Shown: in pieces, positions 1-64,000 of the stretch
Numbering within the stretch: position 1 is the first letter of the stretch
Layout of the letters: every line of letters starts with the position of its first letter
Assembly: GCA_028712255.1 (NCBI GenBank)
Contig: JAQTQJ010000001.1
Location: 12,366 to 76,365, forward strand
Origin: Candidatus Omnitrophota bacterium
GTDB lineage: Bacteria > Omnitrophota > Gorgyraeia > Gygaellales > Profunditerraquicolaceae
Direction of reading: 5' to 3'
Length of the DNA: 64,000 nucleotides
The notes under the pieces: generated by a model
What the model saw: only the letters and a program-made list of their open reading frames with translations
What the model was told of the DNA's origin: nothing
The model's database searches: none
Made by a program: the position numbers and the translations under genes

Positions 1-21
1 CGGACAAGGGGAGCTGCAAAC

Positions 22-1023
22 ATGAAGATAACTTATAAAAATGCCGGAGTAGATATAAAAAGCGCAAGCAACTTTAAATCAAAACTAAAGCCTTTAGTGC
101 GTAAATCATTCCGCAAAGAAGTATTAACGGATATTGGAGGTTTTGGTAGTTTTTTTAAATTTGATAAAAATAAATACAAGGATCCGGTTCTGGTTTCATC
201 AAGCGATGGCGTGGGGACAAAGCTTGTAATTGCGAAATTAGCCAACAAGCATGATACCGTGGGCATTGACGCAGTGGCAATGAATGTGAATGATATCCTT
301 TGTACCGGAGCAGAATCATTATTTTTCTTAGATTATGTTGCTTTTACTAAAGTTAAGGAAGGAGTTTTACTAGATGTAGTTAGAGGGATAAATGATGGTT
401 GCGTTGAGGCGGGATGCTCTTTAATCGGCGGAGAGACAGCACAGATGCCCGGGATGTACCGGAAGGGTGAATATGATATTGCCGGTTTCTGTGTGGGGGT
501 TGTAGAGCGGAATAAAATCATTAACGGTGATAATATTGAGGTCGGTGATATAGTAATTGGCATCGCTTCTAGCGGCCTGCATTCTAATGGTTATTCTTTG
601 GTGAGAAAAGTTTTTGGGCCTCTTGAGCTTAAAAGGATGTCCGCCCAACTACTTAAGCCTACGCGAATTTATGTTAAACCCATCCTTGAGCTATTGCGTA
701 CGCATGGTAAGTCGGTACACGGAATCAGCCATATAACGGGTGGCGCATTTTACGATAAGATCAGCCGCATACTGCCAAAAAATATCAATGTGCATATTGA
801 GAAAAATTCCTGGAGGGTACCGGAGATATTCCGCCTTATTCAAAGTAGAGGCAATATCGAAGATAAGGAGATGTATCATACTTTAAACATGGGTATTGGG
901 TTAGTTCTAATTGTTAAACAGATTTCAGCCAGCGTGATAATGAAAAAATTATCCGAGCTAAACTTAAAATCTTGGATTATTGGCAAAGCAGTCAAAGGAA
1001 ATAAATCCGTAGAAATAGTTTAA
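22..1023 (+). CDS. purM: phosphoribosylformylglycinamidine cyclo-ligase (AIR synthetase)
   Basis: N-terminal YKNAGVDI motif, GVGTKL and PurM-type fold over 333 aa. Confidence 0.9.
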   Translation: MKITYKNAGVDIKSASNFKSKLKPLVRKSFRKEVLTDIGGFGSFFKFDKNKYKDPVLVSSSDGVGTKLVIAKLANKHDTVGIDAVAMNVNDILCTGAESLFFLDYVAFTKVKEGVLLDVVRGINDGCVEAGCSLIGGETAQMPGMYRKGEYDIAGFCVGVVERNKIINGDNIEVGDIVIGIASSGLHSNGYSLVRKVFGPLELKRMSAQLLKPTRIYVKPILELLRTHGKSVHGISHITGGAFYDKISRILPKNINVHIEKNSWRVPEIFRLIQSRGNIEDKEMYHTLNMGIGLVLIVKQISASVIMKKLSELNLKSWIIGKAVKGNKSVEIV

Positions 1024-1036
1024 TAGTAATTTCCTA

Positions 1037-1065
1037 GTGACAGTCACAAAAAACGTGACAGTCAC
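1037..1065. promoter_or_regulatory. direct repeat of the 11-bp palindrome GTGACAGTCAC (two copies 18 bp apart) immediately upstream of the SPFH gene RBS; candidate operator
   Basis: seen in sequence: agTGACAGTCACaaaaaacGTGACAGTCACttgatcacaaaGGAGG. Confidence 0.4.
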
Positions 1066-1087
1066 TTGATCACAAAGGAGGAGAGAG

Positions 1088-1957
1088 ATGGGTTTACTAG
1101 GAATGATAATTGTTGCTGTATTCGTAATTTTCTTAATGGGAATTAGAATTGTGCGCCCTACGCACCGCGGGTTAGTGGAAAGGTTTGGTAAGTACAATCG
1201 TTTTGCCAATCCCGGATTTAATTGGGTATTTCCGATAATTGAAGTTATCTATCAGATTAATATCACTGAGCAGATGGTTGATGCTGAGCCGCAGGAAATT
1301 ATTACTAACGATAACTTAAACGCCAAAGTCGATGCTCAGGTATATTTCAAAGTCAAGGCGGATGAAGCCGATGTTAAGAATTGCCAGTATAGCGTAAATA
1401 ACTATCAGTGGCAGATTGTAAATTTAGCGCGTACTACATTGAGAAATATTATCGGCACTTTGACTTTAAAATCCGCAAACAGCGAAAGAGGAAAAATTAA
1501 CGCTGAATTGCATAAAACTCTTTGCGAAGAAACCGCTAGTTGGGGCTTGGAGATTGTAAGGACTGAATTAAAAGAAATTGATCCGCCTAAAGATGTTCAA
1601 GAAACAATGAATAAAGTGGTAAAGGCTGAAAACGAGAAAATCGCGGCAATCGATTACGCTACGGCCACTGAAACCGCTGCTGACGGACAGAAGAGGGCGG
1701 AGATTAAGAAAGCCGAAGGAATTAAGCAGGCGCGCATATTAGAGGCAGAAGGTGAAGCTGCAGCGATTAAGCTAGTTAACGAAGCAGCAGAGCATTATTT
1801 TGTAGGTAATGCGCAGGTGCTACGTAAGCTGGAAGCGGTTGAGAAGTCATTAGTGAATAATGCCAAAATTGTTATCCCGGCAAATACTGAGCTAGTCAAC
1901 GTAATCGGCGAAATGGCCGGCTTTTTACCGATAAAGAATAAAGAAGAGAAGAAATAA
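1088..1957 (+). CDS. SPFH/band-7 (stomatin/prohibitin-like) membrane protein
   Basis: N-terminal TM helix, SPFH-domain-like core and an Ala/Glu-rich coiled-coil tail. Confidence 0.75.
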   Translation: MGLLGMIIVAVFVIFLMGIRIVRPTHRGLVERFGKYNRFANPGFNWVFPIIEVIYQINITEQMVDAEPQEIITNDNLNAKVDAQVYFKVKADEADVKNCQYSVNNYQWQIVNLARTTLRNIIGTLTLKSANSERGKINAELHKTLCEETASWGLEIVRTELKEIDPPKDVQETMNKVVKAENEKIAAIDYATATETAADGQKRAEIKKAEGIKQARILEAEGEAAAIKLVNEAAEHYFVGNAQVLRKLEAVEKSLVNNAKIVIPANTELVNVIGEMAGFLPIKNKEEKK

Positions 1958-1969
1958 TCTGAATAAATT

Positions 1970-2046
1970 CCCCTCCCCTTGTGGGAGGGGCTAGGGGTGG
2001 GGAGATTGAAGAATTCCCCCTTCCTAACCCTCCCCACAAGGGGGAG
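1970..2046. repeat. G/C-homopolymer palindrome made of two mutually inverted hairpins (CCCCTCCCcttgtGGGAGGGG ... CCCTCCCCacaaGGGGGAGGG); four consecutive G-tracts on + strand
   Basis: seen in sequence; strongly atypical composition for this AT-rich genome; intergenic between SPFH and cupin genes. Confidence 0.6.
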
Positions 2047-2057
2047 GGAATAAAACA

Positions 2058-2378
2058 ATGATGAATATTATCGAAGAAGTTGGGAGCCTAAATAATTTGG
2101 TAGATTATCAAGACGGCTCTGTTGTTAGTAAGGAAATTATCAGGAAGGACAAAGGGACAGTTTCGCTTTTTGCTTTTGATAAGGGGCAGGGGTTAAGCGA
2201 GCATACTGCGCCGTTTGACGCGTTAGTTTATATTTTTGATGGTCAGGCAGTAATTACTATTACTGGAAAGCAACATTCTTTAAAAGCAGGGCAGGTTATT
2301 ATTATGCCTGCAAATAAACCGCATTCTTTAAAAGCTATCGAACGCTTCAAGATACTTTTAGTAATGATTAAGGCTTAA
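2058..2378 (+). CDS. cupin domain protein
   Basis: small beta-barrel cupin_2-like pattern (G-x5-H..H...G, PANKPHSL) in 106 aa. Confidence 0.55.
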   Translation: MMNIIEEVGSLNNLVDYQDGSVVSKEIIRKDKGTVSLFAFDKGQGLSEHTAPFDALVYIFDGQAVITITGKQHSLKAGQVIIMPANKPHSLKAIERFKILLVMIKA

Positions 2379-2427
2379 TAAGAGCCTGGAAACAGTTTCC
2401 AAGCTAATCGGGAAATGGGGTAATCTG

Positions 2428-2802
2428 GTGAAAATTTTCAAGTTATGGGGGCCGGTAGTAGTTTGGGCGGGAGCTATTTTTTATTTCTCGAATATTCCTG
2501 ACTTAAAGACAAATCTTGAGTATGATTTTTTCTTAAGAAAACTAGCGCATATTAGCGAATATTTTATTTTAACTTTTTTTCTGTATAGGGCATTTAAGGG
2601 TTCATTCAATATAGATAAACTTGGCCTTTTTATACATCCGGCTGCTTTTTCGTTGATTTATGCTATATTGGATGAGATCCATCAGTATTTTGTTGTGGGT
2701 AGATATTGTTCCTCGGTCGATGTTTTGATTGATAGCATTGGAATCATCGGCTTCTATATTTTTATTAAATTCAAGAAAGGATGCTCATGTTTGACAAAAT
2801 GA
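2428..2802 (+). CDS. VanZ-like family membrane protein (GTG start)
   Basis: KLAHISEYFILTFF and three more hydrophobic helices typical of VanZ-like proteins. Confidence 0.45.
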   Translation: MKIFKLWGPVVVWAGAIFYFSNIPDLKTNLEYDFFLRKLAHISEYFILTFFLYRAFKGSFNIDKLGLFIHPAAFSLIYAILDEIHQYFVVGRYCSSVDVLIDSIGIIGFYIFIKFKKGCSCLTK

Positions 2803-3083
2803 AGGGTTTGTTTGAGATGCAGAAGAAGATGCAGGAGGTAAAGCGGGAATTGGATAACATGAGTTTTGATATTCAAAGCTCGGATGGTGTGGTTAAAATT
2901 ACCATGAATGGCTCTCAGGAAGTAAAAGAGGTCATAATTAAAGATAATCTCGGAGAATCAGAAAAAGGGCGCCTGAATAGTTCATTAAAAGATACCTTTA
3001 ACCGCGCAATCAAGCGTTCGCAGGAAGTGGCGGCACAGAAAATGAAGGATGTTACTGGTTTCAATATACCGGGGCTTACATAA
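2781..3083 (+). CDS. ybaB: nucleoid-associated protein YbaB/EbfC
   Basis: MKGLFEMQKKMQEVKRELD...GSQEVKEVIIKD matches YbaB/EbfC family; true start probably an internal ATG (approx. 2787-2799). Confidence 0.8.
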   Translation: MLMFDKMKGLFEMQKKMQEVKRELDNMSFDIQSSDGVVKITMNGSQEVKEVIIKDNLGESEKGRLNSSLKDTFNRAIKRSQEVAAQKMKDVTGFNIPGLT

Positions 3084-3391
3084 TGTTTATACTGTCTAAT
3101 TTTATATCCGCAGCTGCCAACATCCTGGAAGTTTTGTTAACTATAATATACTGGTTAGTGATTATCCGGGCGTTGGTTAGTTGGGTAAATCCTGATCCGG
3201 GTAATGCTATTGTGCAGTTTCTTTATAAAGTAACCGAGCCGATTTTAGAACCGATAAGAAGGCGCCTGCCTTTAAATTTTAGGTTTGGAATCGACATTTC
3301 TCCCATAATTGTAATTCTTGCGATTATGTTCTTAAAATCATTTTTAATAAAATCACTTTTTGATTTAAGTATGTGGATAAGATTTAAATGA
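3083..3391 (+). CDS. YggT family membrane protein
   Basis: LVIIRALVSWVNPDPGNAIVQFLYKVTEPILEPIRRRLP motif typical of YggT. Confidence 0.7.
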   Translation: MFILSNFISAAANILEVLLTIIYWLVIIRALVSWVNPDPGNAIVQFLYKVTEPILEPIRRRLPLNFRFGIDISPIIVILAIMFLKSFLIKSLFDLSMWIRFK

Positions 3392-4092
3392 TGAAGAAAG
3401 CATTCAAGAATATCTTTTGTGCCGCAGTAATGATTCTGTTTTCGACTGTATTGTTATGGGCAGGAAATTGGGAAAAGCAAGGGGATTACTATTTTCTTAC
3501 CAAAGATAACCGCGATAATTTCAGCCTGCAGGGCGCAGGGCCGAATAAATTTGCCCATAAATATTTGCAATACGATGGAATAAAATTTCTTGTTGCTGGG
3601 CCTGGCGATTGGCAAGATTACGGAAGGCTTAATCTTGAATATGACAATATGTTTAGCCTACCGATACATAGTGGGATAAAGGTTGATGAGGTGCATCTTT
3701 TGGCGGGAGGTAATTATAGTAATAGTTATGAACACGATGCATCAATGCGTTTATATGGAGACAAATATTTTTATGCTGTGCTTATGATAATTTTTATTTA
3801 CGAGGATGGTACTTATAAAGAACAATCTGTTCCGGTTTACTGGGATTGGTTTCACATTGGCCCTGGTACATGGCTTAAGGGTAATGCGCGAATTAAGTCT
3901 CTGGGTGAAAATCCGGTACGTAAAAATTGCAATATGTATCACATTAGTTTTATTAATCCTGCGCCTTCGGCACAGGTAAAGAATATATTGATTACAGATA
4001 GCTGGATAGGGGATCGGCCATTTTCTGATGTTTTTGCGCTGACTTTAAAGTCTTCTGATGAGATAGAAGTAGACAGTACCCCGCGTTTATAG
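3388..4092 (+). CDS. hypothetical secreted protein (signal peptide)
   Basis: N-terminal hydrophobic signal; no recognisable family. Confidence 0.4.
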   Translation: MMKKAFKNIFCAAVMILFSTVLLWAGNWEKQGDYYFLTKDNRDNFSLQGAGPNKFAHKYLQYDGIKFLVAGPGDWQDYGRLNLEYDNMFSLPIHSGIKVDEVHLLAGGNYSNSYEHDASMRLYGDKYFYAVLMIIFIYEDGTYKEQSVPVYWDWFHIGPGTWLKGNARIKSLGENPVRKNCNMYHISFINPAPSAQVKNILITDSWIGDRPFSDVFALTLKSSDEIEVDSTPRL

Positions 4093-4122
4093 CACCCGGC
4101 CCTTAATGGAATTGGGCCGGTG
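4092..4122 (+). terminator. GC hairpin CACCCGGCCC-TTAATGGAATTG-GGCCGGTGT (family with copy at 7542)
   Basis: seen in sequence directly after stop of 3388..4092. Confidence 0.5.
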
Positions 4123-4180
4123 TCCCCTTGTAGGGAGATTTGCGCGGGTGTGCCCTCGTGGGCAAAGAGAGGATAAGTAA

Positions 4181-5455
4181 ATGCGGATTTTAGTAGTAGG
4201 CTCTGGTGGCAGAGAGCATGCGTTAGTCTGGAAGATTAGCCAATCAAAATTAGTGGATAAGATTTTCTGCGCTCCCGGTAATGGCGGGATCAGCCAGCTT
4301 TCCGAATGCATTGATATAAAAGCTGAAGATGTGTTTGGTCTACTTAAATTTGCGCAAAAAGAAAAAATTGATTTGACCGTAGTCGGGCCGGAGGTAGCTT
4401 TATCATTAGGGATTGTCGATGAGTTTGAAAAAGCGCATCTGGCAATTTTTGGTCCAAATAAGTTAGCTGCGAATTTAGAAGCAAGCAAGATTTTTTCTAA
4501 GGAGCTGATGGCAAAATATAAAGTGCCCACAGCTAATTTTAAAATATTCGATAGTGCTGATGAGGCAAAAAAATATATTGAGAAGATCGGCGCGCCTTGC
4601 GTAGTTAAGGCAGATGGATTGGCCGCGGGCAAAGGCGTGGTTGTGGCTAAAACCGTTGATGAGGCAAAAGATGCCGTGACGGCGATGATGCAGGATAAGG
4701 TTTTCGGTGATGCCGGCAAAAGAATAATTATTGAAGAGTGCCTTACAGGCCAAGAAGCATCTATCCTTGTAATTACAGATTCAAAAGAGGTGGTGGCTTT
4801 GGCATCGGCACAGGACCACAAAAGAGTATTTGATAATGACCAAGGGCCTAACACCGGCGGAATGGGCGCTTATTCACCTGCGTCTATAGTTACAGCGGAT
4901 CTTTTTAAAGAGATAATGAAGAAAATAATTTATCCTACCATTGATGGCTTGGCTAAAGAGGGAATAGATTACCGGGGAGTGTTGTACGCCGGAGTAATGT
5001 TGACTAAGGATGGACTAAAAACCTTAGAGTTCAACGTTCGCTTCGGGGACCCTGAAACTGAGGCAATATTACCCAGATTAAAATCAGATTTAGTAGAGGT
5101 AATGTTAGCAACTAGCCAGGGGAAACTTTCAAAAATAAGGACTTTGGAATGGGACAGCCGTGCCTGTGTTTGTGTGGTTTGTGTCAGCGCAGGTTATCCG
5201 GGTAATTATACTAAAGATAAAGAAATCAGCGGGCTTGATCAGGCTGCTAAGTTAGATGACGTAATTGTTTTCCATGCCGGAACCAAGAAAGTCGGAAATA
5301 AAATTGTAACCAGCGGCGGTAGAGTTTTAGGAGTAACCGGTTTAGGCGCCACAATTAAGGATGCCATCAATCGAACGTATGCGGCGGTAGAAAAAATAAA
5401 TTTCGAAGGAATGCATTTTAGAAAAGATATAGGATCTAAAGCAGTAAAATTCTAA
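4181..5455 (+). CDS. purD: phosphoribosylamine--glycine ligase
   Basis: MRILVVGSGGREHAL start, ATP-grasp core; 424 aa. Confidence 0.9.
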   Translation: MRILVVGSGGREHALVWKISQSKLVDKIFCAPGNGGISQLSECIDIKAEDVFGLLKFAQKEKIDLTVVGPEVALSLGIVDEFEKAHLAIFGPNKLAANLEASKIFSKELMAKYKVPTANFKIFDSADEAKKYIEKIGAPCVVKADGLAAGKGVVVAKTVDEAKDAVTAMMQDKVFGDAGKRIIIEECLTGQEASILVITDSKEVVALASAQDHKRVFDNDQGPNTGGMGAYSPASIVTADLFKEIMKKIIYPTIDGLAKEGIDYRGVLYAGVMLTKDGLKTLEFNVRFGDPETEAILPRLKSDLVEVMLATSQGKLSKIRTLEWDSRACVCVVCVSAGYPGNYTKDKEISGLDQAAKLDDVIVFHAGTKKVGNKIVTSGGRVLGVTGLGATIKDAINRTYAAVEKINFEGMHFRKDIGSKAVKF

Positions 5456-5461
5456 GTATCT

Positions 5462-5543
5462 GTGTCATTGCGAGTCCGCCGAAGGCGGACGAAGCAATCT
5501 AATAAAAGATTGCTTCGTCGCTGTCGCTCCTCGCAATGACACC
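5462..5543. repeat. interspersed nested-palindrome element, full copy (GTGTCATTGCGAG-TCCGCCgaagGCGGAC-GAAGCAATCT aataaa AGATTGCTTC-...-CTCGCAATGACAC)
   Basis: seen in sequence; same termini recur at 12 or more other loci in this window. Confidence 0.85.
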
Positions 5544-5562
5544 AGATTTATAGGAGGTTCTT

Positions 5563-6045
5563 ATGAGTAAAATAAGCATAATTATGGGCAGCCAGTCGGA
5601 TCTGGAGACGGTGAATGAAACAATTAAGGTATTAAAAGAATTTAAAGTTGATTTTGAGGCTAAGATTTTATCCGCGCACAGGACGCCTAAAGAGGTGGCC
5701 CAATATGTAGAGGCAGCTCCTGATAAAGGAATAAAAGTTTTTATTGCTGCTGCCGGAATGTCTGCGGCTTTGGCCGGAGTGGTGGCTGCGCATACAATTT
5801 TACCGGTTATTGGTATACCTATTGAAACCAAAAATTTAAAAGGCCTGGATTCACTTTTATCAACCGTGCAGATGCCTCCGGGAATTCCGGTTGCCTGCAT
5901 GGCTATTGGTAAGAGCGGAGCAAAGAACGCGGCACTTTTCGCGTTAGAAATACTTGGCATAAGTGATACTAAAATCCAAGCCAAGCTTCTTAATTACAAA
6001 AAGCAGATGCGCCTTAAAATTAAGCAGACTAAAATCAAATTATGA
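5563..6045 (+). CDS. purE: N5-carboxyaminoimidazole ribonucleotide mutase
   Basis: SIIMGSQSDL...AHRTP...AAGMSAALAGVVAA motifs of PurE. Confidence 0.9.
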   Translation: MSKISIIMGSQSDLETVNETIKVLKEFKVDFEAKILSAHRTPKEVAQYVEAAPDKGIKVFIAAAGMSAALAGVVAAHTILPVIGIPIETKNLKGLDSLLSTVQMPPGIPVACMAIGKSGAKNAALFALEILGISDTKIQAKLLNYKKQMRLKIKQTKIKL

Positions 6046-7103
6046 GCCTGACAAAAGTTATAAAAATCAATCCTGTTTTACTTGATGAGGCGCATATTAA
6101 AGAGGCAGCTAAAGTTATAACTAGTGGCGGATTGGTGATTATCCCTACAGAGACTGTTTATGGAGTTGCTGCTAGCGCTTCAAACAATAATGCGCTGGAT
6201 AGGCTTTATGAAGTTAAGCAGCGGCCTAAGGATAAACCTTTTGCGTTACTAGTTGCGGATAATGAGATGGTAGAGGAGCTTGCCCGGGATATTCCCTTAG
6301 CCGCATATAAACTAATGCGTAAATTTTGGCCGGGGCCGTTGACAATTATATTAAATGCAGTTAAGGGAGGCAAGATTGGGTTACGTATGCCAGATAATCA
6401 GGTTGTTTTAGAGATTATTTATGAAGCCCAGGTTCCGCTGGCATGCCCTTCTGCAAATATCTCTGATCATTCTGCGCCGGTTGATTTTGCGCAGGCAATT
6501 AAAGATTTGGATGGCTTGGTGGATTTAGCCATCGATGCTGGCCAAACGAAATTAGGAGTAGAATCTACGGTAGTTGATTTAACCGTTGAGCCATTAAAGA
6601 TACTGCGAAGCGGTGCGATAAAAGATGACCAGATAATGGCAGCTGTGAAATCCAAAAAAATACTTTTTGTCTGTACCGGCAATTCCTGCCGCTCGGTAAT
6701 GGCCGAAGCGTATTTAAAAAAACTTTTAGCAAAACAGGGCAGGACTGATGTGGAGGTAAGTTCAGCCGGAATGATGGCGCTTGAGGGTATGGGTGCCAGT
6801 GAAGAAACACGTGAGGTACTGGCAAAAGATGGTATAGATGTCAGTGATCATCGCACCAAAAGAGTAACTAAGGAATTAGTTGATGGAGCGGATATTATTT
6901 TGGTGATGGAAAAAATACATGAAGAGAGGATTTTACAGCTTGCGCCAGAGGTTAAAAATAGGCTTTTTTTATTAAAGGAATTTGCTAGAATAAATGACAG
7001 TAACTTGAATATTGCCGACCCAATAGGAGGGTCTTTTGAGTTTTATCAGGAGATTTTCTATACCATTAAAGACGCTGTAGAAAGGATAAGTAAAATTATA
7101 TGA
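6042..7103 (+). CDS. L-threonylcarbamoyladenylate synthase (TsaC/YwlC, Sua5/YrdC domain) fused to a low-molecular-weight protein phosphatase (YwlE-like) domain
   Basis: N-terminal LVIIPTETVYGVAASA (YrdC/Sua5); C-terminal KILFVCTGNSCRSVMAEA (CX5R P-loop of LMW-PTP) and DPIGG. Confidence 0.75.
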   Translation: MSLTKVIKINPVLLDEAHIKEAAKVITSGGLVIIPTETVYGVAASASNNNALDRLYEVKQRPKDKPFALLVADNEMVEELARDIPLAAYKLMRKFWPGPLTIILNAVKGGKIGLRMPDNQVVLEIIYEAQVPLACPSANISDHSAPVDFAQAIKDLDGLVDLAIDAGQTKLGVESTVVDLTVEPLKILRSGAIKDDQIMAAVKSKKILFVCTGNSCRSVMAEAYLKKLLAKQGRTDVEVSSAGMMALEGMGASEETREVLAKDGIDVSDHRTKRVTKELVDGADIILVMEKIHEERILQLAPEVKNRLFLLKEFARINDSNLNIADPIGGSFEFYQEIFYTIKDAVERISKII

Positions 7104-7564
7104 GTAAAATATTAATTGCTTCGGATCATGCCGGGTTTACTTTAAAAGAAAAACTAAAAAATTTTCTTGAGAAAAAAGGAATCGGCGTAAAAGATTTGGG
7201 AACCTATTCCAAAGAGCGTTGCGATTATCCTGTATTTGCGTATGAGCTGGCTAAAGATGTATCCGAGGGTAAATCTACCAGAGGAATACTAATCTGTAAA
7301 AGCGGAATCGGTAATTCTATTGTTGCTAATCGTCTACCGGGTGTGCGCGCTGCGCTTTGCCATAATATTACTATAGCCAGATTAAGTCGGGAGCATAACG
7401 ATAGCAATGTTTTGGTGCTGGGTTCAGCTTTTGTGAAAGCGGATTTGGCAAAGAGGATTATTTCGGCATGGCTTAATACTAAGTTTTTAGGAGGAAGACA
7501 TCTTAAAAGATTAAAATTAATTAACCAGATTGATAAAAACATACGCGTAGACACCCGGCGCTAA
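7100..7564 (+). CDS. rpiB: ribose-5-phosphate isomerase B
   Basis: MSKILIASDHAGFTLKEKLK start, RpiB/LacAB family; follows ywlC/ywlE homologues as in Bacillus. Confidence 0.85.
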   Translation: MSKILIASDHAGFTLKEKLKNFLEKKGIGVKDLGTYSKERCDYPVFAYELAKDVSEGKSTRGILICKSGIGNSIVANRLPGVRAALCHNITIARLSREHNDSNVLVLGSAFVKADLAKRIISAWLNTKFLGGRHLKRLKLINQIDKNIRVDTRR

Positions 7565-7586
7565 GTGGAATTGCGCCGGTGTTGTC
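7542..7586 (+). terminator. GC hairpin CACCCGGCGC-TAAGTGGAATTG-CGCCGGTGT followed by small hairpin TGTCTAggtAGACA
   Basis: seen in sequence, overlapping the stop codon of rpiB; near-identical architecture to 4092-4122. Confidence 0.5.
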
Positions 7587-7601
7587 TAGGTAGACAAGGA
7601 G

Positions 7602-8855
7602 TTGTGCAAAGTGAAACATTTAAAGAAGACAGATCCGCAAGTTTACGCTGCAATCCAAAAAGAAATAAGGCGACAGAATGATAATTTGGAGATGATTGCC
7701 TCGGAGAATTTTACGTCGCTGGCGGTGTTAGAAGCGCAGGGCTCGGTGTTAACCAATAAATATGCCGAAGGATACCCGGGTAAGCGCTGGTACGGAGGAT
7801 GCGAAAACGTTGATATTGTTGAAACTCTAGCAATAGAACGGGCTAAAACAATATTTGGCGCAGAGCATGTAAATGTCCAACCGCATTCCGGCTCACAAGC
7901 CAATATGGCAGTTTATTTTGCGGCGATAAATCCGGGTGACACAGTATTAGCTATGGATCTAGCTGCCGGAGGCCATCTTACTCACGGCCATCCGCATAAT
8001 TTTTCCGGTAGATTTTTTAAGATGGTTGGCTACGGGGTAGATAAGAAAACTGAAGCTTTAGATTATGACGTAATTCAGGAATTAGCCAAAATCCATAAGC
8101 CAAGAATGATTTTAGCAGGCGCATCAGCATATCCCAGGACTATTGATTTTAAAAGATTCCGCCAGATCGCAGATAGCGTCGGGGCGTACCTCTTCGTGGA
8201 TATGGCCCATATCGCAGGCTTAATCGCAGCCGGAATTCATCCGTCACCTGTGCCGTATGCTGAATTTGTAACTTCCACTACACATAAAACTCTACGTGGT
8301 CCGCGCGGAGGTTTTATTTTATGTAAAAAAGAGTTTGCCAAAAAAATTGACAGCCAAATTTTTCCCGGAATTCAAGGTGGGCCTCTAATGCATGTAATTG
8401 CGGCAAAAGCTGTGGCATTTGCCGAAGCCCTAACCCCTGAATTTAAACAATATCAGATTCAGTTGGTTAAAAACTGCGCGGAGCTAGCTAATGCGTTAGA
8501 AAAAAAAGGTTTTCGTATTGTTTCAGGAGGTACGGACACGCATTTGATGCTGGTAGATCTAAACGCCAAAAATACTACCGGAGCAGATGCCTCAAGGATT
8601 TTGGGTGAAGTTAATATTACGGTAAATAAAAACTTGATTCCATTTGATGAAAAAGGCCCGCTAGTTACCAGCGGTATCCGCTTAGGAACTGCGGCGGTAA
8701 GCACGCGTAAAATGAAAGAGAAAGAAATGCAGAAAATTGCCTCTTTAATCAATGATGCCTTAGAAAATCAAACAGACCTGCAAAAATTAGCGCAGATTAA
8801 AAAAGAGACCATTGCCTTAACCAAGAAATTTCCATTATATCCGGAGCTGTTATAA
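7602..8855 (+). CDS. glyA: serine hydroxymethyltransferase
   Basis: [24 protein letters not shown] and [12 protein letters not shown] signatures. Confidence 0.95.
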
Positions 8856-8857
8856 AG

Positions 8858-9382
8858 ATGAAAAAGAAAACAATAATACATAAGCGTCCATCCGCCACTA
8901 AGGCGTTGGCGGAGGGCCGGCAAAACATTGATAGGGTGCGGCCGACCTGGGATGAATATTTTTTGGAGATGGCTCAGCTTGTTTCTAAAAGGTCAACCTG
9001 CTTGCGCCGCAGCGTGGGGGCAGTCTTAGTAAGAGACAAAAGAATTCTGGCTACCGGTTACAACGGAGCGCCTAGCGGCCTCAAGCACTGCATTGAAATC
9101 GGCTGCCTGCGCCAGAAATTAAATATTCCATCCGGAGAGCGCCATGAACTCTGTCGCGCGCTGCATGCGGAGCAAAACGCGCTTATCCAGTCATCATTGC
9201 ACGGAATAAGTGTCAAAGGCGCCACATTATATGCCACTACCCAGCCTTGTGTTATTTGCGCCAAAATGCTAATTAACGCCGGAATAAAAGAGATTGTGAT
9301 TACCCAAGGTTATCCGGATAAAATGGCGATTGGGTTATTGAACCAGGCAAAAATTAAAGTAAGGAAAATAGCAACAGCTTGA
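8858..9382 (+). CDS. comEB: dCMP deaminase (ComEB-type)
   Basis: HAEQNA...[14 protein letters not shown] zinc-binding CDA motifs, WDEYFLEMA start. Confidence 0.8.
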
Positions 9383-9399
9383 TTACCAGAAATATGACA

Positions 9400-9474
9400 G
9401 TGTCATTGCGAGCCCGAAGGGCGAAGCAATCTTTTAAAGGATTGCTTCGTCGCTGTCGCTCCTCGCAATGACAC
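9400..9474. repeat. nested-palindrome element, full copy (loop ttttaaagg)
   Basis: gtgtcattgcgagcccgaagggcgaagcaatcttttaaaggattgcttcgtcgctgtcgctcctcgcaatgacac. Confidence 0.85.
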
Positions 9475-9487
9475 AAATACAAAAAAT

Positions 9488-9955
9488 ATGAGATGCCCGT
9501 TTTGCGGATTTAAAGAAGATAAAGTTGTGGATTCCCGCGCTACCGGTGAAGAATCGGCGGTCAGGCGCAGGAGGCAATGCTTAAAGTGCGGTAAGCGCTT
9601 CACTACTTATGAATATATTGAAGAGAATTCTCTGCTGGTGATTAAAAAAGACGGCCGCCGTCAGGCATTTGACCGCAAAAAAATATTAGCCGGAATAATC
9701 CGCGCCTGCGAAAAAAGGCCGGTGGGTGTTGATAGGATGGAGGATGTAGTTACGCAGGTTGAGCGTGCCATCCAGAAAAAGAGCGACCGGGAGGTTTCAG
9801 CAAGCCGGATCGGTGAACTGGTAATGGAGAGGCTCAAATTAATCGATGATGTCGCTTACGTACGTTTTGCCTCAGTCTACCGCCAGTTCAAAGACGTCGG
9901 CCAGTTTATGGTGGAATTAAAAGATATTCTAGGTAAAGATAAGAAAAAGAAGTAA
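9488..9955 (+). CDS. nrdR: transcriptional repressor NrdR
   Basis: MRCPFCG...KVVDSR zinc ribbon followed by an ATP-cone. Confidence 0.9.
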   Translation: MRCPFCGFKEDKVVDSRATGEESAVRRRRQCLKCGKRFTTYEYIEENSLLVIKKDGRRQAFDRKKILAGIIRACEKRPVGVDRMEDVVTQVERAIQKKSDREVSASRIGELVMERLKLIDDVAYVRFASVYRQFKDVGQFMVELKDILGKDKKKK

Positions 9956-9977
9956 TTAACGGTTTCGCAATAGCACC

Positions 9978-10040
9978 AGTGTCATTGCGAGGAGTCCGAC
10001 AACGTTTCAGTGGCGGACGACGAAGCAATCTAATAAAGTC
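9978..10040. repeat. nested-palindrome element, left half only
   Basis: gtgtcattgcgaggagtccgacaacgtttcagtggcggacgacgaagcaatctaataaa. Confidence 0.8.
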
Positions 10041-10049
10041 AGTATAGGA

Positions 10050-10082
10050 GGGACCGTCCCACAAGGGACTGTCCCTTTTTTA
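10050..10082 (+). terminator. rho-independent terminator GGGACCGTCCC-acaa-GGGACTGTCCC + T-run (variant of the GGGGACGG hairpin family)
   Basis: perfect 11-bp stem followed by TTTTTTATTTT, downstream of nrdR. Confidence 0.75.
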
Positions 10083-10085
10083 TTT

Positions 10086-10126
10086 TGTTAGATTTTACCA
10101 CTTCCTTCGTCTATTGTAGTAGCAAG
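10086..10126 (+). promoter_or_regulatory. conserved motif TGTTAGAT-N14-CGTCTATTGTAGTAG (copy 1 of 4)
   Basis: near-identical 40-nt sequence also at approx. 17774, 31040, 51276, always upstream of a small regulatory gene. Confidence 0.5.
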
Positions 10127-10135
10127 TTAATAACC

Positions 10136-10164
10136 TTGACATAATATACCAAATATGGTATATT
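10136..10164 (+). promoter_or_regulatory. sigma70-type promoter TTGACA-17-TATATT overlapping a perfect 16-bp palindrome ATACCAAATATGGTAT (candidate HigA operator)
   Basis: seen in sequence about 15-45 nt upstream of higB-like start. Confidence 0.55.
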
Positions 10165-10179
10165 TTAAGGGAGAGAAGC

Positions 10180-10533
10180 ATGATTAAGAAATTGAATTTT
10201 GTAGGTTCATCTCAAGAAGATATTAAGGATTTTCCGGAAGAAGTACGTTTAGACATCGGTTATGCGCTCTTTGTAGCTCAGAGAGGGGAAAAGTCGGAAG
10301 CGGCAAAGCCTTTGAGGGGGTTTGGTGGAGCCGGAGTCTTGGAAATCGTTGAGAACTTTGAGGGTAATACGTATCGGGCAGTTTATACCGTGAAATTCTC
10401 CAATGCGCTGTATGTGTTGCATTGTTTTCAAAAAAAGTCCAAACACGGTATTAAAACGCCACAACAAGATATTAATTTAATTAAACAGCGTTTACGAACA
10501 GTAGAAGAAGAGTATAATATATATTATAAATGA
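10180..10533 (+). CDS. type II toxin, HigB/Gp49-like (RelE/ParE superfamily)
   Basis: 117 aa, YRAVYTVKFSNALYVLHCFQKKS...TPQQDINLIKQR pattern of phage Gp49/HigB killer proteins; followed by XRE antitoxin. Confidence 0.6.
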   Translation: MIKKLNFVGSSQEDIKDFPEEVRLDIGYALFVAQRGEKSEAAKPLRGFGGAGVLEIVENFEGNTYRAVYTVKFSNALYVLHCFQKKSKHGIKTPQQDINLIKQRLRTVEEEYNIYYK

Positions 10534-10545
10534 GGGGTATTTACT

Positions 10546-10878
10546 ATGAGCATTAATAAAAATATTCATAAAGGAAGTGGTAATGTTTTTGCGGACATCG
10601 GGCTTGCTTTTCCCGAAAGAGTCCAAGCTCGGGCTGAGATAATGTTACTCATTGCGGGAATCATCAAAAAACGCGGCCTGACCCAAAAACAAGCATCTAA
10701 GCTTTTAGGGATTCCTCAGTCCAAAGTTTCCTGTTTAGTCAATGGTAAGCTTAGTATGTTTTCTCTGGATCATCTTTTCCAGCTATTAAATTTATTAGGT
10801 AATGACGTCGAGATCACCGTAAAACCGAAAACTAAAGCTGAAAGAATAGCCACAACACACGTTTTACAACTGGCTTAA
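10546..10878 (+). CDS. HigA-like antitoxin, XRE-family HTH protein
   Basis: RGLTQKQASKLLGIPQSKVSCLVNGK helix-turn-helix; 110 aa directly downstream of toxin. Confidence 0.6.
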   Translation: MSINKNIHKGSGNVFADIGLAFPERVQARAEIMLLIAGIIKKRGLTQKQASKLLGIPQSKVSCLVNGKLSMFSLDHLFQLLNLLGNDVEITVKPKTKAERIATTHVLQLA

Positions 10879-10895
10879 GAATAACCTGATTCACT

Positions 10896-12728
10896 ATGCC
10901 TCAACCCAATTACATCTCTAACGAAATGTCCGCTTGCCTCAAGAGCTACTGGGGTTACACCCAGTTTCGGCCTTGGCAGGAGGATACTATTTTGGCCATT
11001 CTCGATGAGCGGGAAACCTTGACCATCCTACCCACCGGCGGCGGCAAATCGCTATGTTTTCAGCTTCCGGCTTTGTTAAAGGATGGTATGGCAGTAGTTA
11101 TCTCACCCCTAATTTCTCTAATGAAGGATCAAGTCGATGGCCTTAAAGATATGGGTATCTCCGCCGAATGCCTTAACTCCAGTCAGACCGCCAGCCAGCA
11201 GCGCGCGGTGATCGAGCGTATCCGCGACAGTCAGATTAAACTTTTGTATATTTCTCCTGAACGCCTGCAAACTGAAGAGACTATGGAGTTATTAAGATCA
11301 GCCACTTTGTCATTCTTTGTGATCGATGAAGCGCATTGCATTAGCCATTGGGGCCATGATTTTCGGGATGAATACCGCCAGCTCGGTAATATCAAAGATA
11401 ATTTCCCGGGAATAAATATTCATGCTTTTACCGCTACCGCCACCAAAGAAGTCCAGGAAGATATTCTTAGCCAGCTTAGGTTCGTTAGCCCGCGGATCAA
11501 CATCGCCTCAGTTGACCGTCCCAATCTGGCCTATCGGGTTATGCCTCGGCAGAGTATTATTCCTCAGCTGACTGAAGTTTTAGAGAAGCATTCTAAAGAA
11601 GCCGGGATCATTTATTGCCTGCGCCGCAAAGACGTGGATGATATTTCCCAAAAGCTAAATAAATTAGGATATAAAAATTTGCCTTACCACGCAGGGCTAA
11701 CCGACGAAGAGCGTCATGCCAACCAGGAGCGTTTTATCCGCGAAGAAGTCAATATTATCGTCGCCACTGTAGCTTTTGGCATGGGCATCGACCGTTCGGA
11801 TATCCGTTTTGTAATTCACGCCGCTATGCCCAAGAGTATCGAGCATTACCATCAGGAAACCGGACGCGCCGGCCGGGACGGTTTGCCTTCATACTGCTAC
11901 ATGTTTTACGGAGGGGGAGATTTCCGAGTCTGGGAATTTTTCTCCAAACAGTCTGCCAATCGCCAGGTCATGCTGGATAAATTAAGGATTATGTATAATT
12001 TTTGCACTCAGCCCCAATGCCGGCATAAAGTTTTCGTCAATTACTTTGGCCAGCAATATCAGCAGCCAACTTGTCAGGCCTGTGATTATTGCCTGGGCGA
12101 AGTGGATATGGTTGATGATCCGTTGCAGCTGGGCCAAACAATACTTAATTGTGTCGCCACCGTTAGATACGGCGATGACCAGGGTTTTGGCGCCGGATAC
12201 CTAGCTAATGTTTTAAAAGGAAACATCACCGACCAGATCACGAGATGGGGACACGATGCTCATCCAAATTTTGGTACAATGTCTAGCCAAACGCTTAATT
12301 TTATCCGCTACCTGATCGAACAGCTTATCGGCCAGGGTTTCTTGGAACGTCAGGGCGAATATGATACTCTTGGTTTAACTGATTTTGGCCAGAAACTTCT
12401 AAGCGGAGAGGTGGCTCCGATATTAGCCAAGCCACTAGTCGCTGAGAAAAAGAAAGCCATCAGCGCCCGCCAAAAAGCCAAAAAAGCCCAAGATTTCGCC
12501 GGGGTGGATGAGGAATTATTCGAATTACTCCGCGCCAAACGATCCGAATTAGCCAGAAAACAAGGCGTCCCCGCCTACATCATCTTCGGCGACAAGTCGC
12601 TAAAGGATATGGCCACCCGCAAGCCCACCACCCGAGCAGCCTTCTCCGAGGTCTTCGGGGTCGGTGAACACAAACTAAAAACCTACGCCGATCAGTTCAT
12701 AAGCGTGATCAAACAGCATATCAAATAG
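10896..12728 (+). CDS. recQ: ATP-dependent DNA helicase RecQ
   Basis: helicase motifs (TGGGKSLCFQ, DEAHCISHWGHDFR), zinc-binding C-x-C cluster, C-terminal HRDC-like region. Confidence 0.9.
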   Translation: MPQPNYISNEMSACLKSYWGYTQFRPWQEDTILAILDERETLTILPTGGGKSLCFQLPALLKDGMAVVISPLISLMKDQVDGLKDMGISAECLNSSQTASQQRAVIERIRDSQIKLLYISPERLQTEETMELLRSATLSFFVIDEAHCISHWGHDFRDEYRQLGNIKDNFPGINIHAFTATATKEVQEDILSQLRFVSPRINIASVDRPNLAYRVMPRQSIIPQLTEVLEKHSKEAGIIYCLRRKDVDDISQKLNKLGYKNLPYHAGLTDEERHANQERFIREEVNIIVATVAFGMGIDRSDIRFVIHAAMPKSIEHYHQETGRAGRDGLPSYCYMFYGGGDFRVWEFFSKQSANRQVMLDKLRIMYNFCTQPQCRHKVFVNYFGQQYQQPTCQACDYCLGEVDMVDDPLQLGQTILNCVATVRYGDDQGFGAGYLANVLKGNITDQITRWGHDAHPNFGTMSSQTLNFIRYLIEQLIGQGFLERQGEYDTLGLTDFGQKLLSGEVAPILAKPLVAEKKKAISARQKAKKAQDFAGVDEELFELLRAKRSELARKQGVPAYIIFGDKSLKDMATRKPTTRAAFSEVFGVGEHKLKTYADQFISVIKQHIK

Positions 12729-12757
12729 GGACTGTCCCCGAAGGGGACTGTCCCTAT
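12727..12757 (+). terminator. hairpin GGGACTGTCCCC-gaag-GGGACTGTCCC directly after recQ stop
   Basis: seen in sequence; same arm sequence as 10050 hairpin. Confidence 0.6.
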
Positions 12758-12768
12758 TCCGTATTCCG

Positions 12769-12832
12769 TCGTCATTCTGAGGGAGTCCGCCAACGTTCTG
12801 TGGCGGACGACGAAGCAATCTTTTTGGAACAT
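12769..12832. repeat. nested-palindrome element, left-half variant (GTCATTCTGAGG...GACGAAGCAATCT)
   Basis: cgtcgtcattctgagggagtccgccaacgttctgtggcggacgacgaagcaatct. Confidence 0.75.
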
Positions 12833-13062
12833 TACTGCTACCCGGAAACTGTTCTAGCGTTTTCTTTTTTCGATTCCATGGTATAATAAAACACATAGAA
12901 AGATAATGATTGACTGAGTAAAATAAAATGATAGAATCAAAAATGAAAGTCAGGTGTGGTACGTTTGAAGGGGGAATCTGCCACGTTAAAATAATCCAAA
13001 CCTTCGCTAAAAAGAGCGGAGGTTTTTTGTTTTTAGGCTCGTTCTATTCGTAAATTTGTAAT

Positions 13063-13509
13063 ATGGGGTTAATCATGAAAGCTTGTATAAAAGAAATCAT
13101 CGTTGATAAAATAAATAAATCTGAATGGTGGCATGTGCCGCCTCAGGATTCCAGGGCATATAGTAAACGTGGTAAGTTTTTGGCATCGACTTATCAACAG
13201 GCAGAATTTTATGGAAGGCCAAGTGATACTCCTGAGAGTGTATTCATTTCTAATCCTATCTATGGTTTTTCCGAACGAGAAATTCTTATGCAATTGTTCC
13301 CGAATGGGCATAATATGCAATTGCTTGACCAATTGGAGAATGAAAAATTCTGGTATCAGGAAAGGATAGATTTAGACGCTAAGATGTTTGAGAGAGCTAA
13401 ATTCCTAGGTTACGATGCCATTGTTCTTATGACTCCGTCTGGAAAAAAAGATCTTAAAAAGAATAGAAAACCACGTTCGATCGAACTTAATTTATTATGT
13501 ACTCAATAA
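13063..13509 (+). CDS. hypothetical protein, first gene of R-M-like operon
   Basis: 148 aa, no recognisable domain; 4 nt before the Dam-like MTase gene. Confidence 0.3.
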   Translation: MGLIMKACIKEIIVDKINKSEWWHVPPQDSRAYSKRGKFLASTYQQAEFYGRPSDTPESVFISNPIYGFSEREILMQLFPNGHNMQLLDQLENEKFWYQERIDLDAKMFERAKFLGYDAIVLMTPSGKKDLKKNRKPRSIELNLLCTQ

Positions 13510-13512
13510 TTC

Positions 13513-14454
13513 ATGGAATATAGAATGATTACGGCGTTAAAGCAAGCTAAGCCGTTTCTAAAATGGGCAGGAGGTAAGGGGCAGCTCCTCAACCAATTTA
13601 AGACATATTTTCCTCTGGAACTAAACGGCAAGGGGATTATTAAACATTATTATGAGCCATTTCTAGGCAGCGGAGCTGTTTTTTTCTGGGTCAAACAAAA
13701 TTGTAAACTGAAAGACGCTTTTATTAACGAATTTAACCCTGATATATATTTGTGTTATGCGGCAATCCAAAACAGTGTTGAGAAAGTAATTAAGTCGTTG
13801 CGAGCATTGGAGAAAAAATATTATTCTTTTGATAGTGTAGCCCAAGAAGAATTATATTATGAAATTAGGCACAAGTATAATGTTACGAGAAAGAATATAG
13901 ATTTTAAGCATTCTCAGGTTAAGAATTATCTTAATCGAGCCGCATCAACTATTTTTTTAAATCGTACTTGTTTTAATGGATTATACAGGGTTAATTCCAA
14001 GGGAGATTTTAATGTTCCTTTCGGCAGGTATAAAAATCCAACCATTTGTAATGATGATAATCTTAGGGCAGTAAGTGAGCTTTTGCAGGGAGCAGTAATA
14101 ACTAATGATGATTTCGGCGTAGTCGAGCGGCAAATCAAAGCATCATCTTTTGTTTACTTCGATCCCCCGTATAGGCCTTTGAATAAAACATCCAATTTTA
14201 CTTCATATTCTGCCAGTGAGTTTAATGATAGTGAACAGCAACGTCTTTCTGCTGTGTTTAAAAAGTTAAATAACATTAATGGCGTAAAACTTATGCTTAG
14301 CAATTCTGACCCTAAGAATGAGGATAAGGACGATAATTTTTTTGATAAGCTATATAGTGGTTTTCGCATTGAGCGTCTAAAAGCTCGAAGAATGATAAAC
14401 TGTGATGCTTCAAAACGGAGCGAGATTAACGAGATTCTGGTCATGAATTATTAA
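13513..14454 (+). CDS. Dam-family (alpha-class) DNA adenine methyltransferase
   Basis: LKWAGGKGQLL...EPFLGSGAVFF (motif I) and FVYFDPPY (motif IV) in Dam/D12 order. Confidence 0.8.
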   Translation: MEYRMITALKQAKPFLKWAGGKGQLLNQFKTYFPLELNGKGIIKHYYEPFLGSGAVFFWVKQNCKLKDAFINEFNPDIYLCYAAIQNSVEKVIKSLRALEKKYYSFDSVAQEELYYEIRHKYNVTRKNIDFKHSQVKNYLNRAASTIFLNRTCFNGLYRVNSKGDFNVPFGRYKNPTICNDDNLRAVSELLQGAVITNDDFGVVERQIKASSFVYFDPPYRPLNKTSNFTSYSASEFNDSEQQRLSAVFKKLNNINGVKLMLSNSDPKNEDKDDNFFDKLYSGFRIERLKARRMINCDASKRSEINEILVMNY

Positions 14455-14465
14455 ATCAAAGGTAT

Positions 14466-15032
14466 TTGAACATTGATAAGGAGCTATGTATGAAAACTGG
14501 TGGTTTAGGCGGAGCAAAAACATTAACAGGCCTGCATTTTGAAAGAAAAGTTGATTTTCAGCAGCTTATTGGCGATATTGCAGGCTATGAAGTTAAAACA
14601 GCCCTGGGAAAATCCGGAAAGGGAGTTTTCTTTGAGGGGAAGTTGGTTGCGAGATGTTTTAGGAAATATGAATTTTATAAATTTTTAACCGAGTCTAATG
14701 TTGATTGGAAAAAAATGATTGCAAAGAGACTTTTGCCCGATGACGCATTATTGGTTATTGTCCGTGAAACCCTATTTATTATTGAGGTTAAGTATCAACA
14801 AGTTGGTGGTTCAGTTGATGAGAAATTACAGACTTGTGACTTTAAGCGTAAACAGTATTTTAAGCTGGTTTCTTCACTTGGGTTAAAAGTAGAATATGTT
14901 TATGTTTTAAATGATTGGTTCAGAAAACCGGAATATAAAGATGTATTAGATTATATACATAGCGTGAATTGTCACTATAGGTTTAATGAGCTTCCTATGG
15001 CATGGCTTGGATTACCACTCAAAAAAGCATAA
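14466..15032 (+). CDS. putative PD-(D/E)xK nuclease, candidate restriction endonuclease
   Basis: PDDALLVIVRETLFIIEVKYQQ fits the D-x(n)-ExK catalytic pattern; sandwiched between two MTase genes; no nameable family. Confidence 0.4.
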   Translation: MNIDKELCMKTGGLGGAKTLTGLHFERKVDFQQLIGDIAGYEVKTALGKSGKGVFFEGKLVARCFRKYEFYKFLTESNVDWKKMIAKRLLPDDALLVIVRETLFIIEVKYQQVGGSVDEKLQTCDFKRKQYFKLVSSLGLKVEYVYVLNDWFRKPEYKDVLDYIHSVNCHYRFNELPMAWLGLPLKKA

Positions 15033-15818
15033 ATGGAAAACAAGTGCGAGCAGGATGATTTAGAGCTTCAGACTACAACAGTATGGTCATTCCCCAATCG
15101 CGGTAAATGGTTAACGCATAACGCTAAGTATCGTGGTAATTGGGCCCCTCAAATCCCCAATAATCTCATCCGGCTTTATTCTAAAGAAGGCGACACTGTT
15201 TTAGACCCAATGGTTGGCAGTGGTACTACAATGATTGAAGCAAAATCATTGGGCCGGAGAGGAATAGGTTTTGATATCCATCTCGAAGTTATCAAACTTG
15301 CTCAGGAATCATGTAAATTTGATTGTGACAAATGTTATGAGTCGGTCATTAAACACGGGGATGCCCGGGATCTAAAATCCGTAGAAGGCGAAAGCATTGA
15401 TTTAATTACTACTCATCCCCCATATTTAAACATTATTAAATATGGTGATAAAGAAATCGAAGGCGATCTCTCTGCAATTTACAGTCTTTCGAAATTTTGT
15501 GATGAGATAGAAAAAGTCGCTCTGGAATGTTATCGTGTTCTCAAGTCTGGTAAATATTGTGCAATCCTCATAGGAGATACGCGTCGTAGGCGGCATTATG
15601 TTCCGCTTGCCTTTAATGTTATGAACCGTTTTCTTAAGGCTGGGTTTATTCTCAAGGAAGACATTATAAAGCTTCAGCATAATTGTTCCACAACTAAGTA
15701 TTGGAACGCGCAGGAAAAAGATTTCTTACTCATTATGCATGAGCATCTATTTGTTTTTCGTAAAATAGGGAAGGAAGAACAGAGTGGCATCTTTAAGGAT
15801 AGTAGTGCGATTAATTGA
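15033..15818 (+). CDS. SAM-dependent methyltransferase, gamma-type (DPMVGSGTT ... TTHPPY), second MTase of the cassette
   Basis: FxGxG SAM motif about 75 residues before an (D/H)PPY catalytic motif; UPF0020/N6-N4 MTase-like. Confidence 0.55.
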   Translation: MENKCEQDDLELQTTTVWSFPNRGKWLTHNAKYRGNWAPQIPNNLIRLYSKEGDTVLDPMVGSGTTMIEAKSLGRRGIGFDIHLEVIKLAQESCKFDCDKCYESVIKHGDARDLKSVEGESIDLITTHPPYLNIIKYGDKEIEGDLSAIYSLSKFCDEIEKVALECYRVLKSGKYCAILIGDTRRRRHYVPLAFNVMNRFLKAGFILKEDIIKLQHNCSTTKYWNAQEKDFLLIMHEHLFVFRKIGKEEQSGIFKDSSAIN

Positions 15819-15833
15819 GAAGTATGCTGTTGG

Positions 15834-16406
15834 GTGAGGTTAAAAATGGTTAAAGAAAAATTACCAGATATGAGTTTTAAAAGAGAGGGGTTAATTCATC
15901 AACCTTTAAAGACGTTTAAGGTCAATGGTTCTACAATTATCGCTGTCTATCGGGGTACATTGAGTACGCTTGATATATTGATAAAATATAGACAGAAGTC
16001 AAAGGATAAGAGGATGTGGTCTCGGATTAGAACCCCGAAGCATATTCATTGGACTGTTGATATTTTGATGAAAATGCAATCTTATGGAGATTTAACTAAA
16101 GAATTCATGGATTTTTTCGTCAGTATCTGGAATAAAACCGTTCCTCTTAAAAATGAAGTTGAAAGGCAATCATTAGATCTTGAAGGAATGCTGAATATTA
16201 GTAGAGTGGAAATAGGAAAATTCCAGAAGTTAAGCGAAAAGGGAGAGTATAGCGTAAGATTTTTGATACTCTTGGCTAAATTGTTAATGTTGCAAGAAAA
16301 AACAAATAGAGCTGATGCATATATGTTTAAACGCGTTTTGGACGGTTTAAGGAAGGAAGAAGATTTATTCCATATTCTGGCTACTGCTACCTTGGGCAAA
16401 AGATAG
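15834..16406 (+). CDS. hypothetical protein (last gene of R-M-like operon)
   Basis: 190 aa, no recognisable domain. Confidence 0.3.
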   Translation: MRLKMVKEKLPDMSFKREGLIHQPLKTFKVNGSTIIAVYRGTLSTLDILIKYRQKSKDKRMWSRIRTPKHIHWTVDILMKMQSYGDLTKEFMDFFVSIWNKTVPLKNEVERQSLDLEGMLNISRVEIGKFQKLSEKGEYSVRFLILLAKLLMLQEKTNRADAYMFKRVLDGLRKEEDLFHILATATLGKR

Positions 16407-16475
16407 GTAAAGGGAATTTTGGGTCCACAGAATTGCAAAATTGATAGTTTTTAAAGTGTTTCGCTAGATAAAAAA

Positions 16476-17117
16476 TTGATGTTTTCAGAATTAAGTCTCA
16501 ATAAAATAATTATGAAGAAAAGTAAAAAAATAAAACAAGAACGTTTCCATTACTCTTTGCAAATGGAGATGGCTGCTTGGGAACTTTATGGTATGAATAA
16601 GCGGCATGGAATGGCAAGCGCGTTTCAGAACTGTTCCTTCTTTAAGAAAGAGTGTAAAAATTTTATGAACAAAATTAGAAAGAGAATAAATCAGATAGTT
16701 ACCACGGATGAACTCTTCCGAGAAAATTTGAATGCTGATCTTGATAGTATAGAGAGAGAATTAAAATATTGTTCTAAAAATAATAATAACGATATTGATA
16801 TAATTGGTAAATTAATTAGTTTAGTTTCGCATCTTTTGGGTTGGGATCATTATGAGGGTGATTTTTATAGAACGCCGATGTTTTACCAGACAGAGGATCA
16901 GAAAGAAAAATCATTAAGAATTGTTGCTAAGCAAGGAGTCCCAAGCGAAACCGCGTTTCGCAGAAGAAATATTATTTTGCAATTACACAAAGAAGGTCTT
17001 TCATACCAACAGATTGGATTGATACTCGGTATTACTGATTCATGTGCAAAGCAGCTAGAAAAAGCAAGTCACTTAGATAAGTGGCATGAAGAAGAATTAA
17101 AAAGAAAGTCTCATTAG
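16476..17117 (+). CDS. hypothetical protein with C-terminal sigma-region-4/LuxR-like HTH
   Basis: LSYQQIGLILGITDSCAKQLEKAS helix-turn-helix near C-terminus. Confidence 0.3.
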   Translation: MMFSELSLNKIIMKKSKKIKQERFHYSLQMEMAAWELYGMNKRHGMASAFQNCSFFKKECKNFMNKIRKRINQIVTTDELFRENLNADLDSIERELKYCSKNNNNDIDIIGKLISLVSHLLGWDHYEGDFYRTPMFYQTEDQKEKSLRIVAKQGVPSETAFRRRNIILQLHKEGLSYQQIGLILGITDSCAKQLEKASHLDKWHEEELKRKSH

Positions 17118-17171
17118 TAAAATAAGACTAAGTGAGGCTTCTAGGTTGTTCATTCGTTAAAAGTAATCTAA

Positions 17172-17588
17172 ATGTCCGTCTACATATATTGCATTAGAGA
17201 AAATTATCGGTATCAATCCTCAATAACCGGACGGGAATTTGAGAATGAGTGGGTTAAGTTGGCTCTGGATGGCGCGATTATTATAAAGGGAACAAATTCC
17301 CAAGGGTATGCTTGGGATGGGTGCAGTCCTAAGTTTAAAATAAAAGATATTTATATTGGTGTTCCTGAGGCGGTGTTGAATTTTGGCACTGGGCAGAGTA
17401 AAACTTATTATGCTTCTTTAGTTCATGATGTATTCTATCAATTTAGCAAAAAGGTTAGGTTATTTATTAAGCGTAAGGAAGTTGATAGAGAGTTTTATGC
17501 TATTTTAAAAAGGGATGGTTTTAGGTTTGCGGGGTTGTATTATTTTTTTGTGCGCTTGTTTGGGTGGGTATGGTGGGGGAGGAGATAA
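17172..17588 (+). CDS. DUF1353-like phage-associated protein
   Basis: WDGCSPKF and LVHDVFYQ motifs reminiscent of DUF1353; weak. Confidence 0.3.
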   Translation: MSVYIYCIRENYRYQSSITGREFENEWVKLALDGAIIIKGTNSQGYAWDGCSPKFKIKDIYIGVPEAVLNFGTGQSKTYYASLVHDVFYQFSKKVRLFIKRKEVDREFYAILKRDGFRFAGLYYFFVRLFGWVWWGRR

Positions 17589-17610
17589 GTATTTAAGTAG
17601 GGCGTCAATT

Positions 17611-17753
17611 AGATTGCTTCGTCGTCCGCCACAGGGCGTTGGCGGACTCCTCGCAATGACACAGGAGGATGGCGGACTTAGAATGACGGAAGAACAGGTG
17701 GCTCAGAATGACGGGGGGATGTATACATAATCAGTTGTGAGCTTAGAATGACT
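17611..17753. repeat. nested-palindrome element right half followed by degenerate tandem GAATGAC units
   Basis: agattgcttcgtcgtccgccacagggcgttggcggactcctcgcaatgacac ... ttagaatgacgg ... ctcagaatgacgg ... cttagaatgactg. Confidence 0.75.
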
Positions 17754-17773
17754 GAAGATATATAGAAATTTTC

Positions 17774-17813
17774 TGTTAGATTTTGCCTTTTCTTGCGTCA
17801 GTTGTAGTAAGAG
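17774..17813 (+). promoter_or_regulatory. conserved motif TGTTAGAT-N14-CGTCAGTTGTAGTAAG (copy 2 of 4), upstream of bro-N gene
   Basis: seen in sequence. Confidence 0.5.
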
Positions 17814-17844
17814 GATAATAATAACGCAGGAAAAGGAGGATAGC

Positions 17845-18669
17845 ATGGAGACGAAGATGGCGGTATTTAAAGGAAAAGGGATACGGAAAGTCATTTATAA
17901 TAATGAATGGTGGTTTGTGATTGAAGATGTAGTTATTGCTCTTATTGATTCAGGTGATCCTAAGCAGTATGTTCAAAGAATGAAACAAAGAGATCCGGAA
18001 CTGGCTAAAGGGTGGGTACAAATTGTACATACCCTTGAAATTCACACAGAAGGTGGAAAGCAAAAGATGAATTGCGCTAATACAGAAGGAGTTTTTCGTA
18101 TTATTCAGTCAATACCATCTCCCAAAGCAGAGCCGTTTAAACGTTGGTTGGCTAAAGTTGGTTATGAGCGAGTGCAGGAAATTGAGAATCCGGAGTTGGC
18201 AACCAAACGGACAAGGATGCTCTATAAACTCAAAGGATATCCCGATAGCTGGATTGAAAAACGTATGCGCGGTATTGCTATTCGTGAAGAACTTACGGAT
18301 GAATGGCAGAAACGCGGTGCGCAAGAAAAAAAGGATTACGAAATTTTAACTTCAGAAATATCAAAAGCTACCTTTGGGATTACGCCTGGCCAGTATAAGA
18401 AGATAAAACGGTTAAAACGTGAAAATCTGCGTGACCATATGGATGATTTTGAGCTTATCTTTACAATGCTTGGAGAAAGGTCAACTACCGAAATTCATCG
18501 CACTGAAGATTCGCAAGGTGTGCCGAAGCTTAAAAGCGATGCCAAGGCCGGAGGAGATATTGCCGGCAATGCCAGAAAACAATTGGAAAAAAGAATAAAA
18601 AGGCCGATTGTTTCAAGAGATAATTTTTTGGAGCAATCTAAAAGAGTCAAAAATTTGCCTTATAAATAA
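17845..18669 (+). CDS. phage antirepressor-like protein, Bro-N domain with KilA-C/ORF6C-like C-terminal part
   Basis: N-terminal FKGKGIRKVIYNNEWWFVIEDVVIALI (Bro-N); phage-type C-terminal domain. Confidence 0.6.
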   Translation: METKMAVFKGKGIRKVIYNNEWWFVIEDVVIALIDSGDPKQYVQRMKQRDPELAKGWVQIVHTLEIHTEGGKQKMNCANTEGVFRIIQSIPSPKAEPFKRWLAKVGYERVQEIENPELATKRTRMLYKLKGYPDSWIEKRMRGIAIREELTDEWQKRGAQEKKDYEILTSEISKATFGITPGQYKKIKRLKRENLRDHMDDFELIFTMLGERSTTEIHRTEDSQGVPKLKSDAKAGGDIAGNARKQLEKRIKRPIVSRDNFLEQSKRVKNLPYK

Positions 18670-18678
18670 CCAAATCAA

Positions 18679-18706
18679 TAGCGGATTCAGAATGACTGAA
18701 GATATA
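18679..18706. repeat. fragment of nested-palindrome element (TTCAGAATGACTGAAG)
   Basis: seen in sequence. Confidence 0.5.
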
Positions 18707-18776
18707 TAGTACGGCAATCTTTCCTTTTGCTCCCTATTTCTTAAACCTCAATAACAATAAAAAGGTTAGTTATAAA

Positions 18777-20666
18777 ATGGCGTTTATCAGTTTACAGGAA
18801 GTTAATCTTGCGTTTAGCGGGCCGCTGATTTTTAATGGTTTAAATTTACAGCTGGAGCAGGGGGAACGTATTGCCCTGCTTGGCCGTAATGGCGCGGGAA
18901 AGACCACCTTAATGAAGGTGATGATTGGCCAGCAGCCGGTTGACGCGGGTACAGTTATCACGCAAAAAGGAATTCAGGTTGCTCATCTGCCGCAGGAGGT
19001 GCCTGTGGATATCACCGGGAATGTTTTTGATATCGTTCTTTCGGGGCTGGGCGCGCGGGCTGAACTTTTAAGCCAGCACCACCGCCTTACCCAGCGTCTG
19101 CAAACAGAGCAGACTCCGGAATTATTGAGGCAGCTTGATACTCTCCAAGATAAACTTAACCATACTGATAGTTGGGATGTGAATAATCAGGTAGAAGAGG
19201 CTATTGCCAAAATGAAACTGGATCCGGATAGCGATTTTTCCCTGTTGTCCGGAGGGCAGAAACGCCGGGCGCTTTTGGCTAGGGCTTTAGTGCTTAAACC
19301 GGAGGTTTTACTGCTGGATGAGCCGACTAACCATTTGGATATTGATTCCATGCTTTGGCTGGAAGGATTTTTGCTCAATTACCCGGGTACGGTTTTCTTT
19401 GTGACCCATGACCGGATGTTTATGACGCGTTTAGCTACTAGGATCATTGAGCTTGATCGGGGAAGGATATATAGTTGGTCATGCGACTATAAGACATTTC
19501 TTGAACGTAAACAAGCAGCTTTGGATATGGAGGAAGCCCGGGATAGCCGTTTTGATAAAAAATTAGCAGAAGAAGAGGTTTGGATTCGTAAAGGAGTTAA
19601 GGCGCGCAGGTGCCGCAATGAAGGCCGGGTTAAGGCGCTGGAGCGTTTACGTGAGGAGAAGAAGCAACAGCGTAAGGCAATCGGAGAAGTACGCATGCGC
19701 GCGCAGAAAGTTGACCCTTCGGGCCAGCGGGTGATTAAAGTCGCGCAACTTGGATTTAGTTTTGGGGAGAAATGCCTGGTTAGGGATTTTTCCACCCAAA
19801 TAATGCGGGGCGATAAGATCGGCGTGATCGGGCCCAACGGCAGCGGCAAGACAACCTTGTTACGGCTTCTGTTGGGGCAGCTTGAGCCGCAAAAAGGCAA
19901 GGTAACCTTGGGAACGAATTTGCAGGTTGCTTATTATGACCAGCTGCGCGAGCAACTGGATGAGGATGCAACTGTGGCCGAAAACGTCAACGGAGAATCT
20001 GACGCCATCGTGATTAACGGTAAACCCAAACATATCATCGGATACTTGCAGGATTTTTTGTTTACTCCGGACCGGGCGCGCACTCCGGTTAAGGTGCTTT
20101 CAGGCGGGGAGCGTAACCGTCTTTTTCTGGCGCGGTTATTTTCCAAGCCTTCAAATGTTTTAGTCATGGATGAGCCGACCAATGACCTGGACATTGAAAC
20201 TCTTGAGCTTTTGGAAGAATTATTGCTGGAGTATCCGGGAACCCTGCTTTTAGTAAGTCATGACCGAGTTTTTTTGAATAATGTAGTTACCTCGACTATG
20301 GTTTTGGAAGGGGATGGCCTAATTAATGAATATGCCGGAGGCTATGATGATTGGTTAAGCCAGCGAAAATTCGCCCAGCAGCCCGCGGTAAAAGCAAAAC
20401 CGAAAAAAGAAATTATCCGCCCCAAAAAACCGGTAGTCCCGCGTAAACTTACTTCTAAAGAACAGCATGAACTTGATAGCCTTGCTTCGGTAATCGAGAA
20501 AATAGAGAATGAGCAAAAACAGATATATGCTCACCTAGCGGATTTTAAATTTTACGAGAAGGATCCTGCAGAGATCGCCGGAACCAAGGTCAGATTAGAA
20601 TTATTATCAGATGAACTGGAAAAGGCCTACGCGCGCTGGGAGTATTTAGAGGAATTATCGGAATAA
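18777..20666 (+). CDS. uup: ABC-F family ATPase (Uup/EttA-like), two ABC domains
   Basis: two Walker A (GRNGAGKTT, GPNGSGKTT) and two LSGG signature motifs, C-terminal coiled coil. Confidence 0.85.
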   Translation: MAFISLQEVNLAFSGPLIFNGLNLQLEQGERIALLGRNGAGKTTLMKVMIGQQPVDAGTVITQKGIQVAHLPQEVPVDITGNVFDIVLSGLGARAELLSQHHRLTQRLQTEQTPELLRQLDTLQDKLNHTDSWDVNNQVEEAIAKMKLDPDSDFSLLSGGQKRRALLARALVLKPEVLLLDEPTNHLDIDSMLWLEGFLLNYPGTVFFVTHDRMFMTRLATRIIELDRGRIYSWSCDYKTFLERKQAALDMEEARDSRFDKKLAEEEVWIRKGVKARRCRNEGRVKALERLREEKKQQRKAIGEVRMRAQKVDPSGQRVIKVAQLGFSFGEKCLVRDFSTQIMRGDKIGVIGPNGSGKTTLLRLLLGQLEPQKGKVTLGTNLQVAYYDQLREQLDEDATVAENVNGESDAIVINGKPKHIIGYLQDFLFTPDRARTPVKVLSGGERNRLFLARLFSKPSNVLVMDEPTNDLDIETLELLEELLLEYPGTLLLVSHDRVFLNNVVTSTMVLEGDGLINEYAGGYDDWLSQRKFAQQPAVKAKPKKEIIRPKKPVVPRKLTSKEQHELDSLASVIEKIENEQKQIYAHLADFKFYEKDPAEIAGTKVRLELLSDELEKAYARWEYLEELSE

Positions 20667-20782
20667 GAATAATTGCGCGGTGCATCTAGTTTTTCTTGAT
20701 AACTGGCATATTCGGACTTATAATACTTAGCTAATAAGTAAGTTGGTATTGCGGGTGATTGATGGGGTAATAAGTAGTTTAA

Positions 20783-20879
20783 AAGATTGCTTCATCGCTT
20801 CGCTCCTCGCAATGACACCGGCTACTTTTCGCAAGGACACGGCTACCTCGTAATGACACAGTTACTTTGTAATGACACG
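20783..20879. repeat. nested-palindrome element right half plus three degenerate AATGACAC units
   Basis: aagattgcttcatcgcttcgctcctcgcaatgacac ... cgcaaggacac ... cgtaatgacac ... gtaatgacac. Confidence 0.75.
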
Positions 20880-20890
20880 CTTACACGGGA

Positions 20891-21307
20891 GTGATGATGA
20901 TTGAAATGGAGTTGAATAAGATTGTGATTGATGAGAAGAGGCATGATCAGTTGATTGCCCTAAAAGAAAAGGGCGGCAGCCGGATGTTGCCGATTGTGAT
21001 TGGTTTAAATGAGGCATCGGCTATAAAATTAAAAATCAGCGGGTTTAATCCTCCGCGGCCTCTGACGCATGATTTAATTTTTACTTTGCTTGGCGATCTG
21101 GGGGCAACCGTGGAGAAGGTTGTCATCGATAAAATGGAGGAGAATACCTTTTATGCCAAGATCCTCATTAAAACTGCTGACGGCCAACAAAAAAGTATCG
21201 ATGCCCGGCCAAGCGACAGTATTGCACTGGCCGTGAGGAGTCATGCGCCGATTTTTGTTGAAGATGCAATTCTTCAGCAGTATGAAATGTTCAATAAAGA
21301 TAAGTAA
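20891..21307 (+). CDS. bifunctional nuclease family protein (BFN/DUF151)
   Basis: LPIVIGLNEASAI...RPLTHDL...ARPSDSIALAVR pattern of DUF151. Confidence 0.7.
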   Translation: MMMIEMELNKIVIDEKRHDQLIALKEKGGSRMLPIVIGLNEASAIKLKISGFNPPRPLTHDLIFTLLGDLGATVEKVVIDKMEENTFYAKILIKTADGQQKSIDARPSDSIALAVRSHAPIFVEDAILQQYEMFNKDK

Positions 21308-21343
21308 TAAATGGAACCGCTCTCTTTGCCATACCTGATAAAT

Positions 21344-21404
21344 AAAGGGGACAGTTCTATTTTTGGTTGAAAGAAAAATGAGAAAAACAGAACCGTCCCC
21401 TTTA
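21344..21404 (+). terminator. long hairpin AAAGGGGACAGTTCTATTTTT ... AAAAACAGAACCGTCCCCTTT (GGGGACGG hairpin family)
   Basis: seen in sequence between BFN gene and cca. Confidence 0.7.
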
Positions 21405-21409
21405 TTTCT

Positions 21410-22855
21410 ATGCTTCAATTTAGCCTAAAAGAAAAAAATATTTTAAAGCCGATTTATAATTTTGCCAAATTAAAAAAGGTGAAATTATATTTAGTCGGCG
21501 GAGTCTTGCGTGATTTAATCTTAAAGAGAAAAAAAGAAAATCCTGATTTTGATTTTTGTTTGAAAAAGGGAGCCTTAAATTTTGGCCGGCTTTTGTCTAA
21601 GCAGCTCAGGGCTGCTTATGTAGTTTTGGATGCTGAGCATGGGGCTTGCCGCCTTGTAAAGAGGATAGATGGTAAACTTTACACCTTTGACTTTACGGAT
21701 TTCCGCGCGCCAATTCTGGAAAAAGATCTTTTGCACCGGGATTTTACGATTAATGCTATGGCTCTTACGCTGAGCGATGTTTTCTCAGACAAAGATTTAA
21801 ATGCATTGATTATTGATCCGTATTTTGGAAGAAGTGACCTTGAGCGTAAAATAATTAAGGTTGTTGGCCTAAGTTCATTTAAAGAGGATCCTTTAAGGAT
21901 CCTACGCGCGTTTAGTTTTAGCTGCATGCTTGGGTTTAGTTTGGATAAAGAGACCTTACGCCTGGCAAAAAAAGAAAAAAGCAGGATCATCGCGGTGTCC
22001 AGCGAACGTATTCGTGATGAGTTGTTTAAGATTTTTGATAGTGTCACAACTTATGATTCTTTAGTTATTTTGGATAAGCTAAAGATTTTAGAGATACTAT
22101 TCCCGGAAATAAAGCCGATGCGCCATATCGGGCAGGGGCCTTATCATCATCTGGATGTCTGGCAGCATACTTTAGAAACATTAAAGCAGTTTGAATTGAT
22201 TTTAAAATTAGTTAAACATAATCCGCAGATAAATAATTATCTTGAGCAGGAGGTTTCTAGCTTTCATAAAAGATCAAGCCTTCTAAAGTTAGTTTGTATA
22301 TTGCATGATGTGGGTAAGCCTGCTGCTTTACGCCGGGAAAAAGGGAAAATTATTTTTCACGGCCATGAGAGGGTAGGTTTAGGGCTGACCAGAGTAATCT
22401 GGCGCAGGCTAAAATTATCTAATGAGGAGGGCCGCTCTTTAGAGAAGATTGTGCTCTGGCATTTACGCCCCGGATATCTGGCAGATTACCAAAACCCTAC
22501 TCAGCGGGCAATCTTTCGTTATTTTCGTGATACAGGTAATGAGGCATTGTCTGTGCTTTTGTTATCGTTGGCTGACCAGCGCGCCACTAAAGGCCCGCTG
22601 GCTACCGCACTTTCGCGTGTACGGCATGAAAAATTAGTTAAGTTGTTAATTCATAAGTTGCTAAAAAAACAAAGCGAGAAGAAAGTTATTCGCCTGATTA
22701 ACGGCAATGATATTATGAATAAATTTAAGTTGAAGGCATCTCCATTAATAGGCACAGTTCTTGAAGCGTTGGAAGAGGCTCAGGCGCTTGGTAAGATTAA
22801 GAATAAAAAAGAGGCTTTGGAGTTAGCCGCTAAAATAATTAAGAAAGAACAATGA
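21410..22855 (+). CDS. cca: CCA-adding tRNA nucleotidyltransferase / poly(A) polymerase family with HD domain
   Basis: LVGGVLRDLIL head domain, HD motif (LHDVGK), 481 aa. Confidence 0.8.
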   Translation: MLQFSLKEKNILKPIYNFAKLKKVKLYLVGGVLRDLILKRKKENPDFDFCLKKGALNFGRLLSKQLRAAYVVLDAEHGACRLVKRIDGKLYTFDFTDFRAPILEKDLLHRDFTINAMALTLSDVFSDKDLNALIIDPYFGRSDLERKIIKVVGLSSFKEDPLRILRAFSFSCMLGFSLDKETLRLAKKEKSRIIAVSSERIRDELFKIFDSVTTYDSLVILDKLKILEILFPEIKPMRHIGQGPYHHLDVWQHTLETLKQFELILKLVKHNPQINNYLEQEVSSFHKRSSLLKLVCILHDVGKPAALRREKGKIIFHGHERVGLGLTRVIWRRLKLSNEEGRSLEKIVLWHLRPGYLADYQNPTQRAIFRYFRDTGNEALSVLLLSLADQRATKGPLATALSRVRHEKLVKLLIHKLLKKQSEKKVIRLINGNDIMNKFKLKASPLIGTVLEALEEAQALGKIKNKKEALELAAKIIKKEQ

Positions 22856-25290
22856 AGAAATTTATTATAATTACGCTAATTTTGCTTTTGATCCTTACTG
22901 GAGGCATAATCTATTTAAATAAAGTAGTGCTTCCCGTAAGAATAAAAGCACTTGTTATTTCAACGCTGAAAAAACAGACCGGAAAAGATGTAACCTTAAA
23001 ATCGCTGGAGTTTAGCATATTTAAGGGGTTGATTTTGCAAGATTTGGTTATTTCCGATACGCAGAATGTAATTTTAAGCACGCGCCAGGCAAGCTGCTCC
23101 GTTTTTATCTGGCCTATCCTCAAGAAGCAAATCATTATCCCGGGAATAACCCTTAAAAGCCCATATATTTTCTTAGAGCGCAAAGCTGATGGCAGTTTTA
23201 ATCTACAGGACCTTTTTCCTGCAGCCGTAGTCCCTGCAAAGAAATCTGAATTCAGTGTTTCTGTTCTTAAAATATGTGTCGTATCGGGCAATGTTGCTTT
23301 TCAAGATGATACTCTGGCTACTAAATTCAAAAAAGAGATTAAGAATATTCAGTTTAATCTGTATTTGGGCCTGCCGGCAAGCGTAAAGTTCAATTTTAAG
23401 GGTGAGATGCCGCAGAATCCTACTGTTTTTATCAGCGCCTCAGGGCAATATAAAATTTTGACCCGGGAGTTTTCCGGAAATCTTGCAGTTAAAAACTTAT
23501 CATTGGCTGAGTTTGGGGCCTATTATAATAATTTAAACCAGTTGGTTTCAGGCAGTATCGATTTAGAAGCTCAGATTAGTTTTAAAGACCAGTTATTGCA
23601 GGCTAATATTAACGCCAAGGGAGAGAATTTAGTTTTGGAAAAAGACAAATTAAAAGCCAAATTGAATTCCGGGGTGCAAGCTAAAGTTGAATATAACCTG
23701 CAAACTAAGAAAACTGCTTTCGATGGTTTTTGTAATATTTGGCAGGCTGATATAACAGGAATAGATTTCTTGGGTGAAATCAAGAATCTTCGCGGCACGT
23801 TTTCTTTTAACCAGCGCTCGTTAGTTGCAGATAGTTTGAAGGCGCAGTTATTGGGTGTACCTTTTGCAATCAAGCTGGGGATTAAGGATTTTAAGACTCC
23901 GGTATTAAGCATTAATACTAATTTAGACCTTAGTATTCTGCCGCCTATTGCCAAAGAGAAATTTAATTTTAACCTGATTAATTCAGCTAGTGGCCAAGCT
24001 GCTTTAACGATTAAAGCGCATCCGGATGCATTAGGCGTTTGGGGAGTGGATGGTGAAGTTGGTATAACCGGCGCGAGTTTAAAATTAGATAAGCAAGATA
24101 TTCCTGTAGAAGATATTGTTTCTGTTATTGAATTTAGCCAACAGGGGTTTAACTGGAAAGATACTAAATTTAAGTATAAGGGGCTAGATTATCAGAGTAG
24201 CGGAACATTTTCTGATTTTAAAGCGCCAAACATTAAACTGAAACTTTTTTCCCAGGATCTCTCGTTGACCTCGGATTTTAACTTATTAGGTAAGAAAGTA
24301 AAGATTACTCAGCTTAATGGTAAATATCTTGATTCGCAGTTTACAGTAACCGGCGATGTTGATAATTCGGATTCTGCCAATTTGCAGATTGACCTGAGCG
24401 GTAAGTTTAATTTGGAGTTGGGTAATTTAAGCACGATACTGGATAAACAGTACCCGGCGATAAAATCTATTCGGCCGGCCGGGCAATTGGATGCGCAATT
24501 TAAGTTAAACGGTAATCCGTCGCGCTTTAAGGATTGTTATTTACAGGCAAAACTTAAGAGCAATAATTTTTCTCTCTATGGTTTCAGTACGCAGAGTTTA
24601 TCCATGGATTTTCTGTTGGATCAAAAAATAGTAAAGATACCAAATTTACGTATTGCTATTTATGATGGATCAATTGAAGGATCTGGCGCCTTAAACCTTG
24701 ATACTACTGATTTTCCTTATCAACTGGAGTTAAAAGCCGATGGAATTAAATTAGAAAAACTTAAAATGGATACTGCATCCAAAAATAAAAATATATCTGG
24801 AACTTTGCTTGGAGAACTTAAACTTAACGGATTTTCAACAGATATGGGTAAGCTTAGCGGAGCCGGTAGCTTTAGTGTAAAAGAGGGAAGGCTTTGGGAA
24901 TTAAATTTGTTTAAGGGTTTGGGTAAGATATTGTTCACCAAGGATTTGGGTAGCATTGAACTTTCAGAATGTGATTGTGCTTTCTTGATAAAAGATAAAT
25001 TTTTCTCTACGGATAAGCTGCAAATAAAGGGTAATATTGCTAACCTAACCGGGCCGTTAAAAATTGGTTTTGATGGATCTTTGGAAGGCGCTTTAAATGT
25101 GGATATTTTAAGTGACATGGTTCCGGTGAGCGGGACATTAAAGGATCTTACTACTGCAATTATCGGCCAGTCTGGAAAATTCGCGGTGATTAAATTAAGC
25201 GGTACACTTGCCGAGCCAAAATATAGTTTTAAAACGGCGGTAAACAATATTTTAAAAGGTTTAACCGATGTGCTTTTCGGGAAACAGTAG
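22852..25290 (+). CDS. AsmA-family outer-membrane biogenesis protein
   Basis: single N-terminal TM helix then an 800-aa beta-rich, low-complexity repeated region typical of AsmA/DUF3971 proteins. Confidence 0.5.
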   Translation: MKKFIIITLILLLILTGGIIYLNKVVLPVRIKALVISTLKKQTGKDVTLKSLEFSIFKGLILQDLVISDTQNVILSTRQASCSVFIWPILKKQIIIPGITLKSPYIFLERKADGSFNLQDLFPAAVVPAKKSEFSVSVLKICVVSGNVAFQDDTLATKFKKEIKNIQFNLYLGLPASVKFNFKGEMPQNPTVFISASGQYKILTREFSGNLAVKNLSLAEFGAYYNNLNQLVSGSIDLEAQISFKDQLLQANINAKGENLVLEKDKLKAKLNSGVQAKVEYNLQTKKTAFDGFCNIWQADITGIDFLGEIKNLRGTFSFNQRSLVADSLKAQLLGVPFAIKLGIKDFKTPVLSINTNLDLSILPPIAKEKFNFNLINSASGQAALTIKAHPDALGVWGVDGEVGITGASLKLDKQDIPVEDIVSVIEFSQQGFNWKDTKFKYKGLDYQSSGTFSDFKAPNIKLKLFSQDLSLTSDFNLLGKKVKITQLNGKYLDSQFTVTGDVDNSDSANLQIDLSGKFNLELGNLSTILDKQYPAIKSIRPAGQLDAQFKLNGNPSRFKDCYLQAKLKSNNFSLYGFSTQSLSMDFLLDQKIVKIPNLRIAIYDGSIEGSGALNLDTTDFPYQLELKADGIKLEKLKMDTASKNKNISGTLLGELKLNGFSTDMGKLSGAGSFSVKEGRLWELNLFKGLGKILFTKDLGSIELSECDCAFLIKDKFFSTDKLQIKGNIANLTGPLKIGFDGSLEGALNVDILSDMVPVSGTLKDLTTAIIGQSGKFAVIKLSGTLAEPKYSFKTAVNNILKGLTDVLFGKQ

Positions 25291-25299
25291 GGGGCTGGT

Positions 25300-25716
25300 A
25301 TGAAAGTTTATACTCAGGAGTTATTCTTTAATACGAAGAATCGCCAGGAGTTTATTAATATTACGGATCAGCTAGAGCAGGTTTTGGTTAAAAGTGGAAT
25401 TAAAGAGGGTTTGTGTTTGGTAAATCCCATGCATATTACTGCCAGTGTCTTTATTAATGATGACGAAAGTGGGCTGCATAAAGATTTCTCCGCCTGGCTT
25501 GAGAAATTGGCTCCGTTTGGGAAAGATAAATATCAGCATAATCTTACCGGTGAGGATAATGCGGATGCACATTTAAAGCGTACGATTATGGGCAGAGAAG
25601 TAGTGGTGGCGGTGACCGGAGGCAAATTTCATTTTGGTCCTTGGGAGCAGATTTTTTACGGCGAGTTTGACGGTCAAAGAAAAAAGCGCGTTTTAGTTAA
25701 GATAATCGGAGAATAG
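25300..25716 (+). CDS. yjbQ: YjbQ/UPF0047 family protein (secondary thiamine-phosphate synthase-like)
   Basis: [12 protein letters not shown]...NADAHLKRT...[13 protein letters not shown] pattern. Confidence 0.7.
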
Positions 25717-25730
25717 TAGATATAAATTAA

Positions 25731-25817
25731 AGTCATTCTGAGGAGTGCGCCGTAGGCGCGCGACGAAGAATCTAAAAAGAGATCCTTCGTCCGCCTGAAG
25801 CGGACTCAGGATGACGG
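25731..25817. repeat. nested-palindrome element, full copy, TCATTCTGAGG / CTCAGGATGAC variant
   Basis: agtcattctgaggagtgcgccgtaggcgcgcgacgaagaatctaaaaagagatccttcgtccgcctgaagcggactcaggatgacgg. Confidence 0.8.
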
Positions 25818-25833
25818 AAATTTAAGGGTAATT

Positions 25834-26826
25834 ATGAAAATAAAAAATACAGAAATTAAGGTAGTAATGAGTGATATTACTGAAATAAAGGCTGATGCTA
25901 TTGTTAATGCCGCTAATAATGAATTGGTGATGGGAGGGGGAGTTGCCGGGGCAATTAGGCGCAAGGGTGGTAAAATTATCGAAGATGAGGCAGTAAAAAA
26001 AGGCCCGATTAAAATTGGAGAGGCAGTTGCTACCGGCGCAGGAAAATTGCCAGCAAAATATGTAATTCACGCTGCTACGATGGGGATAGGTTTTTCCCGC
26101 CAATCAAATAAATCATCAGGCGGGATCCCGCCTGAGCTTTGTAAGAGCTGGGCGGGAAAGACGGATGAGATTAAAATTCGTGATGCTTGTAGGAGCTCAT
26201 TAAACTTGGTTAGTGAATTAAAGATTGGTTCAATTGTTTTTCCGGCTTTAGGTTGTGGTACAGGAGGATTTCCATTGCTTGCTTCAGCTAAAATTATGGC
26301 TCAGGAGGTTTTAAAGCACCTGCGTCAGCAGGAGTCGCCCCTTAAAGAAGTAATTTTTTGTCTGAATAATCAGGAGGCTGTTACTATTTTTAATAAAGGC
26401 GTATTGGGCTATCTGGAATATGTAACGACTAAATTGTCCGGTGGGCCTTATGTTACCGTGGATGCGATTATTGAATTACCCGAAGGAATTGTAATTATTC
26501 AGCGTAGTAATCCGCCTTTTGGCTGGGCGCTGCCAGGAGGTTTTGTAGATTACGGCGAGAGCTTAGAAGATGCGGTAATAAGAGAGGCAAAAGAAGAGAC
26601 TAATCTTGATTTGACCGAGGTTAAACAGTTTCATACCTATTCTGCTCCTAACCGTGACCCCAGATTCCATACAGCCGGAACAGTATTTATTGCCAAAGCT
26701 AAAGGAATCCCTAGAGCCGGAGATGATGCCGCAGGCTTAAAAGTTATTAAATTAAATGAAATAGAGAAGATGCAATTTGCTTTTGACCATAAAAAGATTC
26801 TTCAGGATTATCTAAATTCAAAATAA
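25834..26826 (+). CDS. Macro domain (MacroD/YmdB-type) fused to NUDIX hydrolase
   Basis: N-term [23 protein letters not shown] macro signature; C-term Nudix box [24 protein letters not shown]. Confidence 0.75.
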
Positions 26827-26827
26827 A

Positions 26828-26890
26828 AGGGACCGTTTCTGTTTTTCTACCTTTTAAGTTTAGAAAAACAGAAACGGTCCCTTTTATTTT
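26828..26890. terminator. bidirectional terminator: perfect 25-bp hairpin AAAAGGGACCGTTTCTGTTTTTCTA / TAGAAAAACAGAAACGGTCCCTTTT
   Basis: seen in sequence between convergent genes, flanked by T-runs on both strands. Confidence 0.85.
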
Positions 26891-26892
26891 AT

Positions 26893-28773
26893 TTATCCTT
26901 CGCGCAGCTGTTTTTCGGCGTCTACGATGTCGCGGTTAATTACGCGGATGGTTTCTTTGATTTTATCTTTAAGTAGGTAGGAGGCAATCGGGGCGCTGGC
27001 AATCTCCCTTAAGACCTGCACACTCATTCTAAAATACCTCACTACTTCACCTTCATCGCAATCAGTCATCTGTAAAGTTTTATCAAAGCTTGTGCCGCGC
27101 AGCCATGCTTCCATGCAGGAGCACAGGTGAAAGTAGGGTAGTTTGCTAAAAGGGTAAATTTTATAACGGCGCTCTTTATCTTTTATTCTGTCATAAATTT
27201 CTTCACAGGATCTTTTGATCATGCGGCTGGATTTGGATACCGATAGCGGCATGCGCTGATTTTTGCGTGGATCAAAAACTATTGCCGCAGCCACTACTCC
27301 TAATCCAAATTCATCTAATTGTTCAAGCATATTCTGGTCATATAATTCTGCCAAAACCAATTCATAACCATAAATTGTTTTGGCAAATTTCCCTTTTTCT
27401 GTAAGTTTACCTTCGTGAATATAGCCTGTATCTTTGAGCAATCTTAGTTTTGCATTAAGGAGGCTTAAAGCCTGTTTTTGTTCATTTTTACGCGACTGAA
27501 AATAATGCAGAGAAAGAGGATAGATCTTAAATAAATCCTCCTGATATTTTTCGTAAAGATTAAGCAGTGTAGCATAAGATGTGTTGAGTTGGCTTTTTAC
27601 CTCTTCGGGTTTGCCAAAAATTATCCTGTGTACTTCATCAAAGGTCATTCTTTGGGAATTAACCCGGGTGTAAACAAAGCCTTCTTTATCTATACCGCGC
27701 CTGCCTGCTCGCCCGGCCATCTGATAGAAATCGCGCGTTTTTAAATTACGCACATAGGTGCCGTAAAATTTACGCAAGCCGTCAAACATAACCGAGCGGC
27801 TGGGCATATTTATTCCTAAGGCAAATGTCTCGGTAGTAAAGATAACTTTAAGCAGGCGGCTGGTAAAGAGCCGTTCGATTACTTCTTTTAATGTAGGCAG
27901 CATGCCTGCGTGGTGATAGGCAATGCCGCGTTGCACTAAAGGATAAAGAATTTGCGCAGACTGTTCATTTTTTAAATCGAATCTTTCCAGCAGGTCTTCG
28001 TATAATTGGGTGATTGCGCGGGATTCTTTAGCATCTAAGAATTTAAATCCATATAACTCCTGGGCAAGCTCTTCGGCGCGCTTACGGGAAAAAACAAAAT
28101 AAATTGCCGGTAGCCCATCATTGTTGCGTAGATAATCAATTAGCGTACTTAATCTATTGGGTTTGCTTGAGCGAATACGCCGAAGTTGCTCTATTTTATT
28201 GACGATTTCATTTTGGCACTGGAAGAGAAAATGCAGTGGTACGGGGCGGTTTTCTTCAATTACAACCTTTACAGTTTTATCGTGAATAGATTCGATCCAT
28301 TTGGCAAACTGTTCAATATTAGGGATTGTCGCTGATAATCCTAAAAGATGCATGTGTTTAGGTAAGAAGATTAATGATTCTTCCCAGACTGTACCGCGCT
28401 CGGGATTATCAATGTAGTGAATCTCATCAAAAATAATCCAGGAATATTTATCAAGGCTACGCGGCTCATCCAGTATTTTGTTACGGAAGATTTCGGTAGT
28501 CATAATTAATATCGGAGCCTGCGGATTAATGGAAACGTCTCCGGTTAAGATTCCGATATGATCTTTAAATTGTCCTTGAAAGTCACGGAATTTTTGATTG
28601 GAGAGGGCTTTGATCGGAGCAGTGTAGATTACTCCCAGATTGTTGCAAATAGCTTCGTTAATAATGTGTTCGGCAATCGCAGTTTTGCCGGCGCCGGTAG
28701 GAGCAGAGACAATTACCGAGTGCCCGTTGTTTATGTGGTCAATTGCCTCCTGTTGAAAGCGGTCATAAATCAT
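26893..28773 (-). CDS. Ski2-like (HelY/Mtr4-type) superfamily-2 helicase with DSHCT-like C-terminal domain
   Basis: SAPTGAGKT, DEIH, SAT, QMAGRAGRRG helicase motifs; C-terminal region resembling DSHCT. Confidence 0.75.
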   Translation of the reverse strand: MIYDRFQQEAIDHINNGHSVIVSAPTGAGKTAIAEHIINEAICNNLGVIYTAPIKALSNQKFRDFQGQFKDHIGILTGDVSINPQAPILIMTTEIFRNKILDEPRSLDKYSWIIFDEIHYIDNPERGTVWEESLIFLPKHMHLLGLSATIPNIEQFAKWIESIHDKTVKVVIEENRPVPLHFLFQCQNEIVNKIEQLRRIRSSKPNRLSTLIDYLRNNDGLPAIYFVFSRKRAEELAQELYGFKFLDAKESRAITQLYEDLLERFDLKNEQSAQILYPLVQRGIAYHHAGMLPTLKEVIERLFTSRLLKVIFTTETFALGINMPSRSVMFDGLRKFYGTYVRNLKTRDFYQMAGRAGRRGIDKEGFVYTRVNSQRMTFDEVHRIIFGKPEEVKSQLNTSYATLLNLYEKYQEDLFKIYPLSLHYFQSRKNEQKQALSLLNAKLRLLKDTGYIHEGKLTEKGKFAKTIYGYELVLAELYDQNMLEQLDEFGLGVVAAAIVFDPRKNQRMPLSVSKSSRMIKRSCEEIYDRIKDKERRYKIYPFSKLPYFHLCSCMEAWLRGTSFDKTLQMTDCDEGEVVRYFRMSVQVLREIASAPIASYLLKDKIKETIRVINRDIVDAEKQLREG

Positions 28774-28831
28774 GGGACTTATTATAATCTAAAAAGATTG
28801 ATTTATCTAATAAAAATAATATAATAAAACT

Positions 28832-29383
28832 ATGGGGTATGAAGTTGCGTTAAAAAAGTCTTGGGAGGATTTAGCTAACCTTAAGGCGCCCAAGAATTTA
28901 TCTGTAAAGTTTTTGGCGGATGAGTATAGTGTAGATAGCGTAGCCAAGAATATTCTTTCTTTATCCTGTAATGCGCCGGCCAAGGATTTTGTGAGTATTC
29001 TAATTTTACATTATCTGGCGCAAAGAATAAAAGGACTGCCTATATTAGGCGGCCAGTGGCTTACTTTTAGGGAGCTCTCTGGGGTTGAAGGCTATTACGA
29101 TGCATATCATAAGCGTTCGATTGAACCGATAATTCGCAAATATGGCAAGAATCCCGATGCGATTAAAGATATTTTAGGCAGGTTACCGGGAAAAATTTCA
29201 GAAGGCGGGGATGTAAGTATTATTATTGAGGCTTTTGCAAATGTTCCGGTGCTGATTAAATTATGGAAACAAGATGCGGAGTTTGGTCCGGATGCCAATA
29301 TGTATTTTGATGCAAGCATAAAGAATATTTTTTGTACCGAGGATATTGTAATGTTGGCACAAATGGTCGCCAGTCAGTTATGA
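28832..29383 (+). CDS. hypothetical protein (possibly DUF3786-like)
   Basis: 183 aa; only weak recollection of DUF3786-type pattern. Confidence 0.3.
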   Translation: MGYEVALKKSWEDLANLKAPKNLSVKFLADEYSVDSVAKNILSLSCNAPAKDFVSILILHYLAQRIKGLPILGGQWLTFRELSGVEGYYDAYHKRSIEPIIRKYGKNPDAIKDILGRLPGKISEGGDVSIIIEAFANVPVLIKLWKQDAEFGPDANMYFDASIKNIFCTEDIVMLAQMVASQL

Positions 29384-29390
29384 GGGAAAA

Positions 29391-29900
29391 ATGAGCAAAA
29401 AGATTGTCCTATTATTATTTCTGGTAGTTTTAGTTATAACGGGTTGTCAGGCATCGAGTGGTAAAGGTTATGATTATAGTAATATTTTGATAACTCGAGC
29501 AGTAGATGGAGATACGCTGGTATTGGAAAATAAGGAGCGGGTACGTTTAATCGGTATCGATACTCCAGAGATGCACGAATCGAATAAACTTAATCGTGAT
29601 GCTGCGCGTTCAGGCCAAGATGTTGAGGCAATTAAGCAACTAGGCAGGCGTTCTTATGAATTTACTAAAAAACTTGTTGAAGGTAAACGAGCAAGATTAG
29701 AGTTTGATGTAGACAGATATGATAAATATAAAAGAATCCTGGCCTATGTTTATCTGGAAGACGGAACATTTGTAAACGCCAAGATTGTGGAGGAGGGGTA
29801 TGCTTCGCTGATGACTTATCCACCGAATGTAAAATACGCGGATTTGTTTTTAAGATTAAACCGTCAAGCCAGAGAGAATAAGAGAGGATTGTGGGAGTAA
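29391..29900 (+). CDS. thermonuclease (staphylococcal nuclease homologue) lipoprotein
   Basis: lipobox LVITGC, VDGDTLVL...RVRLIGIDTPE SNase catalytic pattern. Confidence 0.75.
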   Translation: MSKKIVLLLFLVVLVITGCQASSGKGYDYSNILITRAVDGDTLVLENKERVRLIGIDTPEMHESNKLNRDAARSGQDVEAIKQLGRRSYEFTKKLVEGKRARLEFDVDRYDKYKRILAYVYLEDGTFVNAKIVEEGYASLMTYPPNVKYADLFLRLNRQARENKRGLWE

Positions 29901-29904
29901 GATC

Positions 29905-29975
29905 TAAATAAGCCTTAGCTTTAAGTGGTAAGCTATAAGCCGTAAGCTTACAACTTATAACTTACAGCTTATAAT
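29905..29975. repeat. TAAGCT/CTTA-rich heptad-periodic repeat (AGCTTAC AACTTAT AACTTAC AGCTTAT) upstream of aroC
   Basis: seen in sequence; 27/32 identical to block upstream of clpP. Confidence 0.6.
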
Positions 29976-30004
29976 TTAAATAGAATTTAATACAGGAGGC
30001 ATTC

Positions 30005-31045
30005 ATGTTAAGGTGTTTAACTGCAGGTGAATCACATGGAAAAGGGATAGTTGCTATTTTAGAAGGATTTCCGGCTGGATTTCAGGTGGATCTTGCTGCG
30101 ATAAATAAAGAATTAAAACGCAGGCAAGCAGGATTTGGCCGTGGCAAGCGTATGCAGATAGAGAGTGACTGGGCCGAGATCGTCTCTGGCTTAAAAAATA
30201 ATTTTACCCTGGGTAGCCCAATTACCCTGTTAATTAAGAATAAAGATGCTAGTATTGAAAAGTTGCATAAAATTCTGGCTGCTCGTCCAGGACATGCGGA
30301 TTTAGCCGGGTTATTGAAATATGGTTTTACGGATATCCGGGAAGTATTGGAACGTGCTTCGGCGCGCAGCACGGTAGCGACGGTGGCAATAGGAGCAATA
30401 TGTAAGGGGCTGCTTAAGGAGTTTGGAATTGTTCTTACCAGTAATGTTTTGTCGGTGGGAGGAGAATTTACCAAAAATGGCATAGAGGCTAAAATAGCCG
30501 AGGCGATTAGTAATAAAGATACAGTCGGTGGGATTTTTGAGGTAGTTGCTAAAAATGTACCGGTTGGTCTTGGCAGCTATGTGCAGGCTGATCGCAGGCT
30601 GGATAGCCGGCTGGCCGCAGGAATTATGGCTATTCCGGGAATTAAATCCTTTGAAGTAGGGTTAGGATTAGGATATGCGGTTAGTTTTGGTTCAGAAGTG
30701 CATGATGCGATTTATTTTAATAATAAAAAAGGCTATTTTCGCTCGACTAATAATGCAGGCGGTATTGAAGGCGGGATATCTAACGGCCAGGAGATTGTTT
30801 TACGCGCCTGCATGAAGCCGATCTCTACACTCATGAAACCGCTTGATTCGGTGAATATCCAAAGTAAAAAATCTGCTAAGGCTGCGGTTGAGCGTTCAGA
30901 TACATGCGTAGTTGAATCTGCCGGTATTGTGGCTGAATCTGCGACTGCCTTTGTTTTAGCTGAGGCATTCTTAGAAAAGTTCGGCTCTGATTGTTTAAGA
31001 GACATAAAAGAAAGCTATAAAAATTATTTAAAAAGAATCTGTTAG
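30005..31045 (+). CDS. aroC: chorismate synthase
   Basis: AGESHG start, RSSARET-like and GGISNG motifs. Confidence 0.9.
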   Translation: MLRCLTAGESHGKGIVAILEGFPAGFQVDLAAINKELKRRQAGFGRGKRMQIESDWAEIVSGLKNNFTLGSPITLLIKNKDASIEKLHKILAARPGHADLAGLLKYGFTDIREVLERASARSTVATVAIGAICKGLLKEFGIVLTSNVLSVGGEFTKNGIEAKIAEAISNKDTVGGIFEVVAKNVPVGLGSYVQADRRLDSRLAAGIMAIPGIKSFEVGLGLGYAVSFGSEVHDAIYFNNKKGYFRSTNNAGGIEGGISNGQEIVLRACMKPISTLMKPLDSVNIQSKKSAKAAVERSDTCVVESAGIVAESATAFVLAEAFLEKFGSDCLRDIKESYKNYLKRIC

Positions 31046-31080
31046 ATTTTATCAACTCCTTCGTCTATTGTTGTAAGAAG
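31040..31080 (+). promoter_or_regulatory. conserved motif TGTTAGAT-N14-CGTCTATTGTTGTAAG (copy 3 of 4), begins at aroC stop codon, upstream of spoVG
   Basis: seen in sequence. Confidence 0.5.
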
Positions 31081-31094
31081 GGGGTGATTAGAGG

Positions 31095-31352
31095 ATGGAA
31101 GAGAACGCAATCAGCGTCAGCCGCATATACAAGCTGGATACCGATTCCAAGCTTAAAGCTTTTGCGGATGTAACATTTTCGGGAGTTGTGATCAAAGGTT
31201 TTAGTGTGGTAAACGGCGAAAAAGGGTTATTTGTGAGTATGCCGCGCCATCAAGGCAAAGATGGGAAATGGTATAACACAGTTTATCCTTCGACCAAAGA
31301 ACTAAAGCAACAGTTAAGTGAAGTTGTCCTGGAAGCGTATAAAGGCAGCTAA
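31095..31352 (+). CDS. spoVG: SpoVG family protein
   Basis: 85 aa; VSRIYKLDTDSKLKAFADVTF...GLFVSMP matches SpoVG. Confidence 0.75.
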   Translation: MEENAISVSRIYKLDTDSKLKAFADVTFSGVVIKGFSVVNGEKGLFVSMPRHQGKDGKWYNTVYPSTKELKQQLSEVVLEAYKGS

Positions 31353-31356
31353 AATT

Positions 31357-31410
31357 AGGGGACGGTTCTATTTTTCTAGAACTGTACCGAGAAAAATAGA
31401 ACCGTCCCCT
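31357..31410 (+). terminator. perfect 21-bp hairpin AGGGGACGGTTCTATTTTTCT / AGAAAAATAGAACCGTCCCCT
   Basis: seen in sequence after spoVG. Confidence 0.8.
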
Positions 31411-31420
31411 AGATTTAAAA

Positions 31421-31918
31421 ATGAATATATATTTAGTGGGATTTATGGGGACGGGAAAAACTACTGTTGGCCGGCTCTTGGCTGCACAGAAGAAATGGAA
31501 CTTTGTTGACCTGGATGAACTGATTGAATTGAAAGAGCAACGCAGGATTGTGGATATTTTTGCTAAAGAGGGTGAGCGGTATTTTCGTAAAATTGAGAAA
31601 AAATTATTAAAGCAAATTTCCACCCAGAAGAAATTCGTGGTGGCTTGTGGGGGTGGTGTAGTTTTAGATAAAGATAATATTAAATTGATGAAAAAAACCG
31701 GAATCCTGATTTGTCTTTGCGCTAATTGTGAAGAAATCCTGAAGAGAGTTTCATCCAGTACGCATCGGCCAATTCTAAATGTAGAGAAGCCCCGGGAGCG
31801 CATTGAGTTTTTACTAAAGATGCGTGCCCCTTATTATATGCAGGCCGATAAAATGATCGATACTTCGGGTCTTTCAGTTAAGCAGGTAGTCCAGAAAATT
31901 CTCAAGGTCACCAAGTAA
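31421..31918 (+). CDS. aroK: shikimate kinase
   Basis: NIYLVGFMGTGKTTVGRLLA P-loop, 165 aa. Confidence 0.85.
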   Translation: MNIYLVGFMGTGKTTVGRLLAAQKKWNFVDLDELIELKEQRRIVDIFAKEGERYFRKIEKKLLKQISTQKKFVVACGGGVVLDKDNIKLMKKTGILICLCANCEEILKRVSSSTHRPILNVEKPRERIEFLLKMRAPYYMQADKMIDTSGLSVKQVVQKILKVTK

Positions 31919-31957
31919 GAAAACAAGGCTCGTCATCACTGGTGAACAAAGTGCCCC

Positions 31958-32050
31958 GCGTCATTCTGAGCCCGAAGGGCGAAGAATCTAAAAAAGCGAG
32001 ATCCTTCCCCTTCGCTCCGCTCAGGGTCAGGATGACAGGAATGAGGGCTT
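31958..32050. repeat. nested-palindrome element, full copy, GTCATTCTGAG / CAGGATGAC variant plus AGGATGA tail
   Basis: gcgtcattctgagcccgaagggcgaagaatctaaaaaagcgagatccttccccttcgctccgctcagggtcaggatgacagg. Confidence 0.8.
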
Positions 32051-32053
32051 AGG

Positions 32054-33157
32054 ATGATAGAAAAAATGACTGAACTGGAAGCATTTGTTGGATTAAATTT
32101 AATTTCTAATATTGGCAGCGTAAGGCTGAGTAAATTATTGGAAGTTTTTGGCAAACCGCAAGAAATATTTAGCGCAAAGTATGAACATTTGGCTTCTATC
32201 TCTGGGATAGGAGGCCAAATTGCCTCTGACATTGTTGCTTTTAAAAAAGAGAATATAGAAAAAGAGCTTTCTTTTGCCAATAAGCGCGGGATTAAAATTC
32301 TTACCTTAAACGATGATAGTTATCCGAAGAATTTAAGGCAGATTCCTGGAGTGCCAATTGTACTTTATGTTTTGGGTAACATAACTGAGCAGGATGATTT
32401 GGCTTTTGGCATTGTTGGCTCACGCAGCGCTTCATTTTATGGTTTAAGTAGTGCAGGAAAATTTGCTGCTGAATTATCCGCTTACGGGATAACCATAGTT
32501 TCGGGGATGGCCCGCGGTGTGGATACCTACGCACATCGTGGAGCGCTGAAAGTGAAAGGGCGCACCATTGCGGTGATGGGTAGTGGTTTTAACAATATTT
32601 ATCCTGCAGAGAACGCGGATTTAGCCAAAGAAATCAGTTTATCCGGAGCAGTAATCTCTGAATTTTCTATGGAAACAAAACCATTGGCGCAGAATTTTCC
32701 CCGCCGTAACCGGCTCATCAGCGGGTTAAGTTGCGGCGTTTTAATTACTGAGGCAGCCAGAAATAGTGGGGCATTAATTACCGCAGATTTTGCTTTGGAA
32801 CAAGGCAGGGAAGTTTTTGCTTTACCGGGTAGGATTGATTCAGCCGGTTCAATTGGGGCAAATGAGTTGCTTAAGCAAGGAGCAAGATTGGTTACTTGTT
32901 GTGATGATATTCTTGAGGAATTAAATTTAGTTACTGTTAGTAAAAAAGAAGCGGTTTTGCCGCAAGAGAATCAAAAGGTTGCATGTACCGATGATGAAAA
33001 CATGCTTTATGAATGTATAAGCCGGCAACCTGTGGCAATAGATGATTTAGTGGAGAAGACCTCTTTATCTAGTAGCAAGATTTTAAGTTTAATTTTAAAA
33101 TTACAATTTAAAAAATTAATCAAAGAGTTGCCGGGCAAACAATTTATGAGGAATTAA
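32054..33157 (+). CDS. dprA: DNA-processing protein DprA (Smf)
   Basis: GIVGSRSAS...GMARGVDT...LPGRIDS Rossmann-like DprA core, N-terminal SAM-like domain. Confidence 0.85.
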   Translation: MIEKMTELEAFVGLNLISNIGSVRLSKLLEVFGKPQEIFSAKYEHLASISGIGGQIASDIVAFKKENIEKELSFANKRGIKILTLNDDSYPKNLRQIPGVPIVLYVLGNITEQDDLAFGIVGSRSASFYGLSSAGKFAAELSAYGITIVSGMARGVDTYAHRGALKVKGRTIAVMGSGFNNIYPAENADLAKEISLSGAVISEFSMETKPLAQNFPRRNRLISGLSCGVLITEAARNSGALITADFALEQGREVFALPGRIDSAGSIGANELLKQGARLVTCCDDILEELNLVTVSKKEAVLPQENQKVACTDDENMLYECISRQPVAIDDLVEKTSLSSSKILSLILKLQFKKLIKELPGKQFMRN

Positions 33158-35157
33158 TGAGCAAAAATCTGGTCATTGTTGAGTCACCGACTAAAGCAAA
33201 AACTATAGGTAAGATTCTGGGAAGTAATTATACCGTGGTTTCTTCGATGGGGCATATTATCGACTTGCCTGCTAAAAAACTGGGCGTAGATGTAGAAAAT
33301 AAATTTGAACCGGAATATGTGGTTATTCCTGCCAAGAAAAAATTATTAACACAATTAAGAAAAGAAGCAAAGACAAAAGAAAAAATATACATTGCTACCG
33401 ACCCCGACCGGGAAGGCGAGGCAATCGGCTGGCAGATAAAAGAGAAGGTATTTAAGGGCAAGGATGTTTTACGCGTAAGTTTCCATGAGATTACTCCCGG
33501 CGCAGTTGCCCAGGCTTTTAAAAATGCGCGCGATTTTAATATTAAGATGATTGAAGCTCAGGTTGGCCGTCGGGTGCTCGACCGGCTTGTCGGGTATTTT
33601 TTAAGCCCTTTACTGTGGAAAAAGCTTGCTCGTGGTTTAAGCGCAGGTAGGGTGCAATCCGTGGGGCTAAGATTAATTGTGGAAAGGGAGCGGTTGATTC
33701 AAAAGTTTGTCGCCAGTGAATATTGGGAGATTGTTGCGGAATTATTCAAGCCTAAAATTTCCGGCCAGAGTAATTTTTCTGCCAAGCTTGAAAAAGTTGA
33801 CGGAAAAAAAGCAGAGATTAAAAATGATAAAGATGCTCAAGCTATTTGCGAACAGTTAAAGGATAAAGAATTTAAAGTTTTAGAGATTAAGAAAACAGAA
33901 AAAAAGCGTTATCCTGCGGCGCCTTTTATCACCAGCACGATGCAGCAGGAGGCGTTTAATAAACTACGATTTAATGCTTCAAAGACTATGTTGGTGGCTC
34001 AGCAGCTTTATGAAGGTATTGACATCGGCGAAGATAATCCAGTAGGCTTAATTACTTATATGCGTACGGATTCTCCGAATGTTGCTAGTGTTGCAATTAT
34101 TGAGGCGCGCGAACATATCGGTAGGATTTTTGGCAAAGATTTTTTACCAAAGGAGCCAAATGTTTTTAAGGCTAAGAAATCCGCTCAGGAAGCGCATGAG
34201 GCGATTCGTCCAAGCTATGTTTCCCGTTCACCGGAAAGCCTAAAAAGTTTTCTTAATCATGATCAGATACGCCTTTATGAGCTTATCTATAATCGTTTCC
34301 TGGCCAGTCAGATGAAACCGGCAGAGTTTTTGGCGACTTCTGTGGATATTATTGCGGATAAATATTTATTTGTTGCTAACGGCAGCCACTTATTGTTTGA
34401 AGGATTCCTGGCGGCTTACAACAAGATTGAGGATGAAGATAAGGAAGAGGAGGAGGAAAAAGAAAAGGCTAAAAATGTAATTCCTCCGCTTGAAGAGGGT
34501 GAAATTTTAGGGTTAGAGAAACTTACTCCTTCGCAGCATTTTACTAAACCGCCGCCGAGGTATTCAGATAGCTCTTTAATCAAGGCGCTTGAAGAGGAGG
34601 GCATCGGCCGGCCTTCGACATATGCGCCGATTATCTATACGATTATTATGCGCGATTATGTGCGCCGGATAAAAGGTTATCTTAATCCTACGGAGCTGGG
34701 GTTTAAGGTGTGTGATATGTTGGTGGAATATTTTCCTAAAATTCTTGATTTTAAGTTTACTGCGCTCATGGAAGAGAAGCTGGATGAGATTGAAGAAGGC
34801 ACACTTAACCGTTTAAAAGTTTTGGAAGATTTTTACGTGCCTTTTAAAGAGAGCTTGGATTTTGCCCAGGCAAATATTGTCAAGGAAGTTATAACTACTG
34901 ATCAAGTTTGCGATAAATGCGGTAAGCCTCTAATAGTAAAATGGGGTAGGCGCGGTAAATTTTTAAGTTGCTCTGGTTTTCCGGAGTGTAAGAATTCTAA
35001 GTCTATTACCTCAGGGGTTAAGTGTCCTGCAGAAAATTGCGGAGGTGAACTTATTGAGCGCCACTCCCGGCGGGGGGTTTTCTACGGCTGCTCCAATTTC
35101 CCCAAGTGTACCTTTACCTCGCGTACTTTACCAGAGGATAAAGAGGGGGATAGTTAA
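33157..35157 (+). CDS. topA: DNA topoisomerase I with C-terminal zinc ribbons
   Basis: LVIVESPTKAKTI Toprim start, active-site tyrosine region, C4 zinc-ribbon repeats. Confidence 0.95.
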   Translation: MSKNLVIVESPTKAKTIGKILGSNYTVVSSMGHIIDLPAKKLGVDVENKFEPEYVVIPAKKKLLTQLRKEAKTKEKIYIATDPDREGEAIGWQIKEKVFKGKDVLRVSFHEITPGAVAQAFKNARDFNIKMIEAQVGRRVLDRLVGYFLSPLLWKKLARGLSAGRVQSVGLRLIVERERLIQKFVASEYWEIVAELFKPKISGQSNFSAKLEKVDGKKAEIKNDKDAQAICEQLKDKEFKVLEIKKTEKKRYPAAPFITSTMQQEAFNKLRFNASKTMLVAQQLYEGIDIGEDNPVGLITYMRTDSPNVASVAIIEAREHIGRIFGKDFLPKEPNVFKAKKSAQEAHEAIRPSYVSRSPESLKSFLNHDQIRLYELIYNRFLASQMKPAEFLATSVDIIADKYLFVANGSHLLFEGFLAAYNKIEDEDKEEEEEKEKAKNVIPPLEEGEILGLEKLTPSQHFTKPPPRYSDSSLIKALEEEGIGRPSTYAPIIYTIIMRDYVRRIKGYLNPTELGFKVCDMLVEYFPKILDFKFTALMEEKLDEIEEGTLNRLKVLEDFYVPFKESLDFAQANIVKEVITTDQVCDKCGKPLIVKWGRRGKFLSCSGFPECKNSKSITSGVKCPAENCGGELIERHSRRGVFYGCSNFPKCTFTSRTLPEDKEGDS

Positions 35158-35168
35158 TTTTTTCTTAG

Positions 35169-35551
35169 GTGTCATTGCGAGGATGCGCCGTAGGCGCAGA
35201 CGAAGCAATCTTTTAAAGGATGCTAACCAAGCAGTACTACGTTTATTTTTTAACGAATTGGGATCATAAAGTTATCTATGTTGGCGTAACAGACGATTTA
35301 AAGCGCAGGATTTATGAGCATAAGAATGGATTAATTGATGGATTCACATGGAAATATCATGTGCATAAATTGGTCCATTATGAGATATGCGAAGAGATCC
35401 AGGGAGCTATTTTAAGAGAAAAACAAATCAAGGGCGGTTCTCGGCAGAAGAAAGTTGGACTGATTAACAAATTTAATCCTGAGTGGGATGATTTGTGGAG
35501 TAAGTTATAAAAAGATTGCTTCGTCCGCCTTCGGCGGACTCGCAATGACAC
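35169..35551 (+). mobile_element. composite element: nested-palindrome left half (35169-35219) + GIY-YIG nuclease gene (35220-35510) + right half (35511-35551)
   Basis: gene occupies exactly the loop position of the 80-bp repeat; start ATG is fused to the TTTTAAAGG loop and stop TAA abuts AAAGATTGCTTCG. Confidence 0.65.
35220..35510 (+). CDS. small GIY-YIG nuclease (UPF0213/YhbQ-like)
   Basis: YYVYFL...IYVGVTDDLKRRIYEH GIY-(10)-YVG motif, 96 aa. Confidence 0.75.
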   Translation: MLTKQYYVYFLTNWDHKVIYVGVTDDLKRRIYEHKNGLIDGFTWKYHVHKLVHYEICEEIQGAILREKQIKGGSRQKKVGLINKFNPEWDDLWSKL

Positions 35552-35609
35552 TGGGGAAACAATAGGGAGGCTAATCCGAATTGGGTTGATTTATGGACGT
35601 CAATTATTT

Positions 35610-35662
35610 GAGATCCTTCAGCTTCGCCTCAGGATGACAGGAATTTGACTCAGAATGACGGG
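35610..35662. repeat. fragments of nested-palindrome element (right-half variant + CTCAGAATGACGG)
   Basis: gagatccttcagcttcgcctcaggatgacagg ... ctcagaatgacggg. Confidence 0.6.
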
Positions 35663-35669
35663 ATAGGTT

Positions 35670-36539
35670 ATGGAAAAGTACATCGAAAAATTTGTGCGGT
35701 ATTTGGAGATTGAGAAGAATTATTCTGCGCATACGATTATAAATTATAAATTAGACCTCCAAGGTTTTAATAAGTTTATCGCAGGCACTGACCTTGAAAA
35801 AATAGATTACCTGATGCTTAGAAAATATTTGGCGGTCTTAAAGGAGAAAAATTTAGGATTGCGTACTGTGGGCCGGCGGCTTTCATCACTACGCAGCTTT
35901 TTTAGGTTTCTTTGCCGTGAGGGGTATATTAAAACTAATCCTATGCTTATGCTCTCTAGCCCTAAATTGGATAAACACTTGCCTTCTTTTATGACTGAGG
36001 AGGAGGTTTATAAATTAATTGAATCGGCGCATAGCAGGAATAAAGATGATTTGTTAGGTTTACGCGATCGGGCAATCTTAGAATCATTTTATTCCAGTGG
36101 CTTGCGTATCTCGGAGTTAGTGGGATTAAACTTAGAAGATATTGATTTTATCAGTGGTATTCTTAAAATAAGAGGTAAAGGCAAGAAAGAAAGAATAGTA
36201 CCGATGGGTGAAACTGCACTTTTGGCTATCCGTAAATACCTGGATAAAAGAAAAAAACAAACAGACGCCATATTTTTGAATAATAACAGCCGGCGGATTA
36301 CTACGCGCGGGGTGCGTTTTGTATTGGAAAAGTATTTAAAGGCAGCAGGGACTAAGCCGGGGGTTTCTGCCCATACCTTTCGTCATTCTTTCGCTACGCA
36401 TCTTTTAAACCGCGGCGCAGATCTGCGTACAGTACAGGAGCTCCTGGGCCATGCGAATTTATCCACCACGCAAATTTATACGCATTTAACTACCGAAAGA
36501 TTAAAAAATGTTTATGATAAGGCGCATCCGCATGCCTGA
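35670..36539 (+). CDS. xerC: tyrosine recombinase XerC/XerD
   Basis: N-terminal SAM-like domain, R..HxxR..Y catalytic residues (HTFRHSFATHLL, LGHANLSTTQIYTH). Confidence 0.85.
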   Translation: MEKYIEKFVRYLEIEKNYSAHTIINYKLDLQGFNKFIAGTDLEKIDYLMLRKYLAVLKEKNLGLRTVGRRLSSLRSFFRFLCREGYIKTNPMLMLSSPKLDKHLPSFMTEEEVYKLIESAHSRNKDDLLGLRDRAILESFYSSGLRISELVGLNLEDIDFISGILKIRGKGKKERIVPMGETALLAIRKYLDKRKKQTDAIFLNNNSRRITTRGVRFVLEKYLKAAGTKPGVSAHTFRHSFATHLLNRGADLRTVQELLGHANLSTTQIYTHLTTERLKNVYDKAHPHA

Positions 36540-36548
36540 GGTAAAAGT

Positions 36549-37880
36549 ATGTTTATAATTTATGATTTAATATTTATGATTTTTGCGTTTCTGTATTTAC
36601 CGTTGTATTTATTAGGCGGAAAATTTCATCAGGGATTCGCCAGGCGTCTGGGTAGCCTGCCGGAGGATTTAAATCTGGATAGGCCGATTTGGATTCATGC
36701 GGTAAGCGTAGGTGAAGTTATCTCTATAAAAGAACTAGTTACCCAGTTAAGAAAAATATATCCGCAGAAAAAAATAGTTATTTCTACGGTAACTGCTACG
36801 GGAAATAAAATTGCAAGAGGCTTGGTTAATAAAGAGGATTTTTTAACTTATCTTCCTTTAGATTTTAGTTTTATTATAAGTAAGGTACTTAAAAGGATTA
36901 ACCCCTGTGTTTTCATTATTGCTGAAACCGAAATTTGGCCGAATTTGATCAGCTGCTTGTATAAACACAAGATACCGGTAGTTACGGTTAATGGCAGGAT
37001 TTCAGATAATTCTTATGGAGGGTATCGGGCGATTAAATTATTTATTCGTCCGGTTTTAAACAAGGTTAGCCAATTTTGCTTGCAATCGGATGTGGATGCT
37101 TTACGATTACAAAATTTAGGAGTCAGAAAAGAAAATATCCAAGTTACGGGGAATGTAAAATTCGATATTAATTTGGAAGCTGCCGTTGGGATTAATGCTT
37201 CAGTTTATCGGCAAAAACTTTTCTTTGACCAGGATGATAAACTATTAGTCTGCGGAAGTACGCATCCTAAAGAGGAGGAGTCTATATTTAAAGCTTATCA
37301 AGAGATTTTGGTTTCATACCCTAAATTTAAACTTCTTATTGCTCCTCGGCATCCGCAGCGCAGTAAAGATATTGGAAACTTAGCAACAGATAATGGTTTT
37401 ATGCCGATTTATATTTCAAGTATTAGCGATTCATGCCCCGTTAGAAGTGGCGACCCGCGCCGCGGGACTTCTAACGGGGCGAGCCCGGCTTGTATTAATA
37501 AATCGGTATTTATTCTTGATGTTATGGGAGAATTGTTTAATTATTATGCTGCGGCGGATATTGTTTTTATGGGTGGTAGTTTGGTTAAGAGAGGCGGCCA
37601 TAATATCCTTGAGCCGGCAAGCCTGAAGAAACCGGTAATTTTTGGGCCGTATATGTTTAACTTTCGGGATATCAGCGAACTGTTTTTGAAAAATAAAGCC
37701 GCTAAAATGGCGCATGATCAAAATGAATTAACTATTAAAATAAAAGAAATTCTTAGTAATCCTGTTGCAGCTAAAGAAATGGCTGAACGTGCCTATGGAT
37801 TGATTATTGCCAACAGAGGTGCTACTATAAAGAATATTCAGGTTATTCAGCAAGTAACCTGGAAACTGTTTCGCAGCTAA
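36549..37880 (+). CDS. waaA: 3-deoxy-D-manno-octulosonic acid (Kdo) transferase
   Basis: N-terminal TM, IWIHAVSVGEV motif, GT30 C-terminal domain; carries an in-frame GC-rich palindromic insertion at approx. 37436-37490. Confidence 0.8.
   Translation: MFIIYDLIFMIFAFLYLPLYLLGGKFHQGFARRLGSLPEDLNLDRPIWIHAVSVGEVISIKELVTQLRKIYPQKKIVISTVTATGNKIARGLVNKEDFLTYLPLDFSFIISKVLKRINPCVFIIAETEIWPNLISCLYKHKIPVVTVNGRISDNSYGGYRAIKLFIRPVLNKVSQFCLQSDVDALRLQNLGVRKENIQVTGNVKFDINLEAAVGINASVYRQKLFFDQDDKLLVCGSTHPKEEESIFKAYQEILVSYPKFKLLIAPRHPQRSKDIGNLATDNGFMPIYISSISDSCPVRSGDPRRGTSNGASPACINKSVFILDVMGELFNYYAAADIVFMGGSLVKRGGHNILEPASLKKPVIFGPYMFNFRDISELFLKNKAAKMAHDQNELTIKIKEILSNPVAAKEMAERAYGLIIANRGATIKNIQVIQQVTWKLFRS
37436..37490. 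repeat. GC-rich palindrome CCCCGTTAGAAGT-ggcgacccgcgccgcggg-ACTTCTAACGGGG inside waaA reading frame
   Basis: perfect 13-bp inverted repeat; local GC far above genome average; translated as PVRSGDPRRGTSNGASP without breaking the ORF. Confidence 0.6.
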
Positions 37881-37918
37881 TCGGGAAATGGGGGTCTAAG
37901 TATTCATGGGAGGCAAAT

Positions 37919-38389
37919 ATGTCTGGAGATATTTATCTGACGCAAGAAGGTTATGAAAGATTAGTTACTGAGTTGGAACAATTAAAAACAGTTAAGCGCC
38001 GGCAGCTCTCTCGCGCAGTGGGGGAAGCTAGGAGTCATGGGGATATCAGTGAGAATGCTGAATATGATGCGGCTAAGGATGCACAAGCTCACAATGAGAA
38101 GCAGATTATGGAACTAGAGGATAAACTGGCGCGCGTGCGTATATTGGATAAGGATATGCCTAGTGATGAAGTTTTGATTGGTGCTACGGTAAAATTAAAG
38201 GATATGGATACTGACGAAGAACTTGAATATACTTTGGTTTCGGAGTTGGAGGCTGATTATAACCAGAATAAGATTTCCGTTACTTCTCCGGTTGGGCAGG
38301 GGTTATTGGGGCATAAGGAGAATGAAGTTGTAGAAATAAAGATTCCTGCTGGGATCTTAAAATATAAAGTAATCAAGATATCACGGTAA
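37919..38389 (+). CDS. greA: transcription elongation factor GreA
   Basis: YLTQEGYERL...HGDISENAEYDAAKD coiled-coil plus FKBP-like C-terminal domain. Confidence 0.9.
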   Translation: MSGDIYLTQEGYERLVTELEQLKTVKRRQLSRAVGEARSHGDISENAEYDAAKDAQAHNEKQIMELEDKLARVRILDKDMPSDEVLIGATVKLKDMDTDEELEYTLVSELEADYNQNKISVTSPVGQGLLGHKENEVVEIKIPAGILKYKVIKISR

Positions 38390-38420
38390 ATTTGTAATAG
38401 TTCAGTTTTAAGGAGTAGTT

Positions 38421-38503
38421 GTGTCATTGCGAGGAGCGATAGCGACGAAGCAATCTAAAAAAAGATTGCTTCCCCTTCGCTTCGCTCAGGGTCGCAATGA
38501 CAC
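38421..38503. repeat. nested-palindrome element, full copy
   Basis: gtgtcattgcgaggagcgatagcgacgaagcaatctaaaaaaagattgcttccccttcgcttcgctcagggtcgcaatgacac. Confidence 0.85.
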
Positions 38504-38546
38504 TCGTCTGGTACCTCCAAGAGCTGAATGATTACTTAAATTTTAA

Positions 38547-38708
38547 ATGCAAGAGAAGATTGGCCATTTAAAAGTAGATATTTTCAAGATTAAGAATAGG
38601 GCAGGATTTGCGGCTGTGTGTTTTGAGCATCTTACTGAAGGTAAAACTCCTCAGGAAGCCTACGATCGTATGATTAAGGCTTTACGCAGGAGCAACCGTA
38701 AGCAGTAG
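38547..38708 (+). CDS. possible small ORF (53 aa) not in the ORF track
   Basis: MQEKIGHLKVDIFKIKNRAGFAAVCFEHLTEGKTPQEAYDRMIKALRRSNRKQ reads like a folded small protein; no obvious RBS. Confidence 0.2.
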   Translation: MQEKIGHLKVDIFKIKNRAGFAAVCFEHLTEGKTPQEAYDRMIKALRRSNRKQ

Positions 38709-38721
38709 ATAATAGAATATT

Positions 38722-39210
38722 TTGGATAAAAAAATAAGAAATCAGGATTTAAAATTTATGCGCCTAGCGATAGATATAGCTAGGGAAGGGATAAAGAAAG
38801 GCCAAACTCCTTTTGGCGCATGTATTGTAAAAAATAATAAAGTTATTGTCTGTGACCACAATGTTGTCTGGAAAGATACGGATATCACTGCTCATGCCGA
38901 GATTATCGCGATTCGCCACGCCTGTGATTTGTTAAAAAGTATAGATTTATCTGGATGTACCATTTATTCTACATGCGAGCCCTGCCCGATGTGTTTTTCT
39001 GCCTGTCATTGGGCCAGGATTTCACGTATAGTCTTTGGATGCTCAATAAAAGATGCCAAAGATTTTGGCTTTAATGAACTGGTTGTATCTAATTTGAAGT
39101 TAAAGCAATTGACTAAGAGTAAGATTGATATTACTTCGGGTTTATTGGTAAAGGAAAATATCGCGCTTTTTGAATTTTGGCAGAAGCAGTCCGCAGGTAA
39201 AGCTTATTAG
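38722..39210 (+). CDS. tadA: nucleoside (tRNA adenosine/guanine-type) deaminase, CDA fold
   Basis: HAEIIAIRHAC ... CEPCPMC zinc-binding motifs. Confidence 0.65.
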   Translation: MDKKIRNQDLKFMRLAIDIAREGIKKGQTPFGACIVKNNKVIVCDHNVVWKDTDITAHAEIIAIRHACDLLKSIDLSGCTIYSTCEPCPMCFSACHWARISRIVFGCSIKDAKDFGFNELVVSNLKLKQLTKSKIDITSGLLVKENIALFEFWQKQSAGKAY

Positions 39211-39219
39211 GAGGGGTTA

Positions 39220-39603
39220 ATGTATAAAGCAGAAGTTACTCATAATTCAGATTTTGCTTTTACGGTTAAAACAGGTGAAAGTGAATTTATAATCGACGCC
39301 AAGGGTAAGGGATTGACTTCGTTAGATGCGCTTTTAGCCGGATTAGGCAGTTGTATTGGTGTGTATATTCGTAAATACTCGCAAGGGGCAAAATTAAACC
39401 TGGAGAATTTTAAGGTAAATGTTTCCGCAGAGCTTTCTGCTCAGGCTCCGTTTTCTTTTAGGGAGATTAATGTTGATATAGATTTAAAAAATTGCCAGTT
39501 AGATGAACGTAGGCAGAAGGCATTACTTGAATTTATCAAGAATTGCCCTGCGCATAACACTTTAAAAAGTAGCCCTCAAATCGAATTCAAGCTGATATGC
39601 TAG
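39220..39603 (+). CDS. OsmC/Ohr family peroxiredoxin-like protein
   Basis: LDALLAGLGSCIGVYIRKY with conserved Cys pair spacing of OsmC-like proteins. Confidence 0.7.
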   Translation: MYKAEVTHNSDFAFTVKTGESEFIIDAKGKGLTSLDALLAGLGSCIGVYIRKYSQGAKLNLENFKVNVSAELSAQAPFSFREINVDIDLKNCQLDERRQKALLEFIKNCPAHNTLKSSPQIEFKLIC

Positions 39604-40319
39604 ATATAAAAGTAAGACAATCCGGAAATATTGTGATTTTAGATTTGAGTGGCCGCATAGATGCAGATTCGGCGAATCTTGTGGAGGTAGTCGGCCAATG
39701 TGTGCGTGATGGGTATGTGGATATCCTTTGTAATCTTGAAGACGTTGAGTTAATAGATTATATGGGTATTTCGGTAGTAGTTATTGCCTATAAAGAAGTA
39801 GTTAATCATCAGGGGAGGATAAAATTTGTGAATGTTCCAGTGCATCTTAGAGGAGTATTTGCGATTTCCGGTACCGATAGGGTAATTGAGATTTATGCCA
39901 GTGAGGAGCAGGCTCTGAACAGTTTCAAGGAAGATAAGATTATCGAAAATATCAAGAAAATGCAGCTGCGCCGTAGGTTTAAGCGTTTACCGATTGACTT
40001 GAAAATAGAATTGAAATCTAAGAAAGATGATTCTTCTTCATGCCTAAAAGTTGATATCCTTAACTTAAGCGCAGTAGGGGCTTTCATATTTGGCTGTGGT
40101 GAATTTAAGCTTGGCGATGAAGTAGTGCTTAAGATGAAACTTGCTCCGAAACAGGAGGAACTAGAGCTTAAGGCGCGTGTTGTTTGGGTTCCGGATAAAG
40201 AAGTTCAGAGGCATGAGTATCCGGGAATCGGAGTAGAGTTCAGTAATATCTCTACAGCTAATCAGCAAAAACTAATCGAATTTATCGAGCGCAATTTTTC
40301 TTTTATGTCTTCGGATTAA
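39597..40319 (+). CDS. STAS (anti-sigma-factor antagonist) domain fused to PilZ domain
   Basis: N-term IVILDLSGRIDADSANLVEVV (SpoIIAA-like); C-term RRxxR ... D-x-S-x-x-G (RRRFKRLPIDLKI...LNLSAVGAFI) PilZ c-di-GMP motifs. Confidence 0.6.
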   Translation: MLDIKVRQSGNIVILDLSGRIDADSANLVEVVGQCVRDGYVDILCNLEDVELIDYMGISVVVIAYKEVVNHQGRIKFVNVPVHLRGVFAISGTDRVIEIYASEEQALNSFKEDKIIENIKKMQLRRRFKRLPIDLKIELKSKKDDSSSCLKVDILNLSAVGAFIFGCGEFKLGDEVVLKMKLAPKQEELELKARVVWVPDKEVQRHEYPGIGVEFSNISTANQQKLIEFIERNFSFMSSD

Positions 40320-40478
40320 AATACCTATCTTATTGCAATTCTTAAGTTTTTATCCTTGAAATCATTTGCCTCTGTATCCCTTGTGTGATATCATATTTCT
40401 TTAAAGCGAGTATATCTTAGAGCACTCCGCGCTTAAGGGTGTTGCGCAGGTTTTCCTCTGCGGGAAGGAGAATTAGCT

Positions 40479-40751
40479 ATGGATTGGAAAGTTTTTGTTG
40501 CTACTTTTGGAGCGGTATTTTTTGCGGAATTAGCGGATAAAACTCAGTTAGTTGGGATTGGTATGGCTGCCAAAACTGGTAAGCCTTTATCTGTCTGGAT
40601 GGGGTCAGTTAGCGCTTATATTCTGGTTACATTGATTTCGGTCTTTTTAGGGGCAATTATGGCAAGATTTATCAGGCCGGAGTTAATTCGTTATATCGGT
40701 GCATCTATGTTTATCCTTATCGGATTCTTAATGCTGCTTAAGGTGATTTAA
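40479..40751 (+). CDS. UPF0016/GDT1 (TMEM165-like) cation transporter half-unit
   Basis: E-LAD-K-T-Q motif (ELADKTQL) in first TM helix, 90 aa with 3 TM helices. Confidence 0.6.
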   Translation: MDWKVFVATFGAVFFAELADKTQLVGIGMAAKTGKPLSVWMGSVSAYILVTLISVFLGAIMARFIRPELIRYIGASMFILIGFLMLLKVI

Positions 40752-40754
40752 GCC

Positions 40755-41798
40755 ATGCTCTCACAAAGAGAATATCTTTACAATTTGGTTACCGGCAAGA
40801 TAAAAGGGCCTGTCGCGGTATTTTTAAGGCTATTTTTATTTATGCTTTCACTTATCTATGGTTTAGCTGTGGTTAGCTTAGTGGCTTGTTATAAAAGAAG
40901 GTTTGTGCAGCTGGGCGCCAAAGTTATTAGCGTGGGTAATATCACTTTGGGTGGTACAGGTAAAACTACCTTTGTTGAATATCTATCTAATTTATTAAGT
41001 TTGCAAGGTAAAAAAGTTGCTGTATTAAGCCGGGGTTACCGCCGGGCTCAGGGCATAGGAGATGAGCCGGCAATGCTACAGAGAAAACTTCCCTTTGTCC
41101 ATGTAATTGTAAATAAGAATAGAATTGAGGCTGCAGATGAGGCAATCAGGCAGTATGCAGCAGATACGCTGATATTGGATGATGGTATGCAGCAGTGGAA
41201 AATATTCAAAGATTTAGAGATTGTGACGATTGATGCCGGAGACCCTTTTGGTAACGGCCGTATGCTTCCGGCAGGATTTTTACGCGAGCCACTAACTGCT
41301 TTAAAGCGCGCGGATATTTTTGTATTGACCCAGGTTGGTTTAGCCAAAGATACCAGTATTCTTACTGATAAATTAAAGCGCATAAATTCCAAGGCTTTGA
41401 TTATTGAATCAATCCATAAGCCCGATGGGTTTAACAGTGTTTCTAATCCGGGTGAATTTTTAGAGCTAGATGCGCTTAAGGAAAAAAGCGCATTGATATT
41501 TTCCGGTATCGGTAATCCCCAGGGGTTTGAAAATTGTATTGATGAACTGGGAGTTAATATTACAAAAGCTTTAAGATTCGCTGATCACCACGATTATACG
41601 CAGGCAGATATTGATGATGTTATTAAAGAGGCGCACCAATTAAATTTAGATGCCATTATTACAACGCATAAGGATGCTGTAAAGATAAAGGAGTTTCAAA
41701 TCAAAGGGGCTAAGATATTAGCCTTGAACATAAAACTGAATATAACCAAAAATGAAGCAGAATTTAATCGCAGACTACTTAAGCTGTATTCTCTTTAG
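40755..41798 (+). CDS. lpxK: tetraacyldisaccharide 4'-kinase
   Basis: VISVGNITLGGTGKTTFVEYL P-loop after N-terminal TM helix. Confidence 0.85.
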   Translation: MLSQREYLYNLVTGKIKGPVAVFLRLFLFMLSLIYGLAVVSLVACYKRRFVQLGAKVISVGNITLGGTGKTTFVEYLSNLLSLQGKKVAVLSRGYRRAQGIGDEPAMLQRKLPFVHVIVNKNRIEAADEAIRQYAADTLILDDGMQQWKIFKDLEIVTIDAGDPFGNGRMLPAGFLREPLTALKRADIFVLTQVGLAKDTSILTDKLKRINSKALIIESIHKPDGFNSVSNPGEFLELDALKEKSALIFSGIGNPQGFENCIDELGVNITKALRFADHHDYTQADIDDVIKEAHQLNLDAIITTHKDAVKIKEFQIKGAKILALNIKLNITKNEAEFNRRLLKLYSL

Positions 41799-43719
41799 GG
41801 TTTTGAGTTTTTTTACCTCTTTCATACCCCTAGATTTTAGCCTTTTTTTAGGCAGGAGGCTGGGGGATCTTATTTATCTATTCGATAGGCGGCATCGGGT
41901 AATTGCCTACGCTAATATCAGAAAGACTGTTGCAGATAAACTTGATTGCGCATCTAGCGCAAGGATTACACGCAGGGCTTATCAGGCATTTGGACAGAAT
42001 CTTATTGAAATTTCTTTTATCCCGCGCATAAATAAGCGGTATCTTAAAAAATATATTCAGATTGAAAATGAGGATTGTATACAGAAGGCTTTTAATAGAG
42101 GTAAAGGTGTAATTTTCCTCATTGTGCATGAGGGTAACTGGGAGTTATCCAATATTATTTGCGCGAATTTAGGTTTTCCTTTTCTTCTGTTTGTGCGTGA
42201 TCAGGGTTTCCCGAAATTAAATGCCCTACTTAACTCTTACCGGCTTAAACAGGGAGCGATGATTATCCATAAAGAAGGTGGCCTGCGTCAGCTGGTTGAG
42301 GCGTTAAAGAGTAACCAGGCAATTGGGATGACCGTGGATCAGGGTGGTAAGAGCGGAGAGATTGTTAAATTTTTCGGTAAAGAAGCTTCCATGTCGGTTG
42401 GCGCGGTAAAGTTAGCAATAAAATTCGATTGTTCAATAATTCCAGTTTTTTATACACGCATTAAGGGCCCATATACCAAAGTAATTCTGGACCAAGTTTA
42501 TACAGCAACTAGAACTAATAATCCTGAAAGTGATTTAAGGGAAAATTTACAAAGATTAATTAACGTTTACGAAGGGTATATCCGTAAATATCCTCATGAA
42601 TACCTCTGGACTTATAAAATCTGGAAGTATGGTTTGGAAAGAGAAATCTTGATTCTTTCTGACGGAAAGACCGGGCATCTGCGCCAATCGCAAGGTTTAG
42701 CTAAATTAATTGGGCAACAGTTGGCTAACCGCGGCATAAAATATAATTTATCTATTCAGGAGGTAAAATTCCACTCAAGGCTATCTGAATTTATATTTAA
42801 TTGGGCACCTGTGGTTTGCATCCGTTGCCTGTATCATGTTTTAACTAATGAGAGCTGGCAGAGTTTGGTGAGTTTTAATCCAGATATAATAATTTCTGCC
42901 GGAGGATCAATTTCCCGGGTCAATTATCTTCTGGTAAAAGAAAATTATGCCAAATCCATTGTTTTGATGCGCCCAACCAATATATCTTTAAAGAAATTTA
43001 ATCTAGTAATTATACCTGAACATGATTGGCCACAAGGCCATGGTTTGGCCTCCTTTGGCCAAAGCCACAGGCCGGTTAAAAGGGAGAATGTGGTATCTAC
43101 TGAAGGCGCGCTTAATTTAATCGATTCAGATTACTTAAAAGAAAAATCTATTAGCCTAGAGCAGTCTAATCTTTTAAAAGTCCGTTTGTCCACTCCATGT
43201 ATTGGAGTTTTAATCGGAGGAAATACTAAGAAGTTTTCTATTGATACACATGATATAATAGAATTATCTGGTCAAGTCAAAAAAGTATCCGAAGAATTAA
43301 ATGCAGATATACTTATTTCTACTTCCAGGCGTACCAGTGTTGCAGTAGAGCGGGTTTTGAAGGATGAGTTCAGCACTTATACGCGTTGTAAGCTTTTGGT
43401 TATTGCCAATGAAAGTAATAACCCTGATGTTGTTGGCGCAATACTGGGATTAAGCAATATAATTATCTGTTCGCCGGAAAGTATCTCGATGATTTCTGAA
43501 GCTGTCTGCGCAGAAAAGTACGTCGTAGTATTTAAGGGGCGCGGCCTTAGCAAAAAACATGAATGTTTTTTAAAGAACTATCAGGATAAAGGATATATAT
43601 ATTTAAATAAAACAAATGATTTAGCAGACGGCATTAAAGAAATATGGCTAAATAAACCCAAGATAAATATTCCTCAGGATAATTTAAAGGTAGCTGAGGC
43701 GTTGAATAAAATACTATGA
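41752..43719 (+). CDS. lipid A late acyltransferase (LpxL/HtrB family) fused to a GT-B-like domain (ELM1/DUF1022-like or LpxB-like)
   Basis: N-term HEGNWE acyltransferase motif; C-term begins ILILSDGKTGHLRQSQGLAKLI; cannot discriminate ELM1 vs LpxB by eye. Confidence 0.55.
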   Translation: MKQNLIADYLSCILFRVLSFFTSFIPLDFSLFLGRRLGDLIYLFDRRHRVIAYANIRKTVADKLDCASSARITRRAYQAFGQNLIEISFIPRINKRYLKKYIQIENEDCIQKAFNRGKGVIFLIVHEGNWELSNIICANLGFPFLLFVRDQGFPKLNALLNSYRLKQGAMIIHKEGGLRQLVEALKSNQAIGMTVDQGGKSGEIVKFFGKEASMSVGAVKLAIKFDCSIIPVFYTRIKGPYTKVILDQVYTATRTNNPESDLRENLQRLINVYEGYIRKYPHEYLWTYKIWKYGLEREILILSDGKTGHLRQSQGLAKLIGQQLANRGIKYNLSIQEVKFHSRLSEFIFNWAPVVCIRCLYHVLTNESWQSLVSFNPDIIISAGGSISRVNYLLVKENYAKSIVLMRPTNISLKKFNLVIIPEHDWPQGHGLASFGQSHRPVKRENVVSTEGALNLIDSDYLKEKSISLEQSNLLKVRLSTPCIGVLIGGNTKKFSIDTHDIIELSGQVKKVSEELNADILISTSRRTSVAVERVLKDEFSTYTRCKLLVIANESNNPDVVGAILGLSNIIICSPESISMISEAVCAEKYVVVFKGRGLSKKHECFLKNYQDKGYIYLNKTNDLADGIKEIWLNKPKINIPQDNLKVAEALNKIL

Positions 43720-45809
43720 AAATACTGCAAATATTACCTGAGCTTAGTGTAGGGGGAGTTGAAACTGGTACATTAGATCTCTCCAAATATTTGGTGCGCC
43801 TGGGGCATAAGTCAGTAGTTGTTTCTGCCGGCGGTTCCTTAGTTAAAGAGTTGGAAACTGCCGGCGGTAAACATTATACGCTGGCAGTAAATAAAAAATC
43901 CATTATCTCAATTTTTAAATTAATTCCGGTATTGGCAGAAATAATTAAAAAAGAAGAGATTGATATCGTGCATGCCCGCTCTAGGGTCCCTGCTTGGATT
44001 GCCTATTTTGCCTGTCGAAAGACTAAAGCGGTATTTATTACTACCTGTCACGGTTATTACAAAAAACATTTTTTTAGCTCGGTAATGGGCTGGGCAAAAA
44101 GGGTGATTGTTTTAAGTAATGTGATTGCCAGGCATATGATTGAAGATTTCTCTGTGCCGCATGAGCGCATTAGGCTTGTGCCGCGCAGTGTGGATTTGGA
44201 AAGATTCAAATATCTTGATCCTAAAGCAAAAAGGAAAGAAGATTTTAATGTCGCAATAATTGGCAGGATTACTCCTTTAAAAGGGCATCTGCATTTTATT
44301 AAGGCTATGGCGCGAATTTCTAGGTTTTTACCGCGGCTCAAGATTTGGATTGTAGGTGATGCTCCTGCATCCAAGGAGGCGTATAAAGAAGAGGTTCAGG
44401 TTTTGGTGCGACGCTTAGGGCTTTGGCATTGCACGGAATTTCTGGGTACGCAACGGGATATTCCCGGAATACTCGCCCATTTAGATTTGGTGGTTTTAGC
44501 CACAACAACTCATGAGGCTTTTGGAAGAGTGGTTGTTGAGGCGATGGCTGCCGGGGTTCCGGTAGTTGCTACTAAAGTCGGTGGTGTAGTCGATATTATT
44601 GAAGACGGCAAAAACGGCCTCTTAGTACCTCCGGCAGATTCTAAAAGCATGGCAGATGCTGTAATGCGTATTTTTAAGGATGTGGAATTAGCTGTTCAGC
44701 TGGCAGAGAATGCTTACTTAAAAGTTAAAGAGAAATATAACGTAGAATTGATGGTTAAGAATACGCTGGATGTTTATCGCGACGCAATAAGTAATTTTAA
44801 AATACTGATTATCAAATTTAGTTCTTTAGGGGATATAATTCTGACTACGGCGGCATTAAGGGCAATCCGGGAGAAATTCAATAAAGAAAATTTTAAAATA
44901 AGTTTTTTGACTTCCGAAGGATCCAAGGATATTCTTTTGAGAAGCCCTTATATTGATGAGTTATTGGTTTGCGATTTGAAAAATAAGGATAAAGGTGTAA
45001 CTGGTTTATTGGGAGTTGGGAAAATTTTAAGAAATAAGAATTTTGATATCGTTATTGATTTGCAGAATAGCCGTAGAAGCCACCTGTTGGCTTATTTAAG
45101 CGGTTGTATTAATCGTTATGGTTATAGTAATAAGAAGTTTGCTTTTTTACTTAATCATACTGTTGAAAACCAGAAGTCTCCAATTGACCCGGTAACTCAT
45201 CAGTTTCGAATCTTAAAGATGCTCGGGATTGACCTTTTGGATAACCGCCTGGAAATTTGGCCTTCTGGCGAAGACGTAAAAGCAGTAGATGAACTTTTGA
45301 ATGCTCAATGGTTGAGCCAGGCTCAGAAGATTGTAGGAATTAATCTTAGCGCATCCAGAAGATGGATCACCAAACGTTGGCCGCTGGAGCATTTGATTCG
45401 TTTGTGTGAAGAACTGGAATTAAAAGATATTCGGGTAATTGTTACTGGTACTCAAGATGATTTGCCTTTTGCGAATATGCTTTTTAGTTCTTTGAAGAAT
45501 ACCAAGATTATTAATGCCTGCGGTAAAACTACTATAAATGAGTTGGCGGCCTTGATTAAGAAGTGCCAGGTATTTATATCTGTAGATTCTTTTCCTTTGC
45601 ACATTGCTTCTGCAGTTGGCACTGCATTTATTGCTTTATTCGGGCCAACTGACCATCACCGGCATCTGCCGCCTGGTAAAGATTATACTGTGATTAACAA
45701 AGGCTTAAATTGCAGTCCCTGTTACAAAACTAAATGCCGCTCTAAGCGTTGTATGATTGCAATCAGTCCTGATGAAGTATTGGAAGCAGTGGAGAAGTTA
45801 TTAAAATAA
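43716..45809 (+). CDS. glycosyltransferase family 4 fused to family 9 (heptosyltransferase-like) domain
   Basis: N-term ILPELSVGGVETGTLDL (GT4) ... C-term FKILIIKFSSLGDIILTTAALRAI (GT9). Confidence 0.65.
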   Translation: MKILQILPELSVGGVETGTLDLSKYLVRLGHKSVVVSAGGSLVKELETAGGKHYTLAVNKKSIISIFKLIPVLAEIIKKEEIDIVHARSRVPAWIAYFACRKTKAVFITTCHGYYKKHFFSSVMGWAKRVIVLSNVIARHMIEDFSVPHERIRLVPRSVDLERFKYLDPKAKRKEDFNVAIIGRITPLKGHLHFIKAMARISRFLPRLKIWIVGDAPASKEAYKEEVQVLVRRLGLWHCTEFLGTQRDIPGILAHLDLVVLATTTHEAFGRVVVEAMAAGVPVVATKVGGVVDIIEDGKNGLLVPPADSKSMADAVMRIFKDVELAVQLAENAYLKVKEKYNVELMVKNTLDVYRDAISNFKILIIKFSSLGDIILTTAALRAIREKFNKENFKISFLTSEGSKDILLRSPYIDELLVCDLKNKDKGVTGLLGVGKILRNKNFDIVIDLQNSRRSHLLAYLSGCINRYGYSNKKFAFLLNHTVENQKSPIDPVTHQFRILKMLGIDLLDNRLEIWPSGEDVKAVDELLNAQWLSQAQKIVGINLSASRRWITKRWPLEHLIRLCEELELKDIRVIVTGTQDDLPFANMLFSSLKNTKIINACGKTTINELAALIKKCQVFISVDSFPLHIASAVGTAFIALFGPTDHHRHLPPGKDYTVINKGLNCSPCYKTKCRSKRCMIAISPDEVLEAVEKLLK

Positions 45810-45881
45810 ACTCTGTACCTTCAGATATTCAGTTTTAAAAGGTAGAGGGTTTCAAAGAATTAGTAAAGGAGAAGGTGCGAG

Positions 45882-46970
45882 GTGAACATACTTTTCATCG
45901 CTAACCATCTTAACGTAGGAGGGGTATCTAGCTATTTGTTTACTTTAGCTAGCGAATTAAAACAAAATGGCTTTAATGTTTATGTGGCCTCAAGCGGTGG
46001 CCAATTAGTTGAGAAATTTGTTGCTTCAGGTATAGTTCATATAAAAGTTTCCCTAAGGACGAAAAATGAGCTTAGCCCTAAGATCATTTTTAGTTTCTTT
46101 AAATTAAGAAAAGAGGCCAAGAGATTAAAAATTGATTTGATACATTCTAATAGCCGCACTACTCAGGTTTTAGGAAATTTATTAAGCCGCGCTTTGGGTA
46201 TCCCGCATGTCTTTACCTGCCATGGATTTTTTAAACCCAAGCTATCGCGGCTGTTGTTTCCCTGCTGGGGTGAAGGTGTGATTGCTATAAGCCAGGAGGT
46301 CAAAGAGCATTTAATAGCCGATCTTAAACTAGATGAAAAAAAGATAAGCGTAATAAATAATGGTATTGATACTAATAATTTTGGAGATTTTTCAGCAAGA
46401 AAGAAGGTGCGTAAAGATTTAAGTATAGGCCAGGAGCCTTTGGTTGGTATTATTGCCCGCTTATCCGATGTCAAAGGCCATGTCTACCTTATTCGGGCGA
46501 TGAAAAAAGTTATGATGAGTTTTGCCTCTGTTAAGTTGTTGATTATCGGTGAAGGCAAGATGAAAGAAATATTAATTAAAGAGGTGGAGGCCCTGGATAT
46601 TAAGAACAATATTTTGTTTATTCCTGAAGCCAGGGTAAGCCAGGAGTTACTTGGGGCAATGGATATTTTTGTTATGCCTTCATTACAGGAGGGATTGGGC
46701 TTAGCACTTATGGAGGCGATGGCTCAGGGGCTTGCTGTGATAGGCTCGAAGGTCGGAGGGATTAAAACTTTAATTCAGGACGCAGTTAATGGCTTATTAA
46801 TTGAGCCGGCTGATGTTGAAGGTTTAACTGCGGCAATCATAAGATTGCTTGCTGATAGTAATTTACGCCGTTCTTTAGGAGTAAACGCGCGTAAATTTAT
46901 TATCGACAATTTTTCTAAAGAAAAAATGGTTGATAATACGCTAAGGGTCTATAATCAATGTCTAAAATAA
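45882..46970 (+). CDS. glycosyltransferase family 4 (GTG start)
   Basis: NHLNVGGVSSY start and E-x7-E C-terminal motif region (EGLGLALMEAMA). Confidence 0.75.
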   Translation: MNILFIANHLNVGGVSSYLFTLASELKQNGFNVYVASSGGQLVEKFVASGIVHIKVSLRTKNELSPKIIFSFFKLRKEAKRLKIDLIHSNSRTTQVLGNLLSRALGIPHVFTCHGFFKPKLSRLLFPCWGEGVIAISQEVKEHLIADLKLDEKKISVINNGIDTNNFGDFSARKKVRKDLSIGQEPLVGIIARLSDVKGHVYLIRAMKKVMMSFASVKLLIIGEGKMKEILIKEVEALDIKNNILFIPEARVSQELLGAMDIFVMPSLQEGLGLALMEAMAQGLAVIGSKVGGIKTLIQDAVNGLLIEPADVEGLTAAIIRLLADSNLRRSLGVNARKFIIDNFSKEKMVDNTLRVYNQCLK

Positions 46971-47743
46971 AAAAATTAATTGTTGTTTTTTTCTTGGCAA
47001 TTACCGTAGCCTTTCTTATCTGGCTGCGTGGCCAGTATATATTGCCGATCGTGATGTATCATTCGGTTACTCCGGAGGCTAGAGTGGAGAATCGCCTCCA
47101 GGTCTCCGATACTTTATTTAAACGCCAAATGGAATTTTTAAAAAGCCATCATTACAATGTGGTTTCATTGGAGGATGCAGGCAGGATGATTAAGGAACAC
47201 GGGAAAGTTCCTGCTAAAACCATTGCCATAACTTTTGATGATGGTTACGAGGATAATTACATCTACGCCTATCCGGTTTTAAAAAAACTTAAGATTCCGG
47301 CGACAATATTTGTTATTGTTAATCGAATTAAGGTGGGCCCTGGTAAGGATATTTTAAGTTGGGATCAGATTAAGGAAATGCAAGCATCCGGTTTGATTAC
47401 TTTTGGTAGCCATACTTTAGACCATGCATATTTGCCCGAAGTTAAATCTGAGGAAGAATTGAGAAGGCAGATATTTGAGTCTAAAAAAACACTTGAGGAA
47501 AAGTTAGGCGTTCCGATTAATACTTTCTGTTATCCGGCGGGTAGATTTGACGCGCATGTAAGAGATTTAGTCGCTCAGGCAGGATATAAATTGGCGGTTG
47601 CTACTGGCCTTGGTAAGAGGTTTTCTAATCAGGATGTGTATTTAATTAAAAGAGTACGTATTTCTGAAACGGATAATCTTTTTGATTTTTGGGTAAAAAC
47701 CAGCGGTTATTATAATTCATTTCGTAACCATAATACTAGATGA
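46958..47743 (+). CDS. polysaccharide deacetylase (CE4)
   Basis: ITFDDGYEDNY and HTLDH motifs. Confidence 0.75.
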   Translation: MSKIKKLIVVFFLAITVAFLIWLRGQYILPIVMYHSVTPEARVENRLQVSDTLFKRQMEFLKSHHYNVVSLEDAGRMIKEHGKVPAKTIAITFDDGYEDNYIYAYPVLKKLKIPATIFVIVNRIKVGPGKDILSWDQIKEMQASGLITFGSHTLDHAYLPEVKSEEELRRQIFESKKTLEEKLGVPINTFCYPAGRFDAHVRDLVAQAGYKLAVATGLGKRFSNQDVYLIKRVRISETDNLFDFWVKTSGYYNSFRNHNTR

Positions 47744-48777
47744 ATAAAAAGCATTCTGAAAAACGTATCCTAATTTTTAATGTTAATTGGCTTGGAGATG
47801 TTTTGTTTTCCAGTGCCGCGATCAGGAATATTCGCAGGAACTATCCGCAAGCCTACCTTGCCTGTATAATCCCCAGCCGTTGTTATCAGATACTAAAAGA
47901 TAATCCTTATTTAGATGAGGTAATCATTTTTGATGAGAGGGATAGGCATAAAGGGGTGATTTCTAAGCTTAGTTTTATTAGCCTGCTTAAAAGCAAAAAA
48001 TTTGATACTGTATTTTTATTGCATCGATCATTTACGCGCGCCCTTATTTGCCGGCTTGCCGGAATTCCTGAGAGGATTGGGCATTATACGAAGAAGCGTT
48101 CTTTTCTTCTGACTAAAAAAATCATTCCACCCAAAAGAGATTCACTGCACCGCATAGATTATTATCTGGATGTGATTGAAAAAGCGGGCCTGCGGATTGA
48201 AGACAGATACCTGGATTTCTTCTTTACATCTTTAGATGAGGAGTATGTTGAGAATTTTTTAAATAAAAATTCTATTGGTAAAAGTGATTTTTTAGTAGCA
48301 ATAAACCCCGGAGGCAACTGGCTGCCTAAGCGCTGGCCCGTCGATTATTGGGCGCAGCTAGCCGATAAATTAATCAATGAATTGGGTTTAAGAGTAATAA
48401 TCACCGGTAGCGCTGCTGATTCAAAGTTAGCACTTCAAATTAAAGAAAGAATGAAGGAACTCCCATTAATTGTTTGTGGGGCTTTCAATATCAAGCAGCT
48501 CGGCGTACTGGCAAAAAGGGCAGATTTGTTCATTACTGCCGATACTGGTCCAATGCATATTGCCAATGCCGTAGGGTGCAAAAATATAATTGCAATTTTT
48601 GGGCCAACATCCAAAGAAGTTACTGGGCCGTATCCTGCTAATAATGTCGTTATACTGCAAAAGGATGCAGGTTGTCCTATACCGTGTTATAAGCTAAATT
48701 GTCAGGACAGGCGTTGTATGAAGGCGGTCACTCCCAGTGATGTTTTGGCAGAAGTTAAGAAAATAAGAAAGCTATGA
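47740..48777 (+). CDS. glycosyltransferase family 9 (ADP-heptose:LPS heptosyltransferase-like)
   Basis: RILIFNVNWLGDVLFSSAAIRNI and GPMHIANAVG motifs. Confidence 0.75.
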   Translation: MNKKHSEKRILIFNVNWLGDVLFSSAAIRNIRRNYPQAYLACIIPSRCYQILKDNPYLDEVIIFDERDRHKGVISKLSFISLLKSKKFDTVFLLHRSFTRALICRLAGIPERIGHYTKKRSFLLTKKIIPPKRDSLHRIDYYLDVIEKAGLRIEDRYLDFFFTSLDEEYVENFLNKNSIGKSDFLVAINPGGNWLPKRWPVDYWAQLADKLINELGLRVIITGSAADSKLALQIKERMKELPLIVCGAFNIKQLGVLAKRADLFITADTGPMHIANAVGCKNIIAIFGPTSKEVTGPYPANNVVILQKDAGCPIPCYKLNCQDRRCMKAVTPSDVLAEVKKIRKL

Positions 48778-50861
48778 AAATACTTTTTATAACTTTAAGT
48801 AATATTGGAGATTGTGTTTTGACCCTGCCGGTTTTAGACGCCTTGCGCCAGGAGTATCCGCAGTCTAGGATTACCTGCCTTGTACCTGAGCGCCCTAAAG
48901 AGATCTTTATTAATAATCCTGTAATTGAGAATGTTGTTATTTTTGATAAACATGCCAAATTAATCGATAAGATTAAGTTATTTATTTCTTTAAGCAAGGA
49001 GAAATTTGATTTAGTTATCGATATGCGTAATAGTTTTTTTGGAGTTTTTCTACCTGCTAAAAAAAAGAGTACGCCTTTACGTATAATTCCTTCTAGGATT
49101 AAACATATGAAGGACAGGCATCTTTTTTGGGCGGGTTTTACCGATTATTCTTATAAGAATAAAGATTACCAATCATTGGTTATTACTCCTGGAGATTTTG
49201 ATTATGTCGATAATATCTTTAATGGGCAGGGACTAGCTAAAAGTGAAAAATTGATTGTAGTTGCGCCTGGTTCTAGAAGCCAGGTTAAATGCTGGGATAA
49301 GCATAATTTTAGCCAACTTTGTAACCAGCTTAAAAAAGAGGGCAAGGATATAGTTTTAGTTGGAGACAAAGGCGATCAATCTATATGTTCATATGTGCAA
49401 CAAAATTCTTCTCCTGGAATTTTTAACCTTTGTGCAAGGACAACGCTAGGGCAACTTGGCGCTTTGTTAAAAAAATCCCAGCTTTTAATTACCAATGATA
49501 GCGCAGTGATGCATTTGGCAAGTTATTTGAATGTTCCTGTTGCTGCTATCTTTGGGCCGACGGATGAAAAGAAATATGGGCCTTGGTCGCAGAAGAGCAT
49601 AGTTATAAAGAAGGATATCTTCTGTCGTCCCTGTGAAAAAGCGCAATGCCATTTTGGTACACTGGCTTGTTTGAGTTGTATAAAGCCGCTAGATGTGTTA
49701 AAGCAGATTAAATCCTTATTGTGTCATTGCGAGGAGTCCGCCATTGGTTCAGTGGCGGACGACGCCTGCCCGCCAACGGTTCAGTGGCGGGAAGCAATCT
49801 TTGCAACTAAAAGATTAAAGGAAAAAAGTAAACAATACCGCAGGATTCTTATTGCACGCACTGATCGTATCGGGGACGTGCTTTTATCTACGCCGGTAAT
49901 CTATGCTTTGAGGAAAAAATTTCCACAGGCATATATTTCTATGATGGTTGCCCCTTATGCTTTGGATATTATAGAAGGTAACCCTTATCTGGATGAGGTT
50001 ATTATTTATGATAAAGACCAAAAACATAAGAGTTGGTGGCGTTCTTTTAAATTTTCTAATAGGCTTAAGAAGAAAAAATTTGATTTGGCAATTATTTTAC
50101 ATCCGACAAACCGGCTACATTTAATAACTTTTTTAGCCGGAATTCCGCATCGACTGGGTTATGATTGTAAACTTGGTTTTTTGCTTAATCTGCGCAAAAT
50201 TCATACAAAGCAGGAGGGTTTGCGGCATGAGGCAGAATATAATTTGGATTTAATTTCTGAATTAGGTATAGCCGGTAATCCAGAAGATTTATTTATGCCC
50301 ATTAAAAAGGAATCAGAGCAATATGTCGAGGAGCTGTTTAGAAAAGAAGGTATTAGTAAGACAGATAAAATATTAGCGATTAATCCTGGAGCAAGCTGCC
50401 CTTCAAAGATTTGGCCACATGAGCGTTTTGCGCAAGTTGCCGAAAAGCTATCTAAACGATATGATTTTAAAATTCTGATTCTAGCCGGGCCAAAAGAAAT
50501 GTATTTAGCAGATAAGATTGCCCATGAAATTAAAGATAAGGTGGTAAATCTGGCAGGGAGGACTTCAATAAGCCAGTTAGCCAGCATCCTTAAAAGGTGC
50601 ACCCTATTTATTTCTAATGATTCCGGTCCGGTGCATATCGCTTGCGCCTTAGGCACGCCGGTTATCTCAATTTTTGGCCGTAATCAAGCAGGCCTTAGCC
50701 CGCGGCGCTGGGGGCCTTTGGGCAAACATGGGAAATATCTGCACAAGGATGTAGGCTGTATTCAGTGCCTGGCGCATAATTGTAAAAAAGAATTCACCTG
50801 CCTTAAGGCAATCAGCGTTGATGATGTAGTCTGTGCCGCTGAATCGATTTTAAATAGGTAG
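48774..50861 (+). CDS. tandem double GT9 heptosyltransferase-like protein with a nested-palindrome repeat copy in the linker
   Basis: two complete GT9 units (ILFITLSNIGDCVLTLP... and ILIARTDRIGDVLLSTP...) joined in frame across the repeat at 49720-49800. Confidence 0.6.
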   Translation: MKILFITLSNIGDCVLTLPVLDALRQEYPQSRITCLVPERPKEIFINNPVIENVVIFDKHAKLIDKIKLFISLSKEKFDLVIDMRNSFFGVFLPAKKKSTPLRIIPSRIKHMKDRHLFWAGFTDYSYKNKDYQSLVITPGDFDYVDNIFNGQGLAKSEKLIVVAPGSRSQVKCWDKHNFSQLCNQLKKEGKDIVLVGDKGDQSICSYVQQNSSPGIFNLCARTTLGQLGALLKKSQLLITNDSAVMHLASYLNVPVAAIFGPTDEKKYGPWSQKSIVIKKDIFCRPCEKAQCHFGTLACLSCIKPLDVLKQIKSLLCHCEESAIGSVADDACPPTVQWREAIFATKRLKEKSKQYRRILIARTDRIGDVLLSTPVIYALRKKFPQAYISMMVAPYALDIIEGNPYLDEVIIYDKDQKHKSWWRSFKFSNRLKKKKFDLAIILHPTNRLHLITFLAGIPHRLGYDCKLGFLLNLRKIHTKQEGLRHEAEYNLDLISELGIAGNPEDLFMPIKKESEQYVEELFRKEGISKTDKILAINPGASCPSKIWPHERFAQVAEKLSKRYDFKILILAGPKEMYLADKIAHEIKDKVVNLAGRTSISQLASILKRCTLFISNDSGPVHIACALGTPVISIFGRNQAGLSPRRWGPLGKHGKYLHKDVGCIQCLAHNCKKEFTCLKAISVDDVVCAAESILNR
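49720..49800. repeat. nested-palindrome element, left half with duplicated GC hairpin, inside CDS
   Basis: gtgtcattgcgaggagtccgccattggttcagtggcggacgacgcctgcccgccaacggttcagtggcgggaagcaatct. Confidence 0.8.
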
Positions 50862-50900
50862 TTACCAACAGCGCCTTGTTTTTTAGCTAGTAGTTGTTTC

Positions 50901-51224
50901 ATGGGTGGAGAAGTTTATAGGGTTTTAGTGGGGGCGAATATGAACGTTAAGAAAATCATAGCTAGAGAGGGTTTGATTCTATTGGGAATCGTAGTCTTGG
51001 GACTGATTGTGTATTTTATAAGTAGGCACTTAAATGACATTTATTTGAGGGGACATTGGGAGGCTAAATTTAAAGTTATAAAAAATATGAAATATTCCTT
51101 GATAGGTTATACCCCATATATAAGAATGATGTCTTTGGGTTTAAATATAGCTGTATTTGGTTATCCTGTTGTTGCTCTTATCCGTTTTATCCTCTGGTCG
51201 GCAAGGATATTAAGGGAAAAATAA
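50901..51224 (+). CDS. small hypothetical membrane protein
   Basis: two predicted TM helices, 107 aa. Confidence 0.3.
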   Translation: MGGEVYRVLVGANMNVKKIIAREGLILLGIVVLGLIVYFISRHLNDIYLRGHWEAKFKVIKNMKYSLIGYTPYIRMMSLGLNIAVFGYPVVALIRFILWSARILREK

Positions 51225-51245
51225 GATTAAAAACGAAAGAAATAA

Positions 51246-51266
51246 AAGGGGACGGTTCTATTTTTA
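51246..51266. repeat. solo half-copy of GGGGACGG hairpin family (AGGGGACGGTTCTATTTTT without partner arm)
   Basis: 19/19 identical to left arm of hairpin at 31357. Confidence 0.6.
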
Positions 51267-51275
51267 GTAAAATTA

Positions 51276-51316
51276 TTGTTAGATCTTGTTACCTCCTACG
51301 TCTATTGCAACAGGAG
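51276..51316 (+). promoter_or_regulatory. conserved motif TGTTAGAT-N14-CGTCTATTGCAACAGGAGG (copy 4 of 4), upstream of ORF6N gene
   Basis: seen in sequence; contains ACCTCCT...AGGAGGT inverted repeat overlapping the RBS. Confidence 0.5.
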
Positions 51317-51323
51317 GTAAAAG

Positions 51324-51839
51324 ATGAAAATTATTATTCCGGATGAAGTAATTGAGCAAAAGATATTCTTGATACGTGGACACAAAGTTATGTTGAGTAA
51401 TCATCTTGCTCAGCTTTACGGAGTTAGTACTAGCGCATTGACGCAGGCAGTTAGGCGTAATATTGAAAGATTCCCTGAAGATTTTATGTTTTTATTGAAG
51501 CGGGAAGAAATTATGAACTTATCACAATTTGTGATAAGTTCTAAACTAAAACATGCTCCTAATGTTTATGCTTTTACTGAACAAGGAGTGGCAATGCTCT
51601 CAAGCGTTTTACGTAGTAAAAAGGCTATACATGTCAATATCGCCATTATGCGGGCATTTGTGAAACTACGTCAGATTCTATCTTCGCATAAGGAATTAAT
51701 ACATAAATTAGAAGAGTTGGAGCAAAGAATTGGAAAGCATGATGCAGCAATAAAGGATATTTTTGGAGTGATCCGTCAACTAATGGAACCGCCTAGTCTA
51801 AAAGAAAAAGTAATAGAAGGTTTTCGTGCTCCAAAGTAG
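51324..51839 (+). CDS. ORF6N domain protein (phage antirepressor/KilA-N-related)
   Basis: IIPDEVIEQKIFLIRGHKVMLSNHLAQLYGVSTSALTQAVRRNIERFPEDFMF is the characteristic ORF6N N-terminus. Confidence 0.6.
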   Translation: MKIIIPDEVIEQKIFLIRGHKVMLSNHLAQLYGVSTSALTQAVRRNIERFPEDFMFLLKREEIMNLSQFVISSKLKHAPNVYAFTEQGVAMLSSVLRSKKAIHVNIAIMRAFVKLRQILSSHKELIHKLEELEQRIGKHDAAIKDIFGVIRQLMEPPSLKEKVIEGFRAPK

Positions 51840-51901
51840 GATTTCAAATAAGCTTTTGAAAGTGTCAAGAAGGATCACTTAGGGATAAAAGATAGAATAC
51901 T

Positions 51902-52378
51902 TTATGGTGTGTGTTTTTGAAGACCCGCTATCCCTATTAGTATAGCGATAATACCAAGAGCTACTGGTATAAAAAATAATAGAAATTTAAAATGGGAGCG
52001 CATAGTTTTTACTTCGGTATCGTTATCTTTAATTATGTTTTCTAACCCTGAAATCTTTTTATTGAGTTCATTAATTTCTTTAAGGGCGTTATCTCTTTCT
52101 ATAGTAATTTGAGTATTGTTTGGATGTGTATGGAGATAATTAAGTATTTTTGTTATTGTTTCACTCAAGCTAATTATACCTTTTCCATAAATCTCAAATC
52201 CGTCAATTATCCAATTAAAGAATCCTAATAACCCCCAAATTACTACTATGGTAGAAGACGTAAATACAGATGCTAATAAAAACAACCTCAACGAGGAGTA
52301 CATGGGGATAATTGTAATTACAATCCAAATGATTACTAGAATAATAAAAATTATTGGTTTCGGTGGTTTTATTTTCAT
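51902..52378 (-). CDS. hypothetical membrane protein (2 N-terminal TM helices, coiled coil, C-terminal TM helix)
   Basis: 158 aa on opposite strand to all neighbours. Confidence 0.35.
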   Translation of the reverse strand: MKIKPPKPIIFIILVIIWIVITIIPMYSSLRLFLLASVFTSSTIVVIWGLLGFFNWIIDGFEIYGKGIISLSETITKILNYLHTHPNNTQITIERDNALKEINELNKKISGLENIIKDNDTEVKTMRSHFKFLLFFIPVALGIIAILIGIAGLQKHTP

Positions 52379-52494
52379 TCCTTAATTATACTCTTAAAAA
52401 ATGATTATACCAAGGAAAAAAGTTGGTATATTTTTGATATTGTGAAACAGATGAGAAGATGGAATAAATAGGAATGTTTTTTATTCTAACGGAT

Positions 52495-52644
52495 GGCGAG
52501 CCTTGGTTTCTGGCAGCATCTCAAAAATTCGAGCGGGCACGGTTGCCCGCAATAAATGTCCCGGCAGAGCGAGAATTTTTGCCGAAGCGAAGATTTTCCA
52601 CGCTGGGGAAAATCGAGCGGTGCGGCCAGAAACCAAGGCTCGAC
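52495..52644. other. GC-rich structured element: 20-bp terminal inverted repeat GGCGAGCCTTGGTTTCTGGC / GCCAGAAACCAAGGCTCGAC enclosing three internal hairpins; candidate ncRNA or MITE
   Basis: seen in sequence; internal hairpins GCGGGCAcggtTGCCCGC and GATTTTCCacgctggGGAAAATC; GC content far above local average. Confidence 0.4.
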
Positions 52645-52711
52645 AGGACCCGCGTAAGCATCATAAATATCTATTTGATTTAGCGCTAAATTATGATAAA
52701 ATCATTTCTCT

Positions 52712-53641
52712 ATGATTAATCTAAAGAAGGTTAAAACATATTCGGTCAAGAACCGCCTAAGCAAGGTGAATAAGGCGGATTTTGCGCTTAAGCCTGCCAA
52801 AGGTAAGAGCTTTAGTGATTTCCTGGGCTCTTTGCCTAATATCTTAAAAGCAAAAGATTTATGCGCGGTTTCAACTGATATTGTGGCTGCCCGTAAGAAG
52901 AATAAAGGGGTAATCTTTATGGCCGGAGCCCATGTGATTAAGTGCGGGCTTAATCCGGTATTAATTGAGCTGATCAAGAAAAAAGTAATTACCTGTATAT
53001 GTTTAAATGGTGCAGGGATTATCCATGATTTTGAGATTGCTTTTCAGGGGAAGACCTCTGAAGATGTCGCTGAAAATCTTAAAACCGGAAGGTTTGGTAT
53101 GGGTAAGGAGACTGCGGACTTTTTAAACTGCGCAGCCTCGGAAGGGGTAAAGAAAGGTTTTGGGTTAGGATATGCCGTGGCTAATGCGATTGCCACAACA
53201 GATTTAACCAATAGAGATTTAAGCCTGCTTTATAATGCGTATAAATATAAGGTACCGGTTTGTGTTTTTGTCGGGATCGGTACAGACATAATTCATCAGC
53301 ACCCTTCATTTGACGCTGCTTCTACAGCTACTGGTTCTTTGCGTGATTTCCATATTCTCGTAAATAATATTGCTTCTCTAAATAAAGGGGGAGTAGTTTT
53401 GAATTTCGGTTCGGCTGTTATGCTACCTGAAGTATTTTTAAAAGCATTGAATCTTACCCGTAATCTGGGGAATAAGGTTAAAGATTTTACCACGGCAAAT
53501 TTCGACATGATCCATCATTACCGTCCGTCTCAAAATGTAGTTTCCCGGCCGACTTTATCAGGCGGTCGAGGCTATTACATTATCGGCCACCATGAAATAA
53601 TGTTGCCCATGTTAGCCCAAAGTGTAATTGAGAAGATATGA
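52712..53641 (+). CDS. deoxyhypusine synthase-like (DS family) protein
   Basis: GAHVIKCGLNPVLIELIKKKVITCICLNGAGIIHDFE resembles the DHS core GAMVSAGLRE...VDVLVTTAGGVEED; assignment by pattern only. Confidence 0.4.
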   Translation: MINLKKVKTYSVKNRLSKVNKADFALKPAKGKSFSDFLGSLPNILKAKDLCAVSTDIVAARKKNKGVIFMAGAHVIKCGLNPVLIELIKKKVITCICLNGAGIIHDFEIAFQGKTSEDVAENLKTGRFGMGKETADFLNCAASEGVKKGFGLGYAVANAIATTDLTNRDLSLLYNAYKYKVPVCVFVGIGTDIIHQHPSFDAASTATGSLRDFHILVNNIASLNKGGVVLNFGSAVMLPEVFLKALNLTRNLGNKVKDFTTANFDMIHHYRPSQNVVSRPTLSGGRGYYIIGHHEIMLPMLAQSVIEKI

Positions 53642-54651
53642 AAAATCTAAAGAATATAATCCGTAGATTCAATAAAGCAAAAATTTTGGTAGTTGGTGAC
53701 CTGATTCTTGATGAATATATTTGGGGTAGCGTTGATAGGATTTCTCCTGAAGCGCCTGTTCCGGTTGTTTGGGCAAATAAGCGTACCTTTGTGCCGGGTG
53801 GGACCGCCAATGTGGCTAATAATATTAGTTCATTCGGAGCAAGAGTTTCCTTACTTGGAGTTACGGGTGATGATGCCAACGCTAAAATTTTACTTAATGA
53901 GTTAAAAAAAAGAAAAATTAGCTCCCAAGGGATTTTTGTTGAGAATAACAGGCACACAACTGTGAAAACCCGGATCTTGGCTGGCCATCAGCAGGTGGTT
54001 AGGGTTGATTGGGAGCATACGCATGCTCTTGCTGAAGAATTAAATGCAAAAATTTTAAAATATATTGAGAAAAATATCAAGTCTTTCGATGCAATTATTA
54101 TTGAAGATTATGGTAAAGGCGTAATTAACGTGGCGCTGCTTAAGGAACTCATTTCTCTGGCCAAGATCAATAAAAAGATTATTACCGTAGATCCTAAAGA
54201 AGAAAACTTTCGGTATTATCATGGAGTTACTGCGATTACTCCTAATCGTAAGGAACTGGAGAATGCCATTAGGAATCTTAAGATACAAGACACGGCTAAC
54301 CGCTTTAGAATAAATACCGATAAATTATTCACGGATAAGGATGTGGATATAGCGGCACGGGAGATCTTGGAATATTTAAATTTGGATTCTATTCTTATTA
54401 CTTTAGGCGAACAGGGTATGAAATTGCTAGAAAAAGATGGCTATCTTACGCATATACCGACGCAAGCCCAGGAAGTTTTTGATGTATCGGGGGCAGGGGA
54501 TACGGTAATTAGTATTTTTACGCTAGCCCTTTGTGCCGGTGCTTCAAAATTAGAGGCAGCGCATATAGCGAATTTTTCCGCAGGTATTGTAGTTGGTAAA
54601 CTGGGAACAGCAGTTACAAATCAGGCAGAACTTTTAGAAAGAATAAAATAA
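53638..54651 (+). CDS. hldE: D-glycero-beta-D-manno-heptose-7-phosphate kinase (HldE domain I / RfaE1, PfkB family)
   Basis: KILVVGDLILDEYIWGSVDRISPEAPVPVV and GAGDT motifs. Confidence 0.8.
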   Translation: MKNLKNIIRRFNKAKILVVGDLILDEYIWGSVDRISPEAPVPVVWANKRTFVPGGTANVANNISSFGARVSLLGVTGDDANAKILLNELKKRKISSQGIFVENNRHTTVKTRILAGHQQVVRVDWEHTHALAEELNAKILKYIEKNIKSFDAIIIEDYGKGVINVALLKELISLAKINKKIITVDPKEENFRYYHGVTAITPNRKELENAIRNLKIQDTANRFRINTDKLFTDKDVDIAAREILEYLNLDSILITLGEQGMKLLEKDGYLTHIPTQAQEVFDVSGAGDTVISIFTLALCAGASKLEAAHIANFSAGIVVGKLGTAVTNQAELLERIK

Positions 54652-54652
54652 A

Positions 54653-55393
54653 ATGGATGTAATCGGAGTTATACCAGCTAGGTATTCATCTACAAGATTT
54701 GCGGCTAAAATGCTTGCTGATATCATGGGTAAACCAATGTTGCAGCATGTTTGGGAGCGTGCTAAACAATCACGCATGCTGGATGATTTGATTATTGCCT
54801 GTGATAATGAGATTATCCTCAAGGCTGCTAAAAAATTCGGAGCAAAAGCTGTAATGACCTCCAAGCAGCATACCTGCGGTACAGATAGAATTAGCGAGAT
54901 TGTCAATCCTCTGGAGGTAAAGGTCATTATTAATATTCAGGGAGATGAGCCTTTGATTCACCCGATGATGATTGATAGTGTTGCCAGGGCATTATTAGAA
55001 GACAGGATTCTCAACATGGCAACACTGATGAAAAAGATCGAAGATGTTCGGCAAATTACCGATCCTAATGTGGTAAAGGTAGTGGTAGATAAAAATAGTT
55101 TTGCTCTGTATTTTTCCCGCGCACCAATTCCATTTTTAGCTGCGAATGCTGAAATCGAGCAAGTGAATTATTATAAACATATAGGTCTTTATGGGTATAC
55201 CAAAGATTTCCTTTTTACTTATAAGAATCTTCCTGCCTCTAACCTTGAGAAAACGGAGAAATTAGAACAGCTGCGTGTTTTGTCAGCCGGGTTTAAGATT
55301 AAAGTAATTGAGACTCCATATGACACTATCGGAGTGGATACTCCTGAAGACTTAGAAAGAGTAAAAGAGCGATTGCAAAAGGGGATAAGCTAA
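54653..55393 (+). CDS. kdsB: 3-deoxy-manno-octulosonate cytidylyltransferase
   Basis: VIGVIPARYSSTRF...GKPM start and IQGDEP motif. Confidence 0.9.
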   Translation: MDVIGVIPARYSSTRFAAKMLADIMGKPMLQHVWERAKQSRMLDDLIIACDNEIILKAAKKFGAKAVMTSKQHTCGTDRISEIVNPLEVKVIINIQGDEPLIHPMMIDSVARALLEDRILNMATLMKKIEDVRQITDPNVVKVVVDKNSFALYFSRAPIPFLAANAEIEQVNYYKHIGLYGYTKDFLFTYKNLPASNLEKTEKLEQLRVLSAGFKIKVIETPYDTIGVDTPEDLERVKERLQKGIS

Positions 55394-56205
55394 TGCATCA
55401 AGTTAATGTAAAAAATATAAAATTTGGGGATAAATTTCCACTTGTGCTTATTGCCGGCCCTTGTGTAATCGAATCGGAGAGTTCTGCTCTTTGCGCCGCC
55501 AGGAAAATTAAGGATATCGCGCAAGGCCAAGGTATACCATTTATATTTAAATCCAGTTTTGATAAAGCTAATCGGCTTTCTATTAGTTCTTATCGTGGTC
55601 CGGGTTTAAAAAAAGGCCTGTTGATTTTGAAAAAAGTAAAAGATCAGCTTAAGGTTCCTATTCTCAGTGATGTGCATTGTGTAAAAGATATGGCTCTAGC
55701 AGCTGAAGTATTGGATATTATTCAAATTCCGGCATTTTTGTGTCGTCAGACGGATATTGTGTTGGCAGCTGCGGCTACTGGTAAGGTGGTGAATATTAAA
55801 AAGGGACAGTTTCTTGCTCCTTGGGATATCTTGCCAATAATTGAGAAGGTCGAATCAACGGGCAATAAACAAATTTTGATTACGGAAAGAGGGGCTAGTT
55901 TTGGGTACAATAACCTGGTTACTGATTTACGTAGTTTAAAAATTATGCGTGATTTTGGGTACCCTGTAATTTATGATGCTACGCATAGTGTGCAACTTCC
56001 CGGAGGTAAAGGCACTTGTTCCGGAGGCCAAAGCGAGTTTGTTGCAGGGTTATCCCGAGCGGCAGTAGCCTTTGGTTGCGATGGTTTATTTTTAGAGGTA
56101 CACAGTGACCCAAAAAATGCGCCTTGCGATGGGGCCAACATGATTAATTTTAAGGAGTTGGAAGATCTTTTAAAACAGATAAAAAAGATTAGGCAGGCCT
56201 TATGA
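55393..56205 (+). CDS. kdsA: 2-dehydro-3-deoxyphosphooctonate aldolase (Kdo-8-P synthase)
   Basis: LIAGPCVIES, KSSFDKANR, DATHSVQ motifs. Confidence 0.9.
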   Translation: MHQVNVKNIKFGDKFPLVLIAGPCVIESESSALCAARKIKDIAQGQGIPFIFKSSFDKANRLSISSYRGPGLKKGLLILKKVKDQLKVPILSDVHCVKDMALAAEVLDIIQIPAFLCRQTDIVLAAAATGKVVNIKKGQFLAPWDILPIIEKVESTGNKQILITERGASFGYNNLVTDLRSLKIMRDFGYPVIYDATHSVQLPGGKGTCSGGQSEFVAGLSRAAVAFGCDGLFLEVHSDPKNAPCDGANMINFKELEDLLKQIKKIRQAL

Positions 56206-57170
56206 AGATGAATTTAATTAAACGGGCAAGAGAAGTTTTGGAGATTGAGGCGCAGGCAATAAAGTCACTCCAGGGCCGCCTGGATAAAGATTTTATTAAA
56301 GCCATAGAATTAATTCTTAAATGTAAGGGTAGGGTTGTTGTCAGTGGAATGGGGAAGACCGGAATAATCGCACAAAAATTTTCGGCTACTTTAGCTTCTA
56401 CTGGGACCCCAAGTTTATTTTTACATACCGCAGAGGCAATTCATGGAGATTTGGGTAAAGTTACTGGAGATGATGTCGTAATTATTCTTTCTAATAGCGG
56501 TTCGACTGAGGAAATGAAACAGCTTTTGCCTATACTTAAAAAAATAGGCTCTCCGATAATTTCTCTTACCGGTAATCCAAAATCAATTCTTGCCAGATAC
56601 AGTGATGTAATTTTGGATGTTTCGGTTAGAAAGGAAGCCTGTCCATTAGGCCTGGCTCCTACTGCTTCAACTACCGCAAGCCTTGCTATGGCTGATGCTT
56701 TAGCGGTATGTTTATTGGAGAAAAAGAGTTTTAAAGAAAAGGATTTTGCATTTTTTCATCCCGGAGGAGCTTTAGGCAGGCGGCTGTTTTTAACCGTAGA
56801 AGATATTATGCGCCGGGGGCAAGCAAATGCAATTGTCCAGGAGGATAAAAAAGTTTCACAGGTCTTATTTGCTATAACACGTGCCCGCGCCGGTTCGGCG
56901 ATTGTTGTCGATAAGCATGGAAAGCTAAAAGGGATTTTTACCGATGGAGACTTAAGACGGCACTTAGAGAGCGATCAGAATTTACCGAATCGCCAGATCC
57001 GGGATGTAATGACTAAAAATCCTACGGTAGTAAAAAAAGATATGTTGGCTGCCGAGGCAATGCGTATATTGCAGGCTAAGAAAATTGATGAAGTTCCGGT
57101 AGTGGATAAGTTTATGCGGCCGCTTGGATTATTGGATGTGCAAGATTTACTTAAAGCAGGATTAGTTTAG
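56202..57170 (+). CDS. kdsD: arabinose-5-phosphate isomerase (SIS + tandem CBS)
   Basis: GRVVVSGMGKTGI SIS motif and C-terminal CBS pair. Confidence 0.85.
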   Translation: MKMNLIKRAREVLEIEAQAIKSLQGRLDKDFIKAIELILKCKGRVVVSGMGKTGIIAQKFSATLASTGTPSLFLHTAEAIHGDLGKVTGDDVVIILSNSGSTEEMKQLLPILKKIGSPIISLTGNPKSILARYSDVILDVSVRKEACPLGLAPTASTTASLAMADALAVCLLEKKSFKEKDFAFFHPGGALGRRLFLTVEDIMRRGQANAIVQEDKKVSQVLFAITRARAGSAIVVDKHGKLKGIFTDGDLRRHLESDQNLPNRQIRDVMTKNPTVVKKDMLAAEAMRILQAKKIDEVPVVDKFMRPLGLLDVQDLLKAGLV

Positions 57171-57710
57171 ATGGCTCAGCTTAGCGAAGAAGAATTAAAA
57201 GCGTATTTTAAAAGAATTAAGTTATTATTACTGGATGTAGACGGAGTTTTAACTGACGGCAGGATAATTTATGATTCCCGCGGCCGTGATTCCAAGTTTT
57301 TTGATGTGCATGATGGTTTAGGTGTTTTTGTATTGCATAAATGCGGGATTAAGACTATTCTTATTACAGCAAAAAGCTCCAAAAGTATCTTGCCGCGGGC
57401 AAAAGATATGCATGTCGCGGAAGTTTTTGCCGATATTTTTCCCAAGACAGCTGTAATAGAAAAAATTTTAAAGAAATACAATGTAACTTTAGATGAAATT
57501 TGTTTTATGGGGGATGATCTGGTAGATTTGTCGCTTATGCGTAAGGTTGGTTTGCCTGTTGCAGTTGCCAATGCTTCTGGCGAAATAAAAGAGGCAGCTC
57601 TTTATGTGAGTAATCGTTTGGGCGGCCGCGGTGCAGTTAGGGAAGTGGCAGAATTGATTCTTAAATCACAAGGTAAATGGAGAGATATTTTAGGATTTTA
57701 TGGGGCTTAA
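57171..57710 (+). CDS. kdsC: Kdo-8-phosphate phosphatase (HAD superfamily)
   Basis: LLLLDVDGVLTDGRIIYD HAD motif I, GDDLVD motif. Confidence 0.8.
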   Translation: MAQLSEEELKAYFKRIKLLLLDVDGVLTDGRIIYDSRGRDSKFFDVHDGLGVFVLHKCGIKTILITAKSSKSILPRAKDMHVAEVFADIFPKTAVIEKILKKYNVTLDEICFMGDDLVDLSLMRKVGLPVAVANASGEIKEAALYVSNRLGGRGAVREVAELILKSQGKWRDILGFYGA

Positions 57711-58614
57711 AAGGATAGTTTTAGTTTTTATATTTTTATTTCTTGTTTGTACTAGCCTCATAGCAGAAGAAGCTGAAGAAACAAATACCGTTACTTCGCC
57801 TAAACCTACCAATGGATCTCCTCAGCAGATTGGAGATTTTACACTTTCTGGTTCTGGTGACAAAGGGAAGAAAGCTTGGGATTTAGCAGGAAAATCAGCC
57901 GATATTTATAATGATGTAGTTAAGCTTAAAGAGGTAGTCGGTAATCATTATGGGGAAAATAATGATAACATAAATTTGACTGCCGATAAGGGGGATTTTA
58001 ACAAGGGTAGCGGAGTAGTGCATCTGGAAAAGAATGTGGTAATTACTACATCTGGCGGAGCAAAGCTCACTACGGATTCTCTTGATTGGGATCGTAAGCA
58101 GCAGATGCTTAAAACCCTGGATAAAGTTAATCTGGCGCGTTCGGATATGAATCTTTCCGGAGAAGGAGCGCTGGGCCAAACCGCTTTAAAGCAGGTTATG
58201 CTGGAAAAAAATGTACGTTTGGATATTCAGCCTTTGGATAAACAAACCAACAAGAAAGAAAAAATTGTAATCACCTGTGATGGTCCTCTGGATATCAATT
58301 ATGATAAAAACATTGCCGTATTCAATAATAATGTTAAAGTGGTAAAATCGGATTTAACAATTTTTAGCGATAAGCTGAAAGTTTATTTTACCCCTAAACA
58401 GGATGACGGTAAAAAGGATCAGAGCTCGATTGCAATGTCTAGCTCTATTAACAAGATTCTTGCTTTAGGGAATGTGCGTATTTTGCGCGGTGAAAATATT
58501 TCTTATAGCCAAGAGGCAATTTATACTGCGCTAGATAAAAAGATAACGCTAACCGGAAGGCCACAGATAATTATCTATCAAACGGAGGGTATGAGTGCGG
58601 CTTTTGGAAACTAA
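57700..58614 (+). CDS. LptA/LptC (OstA-like) periplasmic LPS transport protein
   Basis: signal/TM start, beta-jellyroll-like repeats; position between kdsC and lptB as in the E. coli yrbG-lptB locus. Confidence 0.5.
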   Translation: MGLKRIVLVFIFLFLVCTSLIAEEAEETNTVTSPKPTNGSPQQIGDFTLSGSGDKGKKAWDLAGKSADIYNDVVKLKEVVGNHYGENNDNINLTADKGDFNKGSGVVHLEKNVVITTSGGAKLTTDSLDWDRKQQMLKTLDKVNLARSDMNLSGEGALGQTALKQVMLEKNVRLDIQPLDKQTNKKEKIVITCDGPLDINYDKNIAVFNNNVKVVKSDLTIFSDKLKVYFTPKQDDGKKDQSSIAMSSSINKILALGNVRILRGENISYSQEAIYTALDKKITLTGRPQIIIYQTEGMSAAFGN

Positions 58615-59317
58615 AGGATTAGCCAAATCCTATGATGGTAGAGCAGTTGTAAAGGGGGTTGATATAACGGTCAAGCGTGGGGAGATCGTTGGCCTCTTGG
58701 GCCCAAATGGAGCCGGCAAGACTACGACTTTTTATATGATTGTAGGGATAGTCCCTCCAAATCGCGGCACGATTGTTTTCGATAATCATGATATTACTAA
58801 CCTGCCAATTCATGAGCGGGCGCGTTTTGGCATTGGGTATCTTTCTCAGGAGGCTTCAATCTTTCGTAAACTTTCAGTCCAAGATAATATAAACGCGATA
58901 CTAGAAACTTTGCCTTTAACTAAAGCGCAGAGGAAACGTAGGTTGGTTTCTCTCTTAGAGGAATTAAATATTGCGCATTTAGCAAAAAATAAGGCATATA
59001 CCTTAAGTGGCGGAGAAAGAAGGCGCCTTGAAATTACCAGAGCGCTGGTAACTAATCCTTCTTTTATACTTTTGGATGAGCCATTTTCCGGAATTGATCC
59101 GATAGTGGTTAATGAAGCACAGGAAATTATCAAAGAATTAAAAGCAAAAGGTTTGGGGATTTTATTAACTGATCATAATGTACGTGAAACTTTAGCCATA
59201 ACGGACCGGGCATATTTGATCTCAGACGGCTCAATTCTTATAACAGGCACGGCGCATGAACTGATTAATCATCCTCAGGCGCGCCAGGTTTATTTAGGTG
59301 AGAAGTTTCATATGTGA
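58595..59317 (+). CDS. lptB: LPS export ABC transporter ATP-binding protein LptB
   Basis: GLLGPNGAGKTT Walker A, LSGGERRRLEI signature, 240 aa. Confidence 0.85.
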   Translation: MRLLETKGLAKSYDGRAVVKGVDITVKRGEIVGLLGPNGAGKTTTFYMIVGIVPPNRGTIVFDNHDITNLPIHERARFGIGYLSQEASIFRKLSVQDNINAILETLPLTKAQRKRRLVSLLEELNIAHLAKNKAYTLSGGERRRLEITRALVTNPSFILLDEPFSGIDPIVVNEAQEIIKELKAKGLGILLTDHNVRETLAITDRAYLISDGSILITGTAHELINHPQARQVYLGEKFHM

Positions 59318-59491
59318 TTTCGCCTGCATTTTGGCGAGGCGAAATCATCCTCGAACGTTTTAATCGGGGATCCATTATGATTCTGAGTAGTGTAATAGAT
59401 TCCCGCTGGAGTTTACCCTCGAATGGTTTAATCGAGGGCGGAATGACAAATTATGTGTTTGATGTAAAAATTGATACAAAAGGGAGAACAA

Positions 59492-60367
59492 ATGAAAATT
59501 GAAGTTAAGAAACTAGATGATGTAAAATGCCAGATTAATGTAGAAGTAAATGGGGAGCAGGTAAAGAATAAATTTGAGGAAGTATTTTCTCAGATTGCAA
59601 AAGAAGCAAAGGTGCCGGGTTTTCGCCCGGGGAAAGCGCCAAGAGATGTTTTAGAGAAACATTATGGGACGGTTGTACATGAGCAGGTTTTGAAAGAAAT
59701 GGTTCCGGATGTCTATAATCAGGCAATTTCTGCCGAGAATATTGATGTAATTGAGCTCCCACAGATAACTGATGTGAAACTTGATCGCAGCAGCCTTTCT
59801 TTTAAGGCGGTTGTGGAGGTAACTCCAGAAATTACGATTAAAAATTATAGGAACCAGAAGATAAACTTTAAAACAATTACGGTTTCAAGCGAGGAAATAA
59901 AAAGGCAGATTGATTCTGTTAAAGAGTCGCGCAAAGCAGAAGTTTTGGATGATAAATTTAGCCGTTCTTTAGGTTATCCTAATTTAGCGGAATTAGAGAA
60001 GGCAGTGGAGAGGCAGATTTATATTAATAAAGAAAATCAGGAGCGTACGCGTATCGAAAATGAATTAATTGATAATTTGATGAAGGGTTTGGAATTTAAG
60101 TTACCGCAAGGATTAGTTGCGCGTCAGACTCAGGATATGCTGCGGCAATCAAAGATTGATTTAGCGATGAAAGGGGTACCGCGAGATAAAATTGACGAAC
60201 AGGATAAATTACTATTGGAAGGTATTGAGCCTGAGGCAAAGAAGCAGGTTAAGGTGTATTTAGTTTTATCCCAGATTGCAAAAAAAGAGAATATTCCTGT
60301 AGATGACCATATGCCTGCTAAAGTTATGGAGTTTTTATTAAGAGAAGCCGATTGGGTGTTAGCTTAA
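59492..60367 (+). CDS. tig: trigger factor (short form, about 292 aa)
   Basis: MKIEVKKLDDVKCQINVEV...GFRPGKAPR ribosome-binding N-domain signature; start moved to ATG after GGGAGA RBS. Confidence 0.65.
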   Translation: MKIEVKKLDDVKCQINVEVNGEQVKNKFEEVFSQIAKEAKVPGFRPGKAPRDVLEKHYGTVVHEQVLKEMVPDVYNQAISAENIDVIELPQITDVKLDRSSLSFKAVVEVTPEITIKNYRNQKINFKTITVSSEEIKRQIDSVKESRKAEVLDDKFSRSLGYPNLAELEKAVERQIYINKENQERTRIENELIDNLMKGLEFKLPQGLVARQTQDMLRQSKIDLAMKGVPRDKIDEQDKLLLEGIEPEAKKQVKVYLVLSQIAKKENIPVDDHMPAKVMEFLLREADWVLA

Positions 60368-60410
60368 AATGAGATCAAACAATAAATCCGAAACACTAAA
60401 CTCAAATTAA

Positions 60411-60465
60411 AGATTAGCTGTAAGTTATAAGCTTTAAGCTTATAACTTAAGACTTATGGCTTATT
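60411..60465. repeat. CTTA heptad-periodic repeat (AGCTTAT AACTTAA GACTTAT GGCTTAT) upstream of clpP
   Basis: 27/32 identical to block at 29940-29972 upstream of aroC. Confidence 0.6.
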
Positions 60466-60497
60466 TGGGGTTTAGAGTTTTCAAAGGAGGAGAAAAG

Positions 60498-61124
60498 ATG
60501 AGTATAAAAAATCAAATTTTAGTACCTATGGTAATTGAACAGACCCCGCGGGGTTTTGAACGTGCTTATGATATTTACTCGCGTCTTTTAAAAGACCGTA
60601 TTCTATTTATTGGCACTCCCATTGATGATTATGTAGCAAATCTGGTGATTGCCCAGCTACTTTTTTTGCAGATGGAAGATAAGGATAAGGATATAAATGT
60701 TTATATTAATTCTCCTGGAGGTTCAGTTACTGCCGGCCTTGCAATTTACGATACAATACAATTTATAAAATGTGATGTAGCTACTTATTGTGTGGGCCAG
60801 GCAGCAAGTATGGGGGCGGTTTTATTGTGCGCAGGTACTAAAGGAAAACGTTTTGTACTTCCTAATTCCCGGGTAATGATACATCAGCCATGGGGAGGAG
60901 TTCAGGGAGCCGCCGCTGATATATCGATTCAGGCTAAAGAGATTTTAAAATTGCGTGATCGGATTAATGAAATTTTAGCCTTTCATACCGGCCAGTCTTT
61001 AGAAAAAATACAGAAGGATACAGATCGAGATTATTTTATGTCTTCCCAGGAATCAAAAGATTATGGTTTGGTTGATGAAGTAATCTTACCGGAACCAAGA
61101 AGGAAAGAGAGGAAAGAAAAATGA
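60498..61124 (+). CDS. clpP: ATP-dependent Clp protease proteolytic subunit
   Basis: [16 protein letters not shown], active-site region GQAASMGA and HQP; start placed at ATG after AAAGGAGGAG RBS. Confidence 0.9.
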
Positions 61125-62257
61125 GAAAAGAATATTTATTAACACCAGGGCCTACTCCTTTACCACCGCAAATAAGCCTGGCAATGGCTCGGCCGATTAT
61201 TCATCATCGTACACCGCAATTTCAGGCAATTTTGAAAGAGGCAAGTACTGGATTAAAATGGGTATTTCAGACGGAAAATGATGTTTTTATTATATCTTCT
61301 TCAGGAACCGGGGCGATGGAGGCGGGGGTAATAAATTTACTTTCATGCGGTGATACCGCTTTGGTAGTACAAGGAGGAAAATTCGGAGAAAGATGGACTG
61401 AGATTGCTCGAGCCTATGGGATCAATGTTGAGGTTATTGATGTTGAATGGGGAAGAGCGGTTAGCCCGCAGGAGATTGGTAAAAGATTAAAATCCAATCC
61501 CCAGATAAAAGTGGTATTTACTACTCTTTGCGAAACTTCAACTGGAGTAGATAATGATATTGCTGCGATTGCTGCAGTAGTCAAAGACACTAGCGCCGTT
61601 TTAGTCGTAGATGCAATCAGCGGCTTAGGAGCTGTTGATATAAAAACAGATGCCTGGGGGGTTGATGTGGTGGTTGCCGGTTCGCAAAAAGGATTGATGC
61701 TTCCTCCGGGATTAGGTTTTATTTCAGTTAGCCCTAAGGCATGGAAATTGGTAGAGTTTTCAAAAAGCGGCCGTTATTATTTAGATCTAAGAAAGGCAAA
61801 GAAAGCTTATGATAAAAACGATACACCGTTTACATCATCAATTACTTTAATTGATGCTTTAAATGAAGCTTTAAAGATTATGCAGAATGATGGTTTAGAG
61901 TATATATTTAAGCGCCATAAAACTATGGCCGATGCAACGCGCGCCGCAATGAGGGCTATTGGCCTTGAATTATTTGCTCCGACTGCATCTAGCGATGCTG
62001 TTACGGCAGTAAAGGTGCCTGGTAGTATTGATGGTGAAAAGTTAGTTAAGACTATGCGTGATACTTATGGGGTTACAATTGCCGGCGGCCAGGATGAATT
62101 AAAGGGCAAGGTTTTCCGTATTGCGCATATGGGCTATATTGCTGAAAGCGATATCATTACCGGTTTGTCTTGTTTGGAAAAGGTGCTTACTCAGATGGGG
62201 TATAAATTTACTTTAGGTGCCGGAATAAGGGCAGCGCAAGAGGTATTTTTAAGATAG
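61121..62257 (+). CDS. class V aminotransferase (SerC-like phosphoserine / serine-glyoxylate aminotransferase type)
   Basis: LTPGPTPLP start, SGTGAMEA and SQKGL (lysine) motifs; sits directly upstream of serA. Confidence 0.7.
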
Positions 62258-62276
62258 AGATAGGTAATTTCCCGCC

Positions 62277-62338
62277 TCATAAAATATGCCAAAATTCTCT
62301 TCGATAATTTTGGCATATTCGGCGGGATTAATTCGCGC
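62277..62338. other. long imperfect hairpin TCCCGCCtcatAAAATATGCCAAAATT-ctcttcgat-AATTTTGGCATATTCGGCGGGA in serA leader
   Basis: seen in sequence. Confidence 0.5.
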
Positions 62339-62395
62339 ATTAATTTACTCACACTATCGTGTTCGTAAGTTAAGCGCTCATTAAGGAGTAAAAAA

Positions 62396-63982
62396 ATGAT
62401 TAAAATTCTAGTTAGTGACGCATTGAGTGAGGAAGGACTCAAAGTATTTAAAGAGTCAAAAGAGTTAACCGTTGACGTAAAAACAGACCTTAAGCCTGAT
62501 GGCTTAAAAGAAATAATTAAGGACTATGATGCTTTAGTAGTACGCAGCGCAACTAAAGTAACTAAGGAGATAATTGCGGCAGCTAAAAAATTAAAGGTTA
62601 TCGGCCGTGCCGGAGTGGGGCTGGATAACGTGGATTTAGAGGCGGCTACGCAAAAAGGAATTATCGTCATGAATACTCCGGCGGGAAATACTATTTCTAC
62701 CGCTGAGCATACTTTTAGCATGATCTTGGCTTTATCCAGGAATATCCCTCAGGCAAACGCCTCAATGAAAAAAGGAGAATGGAAGCGTTCAAAATTTATG
62801 GGGGTTGAGTTATATAATAAAGTTTTAGGAATCGTTGGATTCGGTAGGATTGGTTCAGAAGTTGCCAAAAGGGCAAAATCATTCGGCATGAGAGTCCTGG
62901 CATTTGATCCTTTTTTATCCGTAAAAGTAGCTGAGAGTATTGGTGTTGAAATCGCAGAGCTAAAAGAGGTGCTGCAGGAATCCGATTATATTACTGTGCA
63001 CACCCCTTTGACTGAAGAAACAAAACATATGATTTCAGATAAGGAATTTGGCATGATGAAAAAAGGCGTGCGGATTATAAACTGCGCGCGTGGTGGAATT
63101 ATTGATGAAGTGGCTTTAGCTAAGGCAGTAGGAGAAAGTAAAGTGGCCGGAGCAGCAATGGATGTCTTTGAGAATGAACCACTGGCTGTAGATAGTGGGC
63201 TCTTAAAACTTGATAATGTTATTACTACTCCGCATCTTGGGGCGTCAACTGAGGAAGCGCAGGTAAATGTAGCCATTGAGGTTGCCGAAATTGTACGTGA
63301 TGCTCTCTTGGGAAAAGGAATCCGCAATGCCGCAAATTATCCTTGTTTAGACGCGGAAGTTTGCAAAATCTTAAGTCCTTATATTAATTTAGGAGAGAAG
63401 CTAGGAATGTTTGCCGGGCAATTAGTAGAAGGCAGATTTTTGGAGCTAGTAATAAGCTATAGCGGCCAGATTACTAAATATGATTTAAGCCCAGTGACTA
63501 TGGCTTTAGTTAAGGGTATACTTACCCCTATATTAAAGGAAACGGTTAATTTTGTTAATGGTATATCTTTGCTGAAAGAAAGAGGGATAAAACTACTTGA
63601 GTCTAAATCCGGGCAGGAAGGTGAATTTGTAAATCTTATTCAATTAGAGATTAAAACGGATAAGGAAACTAAGTCGATTCTTGGAACGCTTTCTGGTAAT
63701 AAGCAACCTAGAATTGTTAAGATCGATGATTATTATTTGGATCTATACCCTGTTGGTGAGATGATCTTTATCCGTAACCTGGATAAACCCGGTTTAATCG
63801 GCAACCTTGGAACCCTTATGGGTAAAAATAGCATAAATATTGCCGCTATGGCCTTGGGCCGCAATAAGCCTGGCGATAAAGCAATCAGCGTATGGAGCGT
63901 AGATAATCAGGTTGGTCCGGAAATTCAGGATAAGATAAAACAATTAGAAAATATTTTAACGGTAAAAGTTATTAGGACATGA
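62396..63982 (+). CDS. serA: D-3-phosphoglycerate dehydrogenase with ACT domain
   Basis: GxGxxG NAD fold (GIVGFGRIG), catalytic RGG..D/H region, C-terminal ACT. Confidence 0.9.
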   Translation: MIKILVSDALSEEGLKVFKESKELTVDVKTDLKPDGLKEIIKDYDALVVRSATKVTKEIIAAAKKLKVIGRAGVGLDNVDLEAATQKGIIVMNTPAGNTISTAEHTFSMILALSRNIPQANASMKKGEWKRSKFMGVELYNKVLGIVGFGRIGSEVAKRAKSFGMRVLAFDPFLSVKVAESIGVEIAELKEVLQESDYITVHTPLTEETKHMISDKEFGMMKKGVRIINCARGGIIDEVALAKAVGESKVAGAAMDVFENEPLAVDSGLLKLDNVITTPHLGASTEEAQVNVAIEVAEIVRDALLGKGIRNAANYPCLDAEVCKILSPYINLGEKLGMFAGQLVEGRFLELVISYSGQITKYDLSPVTMALVKGILTPILKETVNFVNGISLLKERGIKLLESKSGQEGEFVNLIQLEIKTDKETKSILGTLSGNKQPRIVKIDDYYLDLYPVGEMIFIRNLDKPGLIGNLGTLMGKNSINIAAMALGRNKPGDKAISVWSVDNQVGPEIQDKIKQLENILTVKVIRT

Positions 63983-64000
63983 AAATCAGTAGAACTATAG

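Follow-up and report, generated by a model that had tools for sequence, protein, structure and literature searches.

What reads the short two-part motif that precedes four genes in the window analysed here, a 64-kb stretch of Candidatus Omnitrophota DNA (64,000 nucleotides), and is the motif a local feature of that DNA? Four exact matches to TGTTAGAT-N14-CGTC were found in the window, starting at 10086, 17774, 31040 and 51277 and all on the + strand, where 0.11 were expected and none of 100 shuffles reached four. An earlier, sequence-only reading of this DNA had placed three of these starts exactly and the fourth one base too early (51276), and the constant 14-nt gap that it reported between TTAGAT and CGTC was present in 4/4 copies. 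Its description of the copies as nearly identical was too strong, as pairwise identity was only 71–76% over 51 nt; the 12-mer CGTCTATTGTAG was complete in copy 1 only, and copy 2 reads CGTCAGTTG. The names that it had given to the downstream genes agreed with Pfam searches (Gp49/HigB-like and HTH_37, Bro-N, SpoVG, ORF6N), and the aroC stop codon does coincide with the third copy. The copies and the genes behind them are as follows.

10086–10116, + strand: motif copy 1, with TGTTAGATTTT at 10086–10096 (-35-like), the spacer at 10097–10107 and CGTCTATTG at 10108–10116 (-10-like)
10136–10164, + strand: sigma-70-like promoter, TTGACA-17-TATATT (11/12, with TG), containing the palindrome ATACCAAATATGGTAT
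10180–12728, + strand: genes after copy 1, namely Gp49/HigB-like (10180–10533), HTH_37 antitoxin-like (10546–10878) and RecQ helicase (10896–12728), by Pfam
17774–17804, + strand: motif copy 2, with TGTTAGATTTT at 17774–17784 and CGTCAGTTG at 17796–17804 (two mismatches against the consensus)
17845–18669, + strand: Bro-N domain gene after copy 2 (PF02498, E 3.6e-14), in an arrangement orthologous to that in locus L051
31040–31070, + strand: motif copy 3, with blocks at 31040–31050 and 31062–31070, the aroC TAG (31043–31045) lying within the -35-like block
31095–31352, + strand: SpoVG gene after copy 3, between aroC and aroK (PF04026, E 8.6e-20)
51277–51307, + strand: motif copy 4, with TGTTAGATCTT at 51277–51287 and CGTCTATTG at 51299–51307
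51324–51839, + strand: ORF6N domain gene after copy 4 (PF10543, E 1.1e-29)

A terminator-like hairpin of nrdR (10056–10077) with a T-run is located just 5' of copy 1, and the sigma-70-like promoter at 10136–10164 sits between this copy and the Gp49/HTH pair, a layout also seen in loci L007 and L016. The RecQ helicase gene starts only 18 nt past the HTH gene, a spacing that suggests co-transcription of the Gp49/HigB-like, HTH_37 and RecQ genes. The order aroC-motif-SpoVG is repeated in locus L014, and SpoVG is found behind the motif in L064 as well. A direct repeat of 21 nt without mismatches encloses the Bro-N segment of the window (17745–17765 and 18689–18709). Look-ups of the exact Bro-N and aroC protein products returned no record.

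An exact 19-base pattern scan of 185,579 species genomes identified 65 loci, almost all in Candidatus Omnitrophota, where we estimated about 4 to be expected by chance; 10 of the 65 belong to one metagenome-assembled genome. The pattern had no match in 2.9 million viral contigs, and a viral origin of the motif was rejected. The motif is 31 bases long, and its consensus is an A/T-rich tract, nGTTAGATTTT, 11 variable bases and CGTC(T/A)ATT(A/G). Positions 8–11 read TTTT, with T in 69/71 copies at position 9, which was free in the search pattern; positions -9 to -2 on the 5' side are A/T-rich, and CGTC is kept in nearly all accepted copies. The spacer measured 11 nt in 89/89 relaxed matches in 502 kb, and spacings of 9, 10, 12 and 13 nt were rejected as alternatives, giving single weak matches only. 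Since most copies were ascertained by the exact pattern, the consensus is biased, a bias corrected in part only by a set of metagenome loci chosen without the motif, for a RadC at least 66% identical to that of Omnitrophota. With a match defined as at most 5/20 mismatches, the motif was present 35–109 nt upstream of radC in 18/25 of these loci, and in the 367 kb so ascertained the spacer was 11 nt in 19/22 matches, with 9, 10 and 12 nt once each. More distant RadC loci showed 8–11 mismatches; one match with 6 mismatches and no CGTC was counted as background.

The motif was tied to downstream genes: 84/90 copies are followed within 300 nt by an ORF on their own strand that has a Shine-Dalgarno sequence, and the motif is always oriented toward the downstream gene. 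The most frequent family behind it is ORF6N (18 of the 84 instances). The Pfam-confirmed target set is coherent and comprises DNA uptake and recombination genes (recA, radC, comEA-like, comM and dprA), defence and mobile-element genes (ORF6N, Bro-N, KilA-N, RhuM/Fic, toxin-antitoxin pairs, DNA methylases and a Cas5 gene), SpoVG and secreted BNR proteins; some loci hold 3–4 copies within 8 kb. The motif is phylum-wide in Omnitrophota and not prophage-local. Of the small prophage-control regulon that had been supposed, the regulon stands, whereas its prophage and local character does not, given the phylum-wide spread in Omnitrophota, the absence from viral contigs and the copies before recA, radC, comEA-like, comM, dprA and an anti-sigma gene. 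The four window copies are ordinary members, placed before higBA-like(-recQ), bro-N, spoVG and ORF6N.

The uptake genes invite comparison with known competence regulons, which are driven by ComX/sigma-X through the cin-box in streptococci, by Sxy/CRP-S in Haemophilus and Vibrio, and by ComK in Bacillus. As in these, comEA, comM, dprA, radC, recA and a DNA methylase gene are placed under one dedicated signal, which in streptococci is an alternative sigma factor, as we propose here, but the DNA motif and the regulator family differ. In the sample examined, the motif preceded no pilus, comEC or comF genes, and the gene set is what suggests a competence function.

The accessory nature of many downstream genes (ORF6N, Bro-N, toxin-antitoxin pairs, RhuM) could also mean that a mobile gene cassette ends at the motif, or that recombination takes place there, for example at an integron-type core site, as GTTAGAT fits GTTRRRY; the direct repeat around the Bro-N segment and the clustering of 3–4 copies within 8 kb at several loci would agree with this. 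However, the inverse core RYYYAAC was unenriched within 160 nt upstream (14 loci versus 10.9 +/- 3.0 in shuffles), the exact ATCTAAC occurred in 1/80, no recombinase was associated and no integrase was seen. Core genes (recA, radC, aroC-spoVG, sigma/anti-sigma) likewise have the motif before them, in synteny that is conserved across genomes, and the same observations are accounted for by a promoter that moves along with accessory genes. A cassette end is therefore highly improbable, and an integron attC site or cassette boundary was rejected, with the inverse core unenriched, no integrase and copies scattered among core genes.

We consider, with a probability of roughly 0.7, that the motif is a promoter recognised by an alternative sigma factor of Candidatus Omnitrophota, of the ECF type (group 4); motif and targets most likely form a new, previously uncharacterised ECF-type promoter and regulon with predicted sigma dependence. 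Bacillus ECF promoters have the form tGAAACnTTTt with CGTA or CGTC in the -10 element and spacers of 14–17 bp (PMC5758882); 'cGT' in the -10 is general to ECF sigma factors (PMC6061681), and a T-tract near the -35 is an optional feature of several ECF groups (PMC5758882). The motif has two blocks in the arrangement TGTTAG-N16-CGTC, inside that range of spacers, a CGT core in its -10-like block (CGTC) and a T-tract next to its -35-like block, but this block, GTTAGA, contains no AAC. With the promoters of sigma-W, -X, -M and -V of Bacillus subtilis (PMC5758882) the motif shares a six-base -35 followed by one base and the T-tract, a -10 starting CGT(C) after a comparable spacer (16 bp from TGTTAG to CGTC), close adherence to consensus and overlap with stress regulons. 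It differs from them in having GTTAG(A) in place of GAAAC, a conserved block that runs on to CGTCTATTR and other targets, and in being known from sequence alone. We interpret this as an ECF-like layout with a new, divergent -35 specificity.

In the proposed mechanism, TGTTAG would be the -35 element and the adjoining ATTTT its T-tract; CGTCTA, which follows TGTTAG at a distance of exactly 16 bp, would serve as the -10 element, and the A/T-rich stretch immediately 5' of the motif would act like an UP element. Transcription would start about 7 nt past CGTCTA at the conserved (G)TAG of positions 35–37, which for copy 1 places the probable start near 10121–10122. In the majority class the leader would then be very short and have the Shine-Dalgarno sequence at its 5' end, and the ATG falls at positions 46–57; the distance between motif and gene is variable in about 40% of copies. 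The sequence-only reading had already suggested a -35/-10 pair with a sigma factor or activator of its own; the motif does behave as a bipartite promoter of a dedicated sigma and defines a regulon, whereas the choice of hexamers in that reading does not hold. TTAGAT-18-TATTGT is a sigma-70-style assignment whose last base falls on the unconserved position 32 (T33, A23, G11, C4), while the conserved elements are GTTAGA with the T-tract, and CGTC. A housekeeping sigma-70 promoter was rejected, as the final T of the -10 is unconserved and a consensus scan flagged 0/4 window copies; the sigma-70-like promoters of the phylum look canonical (TTGACA-17-TATATT or TATAAT).

Housekeeping promoters of this kind could still be the point of action if the motif were a binding site for an activator or repressor, for example of SOS or competence type, on a promoter nearby. 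The set recA, radC, dprA, comM and comEA does resemble the LexA, ComK and Sxy/CRP regulons, and the two blocks share a short inverted repeat, TAGA ... TCTA. Against this, the motif is asymmetric and strictly gene-oriented, and the short class has no sigma-70-like -10 before the start codon, and the sigma-70 scan detected none at window copies 3 and 4. At recA and toxin-antitoxin loci, where a separate TTGACA-N17-TATAAT promoter follows, the motif lies at a variable 57–92 nt 5' of it, which misfits a fixed activator or operator position, and the CGTC block and T-tract fit an ECF promoter layout. A transcription factor site is accordingly quite unlikely, and a LexA-type SOS box was rejected on the asymmetry of the motif and its variable distance (about 57–92 nt) from the sigma-70-like -35 in recA loci.

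If the motif is an ECF-type promoter, its cognate factor is most likely a conserved Omnitrophota ECF sigma of about 200 amino acids. The protein matches the TIGR02937 sigma70-ECF superfamily with 72 bits (cutoff 42.9), its best sub-threshold NCBIfam similarity is to SigW, and its family counts 889 homologues, for which all source names given are Omnitrophica or Omnitrophota. Its gene adjoins the motif in 8/9 loci, so that the search for a co-occurring sigma factor, a step raised with the idea of a dedicated sigma, yielded a candidate. The order in these loci is ECF sigma gene, motif, zinc anti-sigma-like gene and CHAT/TPR protease-like gene, with the sigma gene directly upstream of a motif copy in L005, L029, L055 and L063; the same adjacency was seen in all four distinct loci found by a search with the protein alone (L066/L067, L068, L149 and L150). 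No motif was present between the sigma and anti-sigma genes of the L060 locus. The anti-sigma-like protein (about 235 amino acids) was assigned from a sub-threshold zf-HC2 match (E 7e-4) and an H-x3-C-x2-C pattern seen in the sequence, and the CHAT/TPR protein (about 730 amino acids) is encoded by a separate gene. The sigma stop codon precedes or overlaps the motif copy, and the sigma gene has its own sigma-70-like promoter. Unlike in classic autoregulated ECF operons, where the promoter lies before the sigma gene, the motif follows it; adjacency is thus the basis on which the sigma was assigned, and a different sigma factor could read the motif. With the anti-sigma gene behind the motif, active sigma would induce its own inhibitor, giving negative feedback. 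Within the window, tblastn detected no cognate sigma gene, and the ORF at 16476–17117 was rejected as a candidate, its ECF-like match being sub-threshold only.

The predicted operon resembles the DdvS/DdvA system of Myxococcus xanthus, in which an ECF sigma and a zinc anti-sigma with a TPR-CHAT domain control a CBASS/CRISPR-Cas defence island (PMC6061681, PMC11506125). The shared components are an ECF sigma, a zinc-binding anti-sigma domain and a protease-like CHAT/TPR module, and both systems have some defence-related targets, in Omnitrophota toxin-antitoxin, methylase, Cas5 and ORF6N/Bro-N/KilA-N genes. In Omnitrophota, however, the anti-sigma-like and CHAT/TPR parts are encoded by two different genes, the specialised promoter is placed behind the sigma gene and not ahead of the operon, and the regulon is scattered over the genome and includes recA, radC, comEA, comM and dprA, whereas DdvS promoters are of the AAc/cGT type. 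In the type III-E CRISPR craspase, Csx30, a protein with a link to an RpoE-like ECF sigma, is cut by the TPR-CHAT protease Csx29 (PMC10028731). A CHAT/TPR protease tied to sigma release is likewise predicted for the Omnitrophota operon; the sigma loci examined lacked a type III-E CRISPR context, and the similarity of the Omnitrophota sigma to the type III-E associated model NF041236 (29.8–33.9 bits) was far below the cutoff of 100, so that it is not a member of that family.

Omnitrophota are widespread, uncultured, often ultra-small and possibly host-dependent bacteria. Literature searches combining Omnitrophota with sigma factor, competence or ECF returned no description of the motif and nothing on gene regulation. 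The motif offers a regulon map for the phylum that can be read directly from genome sequence, with the sigma/anti-sigma/CHAT-protease set as a named candidate switch, and ideas on DNA acquisition and phage defence in Omnitrophota become testable. Co-regulation is predicted for the DNA uptake and recombination genes and the toxin-antitoxin, methylase, ORF6N/Bro-N/KilA-N and RhuM/Fic genes that share the motif. In annotation, the motif may be treated as a promoter and not as a prophage feature or an RNA gene, and the sigma/promoter pair, with its unusual -35 specificity, is a candidate orthogonal part for synthetic biology.

The 11-nt spacer between the conserved blocks is pyrimidine-rich, and in a subset of copies, in the window copies 2 and 4, it can pair strongly with the ribosome-binding site. 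The stretch complementary to the Shine-Dalgarno sequence had been described as the 3' part of the motif but corresponds to this variable spacer.

17786–17836, + strand: predicted hairpin at copy 2, in which the arm 17786–17798 (mostly spacer) forms 13 pairs with 17824–17836, including the Bro-N Shine-Dalgarno sequence
51283–51325, + strand: predicted hairpin at copy 4, in which the arm 51283–51297 pairs with 51312–51325 (AGGAGG and the first bases of the ATG)

The copy 2 hairpin has a predicted energy of -22.7 kcal/mol (z -4.4; 0/200 shuffles as stable) and that of copy 4 -15.5 kcal/mol (z -3.2; 1/200), whereas those of copy 3 (z -0.9) and copy 1 (z -1.0) were unremarkable. The sequence-only reading had entertained a leader that sequesters the ribosome-binding site, and folding is in accordance with this for copies 2 and 4, not for copies 1 and 3 nor for the family as a whole. 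Such a leader would be a cis-regulatory RNA, transcribed from a promoter further upstream, in which the hairpin between spacer and Shine-Dalgarno sequence blocks translation and a protein or small RNA opens or closes it by binding the invariant 5' tail (UGUUAGAUUUU) and loop (CGUCUAUUG). Besides the two strong hairpins, pairing of spacers with their own initiation regions exceeded that in chimeric, non-cognate controls (mean -8.12 versus -7.06 kcal/mol; permutation p = 2e-4), and the sense strand, favoured by G-U pairs, paired more strongly than the antisense strand (-8.12 versus -5.43, p = 4e-14). The Shine-Dalgarno sequence of methylase and Bro-N loci is distal and is tracked by the complementary segment, and several copies lie inside operons directly behind a stop codon.

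A family-wide conserved RNA structure was nevertheless rejected: for 55 copies RNAalifold gave no consensus helix beyond 5 pairs between invariant bases (-0.57 kcal/mol), and the named helix in fixed register was paired at 64.5% versus 63.1% in shuffles (48/500 reaching it), with a covariation score of 0.294 versus 0.275 (59/500). Many copies lack complementarity, among them every copy that precedes the anti-sigma gene, and no conservation was seen upstream at the expected location of a promoter. A terminator-like hairpin ends at most 70 nt upstream in 21/90 copies and 5–19 nt upstream in 17, where room for another promoter is therefore absent. At recA and toxin-antitoxin loci the sigma-70-like promoter between motif and gene would produce a main transcript without the element. 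Rfam gave no match to the whole window at gathering thresholds, and two copies searched at E up to 10 gave only miRNA-precursor hairpin matches far below threshold; tRNA and tmRNA genes were likewise not found in the window. A transcribed leader as the main function is thus unlikely.

The ECF-type promoter model and the pairing may nonetheless be compatible. Strongly pairing spacers may be transcribed, and this would agree with a promoter only where read-through RNA plays a part: with a start after CGTCTA, the sigma-dependent transcript would lack the 5' arm, so that sequestration would be possible on read-through RNA only. In a subset of copies, pairing would then silence read-through transcripts carrying both arms, while sigma-initiated transcripts, starting inside the loop, would remain translatable. 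Insertion sequences of the IS10 type use fold-back inhibition of read-through transcripts, in which the ribosome-binding site is paired with an arm that lies 5' of the start of the element's own transcript, and translation is confined to transcripts from the element's own promoter. The motif differs from IS10 in that the upstream arm is the promoter's own spacer, that pairing occurs in a subset of copies only and that the function is putative. We tentatively suggest, as a possibility that we rate as rather doubtful, a self-insulated phylum-wide module in which the spacer doubles as an anti-Shine-Dalgarno arm and uptake/recombination and defence/mobile genes are wired to a sigma/anti-sigma switch gated by the CHAT/TPR protease. 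Each gene would then be translated from sigma-initiated transcripts only, and DNA acquisition and anti-phage functions would be switched on jointly by a single signal sensed through the protease, for example infection or cell contact. At copy 4, the predicted pairing includes the unusual C at motif position 9, which pairs with the G of AAGAUG.

The pattern TGTTAGAT-N14-CGTC had four exact matches in the window, all on the forward strand, against a chance expectation of 0.11 per window in dinucleotide-preserving shuffles. The same four copies formed the top family of a repeat search of the window, with 71–76% identity across 51 nt. The sequence-only reading had placed its four copies before a higBA-like pair, bro-N, spoVG and an ORF6N gene, and these gene calls were confirmed.

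Copies of the motif in the window and the genes downstream
10086, forward strand: copy 1, Gp49/HigB-like and HTH_37 pair
17774, forward strand: copy 2, Bro-N gene
31040, forward strand: copy 3, SpoVG gene, between aroC and aroK
51277, forward strand: copy 4, ORF6N gene

The aroC stop codon falls within copy 3, and a RecQ gene 18 nt after the HTH gene may be a further target of copy 1. The window has a G+C content of about 40%, holds nearly all of its genes on the forward strand and contained no tRNA genes or Rfam families. A near-consensus sigma-70-like promoter before the Gp49/HTH pair (10136–10164) carries the palindrome ATACCAAATATGGTAT in its spacer, probably an antitoxin operator; this sequence was found again in two other loci, L007 and L016. 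Between copies 1 and 2 lies a restriction-modification-like cluster (13513–15818) encoding a D12-class adenine methylase, a PD-(D/E)XK nuclease-like protein and an N6_N4 methylase.

A scan of one genome per species (185,579 species) with the pattern TGTTAGATNTTN11CGTCTATTG, for which about 4 chance matches were estimated, identified 65 loci, nearly all in MAGs of Candidatus Omnitrophota and 10 of them in one MAG alone. A few carried the labels Planctomycetales or 'bacterium', and the single match in Paceibacterota looks like chance. Searching 2.9 million viral contigs with this pattern gave zero matches. The motif is thus a feature of a bacterial phylum and not of prophages, and the prophage context first proposed for it does not hold; the window itself is almost certainly part of an Omnitrophota genome. 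ORF6N, Bro-N, KilA-N, RhuM and YhcG genes formed short islands in which every gene had a motif copy of its own; multi-copy loci were L051 and L057 (four copies each) and L040 and L008 (three each), and L012 has two tandem copies, 100 nt apart, before recA. In the window, a perfect 21-nt direct repeat, AGAATGACTGAAGATATATAG (17745–17765 and 18689–18709), brackets a 923-bp segment with copy 2 and Bro-N, which suggests that promoter and gene were inserted or duplicated as one unit; such promoter-plus-gene units may still move. That the motif itself is a cassette or recombination site is nevertheless highly improbable, as inverse core sites are lacking and synteny at core genes is conserved.

The anatomy of the motif was analysed in 71 copies. 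The stretch from −9 to −2 is rich in A/T (A at −8 in 51 copies) and is followed by the conserved block TGTTAGATTTT, an 11-base spacer of variable, pyrimidine-rich sequence, a second block CGTCTATTG and the consensus nnGTAGGAGG. Position 9 was T in 69 of the 71 copies, though unconstrained in the search pattern, and no conservation was detected farther upstream. The start codon lies at motif positions 46–57 in about 60% of copies and 65–250 nt away in the remainder. A relaxed scan of 502 kb (up to 4 mismatches in 20 fixed positions, spacers of 10–12 nt) returned 89 copies, every one with an 11-nt spacer. Metagenome loci retrieved with an Omnitrophota RadC protein (367 kb) provided a set independent of the motif; here it was present 35–109 nt upstream of radC in 18 of 25 loci with at least 66% RadC identity, and more distant loci gave background matches only (8–11 mismatches), with the exception of one 6-mismatch match without CGTC. 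With spacers of 9–13 nt allowed, this set had 19 matches at 11 nt and one weak match each at 9, 10 and 12 nt, and yielded the less biased consensus nGTTAGATTTn-N11-CGTC(T/A)ATT(A/G).

The motif is asymmetric and always oriented toward the downstream gene, with a Shine-Dalgarno-bearing ORF within 300 nt in 84 of 90 copies. Terminator-like hairpins with a T-run end at most 70 nt upstream in 21 of the 90 (5–19 nt in 17 of these), and in 7 copies the upstream gene has its stop codon at the motif or within it, leaving no room for another promoter. In Bacillus subtilis, ECF promoters read tGAAACnTTTt, the T-tract being −35-proximal; their −10 is CGTA or CGTC and their spacers are 14–17 bp long (PMC5758882), and 'cGT' is the general −10 core of ECF promoters (PMC6061681). 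The motif is laid out similarly (TGTTAG-A-TTTT, 11 bp, CGTC; 16 bp from TGTTAG to CGTC), its −35 GTTAG instead of GAAAC being the single clear departure. We propose, with a probability of roughly 0.7 for the promoter type, that it is an ECF-type promoter defining a phylum-wide Omnitrophota regulon; no prior description was found in the literature. The earlier idea of a promoter and regulon was right in outline; its sigma-70-style hexamer assignment was wrong, a sigma-70 consensus scan flagging none of the four window copies. Loci of recA and Gp49/HTH have a canonical TTGACA-N17-TATAAT promoter between motif and gene, at variable distance; this fits two tandem promoters and not an operator or activator site. 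This variable distance, the asymmetry of the motif and the lack of a sigma-70 −10 element nearby make a transcription-factor site quite improbable.

The motif had also been suggested to act as a leader that sequesters the ribosome-binding site. Spacers paired more strongly with their own translation-initiation region (−8.12 kcal/mol) than with those of other genes (−7.06 kcal/mol; permutation p = 2e-4), and reversed spacers (−6.62) and the antisense strand (−5.43) paired more weakly. Among cognate combinations, 18% contained an unbroken run of 12 or more pairs, versus 6% among chimeric ones, and at loci of methylase and Bro-N genes the spacer's complement tracks a distal Shine-Dalgarno sequence. 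Pairing was uneven, strong in about a quarter of copies and absent from many, including all anti-sigma copies. RNAalifold found no consensus helix over the motif copies and a fixed-register helix had 64.5% paired cells versus 63.1% in shuffles, so the complementarity is mostly compositional, with pyrimidines prevailing in the spacer and purines in the Shine-Dalgarno sequence opposite it. In the window, copies 2 (z −4.4) and 4 (z −3.2) fold strongly and copies 1 and 3 do not; the sequestering leader holds for a subset only. With a transcription start after CGTCTA, mRNA initiated by the sigma would lack the 5' arm. The simplest reading, offered tentatively, is that spacer pairing keeps the read-through transcripts of some genes silent. 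A transcribed leader RNA as the general explanation of the motif is unlikely: there is no covariation, terminators lie directly upstream of the motif and sigma-70-like promoters intervene between it and the gene.

A candidate for the sigma factor reading this proposed ECF-type promoter was found beside it. In L063, L005 and L029 the motif directly follows, or overlaps, the stop codon of a gene for a protein of about 200 aa with Sigma70_r2 and r4 domains, which scores above the TIGR02937 (sigma70-ECF superfamily) cutoff (72 vs 42.9 bits). The gene after the motif encodes a protein of about 235 aa in which a zinc anti-sigma signature, H-x3-C-x2-C, is readable beside a weak zf-HC2 match, and the third a CHAT/TPR protein of about 730 aa; the sigma gene's own promoter is sigma-70-like. 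L055 retains this layout with the motif variant TGTTAGATTTC, and L060 has no motif at the sigma/anti-sigma position. The sigma family comprised 889 homologues at E ≤1e-10, the top 120 being 70–100% identical, and every source name given was Omnitrophica or Omnitrophota. Four distinct loci fetched via the sigma protein alone (L066/L067, L068, L149 and L150) all had the order H+-pyrophosphatase, sigma, motif, anti-sigma-like, CHAT/TPR and Rrf2-family regulator. Because 8 of 9 loci have the motif within the sigma operon, the adjoining ECF sigma was assigned as its reader, which is the likelier case on the basis of adjacency, not proof. ECF sigma, zinc anti-sigma and CHAT/TPR proteins occur together in defence control in DdvS/DdvA of Myxococcus (PMC11506125, PMC6061681), and the craspase system provides a second precedent for the ECF sigma/CHAT/TPR pairing (PMC10028731); the Omnitrophota operon likewise pairs an ECF sigma and a zinc anti-sigma-like protein with a CHAT/TPR module. 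In most loci the H+-translocating pyrophosphatase gene is directly upstream of the operon, a synteny conserved across Omnitrophota.

Pyrophosphatase/sigma synteny
L063: 1–502
L005: 4504–6603
L055: about 7050–7200, minus strand
L066: 6956–9055
L068: 7787–9886
L149: 3802–5901

A secreted Sortilin/BNR-repeat protein of about 520 aa, with its own motif copy, is encoded downstream of the sigma locus, after the CHAT/TPR gene in L055 and L036 and about 7 kb beyond in L066 (19371–19418), and may be part of the same signalling unit. Within the window, a 213-aa ORF two genes upstream of copy 2 (16476–17117) matched sigma-70 region 4 and the ECF superfamily only below threshold (E 5e-4 to 7e-4) and is unrelated to the Omnitrophota sigma.

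Genes downstream of the motif were assigned by clustering and Pfam.

Gene families downstream of the motif (instances)
ORF6N: 18
Anti-sigma-like: 6
Secreted Sortilin/BNR proteins: 6
HHH_3 ComEA-like: 5
RecA: 5, with two copies before one recA gene (L012)
RhuM/Fic: 5
N6_N4 DNA methylase: 4
RadC: 4, the RadC-ascertained set being extra
SpoVG: 3
ComM/YifB: 3
Bro-N: 2–4
DprA, KilA-N, YhcG nuclease, Cas5d, IS200-type transposase: 1 each

Toxin-antitoxin genes behind the motif were of Gp49/HTH, TacA and MazE type, and in a single MAG, PPR_0461, motif copies precede comM, recA, comEA, radC and dprA. Three copies, in L027 (6460–6490, minus strand), L035 (1998–2028) and L060 (480–510, minus strand), lack a downstream Shine-Dalgarno sequence and ORF; what follows is GTGAGGGCA... 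with a long stretch of self-complementary sequence, repeated in L060, conceivably a small RNA gene that shares the promoter.

Two further repeat families were observed in the window. One is a REP-like intergenic palindromic family (GTGTCATTGCGAGGAGTCCGCC ... GGCGGACGACGAAGCAATCT and relatives), in both orientations and often in tandem, for whose spread no explanation was found within the window. The other is a long palindrome, AAAAGGGGACGGTTCTATTTTT ... AAAAATAGAACCGTCCCCTTTT.

Other repeats in the window
REP-like elements:
5462–5542
9417–9481
9976–10034
12769–12826
17606–17665
20780–20819
25785–25815
35155–35221
35499–35551
38415–38502
49720–49790
Long palindrome:
21340–21407
26820–26890
31350–31417
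51240–51265, half copy

The long palindrome looks like a shared bidirectional terminator. Its half copy consists of the left arm only and lies just upstream of motif copy 4, and GGGGACGGTTC hairpins of a similar kind stand before the motif elsewhere in Omnitrophota.

Follow-up and report, generated by a model that had tools for sequence, protein, structure and literature searches.

Within a 64,000-nt stretch of DNA from a Candidatus Omnitrophota bacterium (the window), five tightly packed ORFs occupy 13063-16406 of the + strand, behind a promoter-like site and a conserved leader. A sequence-only reading had described five close-packed ORFs on one strand, and all five were indeed found there. 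Shorter starts for ORF1, ORF3 and ORF5 were favoured by homologue lengths, NCBI gene calls and Shine-Dalgarno sequences, and with these starts the features of the locus are:

12910..12937, + strand: promoter-like site, TTGACT and TAGAAT 16 nt apart, the -10 element extended by TG; 10 of 12 consensus matches
12956..13035, + strand: conserved non-coding leader; a G-rich loop closed by the hairpin stem GUGGUA...UGCCAC, followed by a terminator-like GC-rich stem and U-run
13075..13509, + strand: ORF1, 144 aa, basic (pI 8.8), predicted accessory of GATC-type R-M cassettes; alternative start 13063
13513..14454, + strand: ORF2 (M1), 313 aa, Dam-family alpha-class D12 N6-adenine DNA methylase (TIGR00571, PF02086, PADLOC)
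14490..15032, + strand: ORF3, 180 aa, small PD-(D/E)XK endonuclease, candidate R1 (motif, fold, context); AAGGAG 6 nt upstream, alternative TTG start 14466
15033..15818, + strand: ORF4 (M4/M2), 261 aa, circularly permuted N6_N4-type DNA methylase (PF01555, PADLOC, HPPY)
15846..16406, + strand: ORF5, 186 aa, basic (pI 9.9), candidate second restriction endonuclease R2 (genomic contexts); GGTGAGG upstream, alternative GTG start 15834

Successive genes from ORF1 to ORF5 are separated by 3, 35, 0 and 27 nt; the TTG start of ORF3 would shorten the second gap to 11 nt, and the GTG start of ORF5 the last one to 15 nt. We found the same five genes in identical order at two other loci (L103 and L104), among unrelated flanking genes, where the products were 64% (ORF1), 54% (Dam), 86% (ORF3), 71% (M4) and 63% (ORF5) identical to those of the window. 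Since the five genes keep their order in an unrelated context, the cassette is a conserved unit set in mosaic neighbourhoods, and the proposed membership of the two unknown genes, ORF1 and ORF5, was borne out.

Methylases and the PD-(D/E)XK protein ORF3

Both methylases were readily identified. ORF2 scored 277.9 bits against TIGR00571 (cutoff 114.85), matched PF02086 (1.5e-61) and the PADLOC MTase_II/oMTase models (1e-90 to 1e-97), carries the motifs FLGSG and DPPY, and is 46% identical to a Dam protein whose gene adjoins that of a DpnII-family nuclease (L088). ORF4 matched PF01555 N6_N4_Mtase (109 bits) in two stretches in permuted order, with motif I, DPMVGSGTT, preceding HPPY, and PADLOC MTase_II PDLC03376 over its full length (6e-76). 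In the loci examined, a Dam gene always stands alongside the ORF4-type methylase, which is not orthologous to the beta methylases of related cassettes. Its HPPY catalytic motif was present in 13 of 13 orthologues; such a motif is atypical for adenine or cytosine-N4 methylases, an observation that counts against the explanation favoured below.

ORF3 bears the motif P83-D84...E99-V-K101. Among 71 divergent relatives D84 was the sole fully invariant residue, and E99 and K101 were at least 90% conserved. The protein scored 23.2 against Pfam PDDEXK_11, just under the threshold of 23.7, and one homologue cleared that of PF20472 (29.7 versus 23.7 bits). In the AlphaFold model (pLDDT 88, pTM 0.84), a beta-beta-beta-alpha-beta core carries D84 and E99/K101. 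No fold in the PDB matched this model at E < 1e-3, and its nearest, weak neighbours there were mostly PD-(D/E)XK nucleases, such as MunI, BstEII, SfsA, FokI, HincII and BsoBI; it also matched prasinovirus proteins of ~180 aa (E 2e-8, TM 0.55). ORF3 thus has the PD-(D/E)XK motif and fold, and presumably acts as a nuclease, making it a candidate restriction enzyme.

The ORF3 family comprises ~4,650 homologous clusters, annotated 'hypothetical' throughout, in more than 15 phyla, across which its members are 70-84% identical. An adenine methylase gene adjoins the homologue in nearly all of 80 genome loci, which showed three main architectures: a beta-methylase followed by the nuclease candidate (~55 loci), Dam-R-M4 as in the window (13, plus L003, which is cut off inside M4) and Dam-beta methylase-R (6). 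These findings support the view of the locus as a restriction-modification (R-M) operon in which a small PD-(D/E)XK nuclease accompanies two methylases of different types. ORF3 from its longer start (188 aa) had no homology to non-nuclease proteins, and the flanking ORFs none to housekeeping functions. The nuclease is not, as had been thought, unusually short: 165-190 aa is the norm among the thousands of family members, nearly all of which fall in that range.

ORF5 and ORF1 in other cassettes

ORF5 has 1,306 homologues, every one annotated 'hypothetical', and we detected no Pfam, NCBIfam, PADLOC, PHROG or PDB match, nor any recognizable nuclease family, motif or fold. Its invariant polar residues are D43, Y48, Q50, R62, H66, H68, D72, K76, E134, Q150, E151, K152 and N154. 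Homologues occur with a methylase alone, as two-gene modules between housekeeping genes (L082-84, L100/101); beside a fused double methylase that includes an ORF4-like half (L085-87); and in the middle, nuclease slot of Dam-ORF5-M4 cassettes, one of them preceded by an HTH_3 gene (L097-99). They also accompany other nuclease candidates, in the orders Dam-DpnII-ORF5-beta methylase (L088), methylase-MutH-ORF5 (L102) and methylase-ORF3-ORF5 (L036). Because its homologues stand alone with a methylase, or in the place of ORF3 in Dam-X-M4 cassettes, the more probable role of ORF5 is that of a second restriction enzyme, not of the specificity, controller or accessory component suggested earlier.

It could be argued instead that ORF5 is an accessory of the methylases, for example one that regulates by binding DNA or that modulates methylation, leaving ORF3 as the only restriction enzyme in the window. 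ORF5 resembles no nuclease, a recognizable one is already present in the window and in L036, L088, L102 and L103, and orphan methylases accompanied by small genes are known. However, in the four groups of cassettes in which ORF5 is the sole non-methylase gene (L082-84, L085-87, L097-99 and L100/101) it takes the position that the nuclease has in sister cassettes; moreover, many of its invariant residues are acidic, basic or histidine, and its family resembles that of ORF3 in size and phyletic patchiness. We therefore regard an accessory role of ORF5 as rather unlikely.

The same contexts bear on whether the locus holds two independent R-M systems in tandem, Dam and ORF3 acting on GATC and ORF4 and ORF5 on another site, which would explain the odd HPPY methylase. 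A methylase gene directly precedes each nuclease candidate, ORF4 with its invariant, atypical HPPY stands apart from the beta methylases, and in the fused methylases the ORF4-like half adjoins the ORF5 homologue. Yet ~10 loci combine Dam, ORF3 and an ORF4-type methylase without ORF5, and there ORF4 would have no partner nuclease; Dam-ORF5-M4 cassettes offer a single nuclease candidate for two methylases. ORF5 also pairs with an ordinary beta methylase alone and lies inside a Dam-DpnII-...-beta methylase cassette, and at L105/106 a single c13-like partner accompanies Dam and M4 genes that adjoin each other. Two separate systems are, in our judgement, improbable.

ORF1 is the member of the cassette for which the suggestion of an accessory component held. 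Its 276 homologues are all annotated 'hypothetical'; no Pfam, NCBIfam, PADLOC, PHROG or PDB match was found, and the only signal was a weak one to PF18760 ART-PolyVal. Invariant residues of the family include W18, W19, H20, G33, F45-Y46-G47, P49, E67, R97, D101, P133 and E137. Where the nuclease is of the DpnII (L090/91), MutH-like (L094/95) or ORF3 (L092/93, L010) family, the homologue is placed between it and the methylase; in other cassettes (L015, L029, L103-106) the homologue lies upstream of the methylases, and a locus at a contig end (L089) holds only an ORF1-MutH pair. ORF1 thus accompanies four unrelated nuclease families (DpnII, MutH/Sau3AI-like, ORF3 and c13), and a nuclease candidate always adjoins it, while in every context examined the methylases belong to a single set (a beta methylase or Dam and M4). 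These associations suggest a true accessory that is not itself a nuclease. In sister cassettes the slot upstream of Dam holds an HTH_3 or LexA-like regulator, and, given this match in position, ORF1 most likely controls expression or establishment. ORF1 takes the positions of genes for C proteins, either first in the operon or just ahead of the nuclease gene, but it is larger (144 aa), has no helix-turn-helix signature in Pfam and is bound to one methylase set in the contexts examined. Neither the ORF1 nor the ORF5 family occurred in 2.9 million viral contigs, which fits a cellular defence cassette.

Recognition site and relation to known systems

The cassette most likely recognizes GATC, as suggested by the company its relatives keep, a decayed copy in Neisseria and depletion of the site. 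The beta methylases of related cassettes, 51-62% identical to one another, are partnered by DpnII-family (PF04556, 4e-90), MutH/Sau3AI-like, ORF3 or ORF5 proteins. Their best curated model is CcrM (GANTC), far below its cutoff, so that their sequence alone leaves GATC unfixed. At the N. gonorrhoeae leuS/dam locus, beside drg, we found two frameshifted genes adjoining that of the DpnI-like Drg: one for a beta-class methylase, 60% identical to those that partner the family, and one for an ORF3 homologue (60-62%). This locus, NgoAXI, has been assigned to GATC; published accounts of it note that the methylase is truncated and say nothing of a nuclease remnant (PMC6789123, PMC4269198). It differs from the window in being decayed and in having neither the Dam-R-M4 arrangement nor ORF1 and ORF5. 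Among the 4-bp palindromes of the window none is more depleted than GATC (152 sites observed versus 276 expected), to an extent that depends on the model (observed/expected 0.55 under a maximal-order and 0.81 under a first-order Markov model). The site is also depleted, to 0.58, when the flanks of 71 other loci, all of them carrying the family, are pooled.

Another short adenine-containing site might be considered, for instance GANTC, which CcrM/HinfI-like beta methylases recognize, or a variant within the Dam family, such as CATG or GATATC. CcrM is after all the best model for the partner methylases, the first-order model weakens the GATC depletion, and D12-class methylases of other specificities are known. 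Nevertheless, ORF2 passes the Dam family model, the partners of the orthologous methylases include nucleases of two GATC-specific families (DpnII and MutH/Sau3AI-like), the locus of the Neisseria remnant has been assigned to GATC, and the other sites are depleted mildly in the window (GANTC, 0.83), hardly (CATG, 0.96) or not at all (GATATC). A different recognition site thus appears quite improbable.

Nor do we favour a role in repair, with the pairs of methylase and small nuclease as a methyl-directed, MutH-like strand-discrimination module rather than a defence system. MutH-like proteins do fill the identical slot of some cassettes, and in some bacteria Dam methylation directs mismatch repair (PMC4269198). 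However, the pairs are patchily distributed, ORF3 is highly similar across phyla, the neighbourhoods vary and include defence genes (AbiEii and Fic at L105), the Neisseria copy has decayed at the very place that acquired a methylation-dependent nuclease, and GATC is depleted in host genomes. Since these are hallmarks of selfish, mobile R-M genes, we hold a repair module to be very improbable.

We consider it reasonably probable that 13075-16406 is one horizontally mobile Type II R-M cassette of the DpnII/MboI kind, likely specific for GATC, with two methylases, two nucleases and an accessory. Two adenine methylases, ORF2 of the Dam family and the circularly permuted ORF4 with its HPPY motif, would protect host DNA, perhaps dividing the labour as DpnM and DpnA do, between double-stranded and single-stranded DNA. 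ORF3 and ORF5, as unrelated small endonucleases, would cut incoming unmethylated DNA, and ORF1 would serve such methylases whichever nuclease family is present. The system would then be of an ordinary kind (DpnII/MboI/SsuDAT1I-like Type II), assembled from uncharacterised parts.

The gene content of the DpnII system of Streptococcus pneumoniae (dpnM, dpnA, dpnB) and the single-strand role of DpnA have been described (PMC4471560). This Type II, GATC-specific system likewise has two adenine methylases in one operon, a Dam-class (D12) enzyme first and one of the N6_N4 superfamily second, and six relatives of ORF3 stand in its M-M-R order. In contrast to its nuclease, ORF3 has no PF04556 match and is ~100 aa shorter; the second methylase of the window is circularly permuted with HPPY, the order is M-R-M, and ORF1 and ORF5 are extra. 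The MboI system of Moraxella bovis (mboA, mboB, mboC), as reported by Ueno et al. 1993, is specific for GATC and has two methylases flanking the endonuclease, as in the window. As this M-R-M order is also common for ORF3-type nucleases, the gene order of the window, noted earlier as differing from classical DpnII/MboI cassettes, is not unusual. R.MboI belongs to the DpnII/MboI family (~280 aa), and we know of no ORF1- or ORF5-like genes in that system. The closest precedent for a GATC cassette with double methylases and double nucleases is SsuDAT1I of Streptococcus suis, a horizontally transferred cassette in which two methylases are reportedly joined by two endonucleases that are isoschizomers. 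Its nucleases are of the DpnII/MboI type and are not known to belong to the ORF3 or ORF5 families, and to our knowledge it has no ORF1-like gene. MutH/Sau3AI-like and R.CviAI endonucleases are further unrelated solutions to GATC cutting; MutH-like genes fill the slot of ORF3 in sister cassettes, and neither ORF3 nor ORF5 showed any sequence relation to MutH. Convergent evolution among GATC enzymes has been noted previously (PMC2441816).

Surroundings of the cassette

The GC content of the block is 33-38%, whereas recQ and the ABC-F gene on its flanks reach 47%; since the remainder of the window is at ~38-42%, composition is weak evidence of foreign origin. The two repeat copies reported to bound the block exist, as a 45-nt inverted pair (12782-12826 and 17606-17650, 91% complementary). 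They belong to a dispersed palindromic REP-like family, of which the window holds at least 11 more copies, and hence are not specific marks of the cassette or its ends. Among the phage-like genes noted downstream, the Bro-N match was solid (53.6 bits), and those to HTH (19.5 bits) and DUF1353 (20.4 bits) fell below Pfam thresholds. None of the three is conserved with the cassette, a Bro-N homologue 3 kb away at L024 being the only one seen elsewhere; these genes lie outside the conserved unit.

The promoter and leader (12910-13035), on the other hand, probably belong to the cassette. The site at 12910..12937 is the best sigma-70 match of the region and presumably acts as a promoter; L024 has a similar TTGACA...TATAAT at the equivalent place. 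The leader is 88-90% identical in nucleotide sequence to the stretches directly upstream of the Dam gene at L024 and L026. It has no Rfam match, a fold energy of -28.1 kcal/mol (z -2.5), and a consensus fold that is held in the three sequences, in which one base pair has changed in a compensatory manner and two by wobble swaps. Because the terminator-like hairpin stands between the best promoter and ORF1, expression would not be straightforward, and the leader may be an attenuator ahead of the operon.

Gene content and recurrence of the cassette

The five genes of the cassette, ORF1 to ORF5, all lie on the + strand, as the sequence-only reading had it. We set the starts of ORF1, ORF3 and ORF5 from homologue lengths, NCBI gene calls (MDD5107911.1, MDD5107913.1 and MDD5107915.1 of the Candidatus Omnitrophota MAG) and Shine-Dalgarno sequences; the intergenic gaps, in order from ORF1 to ORF5, are 3, 35, 0 and 27 nt.

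Genes of the cassette (window coordinates)
13075-13509, + strand: ORF1, accessory candidate, 144 aa
13513-14454, + strand: ORF2, Dam-family methylase, 313 aa
14490-15032, + strand: ORF3, PD-(D/E)XK nuclease candidate, 180 aa
15033-15818, + strand: ORF4, permuted N6_N4 methylase, 261 aa
15846-16406, + strand: ORF5, candidate second nuclease, 186 aa

The layout is that of Type II restriction-modification (R-M) genes, with ORF2 (motifs FLGSG and DPPY) and ORF4 (DPMVGSGTT and HPPY) flanking ORF3 (PD...EVK). ORF2 scored 277.9 bits against the Dam model TIGR00571 (cutoff 114.85), also passed PF02086, and shares 46-48% identity with the Dam genes adjoining a DpnII-family nuclease (locus L088) or an ORF5 homologue (L097-99). 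ORF4 matched PF01555 (N6_N4_Mtase) with 109 bits (threshold 26.7), in two pieces of permuted order, and a PADLOC Type II methylase model from end to end (6e-76). Its catalytic motif is HPPY, as against the usual (D/N/S)PP(Y/F), in 13 of 13 sequences (window 15033-15818 and its orthologues in L001, L002, L005, L006, L008, L015, L016, L021, L024, L026, L042 and L059). ORF4 belongs to the superfamily of the DpnA-like N6_N4 methylases of sister cassettes (hereafter beta methylases), yet it differs from them in its permuted order and HPPY motif and is not their orthologue.

Two metagenome loci (L103 and L104, one from JGI and one from ENA) contain homologues of all five genes in identical order, with identities to the window of 64% for ORF1, 54% for Dam, 86% for ORF3, 71% for ORF4 and 63% for ORF5. 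There the cassette is flanked by a metallophosphatase gene on one side and by pseudouridine synthase and ribosomal protein genes on the other. The five genes therefore travel together, the two without recognizable function included. We regard the cassette as a real, conserved and mobile Type II R-M unit, with site-specific cleavage blocked by its own methylation as the predicted activity. The original proposal of an R-M operon was thus broadly right, with corrections concerning the role of ORF5, the flanking repeats and the phage-like genes downstream.

Homologues of ORF1, ORF3 and ORF5 are all named 'hypothetical protein' in the databases. The PADLOC search that had been recommended as a check recognized the methylases, and the downstream Bro-N gene as PDC-S13, but neither PADLOC nor PHROGs returned anything for the three non-methylase genes; PDB sequence and profile searches gave no meaningful match for them. 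For ORF1 and ORF5, no match came from Pfam, NCBIfam, PADLOC, PHROGs and PDB, and scans of viral contigs found no relatives of either family.

The ORF3 family of nuclease candidates and the proposed recognition site

The family of ORF3 is large, with 4,653 clusters in a 90% database (E <= 1e-3) and 780 at 50% identity. Almost every member is 165-190 aa long, and all are named 'hypothetical'; the length that had been called unusually short is thus the usual one. Relatives 69-84% identical occur in 80 genome loci from more than 15 phyla, a distribution typical of horizontally moving R-M genes. Within the motif P83-D84...E99-V-K101, D84 is the sole residue invariant among 71 divergent members; conservation among them reaches 90% or more at E99, K101, Q103, G107, S108, D110, E111 and K112. 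In an AlphaFold model built from the 71-member alignment (pLDDT 88, pTM 0.84; pLDDT 70 in an earlier run with a shallow alignment), D84 begins strand 85-89 and E99 and K101 lie within strand 94-101, which places D...(D/E)xK on adjacent beta strands of a predicted alpha-beta-beta-beta-alpha-beta core. Foldseek found no close solved structure, and its top matches were weak (E 0.009-0.1); the nearest folds were mostly PD-(D/E)XK enzymes (SfsA, MunI, BstEII, the cap-snatching endonucleases of arenaviruses and bunyaviruses, FokI, HincII and BsoBI). Motif, model and weak structural matches agree with the PD-(D/E)xK assignment proposed earlier for a 188-aa version of this ORF.

Against PF20472 (PDDEXK_11), for which we found no mention in the literature searched, ORF3 scored 23.2 bits, 0.5 bit short of the gathering threshold of 23.7; a 57% identical homologue in L092 passes (29.7 bits), and several database homologues bear a precomputed PF20472 assignment. 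Neither ORF3 nor ORF5 matched PF04556 (DpnII family) at E <= 1. Distant kinship of ORF3 with ORF5, ORF1 or c4, a subgroup of another small partner family, was rejected at hhalign probabilities of 1.1%, 0.6% and 2.5%, respectively.

The ORF3 model also matched uncharacterised BFVD proteins of 167-215 aa (Foldseek E 2e-8 to 3e-5, TM up to 0.55, ~22% identity), namely G8DDE9, A0A7S6NXM7 (Bathycoccus sp. RCC716 virus 1), A0A6G6XN47 and A0A0N7KVQ2; at least one of these entries comes from a prasinovirus, and prasinovirus proteins of ~180 aa gave E 2e-8. Judged by these models, the family may reach giant algal viruses.

Clustering of the neighbours of ORF3 homologues across the 80 loci gave three architectures.

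Gene neighbourhoods of the ORF3 family
Beta-class N6_N4 methylase, with the nuclease next to it downstream: ~55 loci
Dam, nuclease, ORF4-type methylase, as in the window: 13 loci, and L003, whose contig ends inside the ORF4-type methylase gene
Dam, beta methylase, nuclease, ordered as in DpnII: 6 loci

The methylase-nuclease-methylase order of the window, previously regarded as atypical, is therefore a standard arrangement for the ORF3 family. In three loci the gene directly upstream of Dam encodes a LexA-like repressor with a LexA DNA-binding domain and Peptidase_S24 (L002 1803-2516, L006 4421-5065 and L021 4463-5092), and in L099 a small HTH_3 protein (2374-2583), which suggests SOS-linked or C-protein-like control of these sister R-M systems.

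We infer that the cassette recognizes GATC from the Dam membership of ORF2, the beta methylases shared among sister cassettes, a remnant in Neisseria and the depletion of GATC. The beta methylases are mutually 51-62% identical whether the accompanying nuclease is of the DpnII family (seen in L088 and L090; PF04556, 4e-90), MutH/Sau3AI-like, ORF3 or ORF5; their best curated model is CcrM (GANTC), far under its cutoff. No other 4-bp palindrome of the window is as depleted as GATC, which occurs 152 times where 276 are expected (observed/expected 0.55 under a maximal-order Markov model and 0.81 under a first-order model). Pooling the flanks of 71 other family-bearing loci gives a ratio of 0.58, and there only CTAG is more depleted.

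The Neisseria gonorrhoeae locus (L081; NZ_CP119140.1 5981-16467, a record of 2.17 Mb that is nevertheless filed in a plasmid collection) contains leuS, drg (DpnI family, 1.5e-77), a frameshifted DpnA-like beta methylase (4255-4956) and a frameshifted ORF3 homologue (4953-5487) that is 60-62% identical to the ORF3 of the window. The Neisseria dam/drg locus is NgoAXI, assigned to GATC, and a G6mATC-dependent nuclease has replaced Dam there (PMC4269198, PMC6789123), which makes sense of a decayed methylase-nuclease pair for GATC at this place. Neither paper mentions a nuclease remnant by drg; this unannotated pseudogene would be explained as the nuclease remnant of an ancestral GATC system.

The cassette would share the logic of DpnII/MboI-type systems, two adenine methylases and an endonuclease for the putative GATC site; DpnA has a described role on single-stranded DNA (PMC4471560). 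It differs from the strict DpnII family in its nuclease families, in the permuted HPPY second methylase and in ORF1, which has no counterpart there.

ORF5, ORF1 and other partners of the methylases

ORF5 has 1,306 homologues of 177-194 aa, found in the following contexts.

Gene contexts of ORF5 homologues
Beta methylase and ORF5 alone, between housekeeping genes: Dehalococcoidales (L082-84) and another lineage (L100/101)
Fused double methylase, ORF5: L085-87
Dam, ORF5, ORF4-type methylase: L097-99, with an HTH_3 gene ahead in L099
Dam, DpnII, ORF5, beta methylase, with overlapping stops and starts: L088
Beta methylase, MutH-like, ORF5: L102
Beta methylase, ORF3, ORF5: L036

The arrangement of L097-99 is that of the window with the nuclease slot taken by ORF5. 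Since ORF5 is the sole methylase partner in several lineages and substitutes in the nuclease slot, the simplest reading is that it is a restriction endonuclease, probably the second of the cassette; these contexts favour a nuclease over the specificity, controller or accessory gene first envisaged. Its invariant residues (D43, Y48, Q50, R62, H66, H68, D72, K76, E134, Q150-E151-K152 and N154) would be compatible with an enzyme. Pfam, PDB profile and hhalign searches assigned no fold. The spacing Y35..Y48..R62-x3-H66..E134..N154 bears a by-eye likeness to GIY-YIG nucleases that no model supported: 34 members gave no PF01541 match (E <= 5), and there was no PDB profile match. A metagenome scan with the single ORF5 sequence, rather than with an alignment, found two close relatives.

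Given its two nuclease candidates, the cassette most closely resembles SsuDAT1I, which reportedly combines two methylases with two isoschizomeric nucleases. If both nucleases cut the same site, their pairing may provide redundancy against phage anti-restriction proteins or serve different DNA modification states.

Another recurrent small partner in these cassettes is the c4/c13 family (~175-208 aa, no Pfam or NCBIfam match), whose two groups are related to each other (hhalign 93%, E 3e-7).

Members of the c4/c13 family
L001 7383-7907; L005 2390-2953; L006 7368-7919; L007 4553-5095; L011/L018 4515-5090; L020 1524-2063
L051 6667-7209, - strand; L061 1639-2211; L070 5275-5856, - strand; L105 6033-6659

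A c13-like gene is the sole nuclease candidate in the ORF1-Dam-ORF4-type methylase-c13 cassette of L105/106, so c4/c13 may be yet another GATC nuclease family. Kinship between ORF5 and c4/c13 was not supported: hhalign aligns the motifs that we had noticed by eye, yet with a probability below 1%.

Convergence among GATC nucleases has been described before (MboI, Sau3AI and CviAI; PMC2441816), and ORF3, ORF5 and c4/c13 would add three families to them. If the assignment of the site holds, at least five unrelated nuclease families (DpnII, MutH/Sau3AI-like, ORF3, ORF5 and c4/c13) that swap on one methylase chassis would recognize GATC, and few natural examples of convergent sequence recognition would be as rich. 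The very small size (180-186 aa), abundance and high conservation of ORF3 and ORF5 make both families attractive for structure determination and as prospective compact GATC-cutting reagents.

ORF1 has 276 homologues of ~140-150 aa, and in every context examined the gene was inside an R-M cassette.

Gene contexts of ORF1 homologues
Beta methylase, ORF1, DpnII: L090/91
Beta methylase, ORF1, MutH-like: L094/95
ORF1, MutH-like, at a contig end: L089
Beta methylase, ORF1, ORF3 family: L092/93 and L010
ORF1, beta methylase, ORF3: L029
ORF1, Dam, ORF3, ORF4-type methylase: L015, and with ORF5 besides in the window and L103/104
ORF1, Dam, ORF4-type methylase, c13-like: L105/106

Because ORF1 goes with four unrelated nuclease families but one methylase set, it is unlikely to be a direct partner of the nuclease and probably acts at the level of the whole system. 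Elsewhere, regulators occupy the place ahead of Dam (the HTH_3 gene of L099 and the LexA-like S24 repressors of L002, L006 and L021), and our best guess for ORF1 is therefore a control or establishment function. None of 36 members examined matched an HTH family; the likeness to controller (C) proteins is one of position. A lead comes from PF18760 (ART-PolyVal), which 4 of the 36 members match weakly and collinearly (best E 0.0013; the match of member P0497, collinear over residues 24-126, scored 18.1 bits where the threshold is 31.2); the ORF1 of the window and the family consensus did not match it. It is rather improbable, in our estimate, that ORF1 is a small enzyme, possibly of ADP-ribosyltransferase fold, that supplies GATC R-M cassettes with a third activity, independent of the nuclease family. 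Such an enzyme might use a triad like H20/Y46/E137, instead of being a passive regulator; during establishment or infection it might, for example, modify DNA or a protein of the host or phage. With ORF5 and c4/c13 as new nuclease folds besides, several uncharacterised families would then sit on one methylase chassis. Whether as a non-HTH controller or as a new enzymatic activity, ORF1 is the likeliest place for new biology; its function, the GATC specificity and the fold and activity of ORF5 are all cheaply testable.

Surroundings of the cassette

The two inverted repeats of 45 nt (12782-12826 and 17606-17650), at first taken to bound the cassette, are members of a dispersed REP-like palindromic family (CATTGCGAG-hairpin-G(A/C)AGCAATC, the hairpin being variable). 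Since the window holds at least 11 more copies, the pair neither delimits the cassette nor represents transposon ends. Copies in the window are listed at 5466, 5508, 9404, 9440, 9983, 12782, 17612, 20785, 35173, 35514, 38425 and 49725, and others occur in loci of other organisms (L026, L045, L059 and L103). Spurious ORFs over these copies translate to LLRRPPQ-like peptides.

Phage-like genes downstream of the cassette
16476-17117: HTH-like gene
17172-17588: DUF1353-like gene
17845-18669: Bro-N gene

None of these genes recurs with the cassette, save for a Bro-N homologue 3 kb off in L024. The conserved unit thus ends at 16406 and leaves out the phage-like genes, which the defence island first drawn had taken in. 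The Bro-N protein matches the PADLOC defence candidate PDC-S13 (4e-107), so the surroundings may still be a variable or defence region; it also matches phrog_15286. GC content is weak evidence for an island, the cassette being near the window average. Direct repeats of 37 nt (17729-17765 and 18673-18709, 81% identical) flank the Bro-N gene and contain AGAATGAC, which also recurs in 17650-17730; the gene may be a separate small mobile cassette.

The whole region lies between recQ (10896-12728) and an ABC-F ATPase gene (18777-20666), both of ~47% GC. In another Omnitrophota locus (L074), recQ (53-1828) lies ~3 kb upstream of the Dam-nuclease pair, and the vicinity of recQ may be a preferred insertion region.

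A search of 12600-18900 against Rfam gave no match. Directly upstream of the operon we noted the following.

Upstream elements
12910-12937: best promoter-like site
12956-13035: non-coding 80-nt leader

The leader shares 88-90% identity with the stretch immediately ahead of Dam in L024 (4898-4975) and L026 (4896-4972), a conservation among these three Omnitrophota loci that exceeds that of the coding genes. It is predicted to fold into a hairpin with a G-rich loop, followed by a terminator-like stem and a U-run. As a lead from three sequences, the leader may restrain expression of the operon as an attenuator, or be a small RNA.

Follow-up and report, generated by a model that had tools for sequence, protein, structure and literature searches.

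A single-domain Ssn-type GIY-YIG nuclease gene flanked by units of a dispersed SRM-like hairpin repeat in an Omnitrophota bacterium

The stretch of Omnitrophota DNA analysed here, 64 kb long and called the window throughout, contains the gene string aroK-dprA-topA-ssn-xerC. As reported in a preliminary description of this DNA, a 96-aa GIY-YIG ORF in this string, ssn, lies between two halves of a dispersed repeat. The ORF, at 35220-35510 on the plus strand, matches Pfam PF01541 over residues 5-77 (E=1e-13), and Pfam and NCBIfam profiles, which do not separate the cd10448 subfamily, found no further domain in the protein, so that it is single-domain and close to the ~94 aa of the Ssn nucleases. 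No promoter-like site belonging to ssn itself was seen in the gene string, and ssn is therefore probably co-transcribed with the transformation/recombination genes dprA and xerC. The unit-ssn-unit module holds no ORF other than ssn, and its parts are the following.

35169..35211, plus strand: left arm, an SRM-like hairpin unit, GTGTCATTGCGAGG-ATGCGCCGTAGGCGCAGAC-GAAGCAATCT; ssDNA fold -8.9 kcal/mol, z=-2.2
35212..35219, plus strand: 8-nt spacer TTTAAAGG from the left arm to the ATG, same as the loop of the 9400-9474 doublet
35220..35510, plus strand: ssn, 96-aa single-domain GIY-YIG nuclease, homologue of Neisseria SsnA (PF01541, E=1e-13; 45% identity to an SsnA orthologue)
35513..35551, minus strand: right arm, short class, AGATTGCTTCG-TCCGCCTTCGGCGGA-CTCGCAATGACAC; ssDNA fold -11.2 kcal/mol, z=-3.5

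In the left arm, a GTG-GTC frame is followed by an outer stem, P1 (ATTGC/GCAAT), with putative GA-containing internal loops and the inner hairpin GCGCC-GTA-GGCGC, and then by C-T. Its hairpin GCGCCGTAGGCGC is also the left inner hairpin of the copy at 25732, placed at 25731 in the preliminary description. The inner hairpin of the right arm is GTCCGCC-GAA-GGCGGAC, and the reverse complement of this arm is identical to the left half of the doublet at 5462. That the stop codon stands directly before AAAGATTGCTTCG of the right arm, and that the loop of the 9400 copy has the same sequence as the spacer ahead of the ATG, was also seen correctly at first reading. The TCTTTTAAAGGATG junction at the window ssn recurs at one homologue locus (L001). 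When the segment from GGAT|GCTAACC to AAAGAT|TGCTTCG is taken out of the gene-bearing copy, the centre of the 9400 doublet is obtained, and this doublet looks like an ORF-less derivative of the gene-bearing unit.

Comparison with SsnA was made with the N. gonorrhoeae orthologue in place of the N. meningitidis (Nm) sequence, and gave 45% identity over 89 aa (pairwise BLASTP, E=3e-25). A tblastn search against the N. gonorrhoeae chromosome gave E=1e-15 (7.3-Gb database) at 44.9% identity, within the E<1e-10 used for homologues in the Ssn paper (PMC11893778), and the single match in that chromosome is a 94-aa ORF amid 16 NTS copies within 3.3 kb. In the alignment, the catalytic Y6, Y17 and E64 of Nm SsnA stand opposite Y9, Y20 and E67 of the window protein, which are invariant across 30 homologues, and a dN/dS of 0.05-0.15 indicates strong purifying selection on ssn. 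The protein had first been labelled UPF0213/YhbQ-like, which is probably not its best description: UPF0213/YhbQ proteins are also stand-alone GIY-YIG domains of about 100 aa, but they probably form another subfamily than SsnA, and the ssn family profile matches BH0048 (PDB 1zg2) distantly, with E=4.5e-5, far more weakly than SsnA. GIY-YIG homing endonucleases such as I-TevI and T4 Seg share the catalytic domain and an association with selfish gene spread, but they possess a DNA-binding domain and a linker besides, cleave duplex DNA and reside in introns or between phage genes, whereas the window protein is a bare catalytic domain that ends at residue 96. TIGR01453 reached 17.2 bits against a cut-off of 56, over residues 8-36 only.

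The Ssn family was described by Chenal et al. (2025, Nat Commun 16:2388, PMC11893778) as single-domain GIY-YIG nucleases of ~94 aa, equivalent to CDD cd10448 (GIY-YIG_unchar_3), which were shown biochemically to bind hairpin repeats (NTS/SRM) as ssDNA and to cut just upstream of them. SsnA neither cut duplex DNA nor bound RNA; within the NTS frame, CGTCATTCCC..GGGAATCY, the GTC and C positions were critical for the enzyme, and a changed stem sequence abolished the activity of Nm SsnA. A role of N. meningitidis SsnA on ssDNA in transformation was shown experimentally (PMC11893778). The same paper established the Ssn-repeat association genome-wide, remarked on the insertion-sequence-like repeat-gene-repeat layout and discussed the analogy to IS and REP/RAYT. 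The link of a functionally unexplained nuclease family to a repeat, put forward as new in the preliminary description, is therefore already published (March 2025), and it is mobility that remains as the question. Literature searches on MITE, REPIN or RAYT together with GIY-YIG, and on UPF0213/YhbQ, found no relevant report, and literature matches to the repeat sequence strings were primers and bla fragments only.

Throughout the window there are 18 half-units at 13 loci (five doublets, one gene-bearing pair and six solo half-units), which bears out the first count of 13 or more loci, and at least 8 short terminal fragments besides. The 14-mer GTGTCATTGCGAGG occurs 13 times with up to 2 mismatches, against 0.2 expected, and none of 100 shuffles reached 13; stacked end fragments were counted at 1 mismatch, random matches being dominant at 2, and the chance level for that count is a naive one, given that units are concentrated in intergenic DNA. 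Three stem dialects are present (ATTGC, ATTCT and ATCCT), and the units are nearly all intergenic, in both orientations relative to genes. The copies outside the module are listed below, the doublets without strand.

5462..5542: doublet, ATTGC dialect, with short arm, 6-nt loop and long arm; ssDNA fold -31.9 kcal/mol, z=-9.6
9400..9474: doublet, ATTGC dialect, loop TTTAAAGG equal to the ssn 5' spacer; fold -28.7 kcal/mol, z=-8.6
9979..10031, plus strand: solo half-unit, long class; weak fold, z=-1.25
12771..12821, plus strand: solo hybrid unit, 5' half ATTCT and 3' half GCAAT, P1 non-complementary
17611..17662, minus strand: solo half-unit, followed by end fragments at 17677-17689 and 17702-17714; fold z=-2.6
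18686..18698, minus strand: isolated 13-nt end fragment TTCAGAATGACTG
20784..20878, minus strand: solo half-unit (20784-20818) and three stacked end fragments, ..CGCAAGGACAC, CCTCGTAATGACAC and TTTGTAATGACAC
25732..25817: doublet, variant dialects, left ATTCT/AGAAT and right ATCCT/AGGAT; fold -23 kcal/mol, z=-5.2
31960..32039: doublet, variant dialects, between aroK and dprA, followed by an end fragment at 32048-32060
35610..35641, minus strand: solo unit, ATCCT/AGGAT dialect, downstream of the ssn module, followed by the 13-nt end fragment CTCAGAATGACGG at 35649-35661
38421..38503: doublet, ATTGC dialect; fold -29.3 kcal/mol, z=-7.8
49721..49800, plus strand: half-unit with two inner hairpins, in frame within ORF 48774-50861

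Some entries of the earlier copy list are changed by this census. The copies at 25732 and 31960 are real doublets, but their stems, GTCATTCTGAG..GAAGAATCT and GAGATCCTTC..CTCAGGATGAC, belong to other dialects than ATTGC. What had been taken for a copy at 18679 is repeat-derived but is just a 13-nt end fragment; the copy given at 12769 exists, at 12771-12821, but as a hybrid whose stem halves do not pair, and that given at 49720 lies at 49721-49800, inside an ORF. L174 has, at the position corresponding to the solo unit 35610-35641, an orthologous unit of ATTCT type. To speak of a dominant repeat, as had been done, is arguable, since the window contains a second palindrome family, GGGGACNGTTCT.

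On the strand that reads GTC, the unit has the form GTC-ATTGC-GA..GA(A)-GCAAT-C, a hairpin whose outer stem has 5 bp and encloses one or two tandem G.A internal loops as well as a GC-rich inner hairpin that varies freely, from 7 to more than 50 nt. Among 310 distinct units, for whose detection only the inner part was used, G, T and C stand at positions -3, -2 and -1 in 98%, 99% and 98% and C at position +1 in 98%, with no conservation beyond -4 and +3. Covariation in P1 was assessed on 102 units for which detection was blind to P1: 73 have 5/5 Watson-Crick pairs, distributed over 6 complementary stem types, and none of 27 reversed-sequence controls reached as many as 4 P1 pairs. Mismatches in P1 on the plus strand show a slight excess of G:T over A:C (about 24 vs 9). 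Those of the listed copies that were folded as ssDNA gave z values from -2.2 to -9.6, and a weaker one for the solo half-unit at 9979-10031.

The published SRM pattern, HGTCWYN(0-2)YYVSBRHN(0-5)WNVSBRGN(0-2)RNCYNB, was built from 29 genomes of 4 phyla (PMC11893778). The N. gonorrhoeae locus of 3.3 kb has 9 matches to it and the 64-kb window none; neither the ATTGC stem nor long inner hairpins can be accommodated by it. By this operational pattern the window units are not SRMs; we take them to be a dialect that it misses. Both systems have a GIY-YIG protein with a single domain and a length of 94-96 aa (45% identity, catalytic Tyr/Tyr/Glu kept), whose gene is flanked by hairpin repeats dispersed mostly between genes; in both, the repeats have the directional frame of GTC and stem, then stem and C(Y), and form doublets and clusters, with truncated end fragments beside full units. 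They differ in the stems, which are ATTGC/GCAAT (also ATTCT and ATCCT) in the window and ATTCCCGC in Neisseria, in the tandem G.A internal loops and freely varying inner hairpin of the window units, and in layout, [+]gene[-] being that of the window and the predominant one, as opposed to [-]gene[+] in N. gonorrhoeae. The hosts differ as well, that of the window protein being an uncultured Omnitrophota bacterium.

Homologues of ssn were surveyed at 81 loci in more than 15 phyla. A unit lies within 120 nt of the gene at 80 of them, and units stand on both sides at 68, at a background density of 0.46 units per kb. The [+]gene[-] layout predominates (42 loci), with (+,+), (-,+) and (-,-) at many loci. 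The same arm sequence recurs in more than 15 phyla at 53-65% protein identity, and the site is empty in relatives of the window genome. The juxtaposition of gene and repeat noted at first therefore extends beyond this locus; it is general and not an accident of the window. The question of whether stem dialect follows nuclease clade was put to a set with few non-ATTGC loci, in which one with ATTCT arms (L040) is 61% identical to the window protein and to L092 alike. Most homologues sit on short contigs, as repeats do. From phages the family is essentially absent, and matches in the plasmid collection are nearly all to large non-mobilizable replicons or mislabelled chromosomes.

Synteny of topA and xerC is kept in relatives, about 25 of which have only -3 to roughly 50 nt between the two genes, against 512 nt in the window. 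This evidence, new but circumstantial, suggests that the junction was ancestrally tight and that ssn was inserted there with its arms. In L092/L093 the same site holds a 53%-identical ssn with ATTCT arms, and an identity of only 53% at the same locus in a close relative suggests horizontal transfer; a closely related ssn (81%) is found at a different locus in L172. Homology between the paralogues L008 and L022 begins at the outer end of the left arm, and downstream of the gene they have the right-arm motif alone in common. L059 carries two 96%-identical composite modules 3.7 kb apart, one of them with an extra 59-nt unit. Three diverged relatives have ssn at the same site, under purifying selection and with dS of 0.5-0.9; synonymous sites of topA and xerC are saturated (dS about 1.0-1.4), so the insertion is not datable by dS.

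Target-site duplications, proposed in the preliminary description as a check at copy borders, were absent from the four ATTGC-type copies, with no direct repeat bordering the ssn module or any of the three doublets (5462, 9400 and 38421), and no target motif was found there either. Neither recent transposition nor recent identical copies were found. Of the first view that the short copies derive from a selfish element, what stands is that the 9400 doublet looks like an ORF-less derivative; a selfish cargo is unproven. In the P0070 population, all 10 contigs, from 10 samples, have the same context, and there is no clean presence/absence polymorphism. Their differences in length are tandem 140-nt blocks, possibly assembly effects.

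We consider the locus to be an Ssn/SRM module, made up of a 96-aa Ssn nuclease and dispersed cognate SRM units, with a probability of roughly 85%. This reading is carried by the observed homology, repeat anatomy, covariation, cross-phylum linkage, empty sites and purifying selection. Each unit would fold into a hairpin in ssDNA. By analogy with SsnA, the window protein would bind this hairpin and cut the DNA beside it, its binding depending on the C after the stem and its cutting on the GTC ahead of the stem. Hydrolysis of the single strand would take place a few nucleotides 5' of GTC, and duplex DNA, RNA and the opposite strand would be spared. Cleavage would then be expected on the top strand at the left arm and on the bottom strand at the right arm, with predicted nicks just outside both arms. 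The gene and its arms would have entered the once tight topA-xerC junction, and the system may behave like REP/RAYT, with one conserved nuclease gene and solo or paired units, some of them apparently ORF-less derivatives of the module. The route by which the units spread is a matter of speculation. A host role could lie in restricting or shaping ssDNA, be it incoming or replicative, with dprA as a neighbouring gene, as in transformation of Neisseria. Counting against the Ssn/SRM reading, the window has three stem dialects and one ssn, while a stem change abolishes Nm SsnA activity, and the arms are in reversed orientation relative to the N. gonorrhoeae locus. The failure of the published pattern to match any unit, and the target-site duplications, recent identical copies and clean polymorphism that were looked for and not found, also count against it.

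The closest parallel among other systems is REP/BIME-RAYT and the REPINs (Nunvar 2010; Bertels & Rainey 2011; Ton-Hoang 2012), in which one conserved nuclease gene per genome has inverted hairpin flanks, many solo and inverted-pair hairpin units lie between genes, as they do in the window, a short conserved motif precedes the hairpin foot (GTAG there, GTC here) and the gene is long vertically resident. However, the RAYT enzyme is an HUH Y1 transposase (TnpA_REP) without sequence relationship to the ssn module, and because Ssn is a hydrolytic GIY-YIG nuclease, it would have no covalent intermediate and no strand-transfer chemistry of its own. In IS200/IS605 elements (IS608, ISDra2), too, subterminal hairpins enclose a small gene and are recognised as ssDNA, strand-specifically, but the two end hairpins share one strand and circular ssDNA is excised by a Y1 transposase, whereas the ssn arms are inverted, the enzyme class is another and no specific target tetra- or pentanucleotide was found at the module. 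A classical MITE of a DDE insertion sequence differs in the target-site duplication, lacking at the four ATTGC-type copies, and in that the 'parent' here is a 96-aa hydrolytic nuclease.

It is possible, though less likely than not, that unit-ssn-unit is an active selfish transposon, autonomous and of a new mechanistic class, in which nicks at the outer ends release or mark a strand that the host copies elsewhere, and doublets, as MITE/REPIN-like non-autonomous copies, are mobilised in trans. The transposon and Ssn/SRM readings overlap, the sole difference being that the former claims present-day autonomous mobility. The empty sites, the one site independently occupied by two divergent ssn genes, the 81%-identical gene at another locus, the paired modules of L059 and the onset of paralogue homology at the left arm's outer end all point this way, as do the same arms in more than 15 phyla at 53-65% protein identity (53% in a close relative at the same locus), the repeat-like occurrence of homologues on short contigs and the 9400 doublet as a module minus its ORF. 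However, GIY-YIG enzymes hydrolyse DNA and cannot rejoin it, target-site duplication and target motif are missing, the 64 kb hold one ssn, and the P0070 context is identical in 10 samples; the near absence from phages and the mostly non-mobilizable or mislabelled plasmid matches are also against it. So is the retention of ssn at one site in relatives (dS 0.5-0.9), although long residence under purifying selection is equally compatible with an active transposon and with a RAYT-like gene. The wider proposal that nicking by a bare GIY-YIG enzyme and copying by the host produce doublets as progeny, with horizontal movement of the ATTGC dialect across more than 15 phyla, including CPR and Omnitrophota, and with stacked truncated 'heads' beside units as cut-and-copy footprints, appears doubtful to us.

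A domesticated host function is on balance improbable, though it has an experimental precedent in N. meningitidis SsnA. Here a resident gene would use hairpins as landmarks to cut ssDNA in transformation, conjugation, replication or repair, and units that are mobile no longer would be kept or tolerated for that role. Strong purifying selection, long residence at one locus in three diverged relatives, the aroK-dprA-topA-ssn-xerC string with its probable co-transcription with dprA and xerC, and the almost entirely intergenic position of units agree with such a role. Against it, ssn is missing at the site in most close relatives and is therefore dispensable, ssn lineages take one another's place there, and the multiplication of units is left unexplained.

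We regard as distinctly unlikely a homing process in which Ssn cuts ORF-less doublets and the gene is copied in through arm homology of ~40 nt, the repeats spreading otherwise. The gene does lie exactly in the loop of a doublet-shaped structure, the doublet loop equals its 5' spacer, and the arms match the left half of 5462 (right arm) and 25732 (left arm), as gene conversion of arms would predict. But the cut expected by homology falls outside the unit, 5' of GTC and not in the loop, SsnA does not cut duplex DNA, only one of 6 doublet-like sites in the window is filled, 40-nt arms are short for RecA-dependent homing, and many homologue loci are arranged (+,+), (-,+) or (-,-).

That the units act in transcripts as terminators, stabilisers, ribozymes or small RNAs, with the nuclease gene a mere neighbour, is very improbable. 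Their intergenic position, GC-rich hairpins and the slight G:T excess in P1 could be read in this manner, but Rfam 15 gave 0 matches at the gathering threshold anywhere in the window, no T-run was seen after the hairpins, units stand in both orientations relative to genes and SsnA does not bind RNA. Reading GTC..CTGAG..GAA as a hammerhead or other ribozyme fails, since the supposed CUGA core shows the covariation of a stem (ATTGC, ATTCT, ATCCT) and short units have no GA after N7. Chance bracketing of a housekeeping yhbQ-like gene by a common repeat, named at the outset as the refuting case and suggested by the one gene-bearing copy visible in 64 kb, has a negligible probability and is refuted by units within 120 nt at 80 of 81 homologues against 0.46 units per kb, by the absence of the gene from the orthologous site in most relatives and by the published genome-wide association (PMC11893778).

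On the Ssn/SRM reading, the locus adds to the family a very widespread dialect, GTC-ATTGC-GA..GA-GCAAT-C, that goes undetected by the published pattern, and because this dialect is missed, surveys with that pattern undercount Ssn-repeat pairs, especially outside Pseudomonadota. It also adds a modular hairpin anatomy with compensatory stem changes, and comparative evidence that gene and arms enter, and are replaced at, an otherwise tight junction, which bears on the question of mobile element versus domesticated tool left open by Chenal et al. (2025). Ssn enzymes are under development as site-specific ssDNA cutters, and a catalogue of natural enzyme-hairpin pairs is for this reason practically useful.

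The 96-aa ORF at 35220-35510 (+), here ssn, matches the GIY-YIG catalytic domain (Pfam PF01541, E=1e-13) and lies between two inverted repeat halves, as the preliminary description had stated. It is single copy within the 64-kb window (tblastn), and its protein, which is 100% identical to a 'Candidatus Omnitrophica' MAG protein in NCBI (contig of 212 kb), has more than 2,200 homologues, most of them on short contigs. An I-TevI-type homing enzyme was rejected (TIGR01453 17 bits vs a cut-off of 56). The UPF0213/YhbQ-like label proposed earlier is probably not the best description, with a weak profile match to BH0048 (E=4.5e-5) against 45% identity to an SsnA orthologue. Our results show that the protein is a homologue of SsnA, the nuclease of the Ssn/SRM nuclease-repeat system (Chenal et al. 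2025, PMC11893778). Its sole match in a N. gonorrhoeae chromosome is a 94-aa ORF amid 16 copies of the Neisseria repeat NTS in 3.3 kb (45% identity over 89 residues, E=3e-25), residues Y9/Y20/E67 correspond to Y6/Y17/E64 of Nm SsnA and are invariant in 30 homologues, and purifying selection is strong (dN/dS 0.05-0.15). The orthologue was retrievable through a mislabelling in PLSDB, where NZ_CP119140.1 and NZ_CP119142.1 (locus L171), labelled as N. gonorrhoeae plasmids of 2.17 Mb, are evidently whole chromosomes.

The gene string around ssn is aroK-dprA-topA-ssn-xerC-waaA-greA, with dprA (32054-33157; DNA_processg_A, E=2e-76) and topA (33157-35157) directly upstream and xerC downstream. DprA handles incoming ssDNA in transformation. 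SsnA has been reported to reduce Neisseria transformation by NTS-bearing DNA (PMC11893778), and the adjacency of dprA and ssn, set beside this modulation, may be a coincidence.

Repeat units and related features in the window
35169-35211, + orientation (strand reading GTC): left arm, GTGTCATTGCGAGG-ATGCGCCGTAGGCGCAGAC-GAAGCAATCT, ending 8 bases upstream of the ssn ATG
35513-35551, inverted: right arm, AGATTGCTTCG-TCCGCCTTCGGCGGA-CTCGCAATGACAC, beginning two bases past the ssn stop; with the left arm, the one gene-bearing pair
5462-5542, 9400-9474, 38421-38503, 25732-25817, 31960-32039: five doublets (two inverted half-units each)
9979, 12771, 17611, 20784, 35610, 49721: six solo half-units
20829-20878, 17677-17714, 32048-32060, 35649-35661: stacked truncated unit ends
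At least 8 copies: short end fragments
21340-21407, 26820-26890, 31350-31417, 51248-51259: second palindrome family

The outer 14-mer occurs 13 times against 0.2 expected, and the spacer TTTAAAGG preceding the ssn ATG is, as first noticed, identical to the loop of the 9400 doublet; a deletion bounded by two AAGAT/AGGAT microhomologies turns the gene copy into the exact centre of that doublet. The dispersed copies described earlier stand in the main, with amendments: the one at 18679 is just a 13-nt fragment, those at 25731 and 31958 are doublets of stem dialects other than ATTGC (ATTCT/AGAAT and ATCCT/AGGAT), and the half-unit at 49720 lies inside an ORF. That half-unit (49721-49800, two inner hairpins) sits in frame within a 695-aa ORF (48774-50861) with two separate Glyco_transf_9 (heptosyltransferase) stretches, is translated as ..CHCEESAIGSVADDACPPTVQWREAI.., and apparently links two tandem genes in a single reading frame. 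The unit at 12771-12821 is a hybrid with a 5' half of ATTCT and a 3' half of ATTGC dialect, whose non-complementary outer stem is unable to pair; it is probably a recombinant or dead copy. Three dialects and a single ssn are present in the window. The term 'dominant' for the repeat needs qualification, since a second, unrelated palindromic family is present, AAAGGGGAC(N)GTTCT..AGAAC(N)GTCCCCTTT; its arms span 25-30 nt, and GGGGACNGTTCT is found five times against 0.4 expected.

Each half-unit is a hairpin made of GTC, a 5-bp outer stem P1 (ATTGC...GCAAT), an internal loop of GA opposite GA (tandem G.A plus an additional A), an inner hairpin P2 free in sequence and length (GC-GAA-GC most frequently), and a C after the stem. 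The modal unit has 26 nt (GTC-ATTGC-GA-GCGAAGC-GAA-GCAAT-C); a long form of 32 nt repeats the GAG/CGA module once more, and doublets usually combine one long and one short arm. With detection blind to P1, 73 of 102 units had 5/5 Watson-Crick pairs, and none of 27 reversed-sequence controls reached 4/5; pairing is supported because the changes are compensatory, with six complementary types (ATTGC, ATTCT, ATCCT, ACTGC, GTTGC/GCAAC, ACCCT). Predicted ssDNA folds reach -8.4 to -11.2 kcal/mol for arms (z -2.2 to -3.5) and -23 to -32 kcal/mol for doublets (z -5.2 to -9.6). Among 310 distinct units detected via the inner part alone, positions -3 to -1 were G, T and C in 98%, 99% and 98%, -4 was T/C in 90%, +1 was C in 98% and +2 T/C in 89%, with no conservation at more distant positions; this makes the unit directional, with sharp boundaries. 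The units are thus conserved, directional, covarying hairpins.

SsnA of N. meningitidis binds NTS (CGTCATTCCCGCGMAVGCGGGAATCYRG) solely as ssDNA, on one strand, and cuts a few nt upstream; binding depends critically on the C just past the palindrome, cutting on the three bases in front of the palindrome, and neither RNA nor duplex DNA is a substrate of this 94-aa single-domain GIY-YIG protein (CDD cd10448) (PMC11893778). The GTC...C frame of the window units matches these functionally mapped positions. The published degenerate SRM pattern found 0 units in the window vs 9 in the Neisseria locus; neither the ATTGC stem nor long inner hairpins fit this pattern. Judged by sequence, the module of ssn and its arms appears to be an Ssn/SRM member with a distinct repeat dialect.

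Previously, SRM were described near 71% of SsnA homologues, on both sides in 42% (PMC11893778). A search across species-representative genomes gave at least 586 loci; the 80 retained (52-77% identity) span Omnitrophota, Patescibacteria, Chloroflexota, Nitrospirota, Cyanobacteria, Elusimicrobiota, Desulfobacterota, Ignavibacteria, Pseudomonadota, Planctomycetota, Spirochaetota, Atribacterota, Bacillota and others, and in nearly all of them the homologue is flanked by the same arms. ATTGC was the commonest flanking stem in 76 of 85 loci with a flanking unit (87 examined).

Orientation of the closest unit up to 120 nt upstream and downstream of 81 ssn genes
Upstream +, downstream -: 42
Upstream +, downstream +: 13
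Upstream -, downstream +: 7
Upstream -, downstream -: 6
Unit on one side only: 12
No unit: 1

Chance juxtaposition is refuted by these flanking units in 80 of 81 homologues, from many phyla, against a background of 0.46 units per kb; gene and units travel together. In one Omnitrophota population (L081-L090) the intergenic region past ssn measures between 137 and over 400 nt, the difference consisting of tandem 140-nt blocks, each with one unit and two copies of another repeat (..GAAGTCGAAGCAAGTGAGGCTCAAGCCTTTTGACAC). Genuine variation in copy number or faulty assembly could account for this.

Comparison with 80 metagenomic loci that keep the topA-xerC order (XerC 74-91% identical) identified the module as an insertion between these two genes. 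The distance from topA stop to xerC start is -3 to about 50 nt in ~25 of the 80, including L091 (TopA 89%, XerC 91% identical), L126, L129, L133 and L135, vs 512 nt in the window. The same site is occupied by ssn in L174 (85% identical) and L175 (82%), and L174 also has the window's downstream variant-dialect unit. L092/L093 (XerC 91%) carry a different ssn there, 53% identical, with ATTCT arms. Between the window module (35169-35551) and the apparently orthologous ones of L174 (3935-4320) and L175 (95-520), P1 and the GTC/C frame are unchanged and the inner hairpins of both arms entirely different; the inner hairpin appears to be replaced wholesale or to evolve very fast. The insertion is not datable, because dS of neighbouring genes is saturated.

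The topA-xerC junction is a hot spot, with inserts of several kinds. In L100, L136, L138, L139, L144, L151 and L163 the gap is filled by the second palindrome family, and many relatives (L104, L106, L112, L114, L115, L119, L124, L125, L131, L143, L148, L154, L155) have another repeated element there, about 300-450 nt long and sometimes inverted (TGATCTTTGATATTTTGTTCTTCGGGATATTGTTCGCGTGCGAAAATTTTC...GACAGGACCCGCTAAAACAGGATAG).

Elsewhere, an 81%-identical ssn adjoins trx and pta-ackA (L172). Within a single Gastranaerophilales MAG, the paralogues L008 and L022 match at 79% identity between the left arm's outer end and the end of the gene, past which the right-arm motif alone is in common. In a Parcubacteria contig (L059), two composite modules of the order unit, unit, unit, ssn, unit, 96% identical and 3.7 kb apart (2099-2680 and 5842-6363), look like a recent duplication; an additional 59-nt unit in one of them is delimited by the direct repeat CTCGCAA(T/G)GACA. 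The ssn family is essentially absent from phages. This evidence of insertion and history, which is circumstantial, is new relative to PMC11893778.

By analogy with characterised homologues, the Ssn protein would bind the hairpin of a single-stranded GTC-reading strand, exposed for example at forks, in transformation or conjugation, or in R-loops, and would then hydrolyse it a few nucleotides to the 5' side of GTC. Where a + unit lies upstream of the gene and a - unit downstream, such cutting would nick the DNA once just beyond each arm, the two nicks being on opposite strands. Truncated outer unit ends (12-20 nt, e.g. CTCGTAATGACAC) are stacked 8-45 nt beyond full units in the same orientation, also in L014 (5845-5945), L036, L038 and beside N. 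gonorrhoeae ssnA (L171, about 1364-1420), in 72 cases vs ~28 expected under a naive expectation; they may be traces of DNA having been cut and repaired 5' of GTC. More speculatively, host repair at such nicks may copy the module or doublets in a REP/RAYT-like way, and doublets may arise through ORF loss; alternatively, the system may by now have a host role in ssDNA handling.

The preliminary description had read the short copies as derivatives of a selfish element, or the gene as captured by the repeat, an interpretation partly supported here. NTS-ssnA-NTS has been likened to an insertion sequence, with IS200/IS605 and REP/RAYT as parallels (PMC11893778). Against an active transposon, we found no target-site duplication at the borders of the four ATTGC-type copies (the module and the doublets at 5462, 9400 and 38421), no insertion polymorphism within the L081-L090 population and no promoter-like site of ssn's own; a long-resident RAYT-like gene fits the data at least as well. 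The link between this nuclease family and a repeat, at first thought new, was already published in 2025 (PMC11893778). To that system the window adds a member and a new repeat dialect, one missed by the published pattern, together with the anatomy of the unit and a comparative record of gain and replacement at one site.
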